From a virus (lineage: Duplodnaviria; Heunggongvirae; Uroviricota; Caudoviricetes), in IMG/VR virus record IMGVR_UViG_2925908680_000001: a DNA stretch of 64,000 nucleotides, one strand, 5' to 3'. The position numbers were made by a program, and so were the translations under genes. The stretch's first letter is position 1. Each line of letters starts with the position of its first letter. Below are positions 1 through 64,000 of this stretch, in pieces. The notes beneath the pieces are model-generated. The model worked only from the letters and a program-made list of their open reading frames with translations. It was not told where the DNA came from and ran no database searches.

Positions 1-837
1 ATTGTTCTTAACTCGGAAGAATCACCGTTCGTCACACCACAATTCATCAAGCAGAAGCTTCTGGAATATGGTGGGCGCGATTCTATTGAGTATATGGTCA
101 AGGTGCTTGGTCAGTTCCCACGAGAAATTAACGGCTATTTGCTTGGTCGTGATGAATGCGATCGCGCTGCTCGCCGCAAGGTGTTGTTGGAGAAAAACTG
201 GGGATGGGTGGCAACGGCTGACGTTGGTAATGGGCGAGATAAGTCGGTCCTCAACATCTGCAAGGTATCTGGTCACAGGGATAAGCGGCGCGTTGTTAAC
301 TTTAAGGTAATGGAGATGCCTGGCACTATGGACCCATTGGCCTTTGCTGACTTTATATATAACGAATGTACGCCGGAAAAATACCCGAATATAACAATCG
401 CGGTTGATGCCGATGGTTTTGGTTCTGATACGTGTGCGCAGTTGGTGCGTCGTGGTGCGAACCCGGTACGTATTCGGTGGGGAAAACCCATGTTTGCGAA
501 CAAAGACAGGGAGCGATTTGTTAATCAGCGTGCCTACGCAAATATTATGGCGCGTGATGCCATAAAGTCAGGGCGTATGCGGATAGACAGTGACCCAAAA
601 ACGGCAGAGCAAGCGTCAAAAATCCCCTTTTTACTGAATGAGGAAGGGAAAATGGCGATGATGCGCAAAGAGCACATGCGGCAAAAGCTAAACATCAAAT
701 CGCCTGACCGATGGGATACCTACTGCTTCACTATGCTGGTGGACTATGTGCCTGCTAATGAAGATATTGGTGCCGAAATGGCAACTTTCCGAGATCAGGT
801 TCTGGCGGATATCGAAATGCCAGATCTGGATATATAA
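1..837 (+). CDS. terminase large subunit (PacB-like), C-terminal nuclease part; 5' end outside window
   Basis: Frame 1 is open from base 1 to the stop at 837; translation has an RNaseH-like acidic motif (IAVDADGFG); it sits beside the recombinase module where pacB lies in P1. Confidence 0.55.
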   Translation: MVLNSEESPFVTPQFIKQKLLEYGGRDSIEYMVKVLGQFPREINGYLLGRDECDRAARRKVLLEKNWGWVATADVGNGRDKSVLNICKVSGHRDKRRVVNFKVMEMPGTMDPLAFADFIYNECTPEKYPNITIAVDADGFGSDTCAQLVRRGANPVRIRWGKPMFANKDRERFVNQRAYANIMARDAIKSGRMRIDSDPKTAEQASKIPFLLNEEGKMAMMRKEHMRQKLNIKSPDRWDTYCFTMLVDYVPANEDIGAEMATFRDQVLADIEMPDLDI

Positions 838-838
838 A

Positions 839-855
839 GCCCCGCTATGCGGGGC
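839..855. terminator. GC-rich hairpin between convergent genes
   Basis: gccccgc-tat-gcggggc inverted repeat directly after the stop at 837; weak T-tract. Confidence 0.4.
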
Positions 856-864
856 CGGTTGTGA

Positions 865-1902
865 TTACCAGAGCTTCGCGGCGTACTGCGTTTGGGGGAA
901 TGTGTATCCGTAACGTTCTTCGATTGCTTTGCCGTATTTTTTACGAGCTTCATTCAGTTTAATGCCGGTCAGGTCGTCTCCAGAGGCCATCATTACGTCT
1001 AACAATTCCAGATCCATTTTATCTAGCCTTGCCATTGCTTCACGTGATGTACGTATCTTACGCTCAATGATATGGCGAATAGCCGGATCGGCATCCTCCA
1101 GCATCTTAGCGGATTTCTGCTTAAGGCTTTCATTGCGAATATCGATGTTCCTTAAGATGTACGACTTCGCAACGTAGCTTGGCTGGTGTTTTTCTAGGTC
1201 ACGAACACGATATAAGTTAAAATCGCCGAGAAGGCTGCAAGGTACCGATTCGACGCCAGAATAAATTGTAATGCTCCGGCGTTCACCAACATTATTGACA
1301 ACGGGGATCGTTGTCTTCGGTAGTCTTGCGAAAACCAATGCGCCATGTGCGCCAACTCTAAAGCGAGAAAGGGCATTGCTGCCTTCGATGTTTGTTGTCA
1401 GCACAACATCTGTATATGCCTCTTTACGCGCCCGGTAGATCTCGCCTTCAGGCTCAGCTTCAAAGAAGCGCTGTTCTTCTTCAAGAGCACCTACAATTTG
1501 AGAAAAAACCCTATTTTTCAGGCTTTTCTTTATGATTTTGTCGTATTTTTTGAGCAATTGTTCACGTGTAAATGTACGTGTTGTTGTAGCGCTTTGCACA
1601 ACAACATGCGTGCTTTGATTGGTGTCCTCAATGATGAATGGGATCGGAGAATATACAGACTCAACAATGTTCGACGCTTTGCCGTCGGCATCGCGGCACA
1701 TGTCAACGAAGGCTTTCCATTCAGCAAGACATTTTTCAGCTTCTTCTAATATGTTTTGGTCATGCGTTAATGCAACATGGCGGAATTCCTCGCCAGCATA
1801 ACTGGTATCATGGAAAACAGAGTTTGCGACCACCAGCTCTTTCCACCGTTCAGCGGTTTGCAGGAACCGTTTGTACTCTTTCTCGATCGACTTCTTACTC
1901 AT
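865..1902 (-). CDS. hypothetical protein, 345 aa
   Basis: Long ORF with no recognised motif; occupies the position where c1/coi lie in P1. Confidence 0.6.
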   Translation of the reverse strand: MSKKSIEKEYKRFLQTAERWKELVVANSVFHDTSYAGEEFRHVALTHDQNILEEAEKCLAEWKAFVDMCRDADGKASNIVESVYSPIPFIIEDTNQSTHVVVQSATTTRTFTREQLLKKYDKIIKKSLKNRVFSQIVGALEEEQRFFEAEPEGEIYRARKEAYTDVVLTTNIEGSNALSRFRVGAHGALVFARLPKTTIPVVNNVGERRSITIYSGVESVPCSLLGDFNLYRVRDLEKHQPSYVAKSYILRNIDIRNESLKQKSAKMLEDADPAIRHIIERKIRTSREAMARLDKMDLELLDVMMASGDDLTGIKLNEARKKYGKAIEERYGYTFPQTQYAAKLW

Positions 1903-2112
1903 TATTCCTACTCGATTTAGTTTTCTAACATAAAATTACTATGACAAATTTATGTCGAATAACAGAGTGAGTAAAGGATCGAACTGTGATTTTTTGTCAT
2001 CAATTTTAGAAAACCAACTGTATAAACCACACTTCGCAAATTAAAGACCATGAAGGCAACGTGTTACTGGTCAAAATCAATCTATGATGGATTAAAAAAA
2101 ATCGCCATTTTG

Positions 2113-2144
2113 TAACTTTAAATAATTGGCATTATTTAAAGTTA
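2113..2144. other. rox-like recombination target site (14-bp perfect inverted repeats, 4-bp spacer)
   Basis: TAACTTTAAATAAT-TGGC-ATTATTTAAAGTTA; its reverse complement matches the rox site of Dre as I recall it; about 150 bp upstream of the recombinase gene. Confidence 0.8.
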
Positions 2145-2296
2145 GGCTATAATCATGTGTAGATGAACAGTGTTGACATCACTGAAAATACGTGCCTCGA
2201 ATCAAAGGTTTGTATTTTGAAAATTAACTTATAGCTACCCTGTCATTTTTATATTTTTCGCGTAGCGACATCTGTATATAGAGGTGAAATAGTTTC

Positions 2297-3325
2297 ATGA
2301 GTGAATTAATTATCTCTGGCAGTTCCGGTGGTTTTCTGCGCAACATTGGCAAAGAGTACCAGGAAGCCGCAGAAAACTTTATTCGGTTCATGAATGACCA
2401 GGGGGCTTATGCGCCGAATACACTGCGCGACCTCCGGTTAGTGTTTCATTCCTGGGCGCGCTGGTGTCACGCTCGCCAGCTTGCCTGGTTTCCGATCTCA
2501 CCAGAAATGGCCCGCGAGTATTTTCTTCAGCTGCATGATGCCGATCTGGCTTCGACCACCATTGATAAGCACTACGCCATGCTGAACATGCTGCTTTCGC
2601 ATTGTGGCCTTCCGCCACTTTCGGATGATAAAAGTGTTTCTCTGGCTATGCGGCGCATCCGGCGCGAAGCGGCAACTGAAAAAGGCGAACGAACAGGCCA
2701 GGCTATTCCTTTGCGGTGGGATGATCTGAAACTGATCGACGTCCTGTTGTCCAGGTCAGAACGGCTGGTGGACCTGCGCAACCGGGCTTTTCTCTTTGTT
2801 GCATACAATACGCTGATGCGTATGTCGGAAATCTCGCGTATTCGCATAAGAGATCTGGACCAAACAGGTGACACTGTCACGTTGCATATTTCACACACGA
2901 AGACAATAACGACCGCAGCCGGGCTTGATAAGGTGCTTTCCCGTCGCACTACTGCTGTGCTGAATGACTGGCTGGAGGCTTCCGGGCTTCGTGAACATCC
3001 TGACGCGGTGCTGTTCCCGCCGGTACACCGTAGCAATAAGGCCAGGATTACGGCAACGCCCCTTACTGCGCCTGCAATGGAGAAAATATTCAGCGACGCC
3101 TGGGTGTTGCTGAATAAAGGAGATGCTACGCCAAACAAAGGAAGATACCGGACGTGGACCGGGCATAGTGCACGCGTCGGGGCCGCTATCGATATGGCTG
3201 AAAAGCAGGTATCTATGGTGGAGATTATGCAGGAAGGAACCTGGAAGAAACCGGAAACACTTATGCGGTATCTGCGCCGTGGCGGCGTGTCTGTGGGGGC
3301 TAATAGCCGCCTGATGGATTTGTGA
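2297..3325 (+). CDS. dre: Cre-family tyrosine recombinase, Dre-like
   Basis: 342-aa translation aligns along its length with P1 Cre from memory (WFPxxPExxRxYLL, LAFLxxAYNTLxRxxEIxRIR, HSARVGAA, EIMQxGxW) and matches my recollection of Dre. Confidence 0.9.
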   Translation: MSELIISGSSGGFLRNIGKEYQEAAENFIRFMNDQGAYAPNTLRDLRLVFHSWARWCHARQLAWFPISPEMAREYFLQLHDADLASTTIDKHYAMLNMLLSHCGLPPLSDDKSVSLAMRRIRREAATEKGERTGQAIPLRWDDLKLIDVLLSRSERLVDLRNRAFLFVAYNTLMRMSEISRIRIRDLDQTGDTVTLHISHTKTITTAAGLDKVLSRRTTAVLNDWLEASGLREHPDAVLFPPVHRSNKARITATPLTAPAMEKIFSDAWVLLNKGDATPNKGRYRTWTGHSARVGAAIDMAEKQVSMVEIMQEGTWKKPETLMRYLRRGGVSVGANSRLMDL

Positions 3326-3398
3326 ATTAAATTTCTAACACATCTTTTTAGATTAACATCTTTGCTGTAAAGTACCCTCGCCTATTTAGGAGGGTGCT

Positions 3399-3743
3399 TT
3401 GCAGAGTCAAATCACGGAATCAAGACGCTTCAAGGTGGATGGTTACACCGTAACCTTCGCCGCTGGTGTTAAGAACAGTCATGCTGTCGTTGTGTTCGGC
3501 ATCATGACCGGGCTTGAGGCCGTCCCTGTGTTTACCCTCGAAAAAAACTGGCGAAATCTGGAGGAAGCAGAAAGCTACGTCCGGAAAGTAACCATCATTG
3601 CCGCCGAAAAACTCCTGGCCCACTATCAGGAAAATTATCGCACTATGGTCGAGAAGATTAATCTCGCTTTCACTCGCCCCACTACCGGCTTTATCGCACC
3701 AGATACTAATGCAGGTCGATATCCTGCAAGGGGGCGTCGGTGA
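3399..3743 (+). CDS. hypothetical protein, 114 aa
   Basis: ORF with an RBS-like AGGAGG upstream; no recognised motif. Confidence 0.4.
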   Translation: MQSQITESRRFKVDGYTVTFAAGVKNSHAVVVFGIMTGLEAVPVFTLEKNWRNLEEAESYVRKVTIIAAEKLLAHYQENYRTMVEKINLAFTRPTTGFIAPDTNAGRYPARGRR

Positions 3744-4216
3744 AAACTTATTACCCATCTCTGAATTGTTACCCGTCTTCCTATCCAGAATTGTCCGGGA
3801 AGCTGTTAGCTCTATTAGCTAAAGCACCTACGGAATGGTTTAAGCCAGTCGTTATTAATCCGCACTTCCAGGATTACGGATCTGTTCGTACTCGTAACGA
3901 ACTCAAAAACCTACTGGCGCATGGATTCATTCGACACCGTGCCGGGAAAGGCTATCAGTTAGCGATTGCGCCAGAAGAGGCCGTGCGGCTATTCGCATAT
4001 CGTGACAGCCAGACAAAAGCTCGGGTAATAGCTCAAATACTTCATAACGGCAGCACCTATGCCCGCCAGTTTGGCGGCGACACGTCGCAGTTCTTGCGGG
4101 CGGTGCGATCGCTGGAGGAGCAAGGAGTTATTGAAAGTTCCTGTCTTCCTGTTCCTACCGTTCCACATATCAAACGTCGGGTTTACACCTTCACGCAGAG
4201 AGCTAAAAAACTATGA
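3740..4216 (+). CDS. hypothetical protein, 158 aa
   Basis: ORF overlapping its neighbours by 4 bp, consistent with an operon; no recognised motif. Confidence 0.5.
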   Translation: MKTYYPSLNCYPSSYPELSGKLLALLAKAPTEWFKPVVINPHFQDYGSVRTRNELKNLLAHGFIRHRAGKGYQLAIAPEEAVRLFAYRDSQTKARVIAQILHNGSTYARQFGGDTSQFLRAVRSLEEQGVIESSCLPVPTVPHIKRRVYTFTQRAKKL

Positions 4217-4707
4217 TTTACGTAAAAGTGAAACGCCTACATCCGGCAGCAAAACTTCCAGCTTATGCCACCTCCGGATCGGCGGCGATGGATTTTGAGG
4301 CTGTTGAAATAACACCATGCGTCGATAGCAATGGTGAAATTTCCTCAAGCTGGTGGGTGCATACCGGACTGGCTATGGAGATCCCGCCCGGCTGGTGTCT
4401 GAAACTCTATCCGCGCTCCGGGTTGGGTTGCAAAAAACATACCCGCCTGGCTAACTGCGTAGGAATTATCGACTCCGATTATCGCGGTGAAATCATGGCA
4501 AAACTGATTGCTGATCCCGGCGGGGAAGGCGTTTGCCTCAAGCCTGGAATGGCTGTTATGCAAGGCATTTTTGAGCGTGTTGAACAAGTCTCACTAGTCG
4601 AGGTTGAGGAACTCAACGAAACGGAACGTGGTGCTGGTGGCTTTGGTAGCACATCGGAAGGCCACTTTGAAATTAAGCGTTCACCGCTTCAGTACGAAAA
4701 GTTATAA
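4213..4707 (+). CDS. dut: dUTP diphosphatase
   Basis: dUTPase motifs in translation (AGxDL-like SAAMDF, PRSG, GIIDSDYRGE). Confidence 0.85.
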   Translation: MIYVKVKRLHPAAKLPAYATSGSAAMDFEAVEITPCVDSNGEISSSWWVHTGLAMEIPPGWCLKLYPRSGLGCKKHTRLANCVGIIDSDYRGEIMAKLIADPGGEGVCLKPGMAVMQGIFERVEQVSLVEVEELNETERGAGGFGSTSEGHFEIKRSPLQYEKL

Positions 4708-4721
4708 GCAGAGAAAAGACT

Positions 4722-5372
4722 ATGAATAACATGGCAACGAAAGAGCTTTTTAAGGTCCTTCCCAAATACAAAGCTCACAAAAACGTTAGTGCATCGAAAA
4801 TCAAAAATGTTGTTATTTTCGGAGTAACTGATGACCCACTTTGGGGCTGCATCGAACTCGTTGAACCCAAAGGGGCAACAGTTTGTGTTGACGCAATTTT
4901 TTTACAAAAACACCGACCAAAAACTGGCGGGTATCTGATCGTTTATGAAAACGGTTATCTGTTCTATGCCCCGGAGAAACCATTTGAGCAATGCTATGGC
5001 CTGGTTAACGACGCCTCCGAAAATGGGGTATCGCTCAGCATTGAAGGTCACAATGGGGTGACATTCATTACAGCCAGGGACGTAACTATTGCTGTCGGTG
5101 GCATCATTACCACACAAGAAGAAATCGACCTTGAAGCAGCCGACTTTTCTGACGCGCTAATGTGGCTGAAAGAAGGAAAAAATGTAGCTCGACGCGAGTG
5201 GAAAGGCGAAAAGCAATTCTGCTGGTTAGTTCTCGCTGGGAGCGTCAATTTACATGACATTCAGGTTCCTTATGGTGACCATTTTGTGTTGAAAGATGCA
5301 CAAAATATAAACAGCGTTTGGTTGCCGTCTGTTGATGATTTACTGGCTTGTGACTGGTTTGTAGTGGAGTGA
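4722..5372 (+). CDS. hypothetical protein, 216 aa
   Basis: ORF in operon after dut; C-terminal region W/K-rich; unassigned. Confidence 0.55.
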   Translation: MNNMATKELFKVLPKYKAHKNVSASKIKNVVIFGVTDDPLWGCIELVEPKGATVCVDAIFLQKHRPKTGGYLIVYENGYLFYAPEKPFEQCYGLVNDASENGVSLSIEGHNGVTFITARDVTIAVGGIITTQEEIDLEAADFSDALMWLKEGKNVARREWKGEKQFCWLVLAGSVNLHDIQVPYGDHFVLKDAQNINSVWLPSVDDLLACDWFVVE

Positions 5373-5378
5373 TTTGAC

Positions 5379-6155
5379 ATGGAAAGCACCAAAACAATTC
5401 AATACCGCTTGCGTAATGGCCTGCTGGTGGCTGTTAACGCCGACATGTCACTGCCGTTTGACACGATTGAACGCACTATCATGACGTATCTCGGCTTTAA
5501 TGAAGAGCTGAATGAAGAGCATGGCGTAGCTATATGGAGTGATGCAGACAGCGGCGTTCGTCGTTACATCACCGCCAGGGGCAAAGACTACTCTCTGGAA
5601 GAACTGTTTGCCCTTGCGCAGTCTTTCGAATGTGTAGCATTAGACCTGTTTAATGATCCTGCTATAGCGCAACGACTTATACGCGAGCTTGGGCTATCCG
5701 TTACACCAATTATCTTTAAAAATGGCAGCCTAACTGGCACATGGCGCGTAGAACGCATCTCAAACTACCTTCCATATAACCGACAGTTAAATGGAGTAAT
5801 CTCCGGCGTTAATCAGCCCGTAGCGTGTGAAAATGTAAACCTGGTTGTCGCTGTTTTGGCAACCGCATGTCGTGTTATCGGTTTGGCTAAACAGGCATTT
5901 ATTCATTTCCCAAATGGTGCAGAAGGTAGCGCAGAGATTATCGCGTGTGATTTCGAATTTACCTGGATGCTACGCGAATATCTGGACCAAACAGTATTCC
6001 GTGCCGAAGAACTGGATATGTATATCACGTCAACGATTCCAGACGATGTGCGAGCTGAAGCAATCGCTACAGCCAGGGCGAAATGCCGTGCGGCGATTGC
6101 AGAACGGGCCAAAGAAGAACAGTCCAATGATACAGCGGCAGAAGAGGTGAAATAA
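5379..6155 (+). CDS. hypothetical protein, 258 aa
   Basis: ORF followed by a clear terminator. Confidence 0.55.
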   Translation: MESTKTIQYRLRNGLLVAVNADMSLPFDTIERTIMTYLGFNEELNEEHGVAIWSDADSGVRRYITARGKDYSLEELFALAQSFECVALDLFNDPAIAQRLIRELGLSVTPIIFKNGSLTGTWRVERISNYLPYNRQLNGVISGVNQPVACENVNLVVAVLATACRVIGLAKQAFIHFPNGAEGSAEIIACDFEFTWMLREYLDQTVFRAEELDMYITSTIPDDVRAEAIATARAKCRAAIAERAKEEQSNDTAAEEVK

Positions 6156-6161
6156 CAAAAA

Positions 6162-6189
6162 GCCCGCTTGGTATGGCGGGCTTCTTTTC
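6162..6189 (+). terminator. rho-independent terminator
   Basis: gcccgc-ttggtatg-gcgggc hairpin followed by ttcttttc. Confidence 0.6.
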
Positions 6190-6406
6190 AAATACTGGAA
6201 GCACTTTGTCTGCTACCAAGCATTCTCTGTTTAAGCACAACCATTTCCTGACGGCATAACACAGCAATAGCGGTCCTGGCACCAATTTGCTTACCAATCA
6301 GGTATTGCTTTACCTCGCGGCGACTCACGCCATCAAGAAGCATCTTTAACGCTTCACGGGACAATTTGTTGTATTTGCGTGCCATTAATCTACTCCGCAG
6401 AACCAT
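6188..6406 (-). CDS. hypothetical small protein
   Basis: Short ORF on the same strand as doc; start uncertain. Confidence 0.3.
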   Translation of the reverse strand: MVLRSRLMARKYNKLSREALKMLLDGVSRREVKQYLIGKQIGARTAIAVLCRQEMVVLKQRMLGSRQSASSI

Positions 6407-6665
6407 ACAATCTACGTAGCGTGGTAGCAGTAGATGCAGATATCGCCCTTAAAACCTCCTCCTTACTTACATCACTGCGGGAGAGGATTTCAGAAGGCGA
6501 TATTTCCTTTAACGACTTTTGCTTCTCTTTGCAGTTCTCGACCAGTTCCGCAGGAATAACAAACCTGCTATCAATCGGCACAAGTTCATCAAGCGTTTGT
6601 TTGGGTACGTTAAACGTAGGATTCTTGAACACCGCAGATTCGGTTCTTAAGTTAATTTTCGACAT
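6390..6665 (-). CDS. hypothetical small protein, 91 aa
   Basis: Short ORF; unassigned. Confidence 0.35.
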   Translation of the reverse strand: MSKINLRTESAVFKNPTFNVPKQTLDELVPIDSRFVIPAELVENCKEKQKSLKEISPSEILSRSDVSKEEVLRAISASTATTLRRLYGSAE

Positions 6666-6684
6666 TGTTTCGTAACTCCACTAC

Positions 6685-7065
6685 TCAAGTCTTGGAACCA
6701 TATAGTTCACGTAGCTTTTCTGCGACTGAAGATACGGCGATTTCACCAGTCGCAGCCCCTACAGTAAGGTCTGCCAGTTCAGGTGAATCAAATACCTGCA
6801 CCCCGTTACGGCGTAGAAATAGCAGCGCACTGTTTAGCGCGGTACGCTTATTGGCATCATTGAATATATGCCCTCTCGCTGTAGCCACCAGGTAGGTGGC
6901 GGAGACTTCGAAAAGGTCGGTGATCTCTTCGTAGGCAACTCTGGCCTGAACTCTCCCGATAATGGCCTCTGCCCTGCCCGGATCTGACATGCCAGGCAGG
7001 CCGCCGTAGCGGCTTATATTCGCATCATGAAGCGCAATAAGTTCTTCCGGTGATATATGCCTCAT
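6685..7065 (-). CDS. doc: Doc toxin (Fic-family kinase)
   Basis: 126-aa translation almost identical to P1 Doc as I recall it ([25 protein letters not shown]...). Confidence 0.95.
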
Positions 7066-7286
7066 TATCGGTTAACCAGTTCCTTGTTGGTGGAGTCCAG
7101 GGTGTCAAACAGGGATGCAAATTCAGCATCCAGCGCCGCTTTTTTGTAGGCTTCGAAAGTAGACTTGCTGACAATTACTGCTGGCTCACGGCCTCTGCGG
7201 GTGATTTCAACCTCTTCCCCGGCTTCAACATTGTTGAGCACTTCAGAAAGGTTGCCGCGCGCGGTACGGAAGTTAATGGATTGCAT
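7065..7286 (-). CDS. phd: Phd antitoxin
   Basis: Translation from the internal Met ([39 protein letters not shown]...) matches P1 Phd; stop overlaps the doc start. Confidence 0.95.
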
Positions 7287-7358
7287 AAACACCTCGTGTA
7301 CTCGTTATGTGTACACAATTATAAACCTCACAGGCATAAAGCACCAGCCCTTTGCAGC

Positions 7359-7748
7359 TTAAATAACCGGACAATCATCAAACTCCCCAATTCGGGCATC
7401 ATTGATGACATGAGTGATCACACCAAAAACAGCATTACTGCCCGTGCATCCATCGTCATCTACTGGTAACGCCTCTTTCTTCCCGGTGCTTAAATCCTCC
7501 AGGTGCTGGCGCGGATACTTCCTGTATCTCTTTATGCGATATTCACCCTCCATAGCGCAGACAAGTAGCGAACCATCAACCGGAGTAAGTGAGGAATCGA
7601 CCACCAGCAAAGCACCCTGCAATATTCCCTCACGGTGATGGCTATCAGCTGCCCGCATGAAGTAGGTTGCTGATGGATGCCTGATTAGTTGCTGATCAAG
7701 AGAAATTCGGCTTTCAACATAATCCGCCGCAGGAGAAGGGAAGCCCAT
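7359..7748 (-). CDS. humD: UmuD-like S24 peptidase (HumD-like)
   Basis: UmuD/LexA C-terminal domain features; adjacent to phd-doc as in P1. Confidence 0.8.
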   Translation of the reverse strand: MGFPSPAADYVESRISLDQQLIRHPSATYFMRAADSHHREGILQGALLVVDSSLTPVDGSLLVCAMEGEYRIKRYRKYPRQHLEDLSTGKKEALPVDDDGCTGSNAVFGVITHVINDARIGEFDDCPVI

Positions 7749-7767
7749 AGCGTTTTCACCTCAACAA

Positions 7768-7787
7768 TACTGTTCATTTATACAGTA
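7768..7787. promoter_or_regulatory. LexA (SOS) box
   Basis: tACTGTtcatttatACAGta, i.e. CTGT-N8-ACAG, about 20 bp upstream of the humD start. Confidence 0.65.
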
Positions 7788-7922
7788 TACATTAAAGGGA
7801 CACCTTTGGTGCAAACGCGTTACGTACATCAACCACCGCTGATGATTTTGTGCTCTTTGCTACTATTCATCACCAACGGATCAGCGTAACCTCGTTGCCA
7901 ATCAGTTAATAAGGAATTAGCT

Positions 7923-8504
7923 ATGCCTAATCGCATTCCTCTCGATCCTGTATTGCCCAAGAATTTTGACTGCACTCCTAACGAGAAACGCTCTAAAGCT
8001 CAGCTGGACGCCTGGTGGGACCATCCCTATGGGGTTACAGAACATGACGGGAAAATTGTTGTTTATTGTCTGAATGGTGGCGCGTGGGACCGTCCATCCG
8101 TGCTTGGTTTGGCAAATAACTATGATGAAGCCTGTGAACTTGCCGAAAGACAGCAGGCTAGATGGGTGAATACACGGTCTGAACCGACATTCATGTTTTC
8201 AAAAGAACCGCCATTTATACTGGCGAGGATGCCGCAGCGACCGGATCATCAACAAGAAATTGTTGCTGAATTTTCCTCAAGGGATGAGATGAATCTCTTC
8301 TCATTAAAGCAGGAAGAAAGGGATCGCGTCGAAGTGTCTCCAACTCTCGACCACAACCAGATGAACCTGGCCCAACTCGCCTGGTACAGCAAAGAATTAG
8401 AGATGTCTATTGCCCGACTTGAAAACGAAAAAGCCGCTATCCAAGCCCAGCATGAAGTAGTTCTGAACCGGATTAGAGAAATGCAAAACGATAATAGAGG
8501 CTAA
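7923..8504 (+). CDS. hypothetical protein, 193 aa
   Basis: ORF divergent from humD; coiled-coil C-terminus. Confidence 0.5.
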   Translation: MPNRIPLDPVLPKNFDCTPNEKRSKAQLDAWWDHPYGVTEHDGKIVVYCLNGGAWDRPSVLGLANNYDEACELAERQQARWVNTRSEPTFMFSKEPPFILARMPQRPDHQQEIVAEFSSRDEMNLFSLKQEERDRVEVSPTLDHNQMNLAQLAWYSKELEMSIARLENEKAAIQAQHEVVLNRIREMQNDNRG

Positions 8505-8564
8505 ATCGAGGTAGAAAACACATTGTTTAAGGCCACTAATTGTGGCCTCAAAGGGGAGAGATGC

Positions 8565-9116
8565 TTATTGGCTATGGCTAAAAATCAAATGAGACACTTC
8601 ATGTGGTTGTAGCTCGTCAAGATCCGGGGCCACAAAACCTTTTCCGAAAAACTTCACAAGTAATTCACCAGCCGAATCATTGTCACCTATTACACGAAAG
8701 TCATACGGCAGCATCGCAAGTTGACGGCGTAATCCTGCGGAGAAAGTCGAACCTAACAGCGCCCACGAATTGCCGCCCGCGTTGTGTACAGCTGCGCTCT
8801 TAAAAATAGACTCAGTTATCCATATTGGGCCATCTTTTAAAGGAAGATAGGTTCCCCAAAGTAACTGTCTGCCATGTGATCGCGTGAAATACCGGGCCAT
8901 CTTCGGATTGCTATGCTGCTTAGGAGCACCTGGTCTATATGTCTGATACCCAGCCAACATCCCATCAAACCTGTATAGAGGGAATGTAACTACTCCTTCA
9001 CTTTCATCGATCCACTGTCTATATGGGTGTATATCATGGCGGTAGTTACGAGTTAGCAAATGAGCTTCCAGCTTTCCAAATTTTGTCATATTCCGTTCTT
9101 CCTGCATACTGGGCAT
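8565..9116 (-). CDS. Toprim-like domain protein, 183 aa
   Basis: Translation has a conserved Glu (ITESIF) followed by VIGDNDSAGE, a DxD motif in Toprim-like spacing. Confidence 0.5.
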   Translation of the reverse strand: MPSMQEERNMTKFGKLEAHLLTRNYRHDIHPYRQWIDESEGVVTFPLYRFDGMLAGYQTYRPGAPKQHSNPKMARYFTRSHGRQLLWGTYLPLKDGPIWITESIFKSAAVHNAGGNSWALLGSTFSAGLRRQLAMLPYDFRVIGDNDSAGELLVKFFGKGFVAPDLDELQPHEVSHLIFSHSQ

Positions 9117-9391
9117 GTGTTCTCTGTGAAATATGGGAAACTATTATCCAGCTCATCTACCCACTGTTTATGGTCGAAGCAGAAAAATATCTCCCACGGC
9201 ATTCCATATTCTTCCATCCATAGGCGGATCTGCATTTCTATTGGAATCGGCGGTATTGCAGACACCATATCAACAGGATAACAGTTCAGACGACGTTCCA
9301 GTTTTTCTACTCTCTTCTGGAGATGAAATATCCGATCCAGATGCACACGCCGCTCCCGTGCCATTTTAAAATAAAGCTCGCCGGTCATCAT
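9086..9391 (-). CDS. coiled-coil / zinc-ribbon small protein (paralog 1)
   Basis: C-terminal FPYFTENTCPVCR; paralogous to the adjacent gene. Confidence 0.5.
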   Translation of the reverse strand: MMTGELYFKMARERRVHLDRIFHLQKRVEKLERRLNCYPVDMVSAIPPIPIEMQIRLWMEEYGMPWEIFFCFDHKQWVDELDNSFPYFTENTCPVCRKNGI

Positions 9392-9756
9392 TAACTCCTA
9401 CATTCAGGGCAAGAGTTCCCTTCCGCAAAATAGGGGAAACTGCTATCAAGCTCATCACACCATCTGCGATGGTCGTAGCACCAAAACGCCTCCCACGGTG
9501 CACGGAAATACTTCATCCACCAGGACACTCGATCAGGTATATCTGCTGGTGGCAGCTCTTCTGGCAATAATTTGCCTGATAATTCCCTTTCCGCCCGCGC
9601 CAGCATTCCTTTTAGACTCGCATTCTCTTTTTCAAGAATATCTATGCGCGCCTGTAACTCAGCTTTCGTTGGCATGGTCCGCCTCATGCTTTTCAGCCAC
9701 CAGCGGCAATAAAGCCCTGGCCATCTTATGAACCAACAGAGCATCGATAATGCCAA
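9391..9756 (-). CDS. coiled-coil / zinc-ribbon small protein (paralog 2)
   Basis: C-terminal FPYFAEGNSCPECR plus shared WE(A/I)FxCxDH(K/R)xWxDELD motif. Confidence 0.5.
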   Translation of the reverse strand: MALSMLCWFIRWPGLYCRWWLKSMRRTMPTKAELQARIDILEKENASLKGMLARAERELSGKLLPEELPPADIPDRVSWWMKYFRAPWEAFWCYDHRRWCDELDSSFPYFAEGNSCPECRS

Positions 9757-10339
9757 GCGTATGCCCCGGCTTAATGTTTAATGCCGCCTCAAGGTGACAC
9801 CTTTCCAGGTCACTTTTCTCGGCTTGTTTATGATGATCTGGCGTAATAACGTCGCCCAAAACACGGCTAATTCTTTCTCGTAATTGCTGGGTGCCTGCAC
9901 ACTTGATCGCTGTATCGTGGAGACGGTTAACCAGTTCGCGATAAACATGCGGCTTAATGCGGATACGTTCACCGGTGACGCCCTTTCCTGGCGCTGGCAC
10001 CGAACTATCCGGAATATCCGGATAGTTGCCAGCCTCGTAAGCTACCCGCAGCCAGTGCATGAATGTTTCAGTGGACACACAACCACAGTCCACATCGATT
10101 TTTCCGCGTTGCTGTTCCAGCCACTGCTCAAAATTCAATCTACACGTATTACTTTCATGTTGCTCTTTTTGTCTCAAGGCCAGCACCTGTTGGGCCAGTT
10201 CCAGAACGATACCGGGTGACGCTAACCTCTCAAATTCCAATAAATAGTTTGCGTCAGGATGACAAGTAGCCTCGCCTGCAAAAAATACCAATTGCTGTAA
10301 GTATGCTGTCGTTAGAGTAGTCATTTCTTTTTGCGCCAT
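9659..10339 (-). CDS. mosaic protein sharing a C-terminal domain with the 18831-19481 product
   Basis: RLHDTAIKCAGTQQLRERISRVL here versus ALRDVAIECHGTDQLRARLSNTL in the other protein. Confidence 0.55.
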   Translation of the reverse strand: MAQKEMTTLTTAYLQQLVFFAGEATCHPDANYLLEFERLASPGIVLELAQQVLALRQKEQHESNTCRLNFEQWLEQQRGKIDVDCGCVSTETFMHWLRVAYEAGNYPDIPDSSVPAPGKGVTGERIRIKPHVYRELVNRLHDTAIKCAGTQQLRERISRVLGDVITPDHHKQAEKSDLERCHLEAALNIKPGHTLGIIDALLVHKMARALLPLVAEKHEADHANES

Positions 10340-10695
10340 TTCTTTTCACATTCCTTAGTCCATTTTTCAATGTTCATTTTGGCAATATCAGTCATTCCAT
10401 CACCTAAGAAATACTTTTTCCGGTACGTCTTGCACTTAAACCACACTACAACAGCCACCAGCCAGAAAATAAAAGGCCATACGGCAATACCAACTCCAGC
10501 CGCGATAAAGCCCAATATCCATAAATGAAGCTCTCCAACTTCTGTTTCCGGCAATATTCTTAAAGAATTAAACAGCAGGCTGAACGAATGGTCGTATGCA
10601 TTGGCAGTATAAGACATGCAATCCATATAATTAAAGTCATAGCCTGCGGCTGCCGCCCATAATGGGCGGTCAAGAAAATGTTTTAGTGTCATCAT
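10321..10695 (-). CDS. small membrane protein, 124 aa
   Basis: Two hydrophobic helices (LWILGFIAAGVGIAVWPFIFWLVAVVVWF) and a Lys-rich tail. Confidence 0.5.
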   Translation of the reverse strand: MMTLKHFLDRPLWAAAAGYDFNYMDCMSYTANAYDHSFSLLFNSLRILPETEVGELHLWILGFIAAGVGIAVWPFIFWLVAVVVWFKCKTYRKKYFLGDGMTDIAKMNIEKWTKECEKKWRKKK

Positions 10696-10701
10696 ATTAA
10701 T

Positions 10702-10995
10702 TTAAGGTTCAGACCAGTTATCTTCAATAGCAATGCTTAATCTTTGTAGCCATTCTGCTAATTTCAGCATTGCTTCTCTTTCGCTTAAACCACACGGAAA
10801 ATCATCAAGCGATATTGTTGGCTTGAAGTTTCCCAAATTATCCATTTCAACGGTCAGATTTTGCTCCAGAACGGTATTTCTTACGCGGCTATTGTGCCGA
10901 AGCAAATATACTGAACGTGATTTATTGGTTTTGTGGTCGAACGTATATTCGGTAAGTATCATCTGACTTCCGCCATGATTATTACCGCGCCACAT
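10702..10995 (-). CDS. hypothetical protein, 97 aa
   Basis: ORF only. Confidence 0.4.
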   Translation of the reverse strand: MWRGNNHGGSQMILTEYTFDHKTNKSRSVYLLRHNSRVRNTVLEQNLTVEMDNLGNFKPTISLDDFPCGLSEREAMLKLAEWLQRLSIAIEDNWSEP

Positions 10996-11018
10996 AATTA
11001 CTCCGTGTTAATTGAAAT

Positions 11019-11381
11019 TTAGCTATTAATCTTCACTTTTATCGCGAACACCTTTACCGGTTTATCACCGAAGTGTGGATGTGTGATTGTTTTTATTTCA
11101 TATCCGTTATACGGGACGTCTATTCTGCGACTGGAATCGTCGCGCTTCGGATATCCCTTTGTGATAATCAGGCGGTCATATTCCCGGAACATGATTCGCT
11201 TATTCCAGTAGTCATTACACAAGCGATACTCTTCCGTTTTCTCTCCAGACTTCATCTGGTCGAAATATTCACCGTTAACTGCCAGTTGAAGGTTAGCCAC
11301 GGTTAACCTCCTGCGGTGGTTCCGGTAGCGGCATCCAGTGAGTTGCCTGCTCAATACCATTACCCGGTTTAATCGTTGCAT
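11019..11381 (-). CDS. hypothetical protein, 120 aa (possibly ASCH-like)
   Basis: ORF; weak resemblance to ASCH-type small domains. Confidence 0.35.
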   Translation of the reverse strand: MQRLNRVMVLSRQLTGCRYRNHRRRLTVANLQLAVNGEYFDQMKSGEKTEEYRLCNDYWNKRIMFREYDRLIITKGYPKRDDSSRRIDVPYNGYEIKTITHPHFGDKPVKVFAIKVKINS

Positions 11382-12537
11382 CTCCGCGCCGAAAGGTGCT
11401 TCCGGTATAGCGTGCGGAGCATATTAGCGGTTCAACCAGAGAGCTATCGAAATTCACCGAAATAAGCACGTTCTGGCCCTTTTCAGGCATTCGCTCACTA
11501 CAGCTTATCCAACTATCCGAAATTACCGGAGAGTTTACGGCTAACGAGCGACCCAACTCAGCGCGGGCTTGCCAGGCTAACCAGGCAGCGTTTTTTGCGC
11601 CAACACCAGCTATGGGGAGGTTCTCGTCGTTATTCCAGGCATTGAAAGCTGCACGTTCATCAAGCCCAACAGGTACTACTGCCAACTGACTGGCATATTT
11701 GTTAATGGTAACGATAAGCTCTTGCTCAGCCTCATCCAGACAATCACCGATACCTCGCCTGTCACCGTCAAAATCATCGAAATCGGCACGAATCTTGGCA
11801 ACCTTCAGGATTGCGGACAACACCTCACTAAGAATTACCGGATAGTTGGTTGACGTTTCCGCGATTTCCCGAAAATTATTGGTTGATGTTTCCGCGATTT
11901 CCCGAAAGTTTCCGGCATGAAGCATAGCCGCGCGGCAGGCGTTCCAGCCACCACGAAACCCATTAGCCCATGCATCACTTTTCGGTAATTTCTCCATTAA
12001 ATCATCAGCAATTTCCCCAGGTACTACCGGCACTGGCTTGGCGGTATAAAGCGGTGTTATATCTGCCCGAAAATTACATGCTTTATGCAGCCGCACCCAC
12101 CGTTCGACTTCTGCTTTGTCAAAATACATACCAGTGAACGTGTTATATTCACGGTCAATTTGCGTGAATGTTACCTTCCACGCCACCGGCTCTGCTTCCA
12201 GCGATGCCAGCGCAATTCGTGCCAGTTCTTCCGCTTCTTCTGCTGGCAGTACAACGTTGCTACCCGGTCCGTATGTTTCGCGCCACTGCTTGATTGTCAG
12301 CAGTCGCTCTTTGGTTATAGTGGTCATGGGTTTTCCATCCGCCATCTCTTCATCGGTTTCCCATAAAACTCGCGCCTGCCCCTCACAGACTTGAATGACT
12401 CCGCCACGACCGCAGGAGTTGCACTTAACGGCATCGTCATCCCACAAGGCGGTTTCATTTCCGCGAGCTGTTTTGACCGTGTGTGATTTATTCCCGCAGC
12501 GGCATTTGTTGAGCCAGTCAATAGTGAAAGTTTTCAT
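11293..12537 (-). CDS. hypothetical protein, 414 aa, DUF551-like C-terminus
   Basis: C-terminal HWMPLPEPP motif; internal duplicated 11-residue unit (NFREIAETSTN x2) from a 33-bp tandem DNA repeat. Confidence 0.55.
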   Translation of the reverse strand: MKTFTIDWLNKCRCGNKSHTVKTARGNETALWDDDAVKCNSCGRGGVIQVCEGQARVLWETDEEMADGKPMTTITKERLLTIKQWRETYGPGSNVVLPAEEAEELARIALASLEAEPVAWKVTFTQIDREYNTFTGMYFDKAEVERWVRLHKACNFRADITPLYTAKPVPVVPGEIADDLMEKLPKSDAWANGFRGGWNACRAAMLHAGNFREIAETSTNNFREIAETSTNYPVILSEVLSAILKVAKIRADFDDFDGDRRGIGDCLDEAEQELIVTINKYASQLAVVPVGLDERAAFNAWNNDENLPIAGVGAKNAAWLAWQARAELGRSLAVNSPVISDSWISCSERMPEKGQNVLISVNFDSSLVEPLICSARYTGSTFRRGDATIKPGNGIEQATHWMPLPEPPQEVNRG

Positions 12538-12803
12538 GATGCCTCTCCTTTACCCGCTGCTTTCGCCTGCTCTTTAGCAAGTCGCTCCGCTTCTCTGAAA
12601 TCCCAATCCACTCGATGTGCTATATCAATTGCAGAGCGCACGGTTCGCTCAATTAGCGTATCCAGATTGTCAATTGTCATTGCCATATCTGGATTGCGAG
12701 ATAAAATCTCCGCCCTCTGAATCTGCCAGTTGTTGCAGGTTTCAAGTAATGAGTTAGCCATATCACTCTCCTTTGATGCGAATGCCAGCGGTGCGGGAAT
12801 CAT
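12534..12803 (-). CDS. hypothetical protein, 89 aa
   Basis: ORF only. Confidence 0.4.
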   Translation of the reverse strand: MIPAPLAFASKESDMANSLLETCNNWQIQRAEILSRNPDMAMTIDNLDTLIERTVRSAIDIAHRVDWDFREAERLAKEQAKAAGKGEAS

Positions 12804-13515
12804 TCCATCGCTTTACTTCTTCACGAATTACGTCAATGCATTCTTTCGAATCCATTAGGTAATCTTCATCAAAAAGACGTTCCTGTTCGTTTTCTATCGC
12901 AACAATGATTGCTTCAACTAACTTTTGTGCCTGAGAATCACTTTCTAACTCTGCTATGCGCTTCTCTGCGGCTTCCAGCTTCTCGCGCATATCGTCAACG
13001 TACTCGACCAGAGATCCGCCAGCAGGAATTTCGCACTCCTCGACCAGTTGGAAGTAGATATCAGCTGCGGCCCGTGTGTTGCTATGCCTTGCGTCGCCCA
13101 TCTCACCTTCACGAAGAGCATCGCGTTCGGCGGTAAGATTGGCTATTTTGCTGTCTTTGCCTTCCAGCTCAACGCGCAGCCTCCCAACCGTTAGCGCAAT
13201 TTCCTCGTTCTCCTGGTCGCGGCGTTTGATGTATTGCTGTTTTCTTTCCAGCTCATCCAGCAGCGCCAAGACGGTAGCCGGATTGGCTGCGGCGATGAAT
13301 TCAGCATTGGCCTGCTGTTCCATTTGGAAATCTTCATCGAAACCGCTTTCTGGATGCGCTCCTTCAATTCTGCAAATTGGAAGATATCCAACAACCTCAC
13401 GATGAATTAGCGCATCATCACCATCAAATCGGCCATTTCCATATTCGAGCGACCACACACCACACGTTGCTTTCTCTGCCTTTTCACGCAGTGCCTGATA
13501 GTCAATCTTGTTCAC
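12763..13515 (-). CDS. Ead/Ea22-like protein
   Basis: N-terminal IDYQALREKAEKAT motif typical of Ead/Ea22-like prophage proteins; coiled-coil centre. Confidence 0.6.
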   Translation of the reverse strand: MNKIDYQALREKAEKATCGVWSLEYGNGRFDGDDALIHREVVGYLPICRIEGAHPESGFDEDFQMEQQANAEFIAAANPATVLALLDELERKQQYIKRRDQENEEIALTVGRLRVELEGKDSKIANLTAERDALREGEMGDARHSNTRAAADIYFQLVEECEIPAGGSLVEYVDDMREKLEAAEKRIAELESDSQAQKLVEAIIVAIENEQERLFDEDYLMDSKECIDVIREEVKRWNDSRTAGIRIKGE

Positions 13516-14105
13516 TGGTTGCCTCCTTTGCGAAGCTGGGCGGCGAACTCGTTAAGTGATATGTAGCAATCTCCAAATGTTAACGAACCGCTCGACCGCA
13601 TATGCTCCATAGCCATCTCCACGCCCTGCGCCCGTACTTCAGCCAGGAAAGCGTCGGTAGCTGGCGTTTCGCTGTGGTGCAGGGCATCATTAATAATCAT
13701 CGCAGCAACTCCGGCCTGCCCTGCATCCGTGACCGACACATGCTCAAGAGTTACGGCCATTGCGTGTTTCAGCCCAGCGTTCTCTGCCACCAGCGCAGCG
13801 AGATTAGTCTCAAGCTCTGAAATTCGGCACGTGGCATCAATATTTGTGTCCTCCAAGCACTTAATTTCACCAAGCAGCTCCAGTGCAACCTTTGGGTTGA
13901 ACGCGGCAACATGACGAGCGTTGTTCTCTGCATTTTTCTGTCCATCAAAGCCGGTCCATTTGATAACGTCTTCACATCGTTCATCACCGGGCGTGCGCAC
14001 CGCATAAGTACCAGTATCCGTCGAAATAAATGCGACCCATTCGTCTGGTGTTGCCTTTTCTGCCGCCTCACGCAGTACCTGATAGTCAATTGTCATTCTC
14101 GCCAT
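13512..14105 (-). CDS. Ead/Ea22-like protein
   Basis: N-terminal IDYQVLREAAEKATPDEW; C-terminal [15 protein letters not shown] shared with the 17557-18219 product. Confidence 0.6.
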   Translation of the reverse strand: MARMTIDYQVLREAAEKATPDEWVAFISTDTGTYAVRTPGDERCEDVIKWTGFDGQKNAENNARHVAAFNPKVALELLGEIKCLEDTNIDATCRISELETNLAALVAENAGLKHAMAVTLEHVSVTDAGQAGVAAMIINDALHHSETPATDAFLAEVRAQGVEMAMEHMRSSGSLTFGDCYISLNEFAAQLRKGGNQ

Positions 14106-14737
14106 CCTTCACAGTTGTAATCACTACAGCCTTCAAAATCATATGGGCTGTACTGCCAGGTGATTTTTCCGCAATGCGGACAATTCCAGCGCACCTTCCC
14201 GCTTCGTGACTTCTTTCTTCTGTTTTGCTTTTTCAACCAGTCAGGCATGATCAAACCTGCGCCCTGAACCATTGTTCTGCGGTTAAAATTATTGATATTG
14301 AACGTCCGCCGCTTTGCTGCATCGGCAATGGAAAATGGCAACCAAACTATTCCTGGTTCGTTTTTGTTGGCGACGCTAAAGATGGTTGCTTTACTGAAGT
14401 CATCGGTTGGCAATCCACCGTGTTGAAGCCAGTAAACATCGTTGCCATTCCAGCAACCTTTTTTGTAGGCCACATACGCAGTGCAATCTGACTCAATCAG
14501 GCTTTCTGTAGGGATGTACTGGCAATCAACGTGCCACACTGCCATTGCATCCACGCTATCAGCGCAAACAGGCTGATCGATATCTCGACCACAATTCCAG
14601 GCTTTTTGGGCTTCTTCCAGCGTGTAAACATGAGCGCGATCGATATCAGAGCTGTAACCATTGCCGTTATGGCAATGGAATGAGGCGTTATTACCCACAG
14701 TTTCACGCAAGCACATCATGTAAAAGCGGTTATTCAC
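14093..14737 (-). CDS. Cys-rich hypothetical protein, 214 aa
   Basis: C-terminal CPHCG...C...C zinc-ribbon-like arrangement. Confidence 0.5.
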   Translation of the reverse strand: MNNRFYMMCLRETVGNNASFHCHNGNGYSSDIDRAHVYTLEEAQKAWNCGRDIDQPVCADSVDAMAVWHVDCQYIPTESLIESDCTAYVAYKKGCWNGNDVYWLQHGGLPTDDFSKATIFSVANKNEPGIVWLPFSIADAAKRRTFNINNFNRRTMVQGAGLIMPDWLKKQNRRKKSRSGKVRWNCPHCGKITWQYSPYDFEGCSDYNCEGWRE

Positions 14738-15023
14738 TGGTTGCCTCCGCTTCCCACGTTTTCAGACTTTCACCACAGAACGGGCAAAATGAAACTCGAA
14801 TCGGCGATTTAGAAAATTCACCAGACCGCAGCATGATCAGGTCCTGTGAATGAATTAATTCATGGTTATAGATTTTGTATTTCAGCAGACCTTTCCGCGT
14901 CGTGTATTCAGCATCCTGCTCCAGGGATTGTGCCAACGCCGCGCACGGTTCTATTTTTTTGTCATTAATCAAACAAGTGGAGATTCTGCACTTTGCAGCT
15001 CCGTCACCATTACCTTGACTCAT
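14730..15023 (-). CDS. hypothetical small protein with CPFCG motif
   Basis: ORF only. Confidence 0.4.
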   Translation of the reverse strand: MSQGNGDGAAKCRISTCLINDKKIEPCAALAQSLEQDAEYTTRKGLLKYKIYNHELIHSQDLIMLRSGEFSKSPIRVSFCPFCGESLKTWEAEATSE

Positions 15024-15036
15024 TGCATTGTTCCCA

Positions 15037-16032
15037 TCAGTTATTGAACGTGATCACTCCGCGCTCGATGGCGAAGTCGAAAAGCTGGTTGGCGGCTACG
15101 TAAAGGCGTATGCCATGTGCTTTTTCCCATGCCCGGACATCGTTTTCTGCGCTTCTGGCGCATTCATCGCAAAGAGGAACGGCCCAGCGATCGTGTTCGT
15201 TTAACGAGCGGGCGCGGTACATGAACGGGTGGTTAACTTTGCCACCGCATCCGATGCACGGACGAGAAACCACAAACCGGAGATAAGCCGGGCTTTTACC
15301 GAGGACCGCTTTTGGTCGGCGCATATACAGCAGGCCAGAATCCTCATCTACAGACAGGTTGACGATCTGCTCTGCGGTTATGTCCACCAGCTCGCGCGTA
15401 CTGCGCTCCCAGGTGATATCTGATTCTTTCAGCGTACCGGTAGGGATGTCAGTTTTTGGCTGACAAAATGCAATGCGACCAGCTTCATCAGGCAGTTCGT
15501 CTTTAAGATTCCGGCGAATGGCCCAAAAGGTGAGTTCAACCATGCTCAGATCGCGATCTGGCGGAAGTTTTAACTCGCTGGCAGCCCAGTTCATAATCCA
15601 GTTGGCGCGATTCAGTGACAGTTGGTCTTCCAGCTTGCCGTATCCCTTCATCATGTATTCCGCATCATGCTTCCAGCACAGGCGAACGGCAGAACCGTTA
15701 TAGAAGTGAGTGGTTAGCTGGTGGCTACAATCGCGCTTATCATGCGCCTGGCAATCGTGAATGTTGGTGCTAACCCAGTGAACGATAGAATCCTCGCCAC
15801 CTAACGCATTAAATACGCGCTCACTTTGAAAAAAGGGTGTCAGTGACTGGTTGGCAACCAGGGAATAATTCAGGTCCACGACGCCATCAGGGGTGTTTTC
15901 AGCCTGTTCGCGCGGCAATGGGGAGATAAGAAAACGGCGACCGGCGCCGATGTAATTGCTGGTGGGCTTATCTACAGGAAAGACAGCCACACCAGTTTCA
16001 TTTACGACATATGGGGTGATTATTGCACTCAT
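15037..16032 (-). CDS. hypothetical protein, 331 aa, with C-terminal Cys cluster
   Basis: CIGCGG...CDEC zinc-binding-like C-terminus. Confidence 0.55.
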   Translation of the reverse strand: MSAIITPYVVNETGVAVFPVDKPTSNYIGAGRRFLISPLPREQAENTPDGVVDLNYSLVANQSLTPFFQSERVFNALGGEDSIVHWVSTNIHDCQAHDKRDCSHQLTTHFYNGSAVRLCWKHDAEYMMKGYGKLEDQLSLNRANWIMNWAASELKLPPDRDLSMVELTFWAIRRNLKDELPDEAGRIAFCQPKTDIPTGTLKESDITWERSTRELVDITAEQIVNLSVDEDSGLLYMRRPKAVLGKSPAYLRFVVSRPCIGCGGKVNHPFMYRARSLNEHDRWAVPLCDECARSAENDVRAWEKAHGIRLYVAANQLFDFAIERGVITFNN

Positions 16033-16136
16033 AATGCATACCGACTCTGTTTTGTTCCGAGCGGTAAAATAATATGTTAGAAAATTAAAATCAACAATCT
16101 AACACGATTTTGAGCGCGTAAACGATGTAACCCGGC

Positions 16137-16820
16137 TTACGGTTGCCCTCCCTTCACCTGCATTAGCGTCAGGTTTCCGCAAAATACAGCACCAGTATCG
16201 ATATAATGCTGGTTCCAGAATGCTTTTGGGCTTTTAGCCGGGGTGTGTCCGAAGATAAAGCGATCTGCACCTGTAATTTCTTCACCGATGCCATCTATCG
16301 AATCACTAACACGGTCGCGCGACCAGATGACATTGAAAAGCGGCACAGCCTTACCGAACTGATACTCTCTATCCGGATAGTCAGCATGAGCAATGACAAT
16401 AGTCTCCTGCCCGGTGTTCAGCTCAATGATATGAGGCAATTGCCTTACCAGCTCCACCAGCGCCCTGGCTAAAACTTCCTTATCACTATCCAGCATAAAG
16501 AACCACTGGCCGCCATTCATTAGCCAGTTATTCACGTTTCCAGCTGGGCTTAACGCATCGATCATCAACCGCTCATGGTTACCCATGACAGCCCGGAACC
16601 AGGGCATCTGCAATAACTCCAGGCATTCGACATTTTCAGTACCGCGATCGATAAGGTCGCCGACTGATATCAGTAAATCCTGCGCCGGGTCAAAATCCAC
16701 ACGATGGAGTTCATTCATAAGCAGGGTGTAGCAACCGTGCAAATCACCAACAACCCATATGTTTCTGTATCCTGAACCATCAATACGGCTATATAACGCC
16801 TGGTCGTTAACGGTGATCAT
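16137..16820 (-). CDS. Ser/Thr protein phosphatase (lambda PPase / calcineurin-like)
   Basis: GDLHG, GDLIDRG, GNHE metallophosphatase motifs. Confidence 0.85.
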
Positions 16821-17044
16821 TCTGCAACATCCTCCAAATCAGCAACCGCGTCCATCACATCAGAACCTCGAATAACTTCAAAAGCGCGGCAGGCCATTTG
16901 AAATACCTGTTGTTCTTGCGGGTGCGGAGACTCCCAATATTTGAAGCCTGGGCGATGCGTGTACCCCATCATGGAATAAAAATCGCCAGCAAGTTCAATC
17001 GCGGCATCAACAAGTTCGCGATTAGTCATTCGCTTTGCTGCCAT
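16817..17044 (-). CDS. hypothetical small protein
   Basis: ORF only. Confidence 0.4.
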
Positions 17045-17315
17045 TTGCTTTCTCCTGTCGGAACATCACGATCATCAGGTCACCTTTTGTCGCTATCCTG
17101 GCTGTTGTGCCAGGCTCAATGCGGCTAAGTTCAAATGCGTCATAGAACGCCTCTAACGCTTTCTGGCGTATCTCCTGTTTGCGGCGCTTTCCCCACTGCT
17201 TTAGAAAAACAGAGGCCGCCCACTTCCCCGCACTGAACATGATGTAAAACCAACCGAGCAGGGCCAAACCTGTGTTGAGGGCCGTATCGATCGTTATCGT
17301 GGTGTCGATATTCAC
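17022..17315 (-). CDS. hypothetical small membrane protein
   Basis: Hydrophobic N-terminal segment. Confidence 0.4.
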   Translation of the reverse strand: MNIDTTITIDTALNTGLALLGWFYIMFSAGKWAASVFLKQWGKRRKQEIRQKALEAFYDAFELSRIEPGTTARIATKGDLMIVMFRQEKANGSKAND

Positions 17316-17560
17316 TGTGGTGGCTCCTGCTTTTCTGCCTTCAATACCATGCGCGAACCATCATCCAGCTCCCAATTAATTTCACCGCCTTCTTCCATGA
17401 CCAGATGCCAGACGAGTTGAGCGGCCTCGTTGGTTACATCACGACCGCGATCATTGCCAACACGACGTTTTGTTCCATCCCCTAAGTCACGCATTTTTGC
17501 CAACACGATGGTTTTTGATAGCGGTGAAAAACCAAGCTGTAGTCGTGCTGAATTGCTCAC
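17312..17560 (-). CDS. hypothetical small protein
   Basis: ORF only. Confidence 0.4.
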   Translation of the reverse strand: MSNSARLQLGFSPLSKTIVLAKMRDLGDGTKRRVGNDRGRDVTNEAAQLVWHLVMEEGGEINWELDDGSRMVLKAEKQEPPQ

Positions 17561-18219
17561 TGTTTCCCTCCCTTGCGAAGCTCTGCGGCAAAGTCAGTGG
17601 CATGTTCACCGAGTAGCTTCCAGTTATCGCGTATATCAGATGCAAATGACTGTTCAGATTTTGAGTTACATTTCTGTGCAAACATCTCCAATCCCTGCGC
17701 CCGGACTTCAGCCAGGAAAGCGTCGGTGGTTGGAGTCCCTTCAACCTTCAGCCCTATAGGGGCCAGGTAATACTTCAGCCCCGCATTCTCCGCCGCCAGC
17801 GACGCGCAATTACCCTCCAGCTCTGCAATGCGCTGTTTTGCAGCATCAAGTTCAATCGATAATTTTTCCAACTGCTCTTTATGCTTCTTGTATTCCTGAT
17901 ATGCGTGCCAGGACTGACCTTTGCGCACACTATCAGTAATATCAGTAATCTGTTCTGGTGTTAGCGTGGTTAGTGGCTGTGCTGGGAAAATCAGCACTTT
18001 CCCGGAATCCCAATCAAAACCAGCGTGAATTGACTGAACCTCAACTGAGGGTGTTGAACCAATGCTGCCAGGCGAATGAACAACGATCGTTACATCCATA
18101 TCGCGACGATGGCTGTGGTTGTTGGACAAAATACGATTCACCAACTCAGAAAATTTGGAAAATTTCATGCTGATTCCCTTTGCTCTTCCTGGATAATATT
18201 GTTGCAATCTTTCACGCAC
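17557..18219 (-). CDS. mosaic Ead/Ea22-family protein, 220 aa
   Basis: C-terminal [15 protein letters not shown]...[10 protein letters not shown] shared with the 13512-14105 product. Confidence 0.55.
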
Positions 18220-18527
18220 TCGTTGCAGATGAAAACGTTGTCCCCGGCAATTAACTTTTTAACGGTGTGCTGGGATTTGTTGCAGAAGCTGCAATAAAGC
18301 GTTGGACTGGCTGATACGGATTGTGCGCCAGATGTCAGCCGCGCGATGTCGTTCTTGCGACGCAATATCACACGGCTGCACTCGACCAGCATCTCCGGGG
18401 ATATCTTCTCCTCCGTAGCGAGCGTTTCTAATCGTTCGAGTATGTGGAAGGCTTTTTCCTGGGTAATCCTGGGTAATTCAGCGTTACGCTCTGCCAGTTG
18501 TGCGGGCGTTAAACCTTCAGACTTCAT
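18165..18527 (-). CDS. small protein with ClpX-type C4 zinc-binding domain at its C-terminus
   Basis: [39 protein letters not shown] closely parallels the N-terminal zinc-binding domain of E. coli ClpX ([39 protein letters not shown]). Confidence 0.6.
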
Positions 18528-18834
18528 ACACTCTCCTTTCGAAATAAACGTACTGATTAATCATGCCCAGGGGCATTTCGAGTTTTTCCGCGATCTCACG
18601 GCGGGGAACACCACACTGATGAAGCTGCCGTGCCAGTTCTATATCGCTCTGCCGGTATTTGGCTGACGGATGAAAGTCTCCTTTCAGAATCATGCTGATC
18701 CCCAGCTCCCGCGCTTTAGTCCTGACGGCATCACCGGTACGACCGATCAGCTTCCCAATACTCTCTACCGTCATAGTTCCGGCGCACTGGCGGAGTATCA
18801 TGATTTCTGCCCTTCCCCATCCCCGCCAGCTCAC
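18517..18834 (-). CDS. putative helix-turn-helix DNA-binding protein, 105 aa
   Basis: HTH-like segments. Confidence 0.45.
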
Positions 18835-19481
18835 GCCGACATCCTCTGAGACATAAACTCCACAAAACGAACTGCATCTTCAGAAACAACGCCGCATGAC
18901 TTCAGATAATTCATTGCGTCATCAGGTAGCGGATTAGTTGGTTCGGCATTTGCCAGGGATTGAGATAAACGCGTGATTAATTTGACCATTCTCCGCTGCC
19001 GGAGGTTGTATCCTTCAGCTAAAGACAGGTAACTGGAAAGGGTATTGCTTAAGCGGGCGCGAAGCTGATCCGTGCCGTGACATTCAATAGCAACATCACG
19101 TAACGCATCGACCAGTTCACGGTAAAGATGCGCTGCCATTCTGCAATCTGTGTCAGATGGTGCTTCATAAATTACCGTCAACCCCAGTTTTTCAGCCAGA
19201 GCGTGTTCTGCACGTGCTCCTGCGGACACATCCCATCCCTTAAGCAGATAGATCGCATCAGCAGAACGCACCATTGCCAGGCAAATATCCATGTATTCAC
19301 TCTGACAAAGGCCACCAGGTAACACAGCTGGATTCAGAACGATATGCCCTTCAGCCATCAGCTCGCTCGCTTTCGCATTAAACGCCGCACGGTTGTAATC
19401 TGGATAACCAGTCATCGGCCCCGCGATGTAAATTTTCAAAACACGTTTCACCATCAAAATTTCCCCAAAATCGTGACGCAA
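18831..19481 (-). CDS. nucleoside 2-deoxyribosyltransferase-like (DUF4406-like) protein fused to a shared C-terminal domain
   Basis: N-terminal KIYIAGPMTG motif; C-terminus shared with the 9659-10339 product. Confidence 0.55.
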   Translation of the reverse strand: MRHDFGEILMVKRVLKIYIAGPMTGYPDYNRAAFNAKASELMAEGHIVLNPAVLPGGLCQSEYMDICLAMVRSADAIYLLKGWDVSAGARAEHALAEKLGLTVIYEAPSDTDCRMAAHLYRELVDALRDVAIECHGTDQLRARLSNTLSSYLSLAEGYNLRQRRMVKLITRLSQSLANAEPTNPLPDDAMNYLKSCGVVSEDAVRFVEFMSQRMSA

Positions 19482-19726
19482 AACATAAGCACTGCGAAAA
19501 GCTCAATACCAAGCTCAAGTAGCGCCAACGCCCCGAAAAACAACACATAGAACAGGCCAATCTCATTCACAGATGGCTGGTGGATCGCACTTAAAGCTAT
19601 AAGCATCATGTCCTCCAAACAGTTATCAGGAATGATATTAATGTTTTGTGTTAGAAAATCAATTTTGAATATCTAATCATTTTGATCAATCATAGAAAAA
19701 TCGCTGAAAAGTAAGAGGCAGCCATC

Positions 19727-20305
19727 ATGCAGAAACAGAGCTATTGGGAGAAACAGAGACAAAAAGCCATGCAAAAATTGGCTGACCCAGCCTGGCGAGA
19801 GGAACAAAGGGCAAAGCGCCTTCAACAAGCTCAACGCCAGCAGCAGCGAGCGAGAGAAAAAGCCGCATCGCCTGAATATCGGCAAAAGAAAATTGAAAAA
19901 GCAAAGCAATATGAACAGCGGAGAAAAGATAAAGCTGTATCCGCTCCGTCCAAAAAAACACGCACGTCACGCGGCCTGAAAGGCAGATCACTCACAGCCG
20001 ATGAACGCCGGATACAGACCGCTATCGGTGCTCTCCCCTGCATTGCCTGCCATATTCACGGGCAACATAGCCCAGTGGTATCCCTGCACCATATCTTCGG
20101 GAGAACGGCAGAGAACGCACATAGATATGTCCTCCCTTTGTGTAAATGGCACCACCAGTACGCAGCGCCAGCCGAGGTCCGAGAACAATATCCCTGGCTG
20201 GTCCCTGTTCATGCTGACGGAAAAATAGGCGGAAAAGCAGATTTCATGCGGCACAATGCCGATGAAATGACGTTGTATCAGATGGCGATTGAATTGATAA
20301 ATTAG
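19727..20305 (+). CDS. Ref-like HNH endonuclease
   Basis: Basic N-terminus and HNH-like C-terminus (CIACHIHG...HHIFG...CKWHH), as in P1 Ref. Confidence 0.55.
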   Translation: MQKQSYWEKQRQKAMQKLADPAWREEQRAKRLQQAQRQQQRAREKAASPEYRQKKIEKAKQYEQRRKDKAVSAPSKKTRTSRGLKGRSLTADERRIQTAIGALPCIACHIHGQHSPVVSLHHIFGRTAENAHRYVLPLCKWHHQYAAPAEVREQYPWLVPVHADGKIGGKADFMRHNADEMTLYQMAIELIN

Positions 20306-20909
20306 TTTTCTAACATTTTAAGTTGAATTGTAAATTTCTCCGATGTACATTCACTACCGATTGGCACACCGGTCAACTTTTTGAGACAAACTGTTTAGTT
20401 TTTCGTATTATTGCCGCCGCTATACCTATGGCGGTGCAATATAGGTGGCTGAAAAGCCCCCGTTGACTCACGGTGTTCCAGCCTTTATTGCGCCGCCACC
20501 AGACCGTGGAACAGTCGATGGCGGCTCCGAAAGCAAGGAGTCACCACACTATGAACAGCTACTGTCTTTTCCCATCACTCGTTGTCCGCCACTCACGCGA
20601 TAATCTGCATTCTTTACTCGCGCTGGGGGTGTCAAAATGACCGTTCGCTACCTCAACTTTCAAATCCAGAACATCACTGGCGGTTGCTATGACTGGTTTG
20701 TCACTCTCGGAAAAGAAGTGATCACCGGGAAGCTGGATGAAGTGAAAGCTAAAGCAATGGCCTACGCCTGCAAGCAAGCCCGGAAGAAATCCGCCAAAGC
20801 ATAAAATACTGACTGTTGCGCCCTGGCATTATCGTGGGGTATATTTCTACGGCACCTTAGAAAAACGGGTGCCGGGATTGGAACCCCGGATAATGCAAAA
20901 GGCGACACA

Positions 20910-20931
20910 GACGCCGAAAGCGTCTTTTTTT
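20910..20931 (+). terminator. rho-independent terminator
   Basis: gacgc-cgaaa-gcgtc hairpin followed by a run of seven T. Confidence 0.55.
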
Positions 20932-21116
20932 GTGTCATGCCATCGCACAGCCATACGTAGCGTTTAGCTCAGAGATCAATGGTAGTGCTGGCTGGGCTGC
21001 CGAAAGGCAGGCCGGTTCCCTTTTGCGCCGGTAGTTCCAACCCAGTCAGTGCTACCGCCATTGAGATTGGAACCTCACGCGGTAGCTCCTTAAATTAGCA
21101 AAAGGAGGCTGCCAAT

Positions 21117-21332
21117 ATGGCTACTATCCCTACCCCAACTCATTCTGAATTTATCTGGCGTTTCTATTCCTGCCAAAAACACCTGTATATCTGCGTCATG
21201 GCTGCTACCGAAGCAGAAGCTCGTTCATACCTTCCTGAAGAACCCTGCATTTTTGCCGCACGCTTCACTCTTGATGCGATGGAGATCCTAAATTACTGGA
21301 ATCTGCCAATGAACTGCGTGGAGGTGCACTGA
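21117..21332 (+). CDS. Icd-like small protein (immI-like module 1)
   Basis: 71-aa ORF whose TGA stop overlaps the ATG of the downstream antirepressor (TGATG), the arrangement of P1 icd-ant. Confidence 0.5.
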   Translation: MATIPTPTHSEFIWRFYSCQKHLYICVMAATEAEARSYLPEEPCIFAARFTLDAMEILNYWNLPMNCVEVH

Positions 21333-22273
21333 TGAATCTGTCCATCTCTCAAAAAGCGACAATGACCAGTATTGAGATCGCGGAACTGGTAGGTAAGCGT
21401 CATGATAATGTGAAGCGTACCATTGAAGTATTAACTAAAGGTGGTGTCATTCAATTTCCTCAAATTGAGGAAATTGAAAATAAACAATCAGTTGGCCCTC
21501 GTCGATTTTCCAAGGCTTACATATTTGAAGGCGAACAAGGAAAACGAGACAGCATCATTGTCGTCGCGCAGCTCTCTCCGGAATTCACCGCCCGGCTGGT
21601 GGACCGCTGGCGCGAACTGGAGAATGCCCGGGTACAGTTAAAATCAAAAGCCGAAATTCTGGCTGAAATGGCGCAAATGCATCTTGAGCATGAACGCCGG
21701 ATCAACGCCGTAAATGCCCAGGTAGCCGAGGTATCAGCACAAGTATCGATGGTCGCTGAAACACTCGAGCAAATCAAGAAAGGCAATATTCCGGAAGGCT
21801 ACATTGGCTACCGCCAGCTGGCGGCGAAATGTGGCCTGACTGAAGCCAAATGTCGCAACCTGGTTAACGCTTTCCGGATTCCCACCGATACGCATGAGTT
21901 TTTAACTCCAGATGGTTTGCTTGCGCGACGCTCCATTGTGGCCCTGGTCCCCTTCCGGAAAGCCTTTAAGCAGGTGATGTCGGAGGCAGAACCACGCAAT
22001 AAACGCTGGTATCATCCAAAGATGGGGATGTTTCAGGCAATCCACCATCCTGTGCCTGAAAGCCCAAAGGATAATCTGTCACTACATACCGTCAGAGAGA
22101 AGATCAGGACTGGATACGCAACAGTGTGTCGTCGTTCTTCCTGGCCTGAAGGTATATGGGTGTGGCCCGAAGGTGGATCACGAAAGCACTGGCGCACCAT
22201 CCGTGACGGGAAAATCCATGCTATTGATTTAGCTCCAGAGGATGTTATTGCTATGGACTGGATTGTTAGTTAA
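21332..22273 (+). CDS. ant: antirepressor Ant (copy 1)
   Basis: N-terminal phage regulatory (pRha-type) domain; P1 Ant-like context. Confidence 0.75.
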   Translation: MNLSISQKATMTSIEIAELVGKRHDNVKRTIEVLTKGGVIQFPQIEEIENKQSVGPRRFSKAYIFEGEQGKRDSIIVVAQLSPEFTARLVDRWRELENARVQLKSKAEILAEMAQMHLEHERRINAVNAQVAEVSAQVSMVAETLEQIKKGNIPEGYIGYRQLAAKCGLTEAKCRNLVNAFRIPTDTHEFLTPDGLLARRSIVALVPFRKAFKQVMSEAEPRNKRWYHPKMGMFQAIHHPVPESPKDNLSLHTVREKIRTGYATVCRRSSWPEGIWVWPEGGSRKHWRTIRDGKIHAIDLAPEDVIAMDWIVS

Positions 22274-22282
22274 ATGCTGCAT

Positions 22283-22304
22283 CCCCGGCGACGCCGGGGA
22301 TTTA
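22283..22304 (+). terminator. hairpin after ant copy 1
   Basis: ccccggcg-a-cgccgggg palindrome after the stop; weak T-tract. Confidence 0.45.
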
Positions 22305-22332
22305 ACTGCCAAATAATCGGATTATCCGCACG

Positions 22333-22644
22333 ATGAAAAAAATAGATTTCACTTATTCTGCCGCCACACTTGAGCGGCGCTTCACCCTCATTAGAGAGTT
22401 GGAACTGTCAAAAGTCTGGTATCAAATCCTACTGGATGAAGAGTTTTCACTGATGGTTATAGCAGAAAAATTGGCTATGCCTAATGATCGGCACAAGGTC
22501 ATAGCCAGCCTCGATCTGGTGACAAACAGATACTGGGAAACAGAGGAACTACATGAGGCGGGAGTAATTCGTGACCTGATGGAGAATTCCGTTCCCCGCC
22601 GCTATCGTGCAGGGAACGGCATCTCCGTGGTTAAAGGTGTTTAA
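22333..22644 (+). CDS. hypothetical protein, 103 aa
   Basis: ORF only. Confidence 0.4.
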   Translation: MKKIDFTYSAATLERRFTLIRELELSKVWYQILLDEEFSLMVIAEKLAMPNDRHKVIASLDLVTNRYWETEELHEAGVIRDLMENSVPRRYRAGNGISVVKGV

Positions 22645-23033
22645 AGCTCACCTGCGCGCTGTTTTTCAAGCACAGATTTAACATTTGGCGCTTTCCCTTT
22701 AAAAGAATGGAAAGTGCCACATTTTTCTGTTTTAACCTCGCGCAGAGCTTCGCCATCGGCGTTCTGCCATTGATGGGATAATGTCATATCACCGCGAGAA
22801 GGAACATCCAGCGAGTACAGCGTGTAAGTTCCCCCCATCTCCGCATACTCCTGGAACACATAGCTCATTACGTCAGATTCAGTTTTTCGGTGTGCGTTAT
22901 CAACCTTATTCCCATTCAGAAATATGGCATCTGGATAGATTTTTATATCAAACCTACCGCACTTAACTTGTAAATTTCCGGCGCTCGCGATCAAAGGGAA
23001 AGACGCCAGTAAAGCAATAGCCAATCTTTTCAA
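22641..23033 (-). CDS. secreted hypothetical protein, 130 aa
   Basis: N-terminal signal peptide (MKRLAIALLASFPLIASA). Confidence 0.5.
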   Translation of the reverse strand: MKRLAIALLASFPLIASAGNLQVKCGRFDIKIYPDAIFLNGNKVDNAHRKTESDVMSYVFQEYAEMGGTYTLYSLDVPSRGDMTLSHQWQNADGEALREVKTEKCGTFHSFKGKAPNVKSVLEKQRAGEL

Positions 23034-23053
23034 TTCTGCCTCCGCTGCGTAAC

Positions 23054-23677
23054 TTATTGCCCGTATTTTTTACACCATTGCTCTGCCATTTGTTTGGCTA
23101 AAGGCCCGGCTACTGCACTGTATTCTGCTGTTTTACTTTGCACACATGAAGCAGATGGTTTTTTATTTCGCTGCTCGGTTAGTTTGCGCTCATAAGCCAT
23201 CATGCTATCGAACCCGGCAATATCACTTTGGCGAAGCATTCCCTTTTTAACCAAAAATTGCTGCCCCTCGGGCACCAGCGCAAGCATAAAAAGTGGTTGT
23301 AATAACTCACCTAATCCTTGCTGGCGATACACTTCGAATTGCTGCCATCCCTGACTTAATCTGGAAAGAGTATCTTTGGTTGAATAACCTGTTTTTGTTA
23401 TAGCTTTGTCCGTCAGATATGCTGTATATGCAAAAACGCAAAAGTCAGTTTTACCAATAAACTGAGTTCCAACAGGCCGTAATGGAATGCCCTCTCTCTT
23501 GCAAAAGTCCATAATTGCCGCTTGTGAATGATCCCCACCAGCGTTATTCATAACCTGCTGCCCTGCCCTGTATTGTGCAGGTAACGCAGTTGCATTGGCT
23601 GTATTAACAGATACGCATCCCAACATAGCCGCGAGCGCGGTCCCTAAAACCCTTAACTTCACTACACCGTCCTTCAT
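23054..23677 (-). CDS. secreted hypothetical protein, 207 aa
   Basis: Signal-peptide-like N-terminus (LRVLGTALAAMLGCVSVNTANA). Confidence 0.5.
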   Translation of the reverse strand: MKDGVVKLRVLGTALAAMLGCVSVNTANATALPAQYRAGQQVMNNAGGDHSQAAIMDFCKREGIPLRPVGTQFIGKTDFCVFAYTAYLTDKAITKTGYSTKDTLSRLSQGWQQFEVYRQQGLGELLQPLFMLALVPEGQQFLVKKGMLRQSDIAGFDSMMAYERKLTEQRNKKPSASCVQSKTAEYSAVAGPLAKQMAEQWCKKYGQ

Positions 23678-23945
23678 GTAAACAAAATGAAGTTTTATGT
23701 TACAAAAACAATCAACTACATCAACATGATTTAGGCCAAATTTCGGTCAAAAAATAAAATCCACAAAAAGTGGTTGACACTATTTTGGAAATCACAAACT
23801 GCACATAATCCATCGCGCTAACGGCTCCCGTTGAAGGTTCTTTTGACGATTAACTTTCAGCCGAAGCGCGGTAGGGAGTCATAACGCCAAAGCAGGCCGC
23901 CATGTGCGGCCTTTTTTTGTATCCGTCATCCGTGGAGGAAGGACA

Positions 23946-24599
23946 ATGGAAAAGATCGCAATATTCAGCCTGACCACCAGCAAGCCTCAAATGCTCACTG
24001 CAATACTGAAAGACGGTGCTCTCATTATTAACGAAGTAAAACCCCTTCCCGCGTCAGCATTGGAGCAAAAGCAAAAAATTCCTCCAGCCATAGCAGCCCT
24101 GCGGAAAAGCAAATTTAAGGTACTGGTAGACGAAATTACGCCAACGATCTCCGCTGGCACCGGAGCAAGCCAGGTGACTCTCAAGACCCGTCATGCCGAT
24201 GGCAGAGCAGCAATCATCGTCGGGATGGAAAGATACAGAGAGTTAAAACTCCAGAAGCTATTATCCCTGCCGCAAAATAACAAAGGTGCTTTCGAAATCC
24301 CCGACTCTATCGTTGATACCGAATACAACGGTAACGGAGAAGAAGTCTACAGGGTGAACTGGCAGGATATCAGGCCGGAGCATATTCTGATGATCCTGTG
24401 TTGCTACGCGACCGTATACCACAACGTTGCCAGTGCGGATTACGTAGAGCAGATGACCGGTACAGTCGAGAAAGAGCAAAAAACAGGCATACTCGCTTCG
24501 TTCCTTTCCATTATTGGGCATGAAAAAGTTAAAGCAGGCACCTCCCAGCCAAAGTCACTGGCTGGGAAAGAAGTTGATGAAGATACCGTGATACTTTGA
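23946..24599 (+). CDS. hypothetical protein
   Basis: ORF; start taken at the internal Met (MEKIAIF). Confidence 0.5.
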   Translation: MEKIAIFSLTTSKPQMLTAILKDGALIINEVKPLPASALEQKQKIPPAIAALRKSKFKVLVDEITPTISAGTGASQVTLKTRHADGRAAIIVGMERYRELKLQKLLSLPQNNKGAFEIPDSIVDTEYNGNGEEVYRVNWQDIRPEHILMILCCYATVYHNVASADYVEQMTGTVEKEQKTGILASFLSIIGHEKVKAGTSQPKSLAGKEVDEDTVIL

Positions 24600-24907
24600 T
24601 CACATTAGTAGCTTTGTTAACTCCCTCAACACCAGGTAGAAGAGTAACAAAAATATTGACGCGAGTATTTGAGTGGTCAATGAGGCGTTCATAAACAGAT
24701 CAATTAGCTTTAATATTTCGAAGATAACATCCATGTCATTCACTCCGTTTAATTTTTAATCTAATGCCAGCAAATGAAGCTGGCCCCCGCATAAAGATTA
24801 ATGAAAGTCACTTGTCACCAGTGAGGGGATTTATGGTGGCCTGTCTGTTTCTCGCATTTCACACCCTGCATACAGTTTCCCCCAGGTTATGACTGAGAGG
24901 CTTTGTT

Positions 24908-25237
24908 ATGGGCTATAGCAGACTCGACGATAGGTACATTGAAGACGATATTTTTCGTGCGCTGTTTCACCAGGAAATGATTAAGCGGGTATCGGAGTAT
25001 CACTCTGATAATTTCCAGTACACGATAAAGATTGATGAAGTATATCGTTCAGACCTTGCAGCCTACCGGGCGTATGGCAATGCAGATTTGCGCTGGGTAT
25101 TCCGGGTGCTGGTGGGCCATGAGTCAGAAATGGAAGAAATGCCCGCCGGGACCACGTTAACTCTTCCTGATGTGGCATGGCTGAGGAATAAGATCCGTGA
25201 TTACGCGAGCGCGGAACCGGAGATAGAAAATGCCTGA
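24908..25237 (+). CDS. hypothetical protein, 109 aa
   Basis: ORF overlapping the next gene by 8 bp, consistent with an operon. Confidence 0.4.
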   Translation: MGYSRLDDRYIEDDIFRALFHQEMIKRVSEYHSDNFQYTIKIDEVYRSDLAAYRAYGNADLRWVFRVLVGHESEMEEMPAGTTLTLPDVAWLRNKIRDYASAEPEIENA

Positions 25238-26426
25238 TTTCCTGAAAAACCAGGACGGGCGCTATATCACTGACGGCCTGTCCTCTAAGGACTTCACGCG
25301 TTTATTCGACCTTATCAGGAAAGAACAAACCCGTAAGCGCCGGCAAGCTCACCGGACGCTGACGCCAGGTAGACTGAGGAACAAATCCGCCGAAGATATT
25401 CTCAAGTTAGGGAAGAAAAAAGGCGGCACGTTCTTCACGCGAGACGACCTGAAAGGTTTCGAAAAGCTACGGAGTAAAACGCGCGAAAAATATGACAGCA
25501 AGACGGCTGGCATCACATACGCCCAGCTGGTGGCATCCAGCCAGGCAATCGATATTAAGCGTGCAAATAACGCCGTGGATGACGGATCCGGTATCAAAAG
25601 AGCTACCCCCGTATCTCTTCGCCACAATGTGATTAATATCCGCGTAGAAGCATCGGATATATCCGTCCACCAGCACCATATCGTCCGGATACGCTTTGAA
25701 GAATGGGATCAGATGGTTGATGACATCGCAGAAGACGATAAATCAGCTCTCAAAATCACTAAATCACTGTGCGCCGGGCGAGTGTCTTTCGATTGTGACT
25801 GTGGTCGTCATCAATACTGGTATCGTTACATCGCCACTGCGGGTAACTTTGCCCTGGCACCGCCAAAAGAATACGCCTATCCAAAAGTTCGCAACCCGAA
25901 GCTGCAAGGCGTCGCCTGTAAACACGTGATCCACTCAATGACGCGGTTACAGTCCGCCAGTTGGCAAATGAGTATTGCTCGTGCGCTACAAAAGGCTGCA
26001 ACGCAAATTGCATTTGGTGACGATCGCCGCCGTACAACTAAACACTTCTCAAAAGAAGACGAGAAGGAGTTTAATCGCAATCGTAGCAGTAAAACGAACG
26101 TTGAAGCCGCCAAACGCGAATGGAGGCTCTATCAGAAGCGCCAGGCAGCTTTAAGTACAAAACTGGCAAAGGACAACGGCAAGATCGACAAGCTACGTGA
26201 CCAATTGACCAGGGCCAGAAAGTTGTCAGACGCACAGAAAAAACGGGCGGCTGCAAAAGAAGCGGCCTTGCAACGTGAGAAACAGAAAAATAAGGAACTT
26301 CAGCAACGCCTTGCCGATCAGTTCGCACTGAAGAAGCAGGCGTTCATTGATGCACTGGTCATGGCAGGAACGTCACCTGAGCAAGCTGAAAAAATGTTTA
26401 TGGAGTACGTGAAGAAAGGTTCTTGA
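25230..26426 (+). CDS. hypothetical protein, 398 aa, SWIM-type zinc-finger-like motif and Lys-rich coiled-coil tail
   Basis: CDCGRHQ...CKH motif; K/R/E-rich C-terminus. Confidence 0.5.
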   Translation: MPDFLKNQDGRYITDGLSSKDFTRLFDLIRKEQTRKRRQAHRTLTPGRLRNKSAEDILKLGKKKGGTFFTRDDLKGFEKLRSKTREKYDSKTAGITYAQLVASSQAIDIKRANNAVDDGSGIKRATPVSLRHNVINIRVEASDISVHQHHIVRIRFEEWDQMVDDIAEDDKSALKITKSLCAGRVSFDCDCGRHQYWYRYIATAGNFALAPPKEYAYPKVRNPKLQGVACKHVIHSMTRLQSASWQMSIARALQKAATQIAFGDDRRRTTKHFSKEDEKEFNRNRSSKTNVEAAKREWRLYQKRQAALSTKLAKDNGKIDKLRDQLTRARKLSDAQKKRAAAKEAALQREKQKNKELQQRLADQFALKKQAFIDALVMAGTSPEQAEKMFMEYVKKGS

Positions 26427-26460
26427 TTGACAACAAAGGCGGTCATACAGACCGCCAAAC

Positions 26461-26820
26461 TCATACACCAACCAGGCTTTCAAGAGGAATGCCAAACTGG
26501 GAATGTAAACGACGAATCATAGGTAACGTTAAATTTCGTGTCCCATTTAGCACTTCGTAAACACGATTTGACTTACCAATCGCCGGTTCCAGATCCTTCA
26601 CGGTCAGCCCTTGCTGTTCCATACGGAATTTAATGGCCTCAATAGGTGATGGTGGCTCAATTGGGTAATGTTTTTTCTCGTACTCCTCAATGAGAAGACA
26701 CATAACCTCAAAGAAATCGCCTTCCGGTGTGTTCATTTCCGGTTCATTATCGAACATCGGTTCGACCGCACGCAGTGCGGCCTCATAATCTTGTTCTGTA
26801 CGGATAGGTTTAATGTTCAT
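26461..26820 (-). CDS. higA: HigA-type antitoxin (HTH)
   Basis: HTH-containing 119-aa ORF immediately downstream of a HigB-like toxin. Confidence 0.75.
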   Translation of the reverse strand: MNIKPIRTEQDYEAALRAVEPMFDNEPEMNTPEGDFFEVMCLLIEEYEKKHYPIEPPSPIEAIKFRMEQQGLTVKDLEPAIGKSNRVYEVLNGTRNLTLPMIRRLHSQFGIPLESLVGV

Positions 26821-26823
26821 GAT

Positions 26824-27126
26824 TTACTCCAGTTCTATTGTATCCGCTTCAATGGCATCGTATTCCTTATGTGTTCCAATAAACTTAACGAACATCCATC
26901 CTCGCTGATAAGCAATTGCGACAATTAACCTGTAATCATTTCCCTTAATATTGAACACCACGCGCCTGTTTTTAAGGATGCTGGCTGTCCGGTACTGTTC
27001 TTTGATCTCAGCCGGATTTTTCCAGTCAGCCTTTGTTGCTTCATCAACCCATGCCTTTAATGGCTGTTCTGCATCGGGATTCTTCGCCCAGAAATCCCTT
27101 AGTGTTTTTACCGAAATTATTTTCAT
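26824..27126 (-). CDS. higB: HigB-type toxin (RelE superfamily)
   Basis: Resembles E. coli K-12 HigB including the C-terminal THKEYD; toxin-first order typical of higBA. Confidence 0.75.
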   Translation of the reverse strand: MKIISVKTLRDFWAKNPDAEQPLKAWVDEATKADWKNPAEIKEQYRTASILKNRRVVFNIKGNDYRLIVAIAYQRGWMFVKFIGTHKEYDAIEADTIELE

Positions 27127-27229
27127 CACAGATTCCTTCTCTCTGAAAGTATAGTAGTCCCAATATGGGACAATGTAAAGCACTTTAGTCCCATGCTGGG
27201 ATATGAATTGAAATCACAATCTCCAGACA

Positions 27230-28063
27230 ATGCACCCTCGATACCTGATAAATCGACCTTTGAGGATGCTTATGGGCCGTTTTGACGAATGGTTTTCTGA
27301 CGATGCAAACCTGGCAAGTAAGGAGTCAGAACATGACAGCACGCAGAGAGAAACGCCAGCGCCGATTGAAGCGAATGCAGGAGGCGCGCCGGAACATGGC
27401 AATACCAGTTCGGATTCATTCAGCATTCTGGAAGAGCAACCCGCCGCCAAAGCTGATAGCCATGATAATTTTGCTGATAGCAACGGTGGCCTTACTCCAG
27501 ATGCTGGCGAATCAGATATAGCCATACTTCCACCTTCCCTGGCTGGCAGAGAACCAACTCCACAGCTAAAAGCACGCTATAACGGGCATAAAGCCTTTAA
27601 CGACCAAATCCGCACAGACTGGATGCTGATTATTGAATCCAGCCCAGACGCGTTTCAGGCTCTCTTATATCGACCAGATGTTGGCACATATGGGGTAGTC
27701 AGCGACGAAACAGGAGAAGAGTCATTCACTGAACTGGATAACAACCAACGCGAACTGACTTACCAGGAACCTGAAATCGTTTATGTGCTGGATAACCCGG
27801 ACGGGCGTGACTCTTTCCATGCGATTGACGCAGACGGTGAGCAGGATGGCTTAACCGATGATGTTCTGATTCTGCGTATTGCAGCAAATAACGTCCCCGT
27901 CGGCTCAATTCTTGAATGGAATGAAGAGATGGTAAACGGCGTAGCCCGCCGCTGGTGGTACGTGCACCGTATTTTTAGCTACGGCACACAGCATGTTGGT
28001 TCGCTTTACTACTGCATACCAGCCAGGAATTTTGATACGACTCAAAACGGAGTGATCGAATGA
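27230..28063 (+). CDS. acidic hypothetical protein, 277 aa
   Basis: ORF; strongly D/E-rich. Confidence 0.45.
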   Translation: MHPRYLINRPLRMLMGRFDEWFSDDANLASKESEHDSTQRETPAPIEANAGGAPEHGNTSSDSFSILEEQPAAKADSHDNFADSNGGLTPDAGESDIAILPPSLAGREPTPQLKARYNGHKAFNDQIRTDWMLIIESSPDAFQALLYRPDVGTYGVVSDETGEESFTELDNNQRELTYQEPEIVYVLDNPDGRDSFHAIDADGEQDGLTDDVLILRIAANNVPVGSILEWNEEMVNGVARRWWYVHRIFSYGTQHVGSLYYCIPARNFDTTQNGVIE

Positions 28064-28827
28064 CTTCAAATAAAACCCTCCTGGCGCGAACAGGTGAATG
28101 GCAAACCTCACGCACAGGAAAATTCCAGACCACGGGCTTTGAAAACGTGGATAACGCGTTTGCGACGCTAATCAGCAACATTTTTTCTGATATCTTACTG
28201 GTGGCCCCCGCGCCGGAAGAAAAACGCTTTGCGTCATTCTTGAATCGTCCACCAGCAGAGCGTGTCTATGTGGCCCGTTTCGACAATGCGATCGAGTTTC
28301 TTAAAGCAGTTCGTCGCGCAAATGCCGGGCAAGGGAGAAAACCTGAAAACCAGAACATTAACCGGGATGCTCTCCCCCTGGTCAATATCTCACGCACTAT
28401 GGATATCAATTATATCAACGATGATCAGCAGATTGACCGCAAAAAAGTAGCCAGTTTTTGCGAACCGGATACCGGAATGCCTTTAGCAGAACTGGAATAC
28501 ACCCAGGCCATTCTGACGTATGACGTTACGTTAATGGCAACTGATAAAGCGACCATGAGTCTGATGTGTAATTCGCTGGGCGCACGGCTTCGCCTGATGA
28601 CAGGTACACAATTTGAAGCAACCACTCACCTTGTTCGTGTTCCGGTCCCGCTGATTTGCTCGATACAGGATGCCAAAGAAGTCGGCTTTACGGATGTTTC
28701 AGCACCAATTGGAGAAGAGCGTATTTATGCCACACAAGCGCCGATAAGTGTGATTGCAGACGTGATCACAGCATGGGAGTTGGACGCAAAACGTATTATT
28801 ACCGAAACCTCGATATCTATGGGGTGA
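28060..28827 (+). CDS. hypothetical (possibly virion-associated) protein
   Basis: ORF in operon with a baseplate-like gene. Confidence 0.45.
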   Translation: MTSNKTLLARTGEWQTSRTGKFQTTGFENVDNAFATLISNIFSDILLVAPAPEEKRFASFLNRPPAERVYVARFDNAIEFLKAVRRANAGQGRKPENQNINRDALPLVNISRTMDINYINDDQQIDRKKVASFCEPDTGMPLAELEYTQAILTYDVTLMATDKATMSLMCNSLGARLRLMTGTQFEATTHLVRVPVPLICSIQDAKEVGFTDVSAPIGEERIYATQAPISVIADVITAWELDAKRIITETSISMG

Positions 28828-28830
28828 TAA

Positions 28831-29811
28831 GTGGCCCAGGAGTTACAACAATATTTTCTACAGTCAGTGCTCATTAACGATAACAAAGTGCCACGAGACT
28901 GGATTTTTACCGCAGTATATGTAGAAAAAACCAGCCTCAAAGCCCCTTTGCTAAAACTGGAAATTCATGACGCTACCGGCACCGTAATTGATGACTGGAA
29001 AGCCAAATACGGTGCATCGCTGGTGGCTGAAATGGGCGAACCAAACGGTAATGCAGGCACTTTTAAAACAGATTTCTTTGTTACGTCTGCAATGCTGGCT
29101 GGTGATGTTGTTACCGTTATTGCTGTCAGTGAAGACGTGCGCAGGTTTAAGATCCCCTCCCCGCGCACAAATTTACATACCAACAAAACACCAGACGCTA
29201 TATTCAAGGCATATTCCGGCAAGCTTAAAATTACCAGCAGCGTGCTAAAACGCGCAGTTACATATCATCTGAATGCCGGTGACAAACCGTCAAAAATGCT
29301 TTCGGAGATAGCGCGAGACAAAGGTGCATTATGTTGGGTATGCCGGGGGGAATTTAACTTTTACACCCTGGCTGATCTGATGAAGCAAACGCCATCATTT
29401 ACCTACGAGGGGAATAACCCTAAAGCAGAATACACTTTGTCCAAAATGCGCCTACTCCAACAGGAACATGCGACAACAGCAAAGAATCAATATCGTTTTG
29501 TTGGGTATTCCATGACCGATGGCTACGTCGAATATGGCGATAGCTCACTCCCAGTGCGTTATATATCCGACTCTGATATGGAAACTCTTCGCAATATGCA
29601 GCTGTCTCTCGTCCCCAAAATGGATATAGAAGTCGCAGGCAATCCTGATATAAAACCGGGGATGGTGATAGAGATTATCGTATACCGCTATGACCAGGAA
29701 AACCGCATTGATGAATCAATGCCCCGTAAGCTGATAGTAAAAAATGTTGCGCACTTTGAAGACCGCGTAGGCTACACAACACGAATGATATTGGGAGTGC
29801 CGAACAAATGA
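28831..29811 (+). CDS. hypothetical (possibly virion-associated) protein
   Basis: ORF in operon. Confidence 0.45.
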   Translation: MAQELQQYFLQSVLINDNKVPRDWIFTAVYVEKTSLKAPLLKLEIHDATGTVIDDWKAKYGASLVAEMGEPNGNAGTFKTDFFVTSAMLAGDVVTVIAVSEDVRRFKIPSPRTNLHTNKTPDAIFKAYSGKLKITSSVLKRAVTYHLNAGDKPSKMLSEIARDKGALCWVCRGEFNFYTLADLMKQTPSFTYEGNNPKAEYTLSKMRLLQQEHATTAKNQYRFVGYSMTDGYVEYGDSSLPVRYISDSDMETLRNMQLSLVPKMDIEVAGNPDIKPGMVIEIIVYRYDQENRIDESMPRKLIVKNVAHFEDRVGYTTRMILGVPNK

Positions 29812-30461
29812 AGCGTAGAGCGCAAATTGTTGGAACTGTGCACCCGGCAGGGCTTATGCGTGCTCAAGTCCGTGTTTTACCTGACTGGAATGGCGTTCCT
29901 GATGACGATCTACCCTGGGCGGAATACCTGTTACCCATCGGAAACGCTTTTGTACCCACAGTCAAAGGTGACCTGGTCTGGGTAGAGTTTCCTTATTTAG
30001 ATGTTAACGGTCGAATAGACACCAGACGCCCAATGATAGTTGGTGCCGCTCAGGATGCACCGGGTGGAATTCCAAACGTTGCACCAGAAGCATCTGGCAA
30101 AGGCAACGGCTGGACGCCGCCGGAAGTAGATGGAGCACCTCCCCGCCCCCAAATCTCAGCAACGAAAGACTTCGTTATTCACCGCAACAATATTCTTGAA
30201 GTACGAACTGCTGGTGGCGGCTATGAAATTGCCAATACGGCAGCAGGCTCAAGGATTGGCATGAATGAGTCCGGGCAGATATATATCATTGGTCCGGCTG
30301 ATGTAATCGTGAATGCAGGAGGGAGTGTTAACGTCAAATCAGCCAACAACATCAATGTTAATGGGGAAAATATAGCTGTCACCGCTAACGGAGACATAGC
30401 TTTCAAGGCAGGAGGAACCTTTCAGGCCACTGCTGGCAACTTCGATTTCAAGAAAGGATAG
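29808..30461 (+). CDS. baseplate spike/hub-like protein
   Basis: N-terminal region resembles the OB-fold of phage baseplate V/gp5-type proteins; C-terminal G/N-rich repeats suggest a beta-helix. Confidence 0.45.
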   Translation: MKRRAQIVGTVHPAGLMRAQVRVLPDWNGVPDDDLPWAEYLLPIGNAFVPTVKGDLVWVEFPYLDVNGRIDTRRPMIVGAAQDAPGGIPNVAPEASGKGNGWTPPEVDGAPPRPQISATKDFVIHRNNILEVRTAGGGYEIANTAAGSRIGMNESGQIYIIGPADVIVNAGGSVNVKSANNINVNGENIAVTANGDIAFKAGGTFQATAGNFDFKKG

Positions 30462-30520
30462 AAAATGCACCCATTTGTGTTAGATAATTAACATGTATTT
30501 TCTAACACAAATGGTGAGAC

Positions 30521-31426
30521 ATGAGATCAGTCGCTTTCAAAAATATCTTCATCTATCGTCTTTCACGCGAAGTTAGCTGGGATACTGCAGCGGTAAACGC
30601 TGCTCTTGGCAAATTTGTGTTTACCCCATGCGGTTCTCAGGACATGGTTAAAGCTGGTTGGACGCCTGTTCTTGGCAACAACCTCACACATGAATACCAG
30701 GGTTTTCTTCTGATACAGCATAAACGAGAGGAAAAAATCCTACCTTCTCAAGTGCTCAAAGAAGAGTTACAGAAAAAAATCCTGACACTTGAAGAAGAGC
30801 AAGACAGAAAGCTGAAGAAGACCGAAAAAGATTCGCTGAAGGATGAAGTGCTTCACTCTCTTCTTCCTCGTGCTTTCACGAGAAAATCACTCGCCAAAAT
30901 CCTGATCGACCGCAGCAACCATCTGGTATTCGTTGAGGCAAGCAGCGCCAAAAAGGCAGAGGACCAGCTGGCTTTATTGCGAAAATCGCTCGGCAGCCTG
31001 CCTGTCATTCCATTCACACCACGCGAACCGCTGGAAATTACAATGACCGAGTGGTTTAAAAACGGCTTCCCTGCCGGATTTACAGCAGGTGAAGACGCCA
31101 CATTAAAGGGTCTGCTCGATAATGGTGGTGCCGTTCGCTGCAACAAAGTTGATCTACAGTCCGACGAGATTATGTCTCACATTGAGGCGGGGAAAGTAGC
31201 TACGACCGTTGCAATTAACTGGATGGAACGCGCGTCGTTCAGAGTCAACGATGATATGAGTATCAAAGCCCTGACATTCTGTGATGATCTCTATGACCAG
31301 AACGACGATATCGACCGGGAGGATGTAGCACAACGATTTGATGCTGATTTCGTGCTCTTTACGGGCGAATTATCTGCACTGTTTAACGCGCTGGTGGAGG
31401 CCATTGGCGGTGAAGCAGAACGATAA
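30521..31426 (+). CDS. rdgC: recombination-associated protein RdgC homolog
   Basis: Collinear with E. coli RdgC (FKNxxxYRLSRE, FTPCGSQDM, KEEKILPSxV, KKTEKDSLKDEVLHSLLPRAF, LALLRKSLGSLPV). Confidence 0.85.
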   Translation: MRSVAFKNIFIYRLSREVSWDTAAVNAALGKFVFTPCGSQDMVKAGWTPVLGNNLTHEYQGFLLIQHKREEKILPSQVLKEELQKKILTLEEEQDRKLKKTEKDSLKDEVLHSLLPRAFTRKSLAKILIDRSNHLVFVEASSAKKAEDQLALLRKSLGSLPVIPFTPREPLEITMTEWFKNGFPAGFTAGEDATLKGLLDNGGAVRCNKVDLQSDEIMSHIEAGKVATTVAINWMERASFRVNDDMSIKALTFCDDLYDQNDDIDREDVAQRFDADFVLFTGELSALFNALVEAIGGEAER

Positions 31427-32090
31427 TAACCGACAGCTTGTTGTGAGTCTTTGTGATTTTACGGGGGCAATGGTTGCCCCCTGGCTGGAATACGGTGTCG
31501 ATGCCGCTATCGTCGATCCACAGCACTTATCGACCAGTGACGAGCGGATGCAATCAGGTGCCGTTCTGACGCGTATTAGTGCGATCATCGATAGCGATGA
31601 AGTATACGCTTTTCTCCGTAAGAATTTGCAGCGCATCGTGTTTCTGGCCGGGTTCCCACCGTGTACTGACCTGGCTGTTTCCGGCGCGCGCTGGTTTTCG
31701 GACAAGGCTAATAAAGATCCGGTTTTCCAGTTCAAAGCAATGCAGGTTGTCTGGCAGTGTTATGACATTGCAAAGATGATCGGTTGTCCGTACATGATTG
31801 AAAATCCGGTCAGCAAAATATCGACATTCTGGCGTAAGCCAGATCACATCTTTCACCCTTACTTCTTCACTGCATATTGTCAGGAAGATAACTACACCAA
31901 AAAAACATGCCTCTGGAGCGGCCAGGGCTTTGTCATGCCTGATGCCCTAATGGACGAATCATTAGGCAAGCCAGATAACAGAATCCATGCCGCGCCACCA
32001 GGGCCTGACAGGGCTAATTTTCGAAGTGCTACTCCACATGGATTCGCAAAGGCAGTTTTCGAAGCGAATAAGGGGGTGCTCTATGAGTAA
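31410..32090 (+). CDS. short C5-cytosine methyltransferase-like protein
   Basis: PPC-containing motif (FLAGFPPCTDLAVSG) and ENV motif (YMIENPV); start uncertain (GTG at 31410 or a downstream start). Confidence 0.5.
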   Translation: MKQNDNNRQLVVSLCDFTGAMVAPWLEYGVDAAIVDPQHLSTSDERMQSGAVLTRISAIIDSDEVYAFLRKNLQRIVFLAGFPPCTDLAVSGARWFSDKANKDPVFQFKAMQVVWQCYDIAKMIGCPYMIENPVSKISTFWRKPDHIFHPYFFTAYCQEDNYTKKTCLWSGQGFVMPDALMDESLGKPDNRIHAAPPGPDRANFRSATPHGFAKAVFEANKGVLYE

Positions 32091-32988
32091 ATCTATAGCA
32101 AGCATAGCCATAGAAAAACAGGATACGATGGCTGAAATTAGCTATATGCGCACCATTCGGACTCAGGATGAATATGAGCGTCCGATATTCAAATGGGTAG
32201 GTGGTAAATTCTCAGAATTGCCTACAGTGCTTGAGCATCTACCACACGGTAAGCGGTTAATAGAACCATTCGTTGGTGGCGGTTCCGTATTTACGAATGC
32301 AGGATTTCGCCACAACCTGCTTAATGATATTAACGGTGACCTGATTAACTTCTATCAGACATTGCAGCGAGAAGGACATTCGCTTGTCACGCTGTCATAT
32401 AGTTTTTTCCAAAATTACAACAACGCTGACGCTTACCTCGAAGTGCGTGAGGCATTTAACAGAGGAAAGTATGACCAGCTACATCATGCTGCCGCCTTTT
32501 TGTACCTTAATCGGCACTGTTTTAATGGCGTAACGCGGTACAACCAAAATGGCGAGTTCAACGTGGGGTATGGCAAATACAAAGCGCCCTACTTCCCACA
32601 TGCAGAGATGGAGGCATTTTTGGCTGATGACGTACTCAAAAACACGTCCTTTGTATCAGGTGACTTTGCTGGCGTCATCGAGGCGGCTGGTGAAGGCGAT
32701 GTGATTTTTTGCGATCCGCCGTATGAACCGCTGCCGGATACAGAAGGGTTTACCAGTTATTCAGGAAATAGCTTCCGTTTCGACGAACAGAAACGGCTGG
32801 TATCTCTATTGGTGGAAGCCCACCAGCGCGGCGCTAAGGTAGTGATAACAAATAGTGGTGCGCCAAACATCCGTGAACTATATGAAGGAAACGGGTTTAA
32901 AGTACATCATATGGCAGCCAGACGGTCGGTGTCCTGCAAGGCGTCAACACGTGTAGTTGCTAACGATATAATTGCAATAATGAAGTAA
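32083..32988 (+). CDS. dam: DNA adenine methyltransferase (Dam family)
   Basis: KWVGGK, FVGGGSV and DPPY motifs; start ATG overlaps the upstream stop. Confidence 0.85.
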   Translation: MSKSIASIAIEKQDTMAEISYMRTIRTQDEYERPIFKWVGGKFSELPTVLEHLPHGKRLIEPFVGGGSVFTNAGFRHNLLNDINGDLINFYQTLQREGHSLVTLSYSFFQNYNNADAYLEVREAFNRGKYDQLHHAAAFLYLNRHCFNGVTRYNQNGEFNVGYGKYKAPYFPHAEMEAFLADDVLKNTSFVSGDFAGVIEAAGEGDVIFCDPPYEPLPDTEGFTSYSGNSFRFDEQKRLVSLLVEAHQRGAKVVITNSGAPNIRELYEGNGFKVHHMAARRSVSCKASTRVVANDIIAIMK

Positions 32989-33020
32989 AAAACGCCGCAG
33001 TAGCGGCGTTTACTTTTTTA
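32989..33020. terminator. bidirectional rho-independent terminator
   Basis: aacgccgc-agta-gcggcgtt hairpin with T/A runs on both sides, between convergent dam and glnS. Confidence 0.55.
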
Positions 33021-33036
33021 TGTGGCGAAATACCTA

Positions 33037-34698
33037 TTAACCTAACTTCGCCCAGGTATCACGCAGCCCAACGGTGCGGTTAAATACCGGTTTTTCCGCC
33101 GTAGAATGGCGGCTGTCGAGGCAGAAATAACCTTCACGCTCAAACTGGAATGCTTTACCCGCTACCGCTTCTTTCAGCGACGGTTCAGCAAAACCCTGTT
33201 TGATCACCAGCGATTCCGGGTTAATCACCGACAGGAAATCATCCGCAGCACCTGGGTTCGGCACGCTGAACAGACGATCGTACAGGCGGATTTCAACCGG
33301 CAGCGCATGTGCCGCGCTCACCCAGTGAATAACGCCTTTCACTTTACGACCATCTGCCGGATCTTTGCTTAAGGTGTCGGCGTCATAAGTACAGAAGATG
33401 GTGGTGATATTGCCTTCGGCATCTTTCTCCACGCGTTCAGCCTTAATGACGTAAGCATTACGCAGACGCACTTCTTTACCCAGCACCAGACGTTTGTACT
33501 GCTTGTTAGCTTCTTCTCGGAAATCGGCGCGGTCGATCCAAATCTCACCGCTAAACGGCACCTGACGGTTACCCATTTCCGGTTTGTTTGGATGGTTCGG
33601 CATGGTGACCATTTCGCCTTCGCCCTGATAGTTTTCGATGACCAGTTTCACCGGATCGATAACCGCCATTGCGCGCGGCGCATTTTCGTTGAGATCTTCA
33701 CGGATGCAGGATTCCAGCGACGCCATCTCAATGGTGTTGTCCTGCTTGGTCACGCCGATGCGTTTGCAGAACTCACGAATAGAAGCCGCAGTGTAACCAC
33801 GACGACGCAGACCGGAAATGGTCGGCATACGCGGGTCATCCCAGCCTTCAACGTGCTTGTCGGTCACCAGCAGGTTCAGCTTACGCTTGGACATCACAGT
33901 GTATTCCAGATTCAGGCGCGAGAATTCGTACTGGCGCGGGTGAACAGGAATGGTGATGTTGTCCAGCACCCAGTCGTAAAGGCGACGGTTGTCCTGGAAC
34001 TCAAGCGTACACAGAGAGTGCGTAATACCTTCCAGCGCATCGCTGATGCAGTGGGTGAAGTCGTACATCGGGTAGATGCACCACTTGTTGCCAGTCTGGT
34101 GGTGTTCAGCAAACTTAATGCGATACAGCACCGGATCGCGCATCACGATAAACGGCGAAGCCATGTCGATTTTCGCACGCAGGCAGGCTTTACCTTCTTC
34201 AAAACCACCGGCACGCATTTTTTCGAACAGCGCCAGGTTCTCTTCAACGCTGCGATCGCGGTACGGGCTGTTTTTACCCGGCTGCGTCAGGGTGCCGCGG
34301 TATTCGCGGATCTGTTCCGGCGTCAGTTCGTCAACATACGCCAGGCCTTTGTTGATCAGTTCAACAGCATAGGCGTGGAGCTGATCAAAATAATCGGAGG
34401 AGTAACGGATGTTGCCAGACCAGTGAAAACCTAACCATTCAACGTCGTTTTTAATCGACTCGACGTACTCGATATCTTCTTTTACCGGGTTAGTGTCGTC
34501 GAAACGCAGGTTGCACTGGCCTTTATAGTCCTGGGCGATCCCGAAGTTCAGGCAGATAGATTTCGCATGACCAATATGCAGATAGCCATTCGGTTCCGGC
34601 GGGAAACGGGTATGTACTGTGGTGTGCTTACCACTGGCCAGATCTTCATCGATGATCTGACGAATAAAGTTAGTCGGGCGGGCTTCTGCCTCACTCAT
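33037..34698 (-). CDS. glnS: glutaminyl-tRNA synthetase
   Basis: 553-aa translation matches E. coli GlnS from memory with only a handful of substitutions (HIGH and VMSKR motifs present). Confidence 0.95.
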
Positions 34699-34966
34699 TG
34701 TGGATTCCTCAAAGCGTAAACAACGTATAACAGCGTATGATCTTATAAGCCGAATAGGCTGACAACCACTAGTTGATTAGAAATTGCTTTCTATCGTTAT
34801 TTCAATAATGAGCTTTTTCATTAAGCCCACTTTTGCGCATAAGTAAATTAATGACAAATGGTACACAATTGGAACCAAAAAGGATGTAAAGGTGCACCAA
34901 ATTAGTGGTGTATTGGTGCACCTTTGGTTCAAGACTTTTTAAGTTCTAAAACCAACCTGAAAGACT

Positions 34967-35254
34967 TTATTTTGCTTCCTCAGACTCCGCTAACATGAGG
35001 ATAGCATGGCGGATCATATTCAATTTGCTACGATTATGCTTTTTACTTAACGCATCAAGTACCTGGTACTCGTATTCATTGAAACCAACACGAATAGATT
35101 TAAAATCACGTGGAGCGTCCTTATCGAGCACTTTGTTGTCTTCTGGTTGCTCACCCGGCACCAAATCAGCCTTACTTGCAAAATCCTCAATTCGGCGTTC
35201 AAGATCGGGGTCTTTTACTTCGGGGGCTTTTACCGATTTACGAGGCTTAATCAC
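34967..35254 (-). CDS. small partition DNA-binding protein (ParG/ParB-like)
   Basis: 95-aa ORF immediately downstream of, and overlapping, a ParA-type ATPase gene. Confidence 0.5.
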   Translation of the reverse strand: MIKPRKSVKAPEVKDPDLERRIEDFASKADLVPGEQPEDNKVLDKDAPRDFKSIRVGFNEYEYQVLDALSKKHNRSKLNMIRHAILMLAESEEAK

Positions 35255-35888
35255 TTAATAACTCCTTAACCAACATCTGGATTTCACCTTTAGCTTTCCC
35301 GTTGTCCATCTCAACAACGCCCTTCCCTTCAGCCATGCAATCGCGGTAAACCTTACGATCACGAATGATGGTTTTCAGCAACTTCAGTTGCGGATATTCA
35401 GCCAGGTACTCTTTGGCCTCATTGGTTTCATTCACAACCGGATTGGATGGGGCCATTGTTAAGACTGCGAACGCCTTAATGCTAGGATTAGGCATCAGGT
35501 CCAAAGCCTCTTCAAACACTTCAACAAAGTGTGCCAGCGTGTCTAAATCTGGTTGAGATGGTCTGAATGGGACCAACACAATATCTGCAGCGGTTATGCC
35601 TGTACGCATCTCTTTGCTATCGCGCCCGGCTGTATCAACAACTACAAATTCATAACGCTTATCCAGATCGAGAAGTGTTTCTCGAATATTACCAAACTTC
35701 TGGACACAATGAATTACAGGAGAAACCTCTGCCGTGTTACGGTCAGCGGCCCAGCGGGCAGCTGTTCCTTGCTTGTCTGCATCTAGTAACACTACATCCT
35801 TATTTTCGCGGGCAAGCTCCGCACAGATGTTTACGCTTGTGGTTGATTTTCCACAGCCACCTTTTTGGCTGACTACCAATATAATCAT
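35247..35888 (-). CDS. parA: ParA/ParF-type partition ATPase
   Basis: Deviant Walker A (KGGCGKST) and ParA family layout. Confidence 0.85.
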   Translation of the reverse strand: MIILVVSQKGGCGKSTTSVNICAELARENKDVVLLDADKQGTAARWAADRNTAEVSPVIHCVQKFGNIRETLLDLDKRYEFVVVDTAGRDSKEMRTGITAADIVLVPFRPSQPDLDTLAHFVEVFEEALDLMPNPSIKAFAVLTMAPSNPVVNETNEAKEYLAEYPQLKLLKTIIRDRKVYRDCMAEGKGVVEMDNGKAKGEIQMLVKELLSD

Positions 35889-35889
35889 A

Positions 35890-36170
35890 TCCGTTCCTCG
35901 GTGTTATTTTGGTATCAAACTGGTTCCAAACAGAAGCCTTATTGATGCGGTTTTGGCTCTATAGTGGAGTCATTATGCTTTGCAAAAGTATAACACTAAT
36001 CATTCTAAATTTGCCCTCTGTTGCATCCTGTTTAACACGAAATCAGCACTAAATTGGAACCAGATACAAAGCAGCACCATAACAACACCGTTTTGGTACT
36101 AAAAGAGCACCAAACTAGAATCATAACGGTATAAAAAAGGCTGCAAATTGCAGCCTTTGAAGATGTAGAT
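35890..36170. repeat. centromere-like repeat region (TTGGTAC / TGGTTCCAAA / GGTGCACC motifs)
   Basis: Multiple direct and inverted short repeats upstream of parA; related motifs also at about 34860-34930. Confidence 0.35.
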
Positions 36171-36173
36171 TGG

Positions 36174-36545
36174 TTAATCAGGGAGTGAGTTTGCCAAATT
36201 CTGAGCAGAGCGGCTTTTCGGAACGCCTGGTTTTTTTACATCCTCTGAGACAGAGGTTTTTCCTTCAGTAGGTTCCCGAACTTCATGCGAAATTTCAAGA
36301 AACGAAACCAGCATTTTTCTGATCACTTCAGAGCTATTATCACCGGATAAAAGCGATGCCAACATGGGAGGTAATCTGCTATCAACCTCGCCAAGAGCGA
36401 TACCTGCAAGCATCGCAGTGCGCACCATATCATTGCGATCACTTAATGGATGGGCCTCAATTTTTGCCACAGCATATTGCTCACTGGCGTAAGCGTTAAG
36501 ATCTGAACGAAGATAAAACATTATTTTTCGACGTTCTTTAGACAT
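36174..36545 (-). CDS. ParR/StbB-like partition adaptor
   Basis: Small ORF immediately downstream of the actin-like ATPase gene. Confidence 0.5.
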   Translation of the reverse strand: MSKERRKIMFYLRSDLNAYASEQYAVAKIEAHPLSDRNDMVRTAMLAGIALGEVDSRLPPMLASLLSGDNSSEVIRKMLVSFLEISHEVREPTEGKTSVSEDVKKPGVPKSRSAQNLANSLPD

Positions 36546-36555
36546 GGCAACCTCA

Positions 36556-37515
36556 TCAACCGATAGATTTTAGACCATATACAAGAGCAAGTTGTGGATC
36601 ATCAGCAACGAAAAACCTATCGTCACGAATGTTTACCTGCTCACGGATAGCATCAGCAACAAGCGGCGCGCCGCCACCAATTACCATAACATGTGTGTAT
36701 CCTTTGAAATCACTGATCACATCCAGTACGCGTGTACGGAGTCGCTCTATGCTTGACGAAATGGCTTTCTTAACATCATCAATAGCAGACGGATCGTTAA
36801 TATTGTCGGTCAGATAATCCTCATCATCTCGATTAATGATTAATTGATCGACGTTATAATTAGAGGTTTCGGTATTAGCTTTTGCAAGTGCCTGTCTGAC
36901 CTCTTTAGTTACCAGCGAAACGCCGAGATTAGAATCGCCAAATACGCGAGAAACGGCGGTCATTTGCCCGGCAACCATCGACACATCCAGAGTAGTCCCG
37001 CCAAGATCAACAATAAGCACAGAATGCGCTGGCACAAGGCTGTCGCACAGACCGATCCCTGCGGGTATTGACTCCGGGCGCACAGTCACTTTTTTGATAG
37101 TAAAAACCTGACCTTTGTTAAGGGTGACTGGTCGCATCAGGCTGGCCTTTTTCCGCTCAATATTTTTCATGTTGTATTGTGCGTCGTCGTCATAAAACTC
37201 TGCCAGTGGCAACGTGACTACTATTTCCACTTCTTGAGGCTCAATGCCACTTGTAAGCAGGGCATGATGAACAGCAAGCACATTAAGCGGGCTGTATTGC
37301 CATTCAACGTTATTCGTTGGCAGAACATCCGGCGAGATCAAGTCATATGAATATTTTTCGTCATCAATGATGTAGTTAAACGTTTTTCCTGCGCCAAATG
37401 TGGCGGACCATCCACGTTTAAAACTGTTCGGGCAGATATGGGTTCGAGTTTCCCCGTCTTGTTCCCACAGCATTTTGATATTGGTAGAACCATCGTCGAT
37501 AAAAATGCGCATCAT
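36556..37515 (-). CDS. parM: ParM/StbA actin-like segregation ATPase
   Basis: Actin-fold motifs (IFIDDGSTNIK, VLIVDLGGTTLD, VMVIGGGA); start taken at the internal MMRIF. Confidence 0.85.
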   Translation of the reverse strand: MMRIFIDDGSTNIKMLWEQDGETRTHICPNSFKRGWSATFGAGKTFNYIIDDEKYSYDLISPDVLPTNNVEWQYSPLNVLAVHHALLTSGIEPQEVEIVVTLPLAEFYDDDAQYNMKNIERKKASLMRPVTLNKGQVFTIKKVTVRPESIPAGIGLCDSLVPAHSVLIVDLGGTTLDVSMVAGQMTAVSRVFGDSNLGVSLVTKEVRQALAKANTETSNYNVDQLIINRDDEDYLTDNINDPSAIDDVKKAISSSIERLRTRVLDVISDFKGYTHVMVIGGGAPLVADAIREQVNIRDDRFFVADDPQLALVYGLKSIG

Positions 37516-37610
37516 ATTGCTCCACTTCTGAGACACATTTGAGAAAGAATTGAATCTTATATGAGAAAACAAAATAAAACCAGAAGTTGAGAGAGCAAAA
37601 AGCACCAGAT

Positions 37611-37666
37611 TTGAGACAAACCAGAGACAAACTAGAGACACACTAGAGACAAGTATGAGAAACAAG
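37611..37666. repeat. parC-like iterated repeats
   Basis: Four to five tandem copies of about 11 bp (ccagagacaaa, ctagagacaca, ctagagacaag) upstream of parM. Confidence 0.5.
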
Positions 37667-37723
37667 AAATCTTAAGAGTGAAAATCACAAAGTGGAGAAG
37701 ATTTAAGAAAAAGGAGGTGTTAG

Positions 37724-38008
37724 ATGAGTGCAATAGCGACCTGTGACACAGTTTGTTCCGGTCATGGAGGATTCCCTCCGCGACCTGTAGCAGAAACAGT
37801 TTCCTGGTTTACCGTAAATGGAAAGCCAGTTGTTGTAGATGGTGCCATGTTTCCCAGTCACACTGACGGTAACAGTGCACATCCAGGGGCAGCTGTATCG
37901 ACGCGAGTATGGTTTTCGATAGGTGGAAAGGGAGTTGTCTGTGTAGGCGATCCGCTTTCTTGTGGTTCTGTTATCGCCAACGGCGAGGATATTTTTCAGG
38001 TTGCATAA
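37724..38008 (+). CDS. PAAR-like domain protein, 94 aa
   Basis: Gly/Cys-rich small protein with PAAR-like spacing (CSGHGG, GDPLSCGSV). Confidence 0.45.
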   Translation: MSAIATCDTVCSGHGGFPPRPVAETVSWFTVNGKPVVVDGAMFPSHTDGNSAHPGAAVSTRVWFSIGGKGVVCVGDPLSCGSVIANGEDIFQVA

Positions 38009-38814
38009 TGCTTGATTCAATAGGTGAAGTTAAAGCCTTCAAAATTCTGTCAGATGCCGGTATCTCTACACCAGAATCTATAACCATAAGCCGGGCAGCT
38101 TCTGTAAAAGCCTCATCGCTCGCCAGCGCCATACAGGGAATAGTTCACGCCGATAAAACCTATCCTGATTCTGTTTCGGCCTGGACTACTCAATTGCTTG
38201 GCTTTTCTGAACAGCTCAATGAGGCCAGCAAAGCGTCTTCATCACTGGCTGATTCTCTTTCCCCATACACCAAGCCATCAGAGCTGTTACAGATGAAGAT
38301 TGGCTGGGAATGCTACGCAAAAGGTAACGAGCTGACCCCCATACCTGCTTTCGCCCTTGTTGAGGGAATGGGGAATGTTTCCATTCCGCAATCTCTAACG
38401 GACGCATTGACGGCGCTAAAACTTGATGCTCTGAAAACCGCCATGAACGCCATTAACGCAAAAATTGAAGCTGCCGGAAGTGCTGGTGGTGGTGAAAGCA
38501 ATGGTGGACAGGGTGGTGCTGGGGGCGCTCAGGCTCCAGTCATTACTCAGGATGAAATTGATGCTTTACGGGAAGCAGTGACAGCCGCCGAAGTTTTACT
38601 CTCCGAAATTAACTCAGCAAGTGAGGGTGTCGTAGCCCTTACAGGTCGCATTAAAACGTCAACCACTCAGGCAACCAAAGGTTTAGAGAACGCTGTCGCC
38701 ATCACGTTAACTGGTTCTCTACTGGATGATGCAGTAATGAGTCCGGCAATCAGTTTAATCATGCCACAAGGCGTTATCGATGCGCTCCAAAAGAACACCA
38801 AAAAGGAACCATAG
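38008..38814 (+). CDS. hypothetical Ala/Ser/Gly-rich protein
   Basis: ORF from the ATG at 38008 (MLDSIGEV); low-complexity G/S linker. Confidence 0.45.
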   Translation: MLDSIGEVKAFKILSDAGISTPESITISRAASVKASSLASAIQGIVHADKTYPDSVSAWTTQLLGFSEQLNEASKASSSLADSLSPYTKPSELLQMKIGWECYAKGNELTPIPAFALVEGMGNVSIPQSLTDALTALKLDALKTAMNAINAKIEAAGSAGGGESNGGQGGAGGAQAPVITQDEIDALREAVTAAEVLLSEINSASEGVVALTGRIKTSTTQATKGLENAVAITLTGSLLDDAVMSPAISLIMPQGVIDALQKNTKKEP

Positions 38815-38869
38815 AAACACCACTTAGGCACACAAAAGGATGTAAATTGGTACATGTTTAACACCAAAA

Positions 38870-39343
38870 ATGAACCTGGAGAGGATGGTTTTGAAAAAGA
38901 TAATTTTGATTGTAAATGCGCTTTTAGCCATTTCTGGAATTTACCGAACAACGACGGCAGTTATCGAACACATCAGGTATGTCCGATCGCTTGAAGACTC
39001 AAAATCACAACTGGAAAGCACGAACAACACGCTTTCTACCGCATTACAGTTAAGTGAGAACGCTCGCTCAGCCATGCTGACCGAAAACGAAAGAATTAAA
39101 GCACTGGAAAAGGAGTACCAGCGCAAAACAGCAGAACTGAATGCCAACCTAATCAAACAACGAGAGGAAAGCCAGAATGAAATCACTCGCCTTGAAAATA
39201 CGTTGCGCCGTGCTGGGATTAACGATGTGCGTGTACCTGATGACGTTATCAGGATGCAGCGGGAACGGGCAAAAGCCATCAACCAGCGTGCCAGTGAAAA
39301 TTACCGTAGAAGCCACCAGCAAGCCGCAGGCAAATCTGATTGA
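38870..39343 (+). CDS. i-spanin (Rz-like)
   Basis: N-terminal transmembrane segment then coiled-coil periplasmic domain. Confidence 0.6.
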   Translation: MNLERMVLKKIILIVNALLAISGIYRTTTAVIEHIRYVRSLEDSKSQLESTNNTLSTALQLSENARSAMLTENERIKALEKEYQRKTAELNANLIKQREESQNEITRLENTLRRAGINDVRVPDDVIRMQRERAKAINQRASENYRRSHQQAAGKSD

Positions 39344-39503
39344 TTACTCCCCTTGTTTAGTGCCAGAGGACACGCCAGTGCTGTTAAACAAGTATCCGAC
39401 ATACGCTGAACAGTTATTCAGCACGATCGACGAATGCAACCAACGAAACGCACTGAATAACCAAAGAAACAGGGAGATTTGGGAAGGGGACAGGCGGCAG
39501 TGA
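39177..39503 (+). CDS. o-spanin lipoprotein (Rz1-like), overlapping the Rz frame
   Basis: Lipobox LSGC after a signal peptide; +1-frame gene overlapping the 3' end of Rz. Confidence 0.55.
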   Translation: MKSLALKIRCAVLGLTMCVYLMTLSGCSGNGQKPSTSVPVKITVEATSKPQANLIDYSPCLVPEDTPVLLNKYPTYAEQLFSTIDECNQRNALNNQRNREIWEGDRRQ

Positions 39504-39869
39504 GCTTCACAAAAGCTACATAATTATTTTGCGTTAGAAAAATAATTTGAATTTTCGAACATAAATAATAAAATAAATCATCAAAAATTTGATGTTGATC
39601 TTCCATGTTTTCAGGCTTATATTCACGCCGTCGTAGCAAATTCTGCGACCGGGTTTAGCAGCCTGAATGATTGTGCGGACAACCGCAGATTTCCGATATT
39701 GCGGTATTTTTGTGTCCGTAAACCGCGTTACGCCCGAATTATGGTGGGGCGTGATGGGGAGGCTTCGGCCTGCTGGTTTCACAATCGCCAGTCTGCTAAC
39801 CCCGTCACGTCCTGCCACCCGTTTAGCAGCGGGTAGCAGGTTGTTAAACCTGATTGTGAGGCCGTAACT

Positions 39870-40085
39870 ATGGTTAATGCCAATCCTTGCCCTCGCCCGG
39901 AATTTATCTGGCGCTTTTATTCCTGCACAAAACACACCTACATCAGCGTAATGGCAGCTACTGAGGCTGAAGCGCGTTCATTTCTTCCTACAGATCCGTG
40001 CATTTTTGCCGCTCGCTTTAAACCCGATGCTCTGGACGTTTTGACCTACTGGAACCGCCCAATGAACTGCGTGGAGGTGCACTGA
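39870..40085 (+). CDS. Icd-like small protein (immI-like module 2)
   Basis: Paralog of the 21117-21332 product; stop overlaps the ant start. Confidence 0.5.
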   Translation: MVNANPCPRPEFIWRFYSCTKHTYISVMAATEAEARSFLPTDPCIFAARFKPDALDVLTYWNRPMNCVEVH

Positions 40086-41011
40086 TGAATCTGTCCATCT
40101 CTCAAAAAGTGACAATGACAAGTATTGAGATCGCGGAGCTGGTGGGAAGTCGTCATGACAAGGTGAAACAATCTATTGAACGACTGGCGGGACGAGGTGT
40201 AATAGCTTTTCCCCCAATGGGGGAGAAGCCCACCGCAGGCCGCCCGGCGAGCTATTACGTCTTTGAAGGCGAGCAAGGCAAGCGCGACAGCATTGTTGTC
40301 GTCGCACAGCTTTCTCCCGAATTTACCGCCCGACTGGTGGACCGCTGGCGCGAACTGGAGAGTGCCAAAGTACAGTTAAAATCAAAGGCCGAAATCCTGG
40401 CCGAAATGGCGCAAATGCATCTTGAGCATGAACGCCGGATCAACGCCGTAAATGCCCAGGTAGCCGAGGTATCAGCACAAGTGTCCAGGGTCACTGAAAC
40501 ACTTGAGCAGATCAAGAAAGGCAATATTCCGGAAGGCTACATTGGCTACCGCCAGCTGGCGGCGAAATGTGGCCTGACTGAAGCCAAATGTCGCAACCTG
40601 GTTAACGCTTTCCGGATTCCCACCGATACGCATGAGTTTTTAACTCCAGATGGTTTGCTTGCGCGACGCTCCATTGTGGCCCTGGCCCCCTTCCGGAAAG
40701 CCTTTAAGCAGGTGATGTCGGAGGCAGAACCACGCAATAAACGCTGGTATCATCCAAAGATGGGGATGTTTCAGGCAATCCACCATCCTGTGCCTGAAAG
40801 CCCAAAGGATAATCTGTCACTACATACCGTCAGAGAGAAGATCAGGACTGGATACGCAACAGTGTGTCGTCGTTCTTCCTGGCCTGAAGGTATATGGGTG
40901 TGGCCCGAAGGTGGATCACGAAAGCACTGGCGCACTATCCGAGATGGGAAAATCCATGCTATTGATTTAGCTCCAGAGGATATTGTTGCTACGGACTGGA
41001 TTGTTAGTTAA
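40085..41011 (+). CDS. ant: antirepressor Ant (copy 2)
   Basis: C-terminal roughly 250 aa nearly identical to copy 1; N-terminal roughly 60 aa divergent. Confidence 0.75.
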   Translation: MNLSISQKVTMTSIEIAELVGSRHDKVKQSIERLAGRGVIAFPPMGEKPTAGRPASYYVFEGEQGKRDSIVVVAQLSPEFTARLVDRWRELESAKVQLKSKAEILAEMAQMHLEHERRINAVNAQVAEVSAQVSRVTETLEQIKKGNIPEGYIGYRQLAAKCGLTEAKCRNLVNAFRIPTDTHEFLTPDGLLARRSIVALAPFRKAFKQVMSEAEPRNKRWYHPKMGMFQAIHHPVPESPKDNLSLHTVREKIRTGYATVCRRSSWPEGIWVWPEGGSRKHWRTIRDGKIHAIDLAPEDIVATDWIVS

Positions 41012-41019
41012 TTACTGTT

Positions 41020-41043
41020 GCCCCGGCCAGGCCGGGGCTTTCG
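41020..41043 (+). terminator. hairpin terminator after ant copy 2
   Basis: gccccggcc-ag-gccggggc followed by tttcg. Confidence 0.5.
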
Positions 41044-41046
41044 TGA

Positions 41047-41451
41047 CTAAAAATCTGTTCGCTGTCGCCATGCGTTTTTTAACTCAGGAATATCCGCCAT
41101 TTCAATTAACTTGCGAAGTCCAGCACTGACTTTCCCATTGCCAACCATAGCAAGCCAATCTCTTACTGCTTTCGGCATGTAGAGCGTTGCAGTTACCGGC
41201 TCTTCAACCCTGGCAGGACATCCGCATACAGGCCATTTAATTGATTCCATAACTTCGGATGCCGGGGTGAGGGCGGGGACATTGAGTATATCTCTACCAG
41301 AAAACTGGATAACGATCCGTTCAGCGAGCGAGAGTATCTCACTTTCGGCAAGAATTGATGCCAACTGCGCCTCAACAAGAAAGCGACTTGTTGTGTTCAG
41401 AGAGTGGCTCTTAGCGCCATTTTTATACGAAACAAAGATTCGATACGCCAT
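41047..41451 (-). CDS. hypothetical protein, 134 aa
   Basis: ORF only. Confidence 0.5.
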   Translation of the reverse strand: MAYRIFVSYKNGAKSHSLNTTSRFLVEAQLASILAESEILSLAERIVIQFSGRDILNVPALTPASEVMESIKWPVCGCPARVEEPVTATLYMPKAVRDWLAMVGNGKVSAGLRKLIEMADIPELKNAWRQRTDF

Positions 41452-41609
41452 AACTCTAATGATTTGTGTTAGAAAACTAAAATTAAATCACATAACAACA
41501 TGCGTGTTAATATATTTTATTTTACTAAACCTATTGACTAAATCACAAAGTAGGTATTGTTAGCCCGTCAAAAGAACCTTCACGCCGCGCCCGAATTTAG
41601 GGCTTAACC

Positions 41610-43307
41610 GTGAATAAAAACATTCAGCCAGCTCGTGATCGCGAGCGCGAGATTATGAATCGGGCGGCAAGCGTCATGGCTATGACCGTCGATCCGACCA
41701 CCGATGCAGCAGGCAACATGATTGCTGACCAGGCAGTAATGATGGAAAACCTGGATAAAGCAATCCAGAAAGTGCCTATGTTTGAAGGCGTAAATCCAGA
41801 GGTTGCACGTCAGATCGCTGGTGGGTGGGCTATGTCTCTGCATGAGTACAAGCGCCAGCATGGTCACTACCCGGCAAGCGATATCCTGGCAAACGCACAC
41901 ATGGCACTTGAACGCCTGATGACTGAATGTGCCAGCGATACACACGTAGGCACTGGCAAGGCAATGTTTGAGTCTGTCGCGCAATCAATGCGTAGCTCTG
42001 ACGGCGTAATGAAAGTTGCTCAATATGCTGCACTAATTCTGCCTGCCTCTCTGGGTGCTGCTACCAGTGATGCCTGTACTTTTGTTCCTTGTGATCGTGA
42101 TGAGTCAAATATTTATGAACTGGTCAACGTAGCAGGCACAAAATTCGGCACCTTCGAGCAAGGTGACGAACTGAATATGCAATCCGCTGGTGTTTATTCT
42201 CAAATGAAGCGCCTGTATACCCTTTCCACGAAAGGGGACGGCAGCACCAAAACTTTCCAGTTCGACATCCAAAATTTTGAGGGGCAGTCCTGCCCGCTGC
42301 GTGCTGGTTATAACAAGCTGCTTATCAACCGCAAACCGTCCAAGGTTGACGACGGCGATGGCAACCTTTATTTCAATGATAAAGACTGCAAAGGCAATGC
42401 ATTCTCAGCTACCGCAAAAGTCGCTTATGACACTGGTGTCATCGACATTACCTTCACTCAAGCGCCAGCAGAAGGGACTGAAATTGCGGTTCAGGTCGAA
42501 ATTAACATCGAGCGCAATCCAAGCCTGATTCCGGTAATCAACCAGGCTATGCGTAAGTATGAAGTTCGACCGTCTCAGTACGTAATTGCTTCCGAACACA
42601 CCGTAATGTCCGCTTCCGATTTAAGCCGTGAACACGGCCTTGAATTGGCGGCACTTCAGTTCTCCGCAATGCGGAACTGGATCTCCCATGAAACCGACAT
42701 CATGCGTCTGCGCACCCTGGTATTCCATACCGTTTATGGTCGTGAATTTGATGTGGCTCTGCCTGAAGCTCAAAACTATGAGTCCTGGGTCGGCCTCCTG
42801 CGCCACGCAGTAAACGCCCTGTCTCAGGAAATGGCAAACCGCACCCTGACCACAGGTATTCGCGGTGGCTTCGCAGGTGGTGACGCAGCTAACTTCCTGC
42901 GTTCTCTGCCTCCACAGCACTTCCAAATCGCGCCGGGCTACGTTCAGTCACCGTATGTGCAGTACATCGGCACCCTGTTTGGCACGATTCGTATTTACGA
43001 AGTGCCGCAGCCTGTGTGTGAGCAATTCAAGGCTCAGGGATATGACTTAGGTCTGGATGACATTTATTTCTATGGTCGCGGTGAAGGCATCGGTAAAGCC
43101 GGGCTGATCGCTGGTGATGCGGTCCCAGCAATCCCGTATGTGCACGAAACCAATCCATCTCTCGTTAACCGCACCACTCTCTGGGGTAGTGCTATCAACG
43201 AAGTCCACCCGCGCAACGGTGAGAATTATTTCGCCCGCCTGCGTCTGACTCGTGCCAAAGAAGGTGCTATCGACATGCTGACAGGCAAGGTTAACGAAAA
43301 AAAGTGA
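41610..43307 (+). CDS. putative major head protein (P1 gp23-like); identity uncertain
   Basis: 565-aa (about 62 kDa) protein upstream of an Ig-like protein and the sheath gene; assignment by size and context only. Confidence 0.4.
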   Translation: MNKNIQPARDREREIMNRAASVMAMTVDPTTDAAGNMIADQAVMMENLDKAIQKVPMFEGVNPEVARQIAGGWAMSLHEYKRQHGHYPASDILANAHMALERLMTECASDTHVGTGKAMFESVAQSMRSSDGVMKVAQYAALILPASLGAATSDACTFVPCDRDESNIYELVNVAGTKFGTFEQGDELNMQSAGVYSQMKRLYTLSTKGDGSTKTFQFDIQNFEGQSCPLRAGYNKLLINRKPSKVDDGDGNLYFNDKDCKGNAFSATAKVAYDTGVIDITFTQAPAEGTEIAVQVEINIERNPSLIPVINQAMRKYEVRPSQYVIASEHTVMSASDLSREHGLELAALQFSAMRNWISHETDIMRLRTLVFHTVYGREFDVALPEAQNYESWVGLLRHAVNALSQEMANRTLTTGIRGGFAGGDAANFLRSLPPQHFQIAPGYVQSPYVQYIGTLFGTIRIYEVPQPVCEQFKAQGYDLGLDDIYFYGRGEGIGKAGLIAGDAVPAIPYVHETNPSLVNRTTLWGSAINEVHPRNGENYFARLRLTRAKEGAIDMLTGKVNEKK

Positions 43308-43453
43308 TGGTGGCGAACGTGTCGGTATCACCAACGTCACTTGACGTAGATGAAGGTGAAACTATCGCCGCGAACACTTCAAAGGCACAGAAAAAAACAA
43401 AGCAGAAGTAAGGCAAAAACACGCCCCTGATTAAGGGGCGTTCAGGAGAAAAA

Positions 43454-43732
43454 ATGGCAAACATTCAAGTAACTATCACGCCATCTGACGCAACAGACAA
43501 ATCTTTCACTGTTGAGTCAGATCACCCTGAAATTGTCCGGGTTGATGGCACTACATGTACCGCTCTTAAGGCCGAGCAGGCAGTGCTGACAATCAAAACA
43601 AATGACGGCAATAAAACCGCACAGTGCACAGTCACTGTTAGGGAGGCACCTAAAAGCGTAAGCGCCGTCAGTGTTGAACCAACTACGAAAGAAGTAACCG
43701 TAGGCGACAACTTCACGGTAAGCGAATCCTGA
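43454..43732 (+). CDS. Ig-like (Big_2-type) domain protein
   Basis: Ig-like beta-sandwich pattern (VTITPSDATD...VLTIKTNDGNKTAQCTVTV). Confidence 0.5.
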   Translation: MANIQVTITPSDATDKSFTVESDHPEIVRVDGTTCTALKAEQAVLTIKTNDGNKTAQCTVTVREAPKSVSAVSVEPTTKEVTVGDNFTVSES

Positions 43733-43799
43733 TCAGAGACTGCCCATTAACCGTGGGTAGCCTTGCCTCGTTCTCTCGCTTTAGAGGATAAGAACCAGC

Positions 43800-45458
43800 A
43801 TGAATAAGATTAGTTTTTCGGTAGGGCAGGCAGCTGGCGTTGCTGTAATGTCAGTAAATGCTGACGCTACCCTCACCAATACCAGCGGTGGCGCATCCGT
43901 CTTTGCTGGGCTTGTAATATCGCGTCGTGGCGCACCGGGTAAGGTACTGAAAGTTGACGATACGACTTATCAAAGCGTATTAGGTTCACCGATTCACCCT
44001 CGCCAGGGCGCGGCATTTGAACCATATCGCCACGTGGAGCGTGCAGTAAAAGGCGGCTCTGGATATGTCGTTCGAGTTTGCGCTAAAGACATGAAGGTGC
44101 CGGGTATTTCTGTTTCCGTTGTGGGCAGAGCAAAAGCGGCAAAGGCGAGTAAAGAACTTTCCGTTGAACCAACTGAAACCACAGTAAATCCAGGTGACAC
44201 ATTAAGCGTTGGTGTTGCTTCAACTGCAACGACTCAATCAGTGTCCTTCACACCCAAAGAGACGCCCCAGATTAAAGGTGAAGAGAAGGCATTATTCTTC
44301 ATCAAAGATGGTGATGCATCTCAAAATCGCACGTTATCACTAACTCGCGATGATGAAGAAAGCGAACTCTTTACGCTGACGCTGAAAGAAAAACAAACCG
44401 ATGGGTCCATTGAGGTGCTGGAAAGCCACCAGGTGTCTTTCAATCCAGAAGGCACTAACGACATGGGCCAACCAGCATGGATTCCGACACTGCTTGAAAG
44501 CCAGTCCACTCGAATTGGTGCCGTACTGGCAGATAATGCAGAAGCATCCGCTGCTCAACTCATTTTTGAGGATGTAGCTTTTGAAGGTGGTACTGATGGA
44601 GATCTGTCCGAAATTGACACTGAAGACTATCTGGAAGCATTAAAGGTTCTCGAAGCTTCAGAGGTTAATTACACCGCATTGCTGTCACTGGGTTGTTATG
44701 ACGCATCCGCCTTAGCCGCAATCAAAAAGCTGGCTGAAGATGTTCGCGTAGACATGTTCTATGACCTGAAGGGCAACCAGACACCTGAAAACGCTATTTC
44801 AGAAGCGAAAAGCCATAGTTTTGGCGGCTCACATCAACCAAGCCGTTACTACTTCCCGCTCTCCTGCCGAGATACTTTCACTGGAATGAATGTCGTCTAT
44901 GGCATTAGCTGCGACGCATTCGTAGCGAAAGCAAAAGGAGTGGCGCTGGTACCGGATGTTGGTGGTTGGCATTACGCACCGGCAGGTATATCACGCGCGA
45001 TTATTGATCGACAGAACATTGCCCGAATTCCAAATATCGGTGCAGTTGATCGTGAAGCGTTCGTTCTTGCGCGCATTAATCCAGTTTCAGTTGCTGCTGA
45101 CGGGTCCGTTTACATTGACGACTCTTTAACAACTTACAGCAAAAACAACTATCTGCGATTCCAGCATGTGTCTTCCTTGATGAACGCCATCGCCAGAGAT
45201 TTCTATGAAGTAGCTCAGGCGATTAAGCACGAACCGGATGGCATTACCAAAGAAACGCTAATGAAAGCAATGACTGAATTGCTTGACCGTTACGTTGCAG
45301 CCGGTGCGCTGGTTACTCCACGTGACAAGTCCCAGGGCGAAGATCCATATGTTGTTCAGGTTGTCCAAAAGGACATCGATCTGTGGGAAGTGTCCTGGTC
45401 TGTTTGTCCGACCGGTACAGCTCGCCGAATCGTCGGTAAGCCAATTCTGATGCGCTGA
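43800..45458 (+). CDS. contractile tail sheath protein
   Basis: 552-aa protein whose C-terminal region resembles the sheath domain; followed by tube-sized ORFs. Confidence 0.6.
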   Translation: MNKISFSVGQAAGVAVMSVNADATLTNTSGGASVFAGLVISRRGAPGKVLKVDDTTYQSVLGSPIHPRQGAAFEPYRHVERAVKGGSGYVVRVCAKDMKVPGISVSVVGRAKAAKASKELSVEPTETTVNPGDTLSVGVASTATTQSVSFTPKETPQIKGEEKALFFIKDGDASQNRTLSLTRDDEESELFTLTLKEKQTDGSIEVLESHQVSFNPEGTNDMGQPAWIPTLLESQSTRIGAVLADNAEASAAQLIFEDVAFEGGTDGDLSEIDTEDYLEALKVLEASEVNYTALLSLGCYDASALAAIKKLAEDVRVDMFYDLKGNQTPENAISEAKSHSFGGSHQPSRYYFPLSCRDTFTGMNVVYGISCDAFVAKAKGVALVPDVGGWHYAPAGISRAIIDRQNIARIPNIGAVDREAFVLARINPVSVAADGSVYIDDSLTTYSKNNYLRFQHVSSLMNAIARDFYEVAQAIKHEPDGITKETLMKAMTELLDRYVAAGALVTPRDKSQGEDPYVVQVVQKDIDLWEVSWSVCPTGTARRIVGKPILMR

Positions 45459-45496
45459 TTTATAACCCCCCGCTAAATGATGCGGGGGAGAGAGGT

Positions 45497-46237
45497 TTGA
45501 ATATGAAAAATTATACTGCTGATCCTTTTATGCGTGCGATTTTCGGTTCTGGCTGCTTTGAAAGCGGTGATAAATCCACGCAGGACAATAATGATAACGC
45601 CATGCTGGAAAGCGCAGGACAGAAAGGAAAGGACACTCAACCAAAGCCCAAAGACGACATTGAAACCGCGATGATGGAAGCGGTTGAATCCCGTGCACAA
45701 GGTGATATGCGCAGCCTGGCAGCTTCCATGCTTGCTGGTTGGGTTGAAGATGGTGATCCGGAGGCTGACTCATTTGATGCATTAGCAATCACTATGGCTG
45801 GCCTGGCTGATATCGATGAAGACACCGATTTCACCGATGAGCAAATCGATGCTTATAACGATGCTCTCGCAGCTCTTGCTGATGCAGCTGTTGCGCTTGG
45901 CGCTGATCAGGACGATGTAACCGAAATGATCGACGATGAAGATGACTCAGCTGCCGAACGTGTTTATGACGCTCTTTCCGAAAGCGACACCGACATGATG
46001 GAAACAGCTATTGCCATTTACACCGTTGCTGGTGGTGATAGCGCAATGCTGGAAGCGGTACGTAAAAAAGTGGTTCGTGATGGCAAGGTTACCATCATCC
46101 GTAAACGCCCGCGTCCTCGCCGCATGACGTCATTGCAAAAACAGGCGCTGAAAAAAGCACGCCGCAAAGCACATACATCCGTAGCGAATATCAACCGCAA
46201 AAAATCAATGCGCATTCGCAAAAAACGCGGTTTGTAA
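45497..46237 (+). CDS. acidic protein with basic C-terminal tail
   Basis: D/E-rich body and KR-rich C-terminus. Confidence 0.45.
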   Translation: MNMKNYTADPFMRAIFGSGCFESGDKSTQDNNDNAMLESAGQKGKDTQPKPKDDIETAMMEAVESRAQGDMRSLAASMLAGWVEDGDPEADSFDALAITMAGLADIDEDTDFTDEQIDAYNDALAALADAAVALGADQDDVTEMIDDEDDSAAERVYDALSESDTDMMETAIAIYTVAGGDSAMLEAVRKKVVRDGKVTIIRKRPRPRRMTSLQKQALKKARRKAHTSVANINRKKSMRIRKKRGL

Positions 46238-46286
46238 GTGACATAGGCCGCCTGCAAAGGTGGCCTCTACCTGGGAGAAATAGCGT

Positions 46287-46877
46287 TTGATTTGCGGCGC
46301 GATAATGCCTGACGGAATAAGTCCGTTAATGAAGGTTTATATCCTCTCTTCAGAGGATATGGTCGTCGGTTATATCGGTGAAGGATCTACCGCAGAACTG
46401 TCATCAATGTGGCAATCACCATTTGAAAACCAGTCAGTAGGAGGTTTGCTTGGCGGTATTAGCGCTGCGGCTGGCTCTCTTGCAGATACGCTTCAGACCG
46501 CAACCGGCGTAACAACAAAAACCCTCTTCAACTCAATGCTTGTTTGGGAAGGTCAGCAACCGCCTGAATTTAATCTGGTAATTGATTTCATGGCGACAAC
46601 GAACGCGCAACTTGAAGTGAACGCAGCCATTACAGCATTGCTGAAGATGGAATCGCCGGAACTGAACAATGTAGCGCCATTCGGTCGTCGCCCGGAGACA
46701 GTAACGTTAAACATAGGTAGGAACATAGCCCTTACCGACGTTGTTATCAAAAGCGTGAGTTACCAACTGGACGCCCCGCGCACACCGGAAGGCTATTTCA
46801 CTCATAACACGGTAACCCTGCAATGCAGCGGTAACACATCGATCAACCGTAGCAATATCTCATCTGTTTTTGTGTAG
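46287..46877 (+). CDS. tail structural protein (possible tube)
   Basis: Size and position after the sheath. Confidence 0.45.
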   Translation: MICGAIMPDGISPLMKVYILSSEDMVVGYIGEGSTAELSSMWQSPFENQSVGGLLGGISAAAGSLADTLQTATGVTTKTLFNSMLVWEGQQPPEFNLVIDFMATTNAQLEVNAAITALLKMESPELNNVAPFGRRPETVTLNIGRNIALTDVVIKSVSYQLDAPRTPEGYFTHNTVTLQCSGNTSINRSNISSVFV

Positions 46878-46885
46878 GAGTATTT

Positions 46886-47377
46886 ATGTCCGGTTTTGCA
46901 AATACAAAAGCCGATATGGCCTTTCTAAAATCCCGGTTTAATAAAAACCTGGCTGCAGGCGAAAAACTTATTGGTTCTGAATATTGGATGACCATTAAGG
47001 GTTACGAACATCTGTCTGTACTAGTTCGTACAGCTCAGTTACCAGAAATGACACGTGAAGATGTGGAGGATTACGCCCCTGGTGGCATGAAATTCAACCA
47101 GCACGGACCATTACGCAACTCTGGTGAATTTCAGGTCACATGCGCGGAAACTATCGAAGGCGCAGTTCTCGCCGCTGTAAAACAGATGGTATACGGAAAA
47201 GAATATCTGGAAATTACCTTACAGGCGGCGGCTGAATCGAATAGCGGTAACCATAAAGGTCTGATCCGCACATATTCTCATTGCAAAGTGTATTCCGACG
47301 CCGTGGACTTCTCATCCGAAGACGTAACGGCGGTCGTTAAACCTTCCCTGCGCATTGTTTACAACTGGGCGGAATAA
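46886..47377 (+). CDS. tail tube-like protein, 163 aa
   Basis: Size and position typical of a myovirus tube protein. Confidence 0.45.
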   Translation: MSGFANTKADMAFLKSRFNKNLAAGEKLIGSEYWMTIKGYEHLSVLVRTAQLPEMTREDVEDYAPGGMKFNQHGPLRNSGEFQVTCAETIEGAVLAAVKQMVYGKEYLEITLQAAAESNSGNHKGLIRTYSHCKVYSDAVDFSSEDVTAVVKPSLRIVYNWAE

Positions 47378-47431
47378 TCCCTATCCCGCCCTTGTGGCGG
47401 GAACATCCTTGTTATTGAGTTGTAGGCAACA

Positions 47432-47983
47432 ATGACACCAATTGAATTATTAGAAAGCGTTAAAGAGCGATTTAATCCGCTGCTTGTGCGTGAAGAAGAA
47501 ACGTTGAAAGCATTCCTGATCAAAGCTCTGACCACGTATCAGGACAGGGCAGGGGTAGTGAAAACGTTAAAACTTGAAAAAGCTGGTGGTACTGCAATCC
47601 CGTTGCCAGAAGATTATCTCTCTCTGGTTCATGTTACCGACAACAACGGCTTATTGGTCTATTCGGATGAATTATCCGGATTTATTGAATTAGAGCTAAC
47701 AGGTTCAGAACGCTGGCCTTTTCGAATGCTGTATCTGGTTAATCTACGCGACAGAGAGCTGGATGAATGGCAAGTGCCTCCTGCAATCATTGGAATGCTG
47801 GAGGAATATCTGGAGGCGCTTATCAATGTAAGAAATGTCGCCCGGCAGCGTAGAGCGTCCATCGACGGGAAATTTGACTACTCAGATCTGCCCGATGAAG
47901 CCACGCTATATGCCCGCGTGCAGGAGATTGAGGAAAAAATGTCCTCAAACCGGGCCATTATTCCGGGGGCTACCATTTTTTAA
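47432..47983 (+). CDS. tail-associated hypothetical protein
   Basis: ORF in the tail operon. Confidence 0.45.
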   Translation: MTPIELLESVKERFNPLLVREEETLKAFLIKALTTYQDRAGVVKTLKLEKAGGTAIPLPEDYLSLVHVTDNNGLLVYSDELSGFIELELTGSERWPFRMLYLVNLRDRELDEWQVPPAIIGMLEEYLEALINVRNVARQRRASIDGKFDYSDLPDEATLYARVQEIEEKMSSNRAIIPGATIF

Positions 47984-47998
47984 CGCTGGAGGCGCAGA

Positions 47999-48706
47999 GT
48001 GAGTATTTTCAGCAGCGTTGGTAGAACGTTGACCACCGCATTGTCATTTAACACGAAATCATTCACCAGCAACCTCATTAGCGACATTCTTGATAAAGCC
48101 ATATCAGGCGGCGGGGTAAGCGGGAATTACAGTAGCGATATTGCCTACGGGAAAAATATTGTTGCTGCCGCTATGCGTATCCGTTACGCCCAGGGGTGGC
48201 AGTGGACCGTTGAAGTGGATGGCCTGAACGGCTTCGATATGTTCGTGAAGGATATCACCTACAGCAGTGGAAACATTGAGACAGAAAGCAAGGTGATCGG
48301 CAGCGTAGAATTCAGCAAGCCAACCTATGTTAGCGCCGGACCGGTCACTATGACCGTGAGGGATACCGAAGATGGCAAGATCATGGACTGGTTCAAAGAG
48401 CGTCGTTCTCGTGTAACAAATCCTGATGGAACAATAAACCTTCCTCCTGAATATCTGATGAAAATCCGTGTCTACCGGGTGACTCAGGACGGCGGAAAAG
48501 AACTGGAAGAAGAAATGCGCGTATTTCCTACGCAACTTGGGGAAATCACACGCTCACGTGATCAGGTGTCAGAGTTCTTGTCATACCCAATCACTTTCCA
48601 GAAATACACATCCGCAGGCTCAGGTGTTTCTGCTTTGGTCAACGGTGCCGCTGGCATGGCTACAAGTGCGTTAAAGGGGGCTGTGAGTGGAGTGATCAAA
48701 TTCTGA
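47999..48706 (+). CDS. tail-associated hypothetical protein
   Basis: ORF in the tail operon. Confidence 0.45.
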   Translation: MSIFSSVGRTLTTALSFNTKSFTSNLISDILDKAISGGGVSGNYSSDIAYGKNIVAAAMRIRYAQGWQWTVEVDGLNGFDMFVKDITYSSGNIETESKVIGSVEFSKPTYVSAGPVTMTVRDTEDGKIMDWFKERRSRVTNPDGTINLPPEYLMKIRVYRVTQDGGKELEEEMRVFPTQLGEITRSRDQVSEFLSYPITFQKYTSAGSGVSALVNGAAGMATSALKGAVSGVIKF

Positions 48707-48794
48707 ATAGCTTTAATTATGTGTGCTGGAGGGTTGCTCATTTCCCGTCAGCACCCACGCCCTCAACGATAGCGGGTAGGGAAGGTAGCGCAAT

Positions 48795-49087
48795 TTTGAG
48801 GGCATTTTTTACATCATCAATTCATCTGTAATGAAGGCATTCTTTACACATTTCATATCAATCAGTTAACACAGTGAATGATAATAAAAAAGCGCAATAA
48901 GAATGCACGATACGCACGATATTGGTTGAGGGCGATTTTTACATAGTCCTTACATATCAATACGTTATATAAAAACACAACTTGCTAATAACAAGATACA
49001 TGCAATTAAGATGTAAAAATTGCCCTCAATTGCCGATCGTTAAGGGCAAATTCTACACCTTGAGAGGGGTGTAAAAATTGCCCTTAA
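48795..49087. repeat. iteron array downstream of repA (incA-like)
   Basis: Five copies of an about 20-bp unit TTGAGGGCAnnTnTTACA(C/T)C in both orientations (48795, 48926, 49020, 49040, 49068). Confidence 0.7.
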
Positions 49088-49872
49088 GACTGCTGATAGG
49101 TAAATTTTATCCTGGTAACTTTGCCGCCTTCCGTCACCTCTGAGAAGACTATTTTCATTTTTGTATTTTTTTCAATCTCTGCTACAGCCTTCGTTAAAAA
49201 ACTTCTCTTAAATTCGGCATACCGCTGATAGCTTTTTGGTAACCCATAACGCTCCCGCATCCATTCGACGCCAAGTATGGCAAAGCCGCTTCCATCATCC
49301 TTCCTGTACTGGCATAAGGACTCATAAAGCCGCATAGAATAAGGATTTGTAAGGCGAGATACTTCGGTAAAATTCAGCCTTGTGAATCTCTTATCAAGCA
49401 GAGTAAAAAACGGCATGAGATATGGATTAAGATGAATAATGTAAGTCCCGCGCCGTGGTGAATAGGCATCCTTAATCATCCAAGGATAAGACTCATAACT
49501 GTCTTCTGATTCGGTCGATTCATCAGGGTTATATATCGTAACTTTCTTCTCGCTAAGCCCTGAAATGGCCTTACGAATATCCTTGCTGGCTTCAGCAGAG
49601 GGCAAATTATACATCTCTGCATATTCGTTGACCGTCAACTCACAGGCACCTGAACCAAGAACGCCATCCTTAGAAGCATAGCGAAGTCTTCCCACCACAA
49701 TAAACAACAGTCGCTTTTGGTCGCGAGTCAGGTGATAAGCAGCCTCCGTGATCTCATTGGCTTGTGCCAAACTACGACTAATAGGTGTCGCTGACTCAAT
49801 CAGGCTGACGGCTTTTGCTGTTAATTCCGCTCTGTTCATAACCCTGTGTGATCCTTCAAATGGTGAGGGCAA
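49084..49872 (-). CDS. repA: plasmid replication initiator RepA (iteron-binding)
   Basis: ORF flanked on both sides by iterons of one family; start codon uncertain (possibly the internal MNRAEL). Confidence 0.75.
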   Translation of the reverse strand: MPSPFEGSHRVMNRAELTAKAVSLIESATPISRSLAQANEITEAAYHLTRDQKRLLFIVVGRLRYASKDGVLGSGACELTVNEYAEMYNLPSAEASKDIRKAISGLSEKKVTIYNPDESTESEDSYESYPWMIKDAYSPRRGTYIIHLNPYLMPFFTLLDKRFTRLNFTEVSRLTNPYSMRLYESLCQYRKDDGSGFAILGVEWMRERYGLPKSYQRYAEFKRSFLTKAVAEIEKNTKMKIVFSEVTEGGKVTRIKFTYQQS

Positions 49873-50123
49873 TTTTTACATCACTTTGAGGGCAATTACT
49901 ACACCTTTTAAGGGCAAATCTTACACCTTTTGAGGGCAAATCTTACACCGATCGTATTTAATTGAGGGCAAATCTTACACCAGCCTCCTCTACAGCCCGC
50001 GCCACTACTGGCTCCAGCGACGCCTAAAAAGGATCTAAAAAGAATTAAAAATGGAAAAAGGTTTATAAAAATACTCTGTGGATATGTGAGTAGCGTCACT
50101 TAAGGTGTAAAAATCACCCTCAA
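49864..50123. other. plasmid origin region (oriR-like): five direct iterons, one inverted iterons, DnaA box, AT-rich stretch, GATC sites
   Basis: Iterons at 49864, 49886, 49908, 49930, 49963 and inverted at 50104; DnaA-box-like TGTGGATAT at 50078-50086; GATC at about 49951 and 50032. Confidence 0.7.
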
Positions 50124-50227
50124 TAATCGCTTCTCGACCGGCAAAGATCTTCATTCAATCCCCATCGCAAATCACACACTCCCTATCCTCTGGAAAATGA
50201 ACAGATACCTGCTTTTCGGAGGAATAA

Positions 50228-51049
50228 TTGAACATTCCAAAATTCCCATTGCCTTCCCGTCCTGAGACAGAAATTCAGTTCCACGCCCCTACCGTGAAGG
50301 ATGCGCTGAAATATTCTGACCTGAACCCGGCAGAAGATGAGGCAACTACTACAGAGTACCTTAACTCTATGCAGGATGGTGAAATTAACGACAGTGCTAA
50401 CTGGACAGTTCAGGATCGCAGAACTGCTCTTTGGTGGATATTTGTTAATTCGCGCCCCGATGCAGTAATGACCTACTCCTATGAGTGCAGTCACTGCGGT
50501 AATACGCATCATGCAGATATTAACCTGAGCGACCTGGCCCAAACAGTAGAAATACTCACTGTACCTCCTTACGTGAAAACCAACGTACCAGTAAATGGAG
50601 TACCAACTGACTGGATACTTAAACCATTAACCGGGAAAGGCGCGGAACTCCTTGAACGAATGCGAGCGTCACTTCCTGATATGAAAAGCCCCGAATACAG
50701 TGCTGGCGTGGCACGGATGCGAATTGCTGAACTCGCTTTATGCACGGCGCTTGAAGACGATCCGGAGGACTTCACGCAGGCCGCTAACCGACGCTTTGAC
50801 ATCATTGAAAGCATGGCGCTTGAAACCGAATTTACTCCGCTTGTGGCTCGCATACAGCTTATGCAAAAAGACCTACGCCACGGCCTGAAAATGTCTATTG
50901 AGAGAGGCTCAAGCCGACTGATCCTGCCTCCGCAACATTGCAAAAACGCTAAGGAGGGTGCAGATGTGACAACCACACTGTACGTCCCCTTTCTCAATAG
51001 AGAGTTTATCCCATCAATTAGATCTGAATGGATGGCTAACCATTATTAA
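50228..51049 (+). CDS. hypothetical protein, 273 aa (possible tail assembly chaperone by position)
   Basis: ORF immediately upstream of the tape-measure-like gene. Confidence 0.45.
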   Translation: MNIPKFPLPSRPETEIQFHAPTVKDALKYSDLNPAEDEATTTEYLNSMQDGEINDSANWTVQDRRTALWWIFVNSRPDAVMTYSYECSHCGNTHHADINLSDLAQTVEILTVPPYVKTNVPVNGVPTDWILKPLTGKGAELLERMRASLPDMKSPEYSAGVARMRIAELALCTALEDDPEDFTQAANRRFDIIESMALETEFTPLVARIQLMQKDLRHGLKMSIERGSSRLILPPQHCKNAKEGADVTTTLYVPFLNREFIPSIRSEWMANHY

Positions 51050-51063
51050 CAACCTGACTCTAT

Positions 51064-54000
51064 ATGGATATCAGCCCGTTAGCGACGTTGAACAATTACC
51101 GCAATGGCGAGCACTCCATATGTCAAAAGCCCTGGAAGAAAAATACAAAGCTCAAGCCGGGAAACGTTGATCGCGCTGGTAAAAGAGAGGTTATTTTGAA
51201 AGAGAATAAAGACCGTATCGCAATAATTGACGCTATTCAGGAAGCGAGCACAAACGAACTTAAAGCTCTTGCTGAGGTAAAAGACGCCATTCTTTCTGGG
51301 GCAAGCACCATAACTCAACAGGACGAAAGGCAAGGCAGAGTTAGCAACAGACTATCACGCAGGCATAAAGAGTACGAGCAAAGTACATCTGATAGCGTTA
51401 GAGATGTCCAAACTAACCCATATAAAAAACGTCTCCCTGCTAAAAAGGAAAGGGCACCGATAAACCAAACCGTGGACCGCGCTATCGTTGCAACGAACAC
51501 ACCAGAAAGTGTTCGCTCCGTGCAATCACGTCAGACCATCCGAAAATCGGAAGGTTTTATACCGGTAGCTGCTAATTCAGCCCCTCTTGAACCACAACCC
51601 CCCCAAAGTCTAAAAGGCCCGCTGCGGGATAGTAATGGACGTTTTGTATCCCAGAAAAGTAATGAGGATGTAGCCAGAAAAAAAGAATTGCAGAACGCAC
51701 GTAAAGCCGACGCAAAATTACAAGCTGGCTTTCTCAGAAAGCTAGGTTCCATTATGGGGGTAGATGGCAATCAGTCTTCCAGTGAAGAGTCTTTAACAAA
51801 TGCAGCTGGTGTCGGTGCTGGTGGGCCGTTATGGATGGCGGCTCGTGGCATGTACGACATAACTAAAGAGATCACAGGTAAAGCAGAATCTCTTAAAGAA
51901 TTGGTAGAAAAGGGGAAAAAAGAAACATCAACCTCGAAAGCGATATCACCAGTAATTACTTATCCGGCGGCGGTGAATTCTCAAAAAGCAACATCTGCAA
52001 AAGCGTTCAATAACGCTGTTGAGACAAAATCCGCACAAGCAGTAGAAGAGCAAACCAAAATCCTTCAGACCAATGACAACAAAATAATTGATGGTCTGGA
52101 AAATGTTTCTGACGAGATAGTTAAGCTTCGGAAATCAGTGTCTTCTGGAAATAAGTTCGGCTTAAGTGATCTCTGGAAAAATCGAGCAAGCAGAAGAAAT
52201 AAAATCAATATTGGTGATCAGACGGGAAAAAATAAACGGAACAAATCGAAAAGGAAAGGACGCAATCTTGGGAAAAAAGCACTCTCCGCTGGCGAAAAAG
52301 TTGCTGCCGGTAGCGCTGCGGCTGGCACTGGTGTCGGAGCAGCAAAAGTAGTTAAAAATAAGATCAGCAAACCCAAAGATGTAAGCACTATCAGCGATAC
52401 ATCAAAGGGGATTGCAAAGGAAACAAAAAATACTGCTAAGGCCGTGAAGTCAGCTGGTGTTGTGGCTGAAGATGCCACCATTAAAACCGGCGAAGCCATT
52501 GCAAAGAAAAAAACTGAATCTGTAGCCCTCAAAAGTGCTGCAAAAATAGGTGTTAAATCAGCAGCATCCACAGCGGCAAGAGCGGTCCCTATCATCGGTT
52601 CGCTGGCAATGGCTGGATATGACGCCATAGATGGTTACACAGATACAGAGGCGCAAAAGGCAGCCTTTGGTTTAAGTGACGATGATGCTGTATCCGAACA
52701 GCAAAAAACGGCTTACGCAACAGCTAATGTGCTCGATATGGGGGGCTTGGTGTCGGGCGCAACGAACTTGATAGGGAAAGGAATTTCTGCGCTAGGATTT
52801 GAAAGAGCAGGTGAAAAACTTCAGAATTTTGATACCGGAGATATTGCTCGTGGTGTTAACGGCGCGGTAGATATCACCAAATCTGTTTTTGGTAGCCTTA
52901 AGGATACATTTTTATCCACTGACGAAAACACGAAACAAGTAAAAAAAGCTGTTGAAGACGGCACCAAAAAAACTGTCGATGCGATTCATTCTCTAGGTGA
53001 ACAATTACAAGGTGGGCGTAATGGCGAGGATGGAGTTGGTGAGCACGGGTATACTTCTCCAACTGAATTTAGTGCACCTGCCAACAACACCATTGCAGCG
53101 GATCTGAATATTGGCGGCAGCAACGCTAAAAACCGCAATTACCGAAATAATAATCTCGGTAATCTTGTTTTTGCCAACCAGGAAGGGGCGACGCTGGAAT
53201 CGCCAAATGCAAAGGGTGAACAACGTTTTGCGCGATTTAACACACCTGAAGAAGGGATCAGGGCACTGGCAAACCAGGTTTCCAGCTATTACAACGGCAC
53301 CAGTGCTGCAGCGGGATATCAGAAGTTACAGACGGTATCCAGCATCATTTCAAAATGGGCACCGCCAAATGAGAACAATACTAACCAATATATTGATAAC
53401 GTCAGTAAATATCTTGGTGTATCGCCTAATGAAAAAATAGATGTCAGCAACCCAGAGGTTATGACGCAATTAGTTCGTGCAATTGCGACGAAAGAAGGCG
53501 GAAATCCGGCAGTTAATAATGAGTTCATTAAGAATGCACTTGGAGCATTTAACACTAACACTGGTCGATGGGAGGGACAATTCTCTGACGAAACATTGGC
53601 GCGGATTAATAAAATTCAGAAAGAAAATGGTGGTCAGCTAATTGCCCGCGATTCGCAATATAGTGTTGGTCGCAAGGTAAAATATGCTAATGGAAAATCT
53701 CCAGCTCAACCAGTTTTGAATGCCGTTCCGACAGCAACACAACAGCCAATTGAGGTTGCACAACATGCCCAGGCAGTCAAAAAGCCACAAAAAACAGGCA
53801 ATCAATCGCAACCGATTAATCCAGAGATTGTTGATGTTAATACTGGCTCGCCATCAAGTCTGCTTGAGAGATTAATCGCTATAAATGACAGCGGGGTAGG
53901 TAATTTATTTGGAGGTGCGGCTACCAGCCTTGCTGGTACAAGCCTTGGCCTGATTAAGGATTTTGCGTCGGCGACTTCGTTTGGTTCTATATCTTCGCTT

Positions 54001-54999
54001 TCCGAAAAAGCGAAAGGAATGGATCAGGCTCTTACTGAAAAGATATCCGGCTTAACCGGTAAATCTTTTGGATTTAAAAAAGCTTCTCAAGTGGCTGATA
54101 TCGCAACAGCCATACAACAAAAACGCACTGTTAATCACGATACAGAAATCATTGATCTACTTCCGGGAGATCAAGTATCCCCTTCTACTCCGAAAACTCC
54201 ACAGCAGGAGCAGGCTCTAGCAATCAGCCAGGCTATGGAGGGCTTTTCGTCTGCAGCGCCAGCACCGAAAACTCCACAGCAGGAGCAGGCTCTAGCAATC
54301 AACCAGGCTATGGCGGGAGCTGCGCCAGTAGTTACCTCTGGAAAACGAACTATCACGGCACCAAGTGATGTGCAGATTTATGACAACGGCTACAAGGTGG
54401 TTACAGGTGAGGATAAGAGCTTCTTTGGTTCGCTATTTGATTCCACGGTGTCAGGGCTTAAACAGACAGGAACCGCAGTAATTCCTGCCGTTGGCGATAA
54501 CCTTTCACGACTTGTTGGGGGGATTGATAGTACAGGGATATTGAACGATCTTGTAATGCAGTCTACTGGACAGAATAGTGCGATTGCGCGAGCTATTAGC
54601 CCATTAACAAGAAATGTTGGAGACTGGCTGAATGGGGGGATTCAACAAACCGCTAATAGCATTAGGGGAATAGCAACTGGTGCCAATAACGCCATATTTG
54701 GCTCTGCTTCAGCTGTGCAAGAACCTTTTCTTGCTATGCCACCACAGCTTCCTACTGTAACAGATCTCGCACGAAGCGGAATAAGACAACCATTAACTAC
54801 TGACACTATAAATAACGATCCTGCTATGTTGAAGGCGCTGGATAACATCTGCTCTATCCTGAACGATCTTCTGAATGTGAACAAGAACAATACAAAAGGC
54901 GATCCGGATAAGGTTGTCAAAACATCGCAGCCGCAACCGCGACCACGTGCTAGCACAACTATTAATGACCCGTCGCTGGATGCTCTGCTTGAGGATTAA
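51064..54999 (+). CDS. tail tape-measure / Sit-like protein
   Basis: 1311-aa A/K/S-rich protein in the tail cluster with an internal 60-bp tandem repeat; precise start uncertain. Confidence 0.6.
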   Translation: MDISPLATLNNYRNGEHSICQKPWKKNTKLKPGNVDRAGKREVILKENKDRIAIIDAIQEASTNELKALAEVKDAILSGASTITQQDERQGRVSNRLSRRHKEYEQSTSDSVRDVQTNPYKKRLPAKKERAPINQTVDRAIVATNTPESVRSVQSRQTIRKSEGFIPVAANSAPLEPQPPQSLKGPLRDSNGRFVSQKSNEDVARKKELQNARKADAKLQAGFLRKLGSIMGVDGNQSSSEESLTNAAGVGAGGPLWMAARGMYDITKEITGKAESLKELVEKGKKETSTSKAISPVITYPAAVNSQKATSAKAFNNAVETKSAQAVEEQTKILQTNDNKIIDGLENVSDEIVKLRKSVSSGNKFGLSDLWKNRASRRNKINIGDQTGKNKRNKSKRKGRNLGKKALSAGEKVAAGSAAAGTGVGAAKVVKNKISKPKDVSTISDTSKGIAKETKNTAKAVKSAGVVAEDATIKTGEAIAKKKTESVALKSAAKIGVKSAASTAARAVPIIGSLAMAGYDAIDGYTDTEAQKAAFGLSDDDAVSEQQKTAYATANVLDMGGLVSGATNLIGKGISALGFERAGEKLQNFDTGDIARGVNGAVDITKSVFGSLKDTFLSTDENTKQVKKAVEDGTKKTVDAIHSLGEQLQGGRNGEDGVGEHGYTSPTEFSAPANNTIAADLNIGGSNAKNRNYRNNNLGNLVFANQEGATLESPNAKGEQRFARFNTPEEGIRALANQVSSYYNGTSAAAGYQKLQTVSSIISKWAPPNENNTNQYIDNVSKYLGVSPNEKIDVSNPEVMTQLVRAIATKEGGNPAVNNEFIKNALGAFNTNTGRWEGQFSDETLARINKIQKENGGQLIARDSQYSVGRKVKYANGKSPAQPVLNAVPTATQQPIEVAQHAQAVKKPQKTGNQSQPINPEIVDVNTGSPSSLLERLIAINDSGVGNLFGGAATSLAGTSLGLIKDFASATSFGSISSLSEKAKGMDQALTEKISGLTGKSFGFKKASQVADIATAIQQKRTVNHDTEIIDLLPGDQVSPSTPKTPQQEQALAISQAMEGFSSAAPAPKTPQQEQALAINQAMAGAAPVVTSGKRTITAPSDVQIYDNGYKVVTGEDKSFFGSLFDSTVSGLKQTGTAVIPAVGDNLSRLVGGIDSTGILNDLVMQSTGQNSAIARAISPLTRNVGDWLNGGIQQTANSIRGIATGANNAIFGSASAVQEPFLAMPPQLPTVTDLARSGIRQPLTTDTINNDPAMLKALDNICSILNDLLNVNKNNTKGDPDKVVKTSQPQPRPRASTTINDPSLDALLED

Positions 55000-55004
55000 T
55001 ACAG

Positions 55005-55379
55005 ATGCTTTATGAAATAGACGCAAGACTTCAAACGAATGAGAGCGGTGTCATTATTGCAGAAGGAAGTACCGCAGCATGGATGGCCCGACTTGACGAG
55101 TGGTTACGAACCCCTGAAGGGAGTGTTTATGGTTTACCCTCTTGGGGGAATCCAATGGAAGAATTTAAGCATGAACCATTCGGCTCTGAAACTTCGCACA
55201 TAGTTGAAGTGGCTATTGAAGGGAGAATGATGAAAAAACTACGGCAAGACTTGCCAGGTTTGGATGTGCAGGGGATTCGTTGCACATCAATTTCTGAAGA
55301 TTCTTTATTAATTAGTTTTTATGCGAAAGGTGGGAGCATGGATATTGTTATGCAGAAATCAAGTGGGGTGGGCGCGTGA
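55005..55379 (+). CDS. baseplate protein (gp25/GpW-like)
   Basis: 124-aa ORF preceding a J-like baseplate gene. Confidence 0.45.
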   Translation: MLYEIDARLQTNESGVIIAEGSTAAWMARLDEWLRTPEGSVYGLPSWGNPMEEFKHEPFGSETSHIVEVAIEGRMMKKLRQDLPGLDVQGIRCTSISEDSLLISFYAKGGSMDIVMQKSSGVGA

Positions 55380-56806
55380 CGATTACAGAATTACTGGACA
55401 AATTTAACGCTAAGTTAAATGAAAACACATGGTGGTCACGATTTGTAAATAGTCAGTTTGTGCAGATGCACGCTATATTCGGATCACAGCTTATTTATAT
55501 TGCCCGTACATTTGCAAGCCGCGGCCTCACTGAGGGACTTATTTCAACGGCTACGCGCCGCTCAAGTATTTTAGCGGTTGCTGAAGATCGTAGCTACGTA
55601 GGGCGATTTGTTAGTGCTTCATACGGAACAACGTCTATAACCAATAAAACTGATCGGGATATTACATTACCAGCCGGGGCTGAATTGCTTGCCAATGACC
55701 AAACACCTTTGGCAATTATTAACAGTGTTGTAATTCCTGCTGGAGGAACTGTTTCTGGCGTAGAAACTAAACAGCATGAAGCTGTTAGCGTTACATTTGA
55801 TATTGAGAAGGAAACTTTATTTCTGACATTGTTGCTTTCCAGAGAGTTAACAAAAGAAGTCTCTAGCCTGGATGTTTATGTTATTACAGATGGCGTAGAA
55901 GAAAAATGGACATATAACCCATTATTTAGAATGTCCAGAGACAAGAGTAAGCACTATTCATTGGCATATAAACCTACAGAACAACTTGGAGTCAAGTTTG
56001 GTGATGGTTCTATGGGTATGATGCCTCCAGCAGGCTGTCAGGTTCGAATCGATGTTATGGCTAGCCTTGGCGACTATACTTTGGCTGAAGGACAAAAGTT
56101 AGAACCGGCTGGAAATATCGCTCAATATGTGGAGTCACTTGAGTTTAAAACTGATTCGATCATTACCGGTGGTAGTGGTATGGAAACTACAGAAGAAACT
56201 CGAAATCGTGCTCAGTATTATGTTGCATACGATGAACAAGTGGTATGGGGCGGTGATTATCGCCAATTCATTCAGAATGTTGTTCATGGAACTTCATGGT
56301 TGAACGTTTGGGGCGAAGCGTTACAAGAGAAAATAACTGGGTTTGACGTTCGAAACATCAACAAAATTTTCTTTTGCGGACATAAGCCGGGTGTAAGCCA
56401 GGCTCAGCTAAAATCAGAAATACTGAAAGCTCTAGAGAATGTTCCAAATGAGTTGAACAAGCGGTTCGAGTATGTAGATACAAATGAACAGCCATTTACT
56501 ATAAATTTTATAGGTATTGCACGTAAAAATGTTCTGATAGACGATGCTCAAAATGCTATTAAAGCAGCGTTGGAAGATAATTTTGGCCGTGATTCGTCAT
56601 CATTCAGTTTATTACTACAGAGTGATGATGATTCCCAGCAATGTTATGCACAGGTAAAAGTTAAAGATATTTGGCGAGTAATAGAGTCTCTGGATATGTT
56701 TCTGTCTTACGACATAACAATACAAAATATGAAAGATGCTGTTTACTTTAATGACTTCATTTATCTTGACGTGAAATCTTCAACGTTCAGCATTTCTTAC
56801 CCGTAA
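55376..56806 (+). CDS. baseplate J-like protein
   Basis: 476-aa ORF in baseplate position. Confidence 0.5.
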   Translation: MTITELLDKFNAKLNENTWWSRFVNSQFVQMHAIFGSQLIYIARTFASRGLTEGLISTATRRSSILAVAEDRSYVGRFVSASYGTTSITNKTDRDITLPAGAELLANDQTPLAIINSVVIPAGGTVSGVETKQHEAVSVTFDIEKETLFLTLLLSRELTKEVSSLDVYVITDGVEEKWTYNPLFRMSRDKSKHYSLAYKPTEQLGVKFGDGSMGMMPPAGCQVRIDVMASLGDYTLAEGQKLEPAGNIAQYVESLEFKTDSIITGGSGMETTEETRNRAQYYVAYDEQVVWGGDYRQFIQNVVHGTSWLNVWGEALQEKITGFDVRNINKIFFCGHKPGVSQAQLKSEILKALENVPNELNKRFEYVDTNEQPFTINFIGIARKNVLIDDAQNAIKAALEDNFGRDSSSFSLLLQSDDDSQQCYAQVKVKDIWRVIESLDMFLSYDITIQNMKDAVYFNDFIYLDVKSSTFSISYP

Positions 56807-56816
56807 TGAGGTTAGC

Positions 56817-57662
56817 ATGAAAGATAATTGGCTTAAGGAACGATTAACTAAAGTAAAACAGGATTCCCATCTCTGGAGTGCCTTTATAGACGCTTTGCAA
56901 GATGTCTGGAATGAGGCAGTAGAACCAATATTAACAAGAATAAGTAACAGAAAATCCTTCTTCACTATGGACAGTGAGGATATGGATGCCCGCATTGCTG
57001 AATACGGGCGTTTTTTCGTTATCACTGAAAAAGATAAGACCCGTAGGCCAATGCTGCTGGCGCAACGATTAGATGAAGTGCACTTTAAAGGCACTATCTT
57101 GCCTATTGAGCAGACATTCTGGCGTGAATTCGGTTGTATTCCTGTTAGTTGGGAACCGCTATATGCACCTGTAAATATAGAAAAACACCCCTATGGTTCA
57201 TATTTTGCGACAGAAATAGAAATACCTACGGCACAGGCTCAATTCGGTGAGTTCTTCCTGACATCAAGGGGGCTGGTCGTTGTTGATCAGAACAAGCTAT
57301 ATCGCTCATATGGAGAGCAGGATAAAGAAGCCGCTGTGCAGAAATTGTTATCTGACTTCGAAACAGTAATAGCCCCTTTGTTGCCATTGCATATTGTTTT
57401 TGATGGCGTCTCGTTTCGGCTTAGTGCTGTATTCCCTGAAGTGGCAGAAATACTAAATTGCCTGTCTACGGATGTTTCGGTAATTGAAGGTGTTTATGTT
57501 ACTGAGAGTATGGCTGATATGCTATCCCGTAGTGATACCTCCTGCCAGGTAAACAATATTTCTCTTAACGCCATACCGAACAGAACGGCAGAAAAGCAAT
57601 TACATCTTGATGTAACCCCACTCGATGCGTGGCCTTTGGATTACCACCTTCAACCTGTTTAA
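56817..57662 (+). CDS. baseplate / tail-fibre-attachment protein
   Basis: ORF in operon upstream of the tail fibre. Confidence 0.45.
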   Translation: MKDNWLKERLTKVKQDSHLWSAFIDALQDVWNEAVEPILTRISNRKSFFTMDSEDMDARIAEYGRFFVITEKDKTRRPMLLAQRLDEVHFKGTILPIEQTFWREFGCIPVSWEPLYAPVNIEKHPYGSYFATEIEIPTAQAQFGEFFLTSRGLVVVDQNKLYRSYGEQDKEAAVQKLLSDFETVIAPLLPLHIVFDGVSFRLSAVFPEVAEILNCLSTDVSVIEGVYVTESMADMLSRSDTSCQVNNISLNAIPNRTAEKQLHLDVTPLDAWPLDYHLQPV

Positions 57663-57756
57663 TAATTCTTCCCCCAAATGCGGGGGAAGAACAACGGAAA
57701 TCACAAACTGAGCATACTCTCCTTTGGTTCATTGCTTATGAAGGGGCTATGTTCGT

Positions 57757-58203
57757 ATGGCTGAAAATTTAAAGGCAAGAGATGGTAACCGCCTGTATAA
57801 GGCGCAATTGCTTTCCTACTATTATTCACGCCGCGCTGAGTCGGCGATCGGCAAAGGTGCGCGTTTTGTTATCTCTAAGGCGTATTGGTGCAAATCTAGT
57901 CTGGTAACTGCTAATGGTGCAGGAGGCTGGAATATAGCGGACATTCCACTCGATTTTAAATTGAGTAACGCTCAACAGTTTGCTGTGTCCGATCTGATAT
58001 TGTCCAGTGTGGATGGGATTATCACTATCAATGCAGCCTTCCCTCAAGAAAGAATGCCGGATAACACGCCTTACGACTTTAACACGCTTGTGCTTGTTGA
58101 TGCTGAGGAACAGGCTTTTGCTGTGCTTTGCACCCAGCAAGACACCCTCTATAAAGGTAAACGTTACAGTATTCTCATGACAATCGAGCAAGTTGAGGGA
58201 TGA
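57757..58203 (+). CDS. tail protein (P1 R-like position)
   Basis: ORF immediately upstream of the tail fibre gene. Confidence 0.45.
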   Translation: MAENLKARDGNRLYKAQLLSYYYSRRAESAIGKGARFVISKAYWCKSSLVTANGAGGWNIADIPLDFKLSNAQQFAVSDLILSSVDGIITINAAFPQERMPDNTPYDFNTLVLVDAEEQAFAVLCTQQDTLYKGKRYSILMTIEQVEG

Positions 58204-61200
58204 TTATGGGTGCTGATAAAACGAACAACATAATGACACTATCCTCTGGTGTCTCACAGCCGTTGCTTGCTGATGTTCAATATTTCGAACTCTATAGTAG
58301 TTCGGCTCTTAACAGAAAACTTAAAAATATTGTTTTGCCGGGCTTTTACTGTGGATTTGAACCAGTTCCCGGCACAGGGTTGAGCGTCCGTATAACTTCT
58401 GAAAACTCAGAAGGTAAAGGGGCTGCTTCAGTAGATGTAAATAATGTTCAGATATCCGTTCAGCAAATAGAAGATGTGACTGTCTCGGTAAAGGCTGGGG
58501 CTACCAACATTATTGTGCTAGAAGCCAATTTTGAACATGGTGTAAAAACGACACAGGTAGAGAGCGCATCTTCTGTCAGTGCTGCAAGAATTTACGCGCG
58601 TACGGACAATACTATTGGGCAGAATCAAATTGAATTATGTCGAGTTATCGTGCCTAACGGCGCAACGGCTGTGACGAAAGAAATGATTGTGCTTAAATAC
58701 CGGGTTAACCGTGCTGTTGGTGTCGAATTCTCTAATGAAATAAGCAGTACAGAAGAAAGAAAAGCGGCTACACCTCTGGCTGTCAAAACTCTCCATGATT
58801 TGGTTGATACAAAAGCTCCGCTCGATAGTCCACATCTGTCAGGTACGCCGACTTCGCCGACACCTGAACCCGGTACAAACAACACACAGATCGCAAATGC
58901 GGCCTTTGTCTATGCTGCTATAAATGCGCTTATCAATGGTGCTCCGGGAACGATGGACACGCTGAAAGAAATAGCGGCTGCGATCAATAACGACCCGAAT
59001 TTCAGCACAACTATCAACAATGCCCTGGCTCTTAAAGCTCCTTTGGCAAGCCCGGCGTTCACAGGTACGCCGACAGCACCTACGGCCTCACAAGGCACAA
59101 ATAGCACGCAGATTGCAAATACAGCCTTTGTTAAGGCAGCTATAACGGCACTTATCAACGGTGCACCTGGCACATTGGATACGCTGAAAGAAATAGCGGC
59201 TGCGATCAATAATGACCCGAATTTCAGCACAACTATCAACAATGCCCTGGCTCTTAAAGCTCCTTTGGCAAGCCCGGCGTTCACAGGTACGCCGACAGCA
59301 CCTACGGCCTCACAAGGCACAAATAGCACGCAGATTGCAAATACAGCCTTTGTTAAGGCAGCTATAACGGCACTTATCAACGGTGCACCTGGCACATTGG
59401 ATACGCTGAAAGAAATAGCGGCTGCGATCAATAATGACCCGAATTTCAGCACAACTATCAACAATGCCCTGGCTCTTAAAGCTCCTTTGGCAAGCCCGGC
59501 GTTCACAGGTACGCCGACAGCACCTACGGCCTCACAAGGCACAAATAGCACGCAGATTGCAAATACAGCCTTTGTTAAGGCAGCTATAACGGCACTTATC
59601 AACGGTGCACCTGGCACATTGGATACGCTGAAAGAAATAGCGGCTGCGATCAATAATGACCCGAATTTCAGCACAACTATCAACAATGCCTTGGCTCTCA
59701 AAGCGCCTTTGGCAAGCCCTGCATTAACGGGTGTCCCTACTGCGCCGACCGCCGCACAGGGCACAAATAATACGCAGATAGCTACGACCGCTTATGTAAG
59801 AGCTGCCATATCCGCATTGGTTGGTTCATCACCAGAAGCTCTTGATACCCTGAATGAGCTTGCCGCAGCACTTGGCAATGACCCGAACTTTGCGACAACA
59901 ATGACAAATGCGCTGGCAGGCAAACAGCCTCTGGATGCAACTTTAACCGCGTTTGCTGCCCTTGCGACTGGTGCAAACAAACTGCCTTATTTCACCGGTA
60001 AGGATACGGTAGCGCAGACTGATTTAACGTCAGTCGGTCGCGATATTCTGGCTAAAACAAGCACACTGGCCGTTATCCAATACCTTGGTTTAAGAGAACT
60101 CGGAACAAGCGGTGAAAAGATCCCCCTGTTGAGCACGGCTAACACATGGAGTGCACGCCAGACTTTCAACGGCGGGATCACCGGGGCGCTGACAGGGAAT
60201 GCCGACACCGCGACGAAATTGAAAACAGCCATAAACATTAATGGCGTCAGGTTCGATGGTTCTACGAACATTTCGATACCAACAATTACGTCTAGAGGAC
60301 GCGTTACTGCGCTTACCGGTACAACGCAAGGTGCTGCTACTGGATTGCAGATGTATGAGGCATACAACAATGGCTACCCTTCCCCCTATGGCAATGTGCT
60401 TCACCTTAAAGGTGCCACCGCTGCTGGCGAAGGTGAGTTATTCATTGGCTGGAGTGGCACGAGCGGTGCCCATGCGCCCGTACATATCCGTTCGCGGCGG
60501 GATACTGATTCTGCCAACTGGTCTGAATGGGCGCAGGTCTATACGTCAAAAGATTCAGTTCCCGGCGTCAATGCCAAAGGGGATCAGGATACCTCCGGCA
60601 ATGCTGCTACGGCGACCAGATTGCAGACGGCGCGCACTATTAACGGTGTCTCGTTTGATGGTTCTAAAAACATTGAGCTAACGGCGGAAGATTTAAATCT
60701 TGAGCAAACCGTAGAATTAGCCGCTGGATCATTGCAGAAAAACCAGAACGGCGCAGATATTCCAAACAAAGATAAATTTACGCAAACAATAGGTGCTTGC
60801 CGCTCTTTTCATGGTGCTATTAGCACAGGTGCAGGAAACTGGACGACGGCACAATTGATTGAATGGCTGGATTCTCAAGGGGCATTCAATCACCCATACT
60901 GGATGTGCAAATGTTCATGGTCATACGGCAATAATAAAATTATTACCGATACTGGCTGTGGAACTATTCATCTTGCAGGTTGCGTTATTGAGGTTATGGG
61001 TAATAAAGGTGCCATGACCATCCGTGTAACCACCCCGAGCACTTCCAGCGGTGGCGGAACTACTAATGCACAATTTACTTATATAAACCATGGCGCAGAT
61101 TACGCACCAGGCTGGCGGCGTGACTACAGTACCAAAAATCAGCAGCCTGCATTTGCTTTAGGGCAGACAGGAAGCACAGTTGGAAATGACAAAGCTGTTG

Positions 61201-61646
61201 GATGGAACTCGATTAGCGGGGTTTATAACGCTAATATTGGTGGAGCATCTACGTTGATTCTCCATTTTTATATGGGAGCTGGTAGTTGTCCGGCTGTTCA
61301 GTTCCGCGTGAATTATAAGAACGGCGGTATTTATTATCGTTCTGCGCGTGACGGTTATGGTTTTGAAGCCGACTGGTCGGAATTTTATACTACAACACGT
61401 AAACCATCTGCGGGAGATGTTGGGGCATATACCAAAGCAGAATGTAATTCACGATTTATTACAGGTATTCGATTAGGTACAAAATCGTCTGTGCAAACAT
61501 GGAATGGTCCTGGATGGAACGATAAATCTGGTTATGTTGTTACTGCCTCAATCAACTCAAATAAGGACGAACTTATTGATACAACTCAGGCAAGGCCGGT
61601 GCAGTATTGTATCAATGGTACATGGTATAACGCGGGAAGTATTTAA
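58200..61646 (+). CDS. tail fibre protein (S-like), constant N-terminal part plus variable C-terminal part
   Basis: 1148-aa protein with five 74-residue tandem repeats; C-terminus similar to the inverted alternative gene. Confidence 0.8.
58812..59920. repeat. tandem 222-bp repeats (five copies) inside the tail fibre gene
   Basis: Units begin near 58812, 59034, 59256, 59478 and 59700; the central three are near-identical. Confidence 0.8.
60689..60765. repeat. left inverted repeat of the invertible tail-fibre segment
   Basis: About 77 bp matching the reverse complement of 63924-64000 (two mismatches, one 2-bp indel). Confidence 0.6.
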
Positions 61647-61648
61647 TT

Positions 61649-62182
61649 ATGCAGCATTTAAAAAACATCAGATCAGGTAATCCAAAAACTGTTGAACAAT
61701 ATGAATTGACGCGACAATTTGGTGTTGTCTGGTTGTATTCTGAAGACGGTAAAAACTGGTATGAGGAACAAAAGAACTTCCAGGATGACACTATAAAAAT
61801 TGCTTACACATCAGATGGAATTATTGTGGCTATAAATAAAGACGTATCTACAATAAATCCAGAAGGTTTAAGTGTGGTTGAGGTTGCTGACATTACTGCA
61901 AATCGCCGTGCTGACATTTCTGGTAAATGGATGTTCAAAGATGGCGTAGTGATAAAGCGAACTTATACCGAGGAAGAACAGAGGCAACAAGCTGAAAATG
62001 AAAAGCAAAGCCTATTGCAACTTGTCAGGGATAAAACCCAACTATGGGACTCACAGCTACGGCTGGGCATCATTTCCGATGAGAATAAACAGAAATTAAC
62101 CGCGTGGATGCTATATGCGCAGAAAGTAGAATCTACAGATACCTCCATCCTGCCAGTAACGTTTCCCGAACAACCAGAATGA
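61649..62182 (+). CDS. tail fibre assembly protein (U-like)
   Basis: Tfa-family features; paralogous to the oppositely oriented ORF at 62211-62618. Confidence 0.75.
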
Positions 62183-62186
62183 GAAA

Positions 62187-62212
62187 AGGCCCGTTATCGG
62201 GCCTTATTTTTT
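62187..62212. terminator. bidirectional rho-independent terminator
   Basis: aggcccg-ttat-cgggcct followed by tatttttt, between convergent U and U'. Confidence 0.65.
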
Positions 62213-62618
62213 ACTCAGGTTTTTGTGGCCATTCTGGCTTTGCCGTATCCACGCGGCTTACAAGAACGCTGTAGCGTTCCCATGCTTCCAGTCGGCTACG
62301 CTCCTCATCTGTTGCCATGTTCAGCCTGACAGCGCGTTCCAGTGGCTGAATAATGCTTTCTGCTTCGGAAAGTAACGCGGCCTTTTGTGATTCGGCCTGT
62401 TGTTGCTGTTCGTCTGCCGTATAAATCCGTTTAACCACAGCTCCGTCCTTAAACATCCACTTACCGGAATCATCGGCCCGACGATTGGCCGTTATATCGG
62501 GAACCTCAACGACGCTAAAACCTTCAGGGTTAAGCGTGGATGCATCTTTGGTGATGGCGACAATAATATTATTTTCATCGTAAACAATCTTTATTGTGTC
62601 TGGCTGAAAGTTTTTCAC
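62211..62618 (-). CDS. alternative tail fibre assembly protein (U'-like)
   Basis: Tfa-family paralog in opposite orientation. Confidence 0.7.
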
Positions 62619-62740
62619 TTCCTCATACCAGTTTTTTTTCGTCCTCAGAGTAAAGCCAGATGACTCCGTGCTTCTTTGTTAACTCATACTGCTCCACTGT
62701 TTTAGCATTACCAGCTTTTATGTTCTTTAAGTGCATCATA

Positions 62741-63955
62741 TTAAACGCTCGCTACATTATACCAGGTGCCATTTATATACTTTTGAACGGGTCTGTAATA
62801 AACACCAGCAATATTATCGGCGGAGTTGGAACCTGTATCCTGAACATTTATACCAGACAATACATGACCTGAAGGACACTGGAAATTCCATGTTTGCCAG
62901 TTGTTTACACCATAATATTGCTGTGAGCCAAGCCGAACATCCTTTACATATCGGGAATCAATGTTACCCCAGTTGCTTGGTTGTATCTGACCGTTTACAG
63001 CAAATGTCACCGAGTTATCTGTATTTCGCTGACTATAGAAATGCCAGCCTGAATCATCACCAAGCTCTGCAACAGTTGGTCTTGACGAATTTCCCCACAA
63101 GTTAAATGATGCATTACGGGCAGCTGTATTTGAGCTTGAAAGTGTGAATAACTTACTTTCCCCAGTCTGAATACCCTTTAATGATATTGCTGAACCATTT
63201 CTAAAGCGGAATACATGCACACCATTAGCATAAGCATCCAGCACCCCATCACCATTTTGTTTAAACCCGGTATCGTTATCTCCTAAAACTATTGAATTGC
63301 CACCCAGGGCATTAGCCGTTCCAATCCCCAGATTTCCGCTAAAAATGGCATTAATACCGAATATTGAGTGAGAACAATAAAACCCTCGCCCATTGTTAAA
63401 ATCAAGAATAGCTTGTGCGTTCGTGCTTTCTGTCGCGGGATTAGTTGCTCCCCACTTATATGTTGTTTGACCGACGGTATAATCCTGAGTTGGAACAATA
63501 ACCGTTAGCCCTTCTTCAGCAGAAACCCGCACAGGAAAAGCCCTGCCTTCAACGTAAAAAACGCTGCATACATCATCTTCTTTAAGGCTTGTTACAATGG
63601 AATGGATTGCGCGCTCATTAGTCTGATACGTCGAAAAATAACCTGCCGCATATGAACCACGATCAGTCCAGCCACCAGGCATTACCATTCCATTGAATTC
63701 GCAGTTATTCATTTCGTAATTACCACCGGCAGATGTGGTCGTTATAATCACTCTGGAAGCCAGCTCGCCAGTGCTGCCTGTGGAACGCCGGAAAATAACT
63801 GGATACCACTTTCCACCAACTGCATTAGACGGCGCATTAAATGCGTACTGCCGCATTCCTTTTTTCTTATCCACTTCGCCTTTGCTGTAAACATTAATGT
63901 TACTCAGGAAGCGATCTTTATCAGGAATATCCGCGCCGTTCTGGTTTTTTTGCAA
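62741..63955 (-). CDS. alternative tail fibre variable segment (S'v-like)
   Basis: N-terminus ([10 protein letters not shown]) identical to the junction residues in S; C-terminus similar to the S C-terminus. Confidence 0.75.
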
Positions 63956-64000
63956 TGATCCAGCGGCTAATTCCTTACGGTTTGCTCAAGATTTAAATCT
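63924..64000. repeat. right inverted repeat of the invertible tail-fibre segment (cut by window end)
   Basis: Reverse complement matches 60689-60765. Confidence 0.6.

Follow-up and report, generated by a model that had tools for sequence, protein, structure and literature searches.

A RepE-type replicon between the tail genes of a D6-like phage-plasmid, with probable fossil iterons of a P1-type predecessor

In the D6-like phage-plasmid analysed here, the interval between the tail genes tub and pmgB (positions 48707–50227) very probably holds the prophage-plasmid replicon of the element, which we assign to the theta-type, iteron-controlled replicons of the Rep_3/RepE class. With the same high confidence, we regard a pair of P1-type iterons at 48719–48758 as a fossil without function, left by the incA array of a former P1-type occupant. 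Comparison with related elements shows the tub-pmgB slot to be, as judged from aligned sequences, a replicon-exchange site with stratified fossil iterons in the D6-like lineage. All positions refer to the window, i.e. the whole stretch of 64,000 nucleotides that was analysed.

The slot measures 1,521 bp, from the end of the tub stop codon at 48706 to the start of pmgB at 50228, and contains a single gene, repA, which is encoded on the minus strand:

47999–48706, plus strand: tub, tail tube protein, left flank (PHROG 1842 tail tube, 1.3e-98)
49084–49839, minus strand: repA, 251-aa Rep_3 initiator, RepE-like (Pfam PF01051 and PF21205; D6 orf42)
50228–51049, plus strand: pmgB homologue, right flank (PHROG 1854, 5e-135; D6 orf41)

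The tub product is 99.6% identical to D6 orf43 and 51% identical to P1 Tub. The gene 3' of pmgB encodes Sit, a tail injection transglycosylase with tape-measure-like character; the initial annotation had placed a chaperone and a tape-measure gene downstream of the slot, and a chaperone function of pmgB found no support. Over the end of tub, the replicon and the start of pmgB, the DNA is 99.0% identical to that of phage D6 (NC_050154 / MF356679), in which the gene order is tub (orf43), orf42, pmgB (orf41), sit and orf42 is annotated as 'replication initiation protein ... pfam01051'. Identity to D6 amounts to 97–98% over most of the 37 kb compared, and this near-identity, together with a synteny that includes tub-rep-pmgB-sit, places the element among the D6-like phage-plasmids (P1-g2). 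It is not D6 itself, as its par region is only ~80% identical and extra DNA is present at 39.5–41.1 kb. In PLSDB, 123 plasmids of E. coli, Salmonella and Shigella matched the region, 97 of them over at least 80% of the query, and a Rep protein at least 95% identical to that of the window is encoded in ~108 records. The RepE-type repA is the sole plasmid-type rep gene in the region examined of D6 and of more than 100 plasmids, which indirectly supports autonomous replication by the predicted replicon.

The replicon and its position between tail genes are already known for D6. The unusual placement pointed out in the initial annotation is thus real without being new: it is universal in D6-like elements and published (D6 annotation; PMC7969092). 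The replicon of the window is essentially without difference from the D6 orf42 replicon, which is also found in D6-like plasmids such as pYU39_89, and in a D6-like Salmonella plasmid repB was described as 'associated with iteron sequences' (PMC6799933).

The genes pmgC-tub-pmgB-sit of P1 form an unbroken series behind the late promoter LPsit, in which tub and pmgB are separated by 14 bp, and our synteny comparison with P1 and D6 bears out that the replicon interrupts this tail cluster. The P1 R replicon and its par genes are located next to gene 23, not among tail genes, and the initial annotation had correctly stated that they adjoin each other, the order parS-parB-parA-incA-repA-oriR being contiguous. 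The window replicon has no adjacent parA-parB-parS. Its partition region was predicted to be ~12 kb away, which agrees with the distance found (11–13.5 kb), and is of the ParM/ParR type rather than P1 ParAB according to Pfam:

35247–37665, minus strand: partition region
35247–35888, minus strand: small ParA-like ATPase
36174–36545, minus strand: ParR/StbB-like protein
36556–37665, minus strand: ParM/StbA
37613–37660: 11-bp repeats of the partition region

A separation of replication and partition by 14 persistent genes has been reported for the P1-g2 subgroup (Pfeifer et al. 2021, PMC7969092).

RepA contains the domains Rep3_N (PF01051; 2.9e-29) and Rep3_C (PF21205; 9e-16), both above the gathering scores, and the resulting pair of winged-helix domains (WH1 and WH2) is that of the Rep_3/RepE class. 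The protein is ~50–51% identical to RepE of F and IncFIA plasmids. It reached 280.6 bits with the NCBIfam RepE model NF010305, which is under the 342-bit equivalog cut-off, so that by score it does not qualify as F RepE proper (the IncFIA equivalog). Nor is it the 286-aa P1-type RepA of the R replicon (IncY): a comparison with the P1-type RepA of sibling D6-like plasmids revealed no significant BLAST similarity (best E = 0.05).

The gene is surrounded by a 20-bp repeat, TTGAGGGCAAATCTTACACC. When up to three mismatches were allowed, we found seven matches, all within 49010–49981, with none expected from shuffles; at up to six mismatches, 12 of the 16 matches in the window fall into 48796–50123. 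The iterons and associated origin elements are:

48796–49087: control (incC/incA-like) array of RepE-type iterons 3' of repA, with copies at 48796 (plus), 48926 (plus), 49010 (minus), 49040 (plus) and 49068 (minus)
49596–49615, plus strand: putative iteron-like site CAGAGGGCAAATTATACATC inside repA, five mismatches to the consensus
49863–49981, plus strand: five origin iterons in direct orientation, whose starts are 23, 22, 22 and 32 bp apart; the array stops 23 bp short of the repA ATG
50020 to ~50079: AT-rich stretch (75–80% AT), presumed DNA-unwinding region
50077–50085, minus strand: DnaA-box-like site ATATCCACA, 8/9 match
50104–50123, minus strand: outlying iteron TTGAGGGTGATTTTTACACC, in the orientation opposite to the origin iterons

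Phased direct iterons adjoining rep beyond chance and a second iteron cluster, here of five or six copies at 48796–49087 (the sixth being a degenerate one near 48831), are both features of the Rep_3/RepE class. Together with the Rep_3 domains and a layout like that of mini-P1 and mini-F, the TTGAGGGCAAATCTTACACC arrays confirm the originally proposed succession of control iterons, repA and origin iterons. On the side away from repA, the five direct iterons are followed by a GC-rich spacer and then by the AT-rich stretch, whose presumed role in unwinding is suggested by F ori2 and P1 oriR. A DnaA box had also been assigned to the origin; the site exists, but with 8/9 matching positions it is not a perfect one. 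Matches of this quality occur 16 times in the window versus 14.8 expected, so the site is not significant alone; it lies beside the AT-rich stretch and is kept in all RepE-type relatives examined.

By analogy to mini-F and mini-P1, RepA monomers would bind the five phased iterons at 49863–49981 and, together with DnaA, would open the adjacent AT-rich region, and the downstream iterons would limit copy number by titration and handcuffing. Because the origin iterons end so close to the ATG, the repA promoter must overlap them, and this overlap would imply autorepression; RepA is accordingly proposed, again by analogy, to repress its own synthesis as in P1 rather than as in F. A sigma-70 scan of 47300–50400 returned one promoter-like site inside repA and none upstream of the gene, which, like the imperfect DnaA box, counts against the proposed reading; terminator-like sites in the same interval were not above chance. 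The iteron pair 49040–49059/49068–49087 forms a near-perfect palindrome that overlaps the repA stop codon. In RNA form this palindrome has a folding energy of -31.5 kcal/mol (z = -7.4), and it may have the added role of ending or stabilising the repA transcript. Concerning late transcription of the flanking tail genes, a pattern built from the P1 late promoters LPsit, LPs and LP23 gave no match near pmgC or pmgB in a scan of the window. The motif TCCCTATCC, which occurs exactly upstream of both pmgC and pmgB, was considered as a late-gene signal and rejected: its pmgC copy is unconserved in other clades, and the pairing is attributed to chance. An Rfam search of 47300–51200 matched no RNA family.

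One close counterpart among known replicons is mini-F ori2/RepE/incC (IncFIA), whose initiator has the same length (251 aa) and the same two winged-helix domains and which shares with the window the succession of phased direct iterons, rep and a second iteron cluster; its DnaA box and AT-rich region would correspond to the 8/9 site and the AT-rich stretch of the window. The F ori2 iterons (TGTGACAAATTGCCCT) have a 22-bp spacing and the half-site TTGCCCT(C/T)A in common with the window iterons, in which, however, the two half-sites are 1 bp closer together. Further differences to F are the absence of a separate inverted-repeat operator between iterons and rep (in the 23 bp available there no local inverted pair was reported, and hence no F RepE-type operator), the mixed orientation of the downstream iterons, which resembles P1 incA and contrasts with the all-direct incC of F, and the lack of an adjacent sopABC. 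The P1 R replicon (oriR/incC - repA - incA; IncY) has the same functional layout as the window, but the working iterons of the latter belong to another family. The R replicon is characterised by arrays of 19-bp P1-type iterons flanking repA; of such iterons the window has one exact core and one degenerate copy, both at the edge of tub:

48719–48733, plus strand: presumed fossil P1-type iteron, exact 15-bp core ATGTGTGCTGGAGGG
48744–48758, minus strand: degenerate P1-type iteron in inverted orientation, CCCGTCAGCACCCAC, agreeing with the core at 11/15 positions

The core ATGTGTGCTGGAGGG matches exactly once in the window, with zero matches expected in shuffles, and is the core of three of the nine annotated P1 incA iterons (1, 4 and 6). 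The P1 iteron sequence on which the initial annotation relied is therefore correct, as are the existence of the motif and its distinctness from the neighbouring iterons, which belong to the F RepE-like replicon. Two details need correction: the motif lies one base to the right of the position 48718–48732 given for it, and it is not solitary, the two sites forming a convergent pair. In pRHB39-C17_3 (CP057059.1), a sibling plasmid with a complete P1-type replicon in the slot, the position of the core is that of iteron 1 of the P1-type array. That the motif is a relic of replicon replacement, as had been suggested, thus finds its support in siblings that carry a full P1-type incA-repA-oriR with the first iteron at the same position.

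Could the 15-bp match nevertheless be accidental, or belong to some hairpin or terminator behind tub that has nothing to do with iterons? The pair can fold on the plus strand (-18.7 kcal/mol), but this hairpin is no better than shuffled sequences (z = -1.28) and is not followed by a U-tract, for which reason the pair was also rejected as a tub terminator. Given the zero expectation for the exact 15-mer, the inverted partner and the homologous full arrays at the same position in siblings, we consider this explanation effectively refuted.

The relic varies between backbone clades. Clade II, the second backbone clade (~91% tub identity; an E. fergusonii plasmid and CP091837, with a RepE-type replicon), has a longer relic consisting of iteron, spacer and inverted iteron, with the 44-nt spacing of incA iterons 4/5 in pRHB39-C17_3, close to that of P1 incA iterons 6/7 (42 nt). 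In the window and in D6 the spacer is 19 nt shorter than in clade II. Between the window and CP042620, ~7 of 40 relic positions differ at a tub identity of 96%, which fits neutral decay and not function. At the three bases after the core, the window reads GGGTTG versus GGGAAA in the P1 iterons. A point against the favoured reading is that in the RepE-type plasmids of clade III we did not find a recognisable P1-type relic; a degenerate candidate beginning with AAAGTGCGAGAAGG was not convincing, as there were no matches at four or fewer mismatches.

The contents of the slot differ among D6-like plasmids, with a RepE-type majority, a P1-type minority and a third replicon in two plasmids. In a distant search, the homology of pRHB39-C17_3 to the window stops exactly at 48733. 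Behind tub, this plasmid continues with seven P1-type iterons (four direct, three inverted) and encodes a Rep protein of 286 aa with 84% identity to P1 RepA and no relationship to RepA of the window; before pmgB it has an oriR that comprises five iterons, GATC repeats as well as a DnaA box. All elements of the cassette are on the strand opposite to the tail genes. The P1-type form was found in 9 of 117 PLSDB records, and the others among the matches listed share sequence with it precisely as far as the last base of iteron 1. Among IMG/VR contigs, 14 belong to the RepE type with the relic and three to the P1 type. More distantly, Enterobacter pJBIWA008_2 (~70–74% backbone identity) has the order tub-parB-parA-P1-type iterons-rep(861 bp)-pmgB, where rep was typed as P1-type by its annotated length of 861 bp and the flanking P1-type iterons; judged by this gene content, its slot houses a P1-like maintenance module in its entirety. 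In a Leclercia relative, tub and pmgB are just 194 bp apart.

The third Rep is encoded in CP085065 (clade III) and CP042620 (clade I). It shares 41% identity with P1 RepA and 85% with a non-IncY Rep located beside parAB in ~400 P1-like plasmids, which is probably the 'p0111' replicase. Next to tub, both plasmids retain RepE-type downstream iterons, of which three to four are well preserved, and the last codons of repA. CP042620 additionally keeps a decayed P1-type pair, giving three layers in the order P1-type, RepE-type, third type.

In all occupants examined, rep is directed away from the tail genes, with the origin on the pmgB side and the control iterons on the tub side. Homology between carriers of different replicons resumes at a common element, which hardly varies across the three D6-like clades, irrespective of the replicon they carry:

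50169–50190, plus strand: conserved right border of the exchangeable cassette, 22 nt, AAATCACACACTCCCTATCCTC, ~40 bp before pmgB

In our interpretation, the exchanges made use of this right border, and on the left the crossover point varied, falling within the control array or the 3' end of rep of the preceding cassette. Fossils were thereby left on the tub side only, where each replacement preserved the edge of the cassette before it. The outgroup, the nested deletions of the relic and the three-layer plasmid speak for a succession from the P1-type through the RepE-type to the third replicon as the likely order. Between clades, however, the RepE-type rep is 86–92% identical at the nucleotide level compared to 74–75% for tub and 81% for pmgB; with rep more alike than its flanks, the RepE cassette may have spread by recombination and not have arrived in a single early exchange. 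As to the P1-type carriers, which branch within clade I, they may have either retained or regained the old replicon.

This raises the question if the RepE-type replicon was instead the original occupant, to which the P1-type pair was added later by partial recombination with a P1-type sibling (by one crossover within tub and an illegitimate junction immediately behind the iterons). It would agree with the presence of the RepE type in all three clades, with the P1 type being seen in clade I only, and with the mosaic tub and pmgB identities among clade I members. On the other hand, a P1-type replicon together with par fills the slot in Enterobacter, the closest outgroup whose slot is occupied, and the clade I and II relics are found at the same junction and differ by a nested deletion, which demands either a single ancient event or the same event several times over. 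Retention of the left edge is moreover also seen at the step from the RepE-type to the third replicon, and there the remaining last codons of repA leave no ambiguity about the direction. We therefore rate a RepE-type origin of the slot as very unlikely, and continue to favour the P1-type replicon as the earlier occupant.

Another question is whether the retained foreign iterons are dead at all. They might be working incompatibility determinants that bind the initiator of a sibling and lower its copy number, a one-way advantage in co-infected cells. The control-array side is the one that exerts incompatibility in P1 (incA) and F (incC), and the relics always derive from that side of the previous replicon; the good state of the RepE-type iterons in the third-replicon plasmids and the occurrence of the exact 15-bp core in ~100 PLSDB records and 14 IMG/VR contigs point in the same direction. 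Against this, the window keeps just one good and one poor P1-type site, from which little titration is expected in an element that is presumably low-copy like P1, and the good site departs from the P1 iterons in the bases after the core (GGGTTG). In clade I, furthermore, the pair has lost part of its length, in CP042620 it is decayed and in clade III it is missing, and the RepE-type records are nearly clonal, so that conservation among them is weakly informative. We consider a working role of the relics improbable and prefer the fossil interpretation. A more general version would see in the slot a 'replicon cassette' locus that is kept polymorphic, with at least three iteron replicons cycling under incompatibility-driven, frequency-dependent selection and leftover control iterons serving as one-way weapons that destabilise siblings with the old replicon; it, too, seems unlikely to us.

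A precedent exists in P1-like phage-plasmids, where different replicase families (IncY versus p0111) occupy one genomic position in otherwise collinear genomes (Pfeifer et al. 2021, PMC7969092). The case described here differs in that the exchange affects the D6-like subgroup and another site (tub-pmgB), in that three families are involved (RepE-like, IncY-like and a third one 85% identical to the non-IncY P1-like replicase), and in that stratified iteron fossils were left behind, of which we found no description in the literature searched. The same holds for the three alternative replicons at tub-pmgB, the D6 genome paper (Gilcrease and Casjens 2018) lying outside that search. Whereas the replicon and its odd place among tail genes are the known part, the potentially useful part is this comparative result.

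In a widespread phage-plasmid family of E. coli, Salmonella and Shigella, one short intergenic site has been home to no fewer than three iteron replicons; in a relative it accommodates an entire par-rep module. Such turnover of the slot explains why D6-like elements escape or confuse replicon typing (MOB-suite clusters 1704, 2221 and 2164). Since each turnover left datable iteron fossils, the site offers a rare readable record of the order in which replicons replaced one another.

A 22-nt element, AAATCACACACTCCCTATCCTC, delimits each replicon cassette on the right; it is located at 50169-50190 of the window about 40 bp upstream of pmgB. This element is near-invariant across the three D6-like clades, its surroundings being less conserved, and possibly represents a recombination or regulatory site. 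At the repA stop codon, two RepE-type iterons with an 8-bp spacer build a near-perfect palindrome (49040-49087) that overlaps this codon and, as RNA, has a folding energy of -31.5 kcal/mol (z = -7.4). The palindrome could serve as a dimer-binding site or form a transcript 3' end.

In Leclercia pZ96-1_2, the tub-pmgB slot is empty apart from GTATGACT repeats, present as five tandem copies followed by inverted ones (L014, the sequence of this plasmid, 2050-2130). These repeats may constitute a binding-site array. Some D6-like plasmids (PLSDB records H87, H90 and H91) carry an IS200/IS605 tnpA-tnpB insertion within the tub-replicon-pmgB interval. The P1-like plasmid pSA186_4 has a GIY-YIG nuclease gene (L018, the sequence of this plasmid, 2462-3271) that separates parA from the non-IncY rep gene and could be relevant to movement of replicon cassettes.

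The bplB-pmgC gap of the window contains a GC-rich hairpin (CCCGCC-CTTGT-GGCGGG, 47385-47401) that is conserved in other clades through compensatory changes; in P1, its place is occupied by the late promoter LPsit. At 59062-59560, the window has three overlapping, staggered matches to a ~278-bp unit of the D6 tail-fibre gene region, reminiscent of the repeated elements of P1 gene S. The interval 39488-41063 is ~1.1 kb longer than its D6 counterpart and includes an ORF:

40085-41011, ORF in the extra-DNA interval, with a sub-threshold match to a Rha regulator

The ParM/ParR partition region (36157-37712) is only ~80% identical to that of D6, whereas its flanks reach 98%. It harbours a repeat array:

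37613-37660, 11-bp tandem repeats (GAGACAAAC.A)

These repeats look like a parC-type centromere. Given the drop in identity relative to the flanks, the partition module of the window, like its replicon, looks exchanged.

Follow-up and report, generated by a model that had tools for sequence, protein, structure and literature searches.

A contig that very probably breaks off inside the Cin-invertible tail-fibre segment of a P1-like plasmid prophage

The last kilobases of the 64,000-nt viral sequence analysed here (IMG/VR record IMGVR_UViG_2925908680_000001; hereafter the window) carry two sets of tail-fibre genes that face each other. They raise the question of where the borders of an invertible segment lie, and which recombinase would turn it over. 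A sequence-only reading had proposed a segment of the P1 C or Mu G kind that starts at 60689, is bounded by inverted repeats of about 77 bp and has its crossover near 60735-60760. We conclude that, very probably, the window stops within the C segment of a P1-like plasmid prophage and that Cin, a serine recombinase, inverts this 4.5-kb block. This is the known P1 Cin/cix host-range switch in typical form and nothing new in kind, and the biological gain is small: it is one more copy of a classic switch in a public, annotated phage-plasmid type. The practical gain is one of method.

The window corresponds to positions 37539-101538 of CP031767.1, and its position 64000 is a physical contig end that is followed by 100 Ns. 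The first 8.2 kb of CP031767.1 are repeated as its last 8.2 kb. The start copy (L008, positions 1-8240) is identical to the end copy over 8,243 nt save 3 bases, and both carry the segment in one and the same orientation. Because the start copy extends past the point where the window stops, the full right repeat arm, the second cix site, cin and the enhancer were read from this redundant sequence outside the window, and their positions are given as window equivalents. For P1, the cix sites, crossover positions, enhancer and C-segment layout were taken from the curated GenBank annotation AF234172.

Two alternative cassettes, each composed of a fibre tip and a chaperone gene, are present as convergent pairs, as had been proposed. 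The S gene (58206-61646, + strand) is a 1146-aa ORF, with a further in-frame ATG at 58200, and is predicted to encode the tail fibre that is currently expressed. Its constant part, Sc, extends to the cix site at 60085 and contains 4.1 copies of a 222-bp repeat. It is followed by a repeat-encoded part (60086-60773) and by the variable receptor-binding part Sv (60774-61646). The protein matches the Pfam families Phage_fiber_2 and gp37_C, and the exact product is recorded in CP031767.1. The adjoining U gene (61649-62182, + strand; Pfam Caudo_TAP, E = 1e-35) codes for the tail-fibre assembly chaperone of the same cassette. At the protein level, Sv shares 89% identity with P1 Sv' and 82% with Mu S'; for U, the values are 83% with P1 U' and 85% with Mu U'. 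These identities assign the tip that would be expressed in the present orientation to the P1 S' / Mu S' type, which is one difference from P1.

The silent cassette lies on the opposite strand. Its chaperone gene U' (62211-62739, - strand; Pfam Caudo_TAP) is of the P1 U / Mu U type, with 98% identity to P1 U and 95% to Mu U, and is intact at 175 aa in the duplicate copy. The ORF for the alternative receptor-binding part, Sv' (62741-63913, - strand), has no Pfam match. Its 404 variable residues represent another allele than P1 Sv, since only the last ~95 aa align with the Sv parts of P1 (42%) and Mu (identities of 42-46% for the two). It is 98% identical to the corresponding part of a P1-like plasmid (L001) and of a Mu-like prophage (L006). 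The convergent genes U and U' are separated by a G+C-rich hairpin (62186-62205) with an 8-pair stem that includes 6 G-C pairs. A T-run comes after it on the + strand, and the structure scores as terminator-like on both strands, suggesting that it may serve as a terminator.

The left boundary of the invertible segment is a cix site at 60073-60098 (TTATCCAATACCTTGGTTTAAGAGAA), located within S; its central TT occupies 60085-60086. P1 has exactly the same 26-mer centred on its annotated cixR crossover, and this sequence is the sole good match (1 mismatch) to TCNNAAACCNNGGTTTNNGA in the 64-kb window. The partner site is of the cixL type and lies outside the window at equivalent positions 64591-64616 (L008 8831-8856). 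It is identical to P1 cixL, as are the corresponding sites of L001 and L003. The two sites are thus 26-bp imperfect dyads that share their central dinucleotide and are inverted with respect to each other, such that the central TT reads towards the segment from either side; only 60073-60098 falls inside the window.

Immediately inside the cix sites is a long inverted repeat. The left arm (60075-60773, 699 bp) codes for a stretch of S that does not change with orientation, and it pairs with the right arm (L008 8854-8156) over 699 nt without gaps and with 8 mismatches (98.9% identity). The window retains only the inner 87 nt of the right arm (63914-64000), which are cut by the contig end. Within the window alone, 60689-60773 pairs with 64000-63914 (85 versus 87 nt) as a perfect 25-nt block separated by a 2-nt indel from 60 nt at 92%, a match that far exceeds chance for a 6-kb region. 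The repeat noticed earlier is therefore real, but its length of about 77 bp is wrong. What can be seen in the window is the mere inner tip of an arm that reaches 614 nt farther out, and the segment starts at the cix site rather than at 60689. A repeat at a window or contig edge may be the stub of a far larger structure.

The earlier expectation that no invertase would be found in the window but that a recombinase would lie just beyond its end was borne out. The best tblastn hit in the window has E = 0.4, whereas a Cin homologue starts 608 nt past position 64000. The cin gene (window-equivalent 64608-65168, - strand), whose 3' end is overlapped by the second cix site, codes for a protein of 186 aa with Resolvase (PF00239) and C-terminal HTH_7 (PF02796) domains, the arrangement of the Hin/Gin/Cin/Pin group of serine recombinases. 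It shares 182 of its 186 residues with P1 Cin and is intact, with a full Resolvase domain and, at its N terminus, the conserved serine motif YIRVST. In its 5' part, cin contains a 72-nt stretch (window-equivalent 65079-65150) that agrees with the annotated P1 enhancer at 68 positions (94%). This resemblance makes the stretch a putative enhancer that probably depends on Fis.

The likeness to P1 also extends to the gene order, which is R, S, the bracketed segment (cix, arm, Sv, U, then U', Sv', arm, cix), cin, lyd and darA, and to the crossover, which falls in the same S codon context (VIQYL/GLRELGTSG). As in the C segment of P1, repeats of about 0.6-0.7 kb lie just inside the crossover sites and encode the shared part of S. 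Gapless arms measure 699-702 bp in the relatives, with 699 bp here, but 636 bp in P1, and the segment is 4,515 bp here versus 4,256 bp in P1.

This organisation suggests how the switch would operate. The block spans from the cix site inside S to its inverted partner, which lies about 600 nt beyond the window and overlaps cin at its 3' end, with one 699-bp arm just inside each site encoding a shared stretch of S, and with the convergent Sv+U and Sv'+U' cassettes and the intervening hairpin between the arms. Transcription and translation would come in from Sc, so that the cassette facing Sc is fused to it in frame and expressed with its own chaperone. When inversion at both central TTs was carried out in silico on the error-free copy, an uninterrupted S' of 1246 aa was obtained; each cassette therefore fuses in frame to Sc in one orientation. 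Based on the literature on P1, Mu and Hin, Cin dimers bound to both cix sites would form a synapse at the enhancer with its bound Fis. Cleavage at the central dinucleotide would be staggered by 2 nt, and rotation of the subunits would exchange the strands. The change of orientation would then yield fibres with the other receptor specificity.

Among relatives of this replicon, the block occurs in both orientations. The isogenic plasmids L001 and L002 (97,648 bp each) are distinguished solely by which way round the block between the cix sites lies; with one block flipped, 4,508 nt align with 0 mismatches. Other relatives also occur in either orientation, and the matches of flipped relatives break, or start, at window position 60075. 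In the L001/L002 pair, the outer half-sites stayed put while arm polymorphisms from position 482 inward, the equivalents of window 60554-60656, moved with the segment. Thus, the crossover lies upstream of these polymorphisms in the outer arm, and the comparison brackets it to arm positions 10-481. This interval leaves room for an exchange by RecA within the arms, which at 699 bp and 98.9% identity are an ample substrate for homologous recombination. We nevertheless consider it very improbable that RecA mainly inverts the block and that Cin is dispensable or inactive. Both 26-bp sites match the P1 cix sites exactly, intact Cin and the enhancer sequence adjoin the segment, and the arms of L001 retain 20 differences, all in the inner third, that frequent exchange would tend to erase or shuffle. 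Inversion of the P1 C segment is Cin-dependent.

In the window, the silent cassette appears to be broken. The right arm carries an extra CT at 63974-63975, 26 nt from the physical contig end, after which S' stops at aa 838 (EQTVRN and a stop codon). In addition, U' is ended after about 40 aa by one additional T in the run at 62632-62639 (T8). If these frameshifts (+2 in the S' arm and +1 in U') were real, the switch would be decaying and flipping would give fibre-less, non-infective particles. In favour of this reading, about 18 kb of expressed genes contain no frameshifting indels when compared with a 98% relative. Such decay is nevertheless most unlikely. The second copy in CP031767.1 lacks the CT, has T7 in place of T8, and with only these 3 bases different has its genes intact. 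The affected copy makes up the final 2.4 kb of a contig terminating in Ns, and both changes are duplications of single bases such as long-read consensus errors produce.

Surveys of other genomes point in the same direction. The extra CT was not found in any relative checked, and exact-pattern scans of GTDB representative genomes and IMG/VR gave no match to the right arm in its form with the 2-nt insertion. Likewise, BLAST against 5,426 E. coli genomes gave no full-length identical match to either indel region, and neither variant is present in these E. coli genomes, the GTDB representatives or IMG/VR. The indel and the U' frameshift, missing from the duplicate copy and located near the contig end, are therefore assembly errors, and they break U' and S' in the end copy of CP031767.1. 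We also considered that the T8 run of U' might cause slippage, either programmed or transcriptional, and dropped this idea given the T7 of the duplicate copy. As a weaker possibility, a sequenced culture of mixed orientation may lie behind both the consensus errors and the break of the contig after 87 nt of the right arm.

This outcome removes the argument that a 2-bp indel forces the crossover into the inner, perfectly matching part of the repeat, and mechanisms should not be argued from indels near contig ends. Similarly, it had been observed that S' begins where S switches from constant to variable sequence. The S and S' sequences do part ways directly after 60773/63914, but the start of the ORF at QKNQ results from the indel, and without the CT insertion the S' frame stays open along the entire arm as far as the cix site.

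An inner crossover would resemble the layout of the Mu G segment, which uses Gin/gix with the same logic and with homologous cassettes; Mu Gin is 77% identical to P1 Cin. In such a segment, crossover takes place at the S constant/variable junction within repeats of about 34-80 bp. Mu and Mu-like prophages do carry short repeats (39 bp in Mu and 82 bp in L006), and their homology to the window begins near 60703-60730. However, gix in Mu sits right at the junction, upstream of the sequence homologous to window 60703 onward, whereas the sites in the present replicon lie about 690 bp farther out. The window position equivalent to Mu gix has no gix-like dyad and corresponds to no recombination site of this replicon. 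The AAAACC motif at 60741-60746, which had been taken for a half-site, belongs to the coding sequence, and its Mu counterpart is found within the G segment on the downstream side of gix. A search for cix/gix-like dyads with up to 3 mismatches gave none in 60689-60773 or 63914-64000.

A Mu-G-like segment with repeats of about 77-85 bp (60689-60773/63914-64000) and an inner crossover at about 60735-60760 can hence be set aside as barely conceivable, given that adding the sequence past the contig end prolongs the repeat outward as far as 60075, that the moved polymorphisms of L001 and L002 are impossible with a crossover there, and that the actual site is about 650 bp upstream.

The Mu-like E. 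coli prophage L006 (NZ_CM129886) carries essentially the same inner 3.2-kb cassette pair, with 95.5% nucleotide identity and with Sv and Sv' proteins that are 99.7% and 98% identical to those of the window. Unlike the present replicon, it has gix-type sites, a Mu-type fibre base and a com/mom neighbourhood, and a Gin-type recombinase adjoins its segment. Thus, the same cassette pair serves P1-type and Mu-type frames. Since it is common to both kinds of switch at 95-98% identity, the pair could have been exchanged recently as a module conferring an uncharacterised receptor specificity, although we regard this as a tentative suggestion that is less likely to be right than wrong.

The replicon as a whole differs from P1 in its backbone, which is of the Rep3/ParM type rather than RepA/ParAB. 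The duplicated ends of CP031767.1 represent an untrimmed circular overlap of 8.2 kb, and the true size of the replicon is about 93.3 kb, not 101.6 kb.

The end of the window carries an invertible tail-fibre segment that is a P1-type C segment. All testable defining features of that class are present: the recombinase family, both recombination sites, a pair of long arms, two in-frame cassettes, and an enhancer sequence. The system is of a known kind and stands in a public record; what is useful here are the corrections to the segment start, the crossover site, a 699-bp repeat that has been cut, the artefactual indels and U', and an untrimmed 8.2-kb overlap. BLAST searches of phage, plasmid and E. 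coli collections identify the virus as a P1-like plasmid prophage. The last 6 kb contain S, a long tail-fibre gene (58206-61646, + strand), the Caudo_TAP chaperone gene U (61649-62182, +), another chaperone gene, U', in the reverse orientation (62211-62739, -), and, reaching from 62741 towards the end of the window, the Sv' ORF (-). Pfam matches back the assignment of the fibre gene and of both chaperones. Together they form two convergent tip-plus-chaperone cassettes, each in frame with the constant part of S (Sc) in one orientation, with a G+C-rich hairpin (62186-62205) between them.

An exact-product look-up of S led to record CP031767.1. Window 41064-64000 is 100% identical to this record, which places the window at record positions 37539-101538. 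Window position 64000 is followed in the record by a terminal run of 100 Ns, and thus the assembled contig physically ends there. The final 8,243 nt (93296-101538; window 55758-64000) repeat record positions 1-8240 without a mismatch, though the end copy holds 3 extra bases. This duplication is a circular overlap that was left untrimmed, and the real replicon is thus about 93.3 kb rather than 101.6 kb. The start copy extends beyond the sequence at which the window breaks off.

In the end copy, the right arm carries an additional CT (63974-63975) that brings the S' reading frame to a stop (after …EQTVRN), and the T run of U' at 62632-62639 holds one T too many. Both changes duplicate single bases and lie within 2.4 kb of the contig end. 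They are absent from every relative compared, and neither variant was found in GTDB representative genomes or IMG/VR. The start copy is without exactly these three bases; U' is intact there (175 aa), and inverting this copy in silico yields an intact S' of 1246 aa. Across about 18 kb of expressed genes, comparison with a 98% identical relative revealed 0 coding frameshifts. Judged by these sequence comparisons, the insertions are assembly errors and the broken U' and S' are artefacts. The sequence-only reading had taken the 2-bp indel to force the crossover into the inner part of the repeat, an argument that falls because the indel is an assembly error.

That reading was right that an inverted repeat is present, with 60689-60773 pairing with 64000-63914 (a 25-nt perfect block, the 2-nt indel, then 60 nt at 92%), and that S and S' diverge directly after a 10-residue stretch it had named. 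However, this is not a short element of about 77 bp, but the stub of a much larger repeat cut by the contig end. The full right arm, present in the start copy, forms a gapless 699-nt pairing with window 60075-60773 that includes 8 mismatches. Inverted repeats of 699-702 bp, with a recombinase gene directly past the right arm, occur in three relatives. Their arms are gapless, as are those of P1 (636 bp), Mu (39 bp), and a Mu-like prophage (82 bp). The long arms encode part of S common to both orientations. Within the left arm, a 78-nt direct repeat (60195-60272 and 60597-60674, 71% identity) codes for the recurring motif GNA(D/A)TATKL…ING(V)(R/S)FDGS; it is an internal fibre-shaft repeat with no relation to recombination.

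As the P1 reference we used a curated record that annotates cixL, cixR, crossover positions and C-segment boundaries. The 26-mer at P1 cixR recurs without change at window 60073-60098 (TTATCCAATACCTTGGTTTAAGAGAA), which is the sole good match, with 1 mismatch, to the cix/gix-type dyad pattern in the 64-kb window. A scan permitting up to 3 mismatches found no such dyad within the originally proposed repeat. The crossover site is 60073-60098, its central dinucleotide is 60085-60086, and the segment begins at 60086 instead of 60689.

Support for this placement comes from a natural experiment. Two P1-like plasmids from different isolates (L001 and L002, 97,648 bp each) are identical save for inversion of the block between the 26-bp sites; after flipping, all 4,508 nt compared agree without a mismatch. 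The outer half-sites (arm positions 1-9) kept their differences with the flanks, and all arm polymorphisms from position 482 inward travelled with the segment. The crossover thus lies between arm positions 10 and 481 (window-equivalent 60082-60553), an interval that agrees with the cix centre and excludes the earlier proposal of 60735-60760. Among close relatives, several align with the BLAST query on its opposite strand and no further out than position 76 (window 60075), and others align from its first position onward. In a Salmonella relative, too, the segment is inverted compared with the window, and the alignment breaks at 60075.

The AAAACC at 60741-60746, previously suggested as a half-site, is coding sequence; its Mu counterpart falls within the G segment, on the downstream side of gix. 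Where Mu has gix, the homologous part of the window lacks any gix-like sequence. It does contain a perfect 12-bp palindrome (60689-60700, AGATTTAAATCT), which does not look like a gix/cix dyad and probably arises by chance from the coding sequence (…EDLNL…). A Mu G-type switch is defined by a crossover that falls inside short repeats, where the constant and variable parts of S meet; this feature was tested for and is absent here.

No Cin-like sequence was found inside the window. An invertase had been predicted just beyond its end, and the start copy indeed encodes a Cin orthologue there, a 186-aa Resolvase and HTH_7 protein (window-equivalent 64608-65168, -) that shares 182 of 186 residues with P1 Cin. 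The second 26-bp site (CAATCCTAAACCTTGGTTTAAGAGAA, window-equivalent 64591-64616) is inverted relative to the first, and the central TT is common to both. A 72-nt stretch inside the Cin-like gene, identical at 68 positions to the enhancer annotated in P1, is a putative enhancer. The steps of inversion are established for Cin, Gin and Hin. By analogy, Cin dimers on the cix sites would synapse with the Fis-bound enhancer, cut at the central dinucleotide with a 2-nt stagger, rotate, and religate. Inversion would then switch the fibre tip and chaperone made, and so change host range.

The tip expressed in the orientation seen here belongs to the P1 S'/Mu S' type (89% and 82% protein identity), and its chaperone is U'-type. 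The silent Sv' is unlike P1 Sv or Mu Sv, is 98% identical to counterparts in other P1-like plasmids and one Mu-like prophage, and is paired with a chaperone of the P1 U type. The inner cassette pair (60733-63958) shares 95.5% identity with the G segment of a Mu-like prophage in E. coli (NZ_CM129886), whose switch differs in having a Gin-type recombinase and 82-bp repeats. This match suggests that entire cassette pairs have been exchanged between switches of the P1 and Mu types. Within the constant part of S, a 222-bp (74-aa) unit is repeated in tandem 4.1 times (58875-59779, 94% matches), equivalent to the repeated 'b' elements of the P1 annotation. S is 3441 nt here versus 2919-3297 nt in relatives, which suggests that fibre shaft length may vary through repeat copy number.

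Elsewhere in the window, a Rep3-type plasmid replication initiator (49084-49872, -) lies on the opposite strand amid a tail/baseplate gene block, and a ParM/StbA segregation ATPase is encoded at 36556-37665 (-). The backbone is thus unlike that of P1, which has RepA/ParAB. The phage-plasmid also encodes a full-length homologue of class I glutaminyl-tRNA synthetase (33037-34698, -). It carries all three GlnRS/GluRS Pfam domains (E = 5e-130) and is conserved in relatives, where it is annotated glnS; a search of the window for tRNA genes found none.
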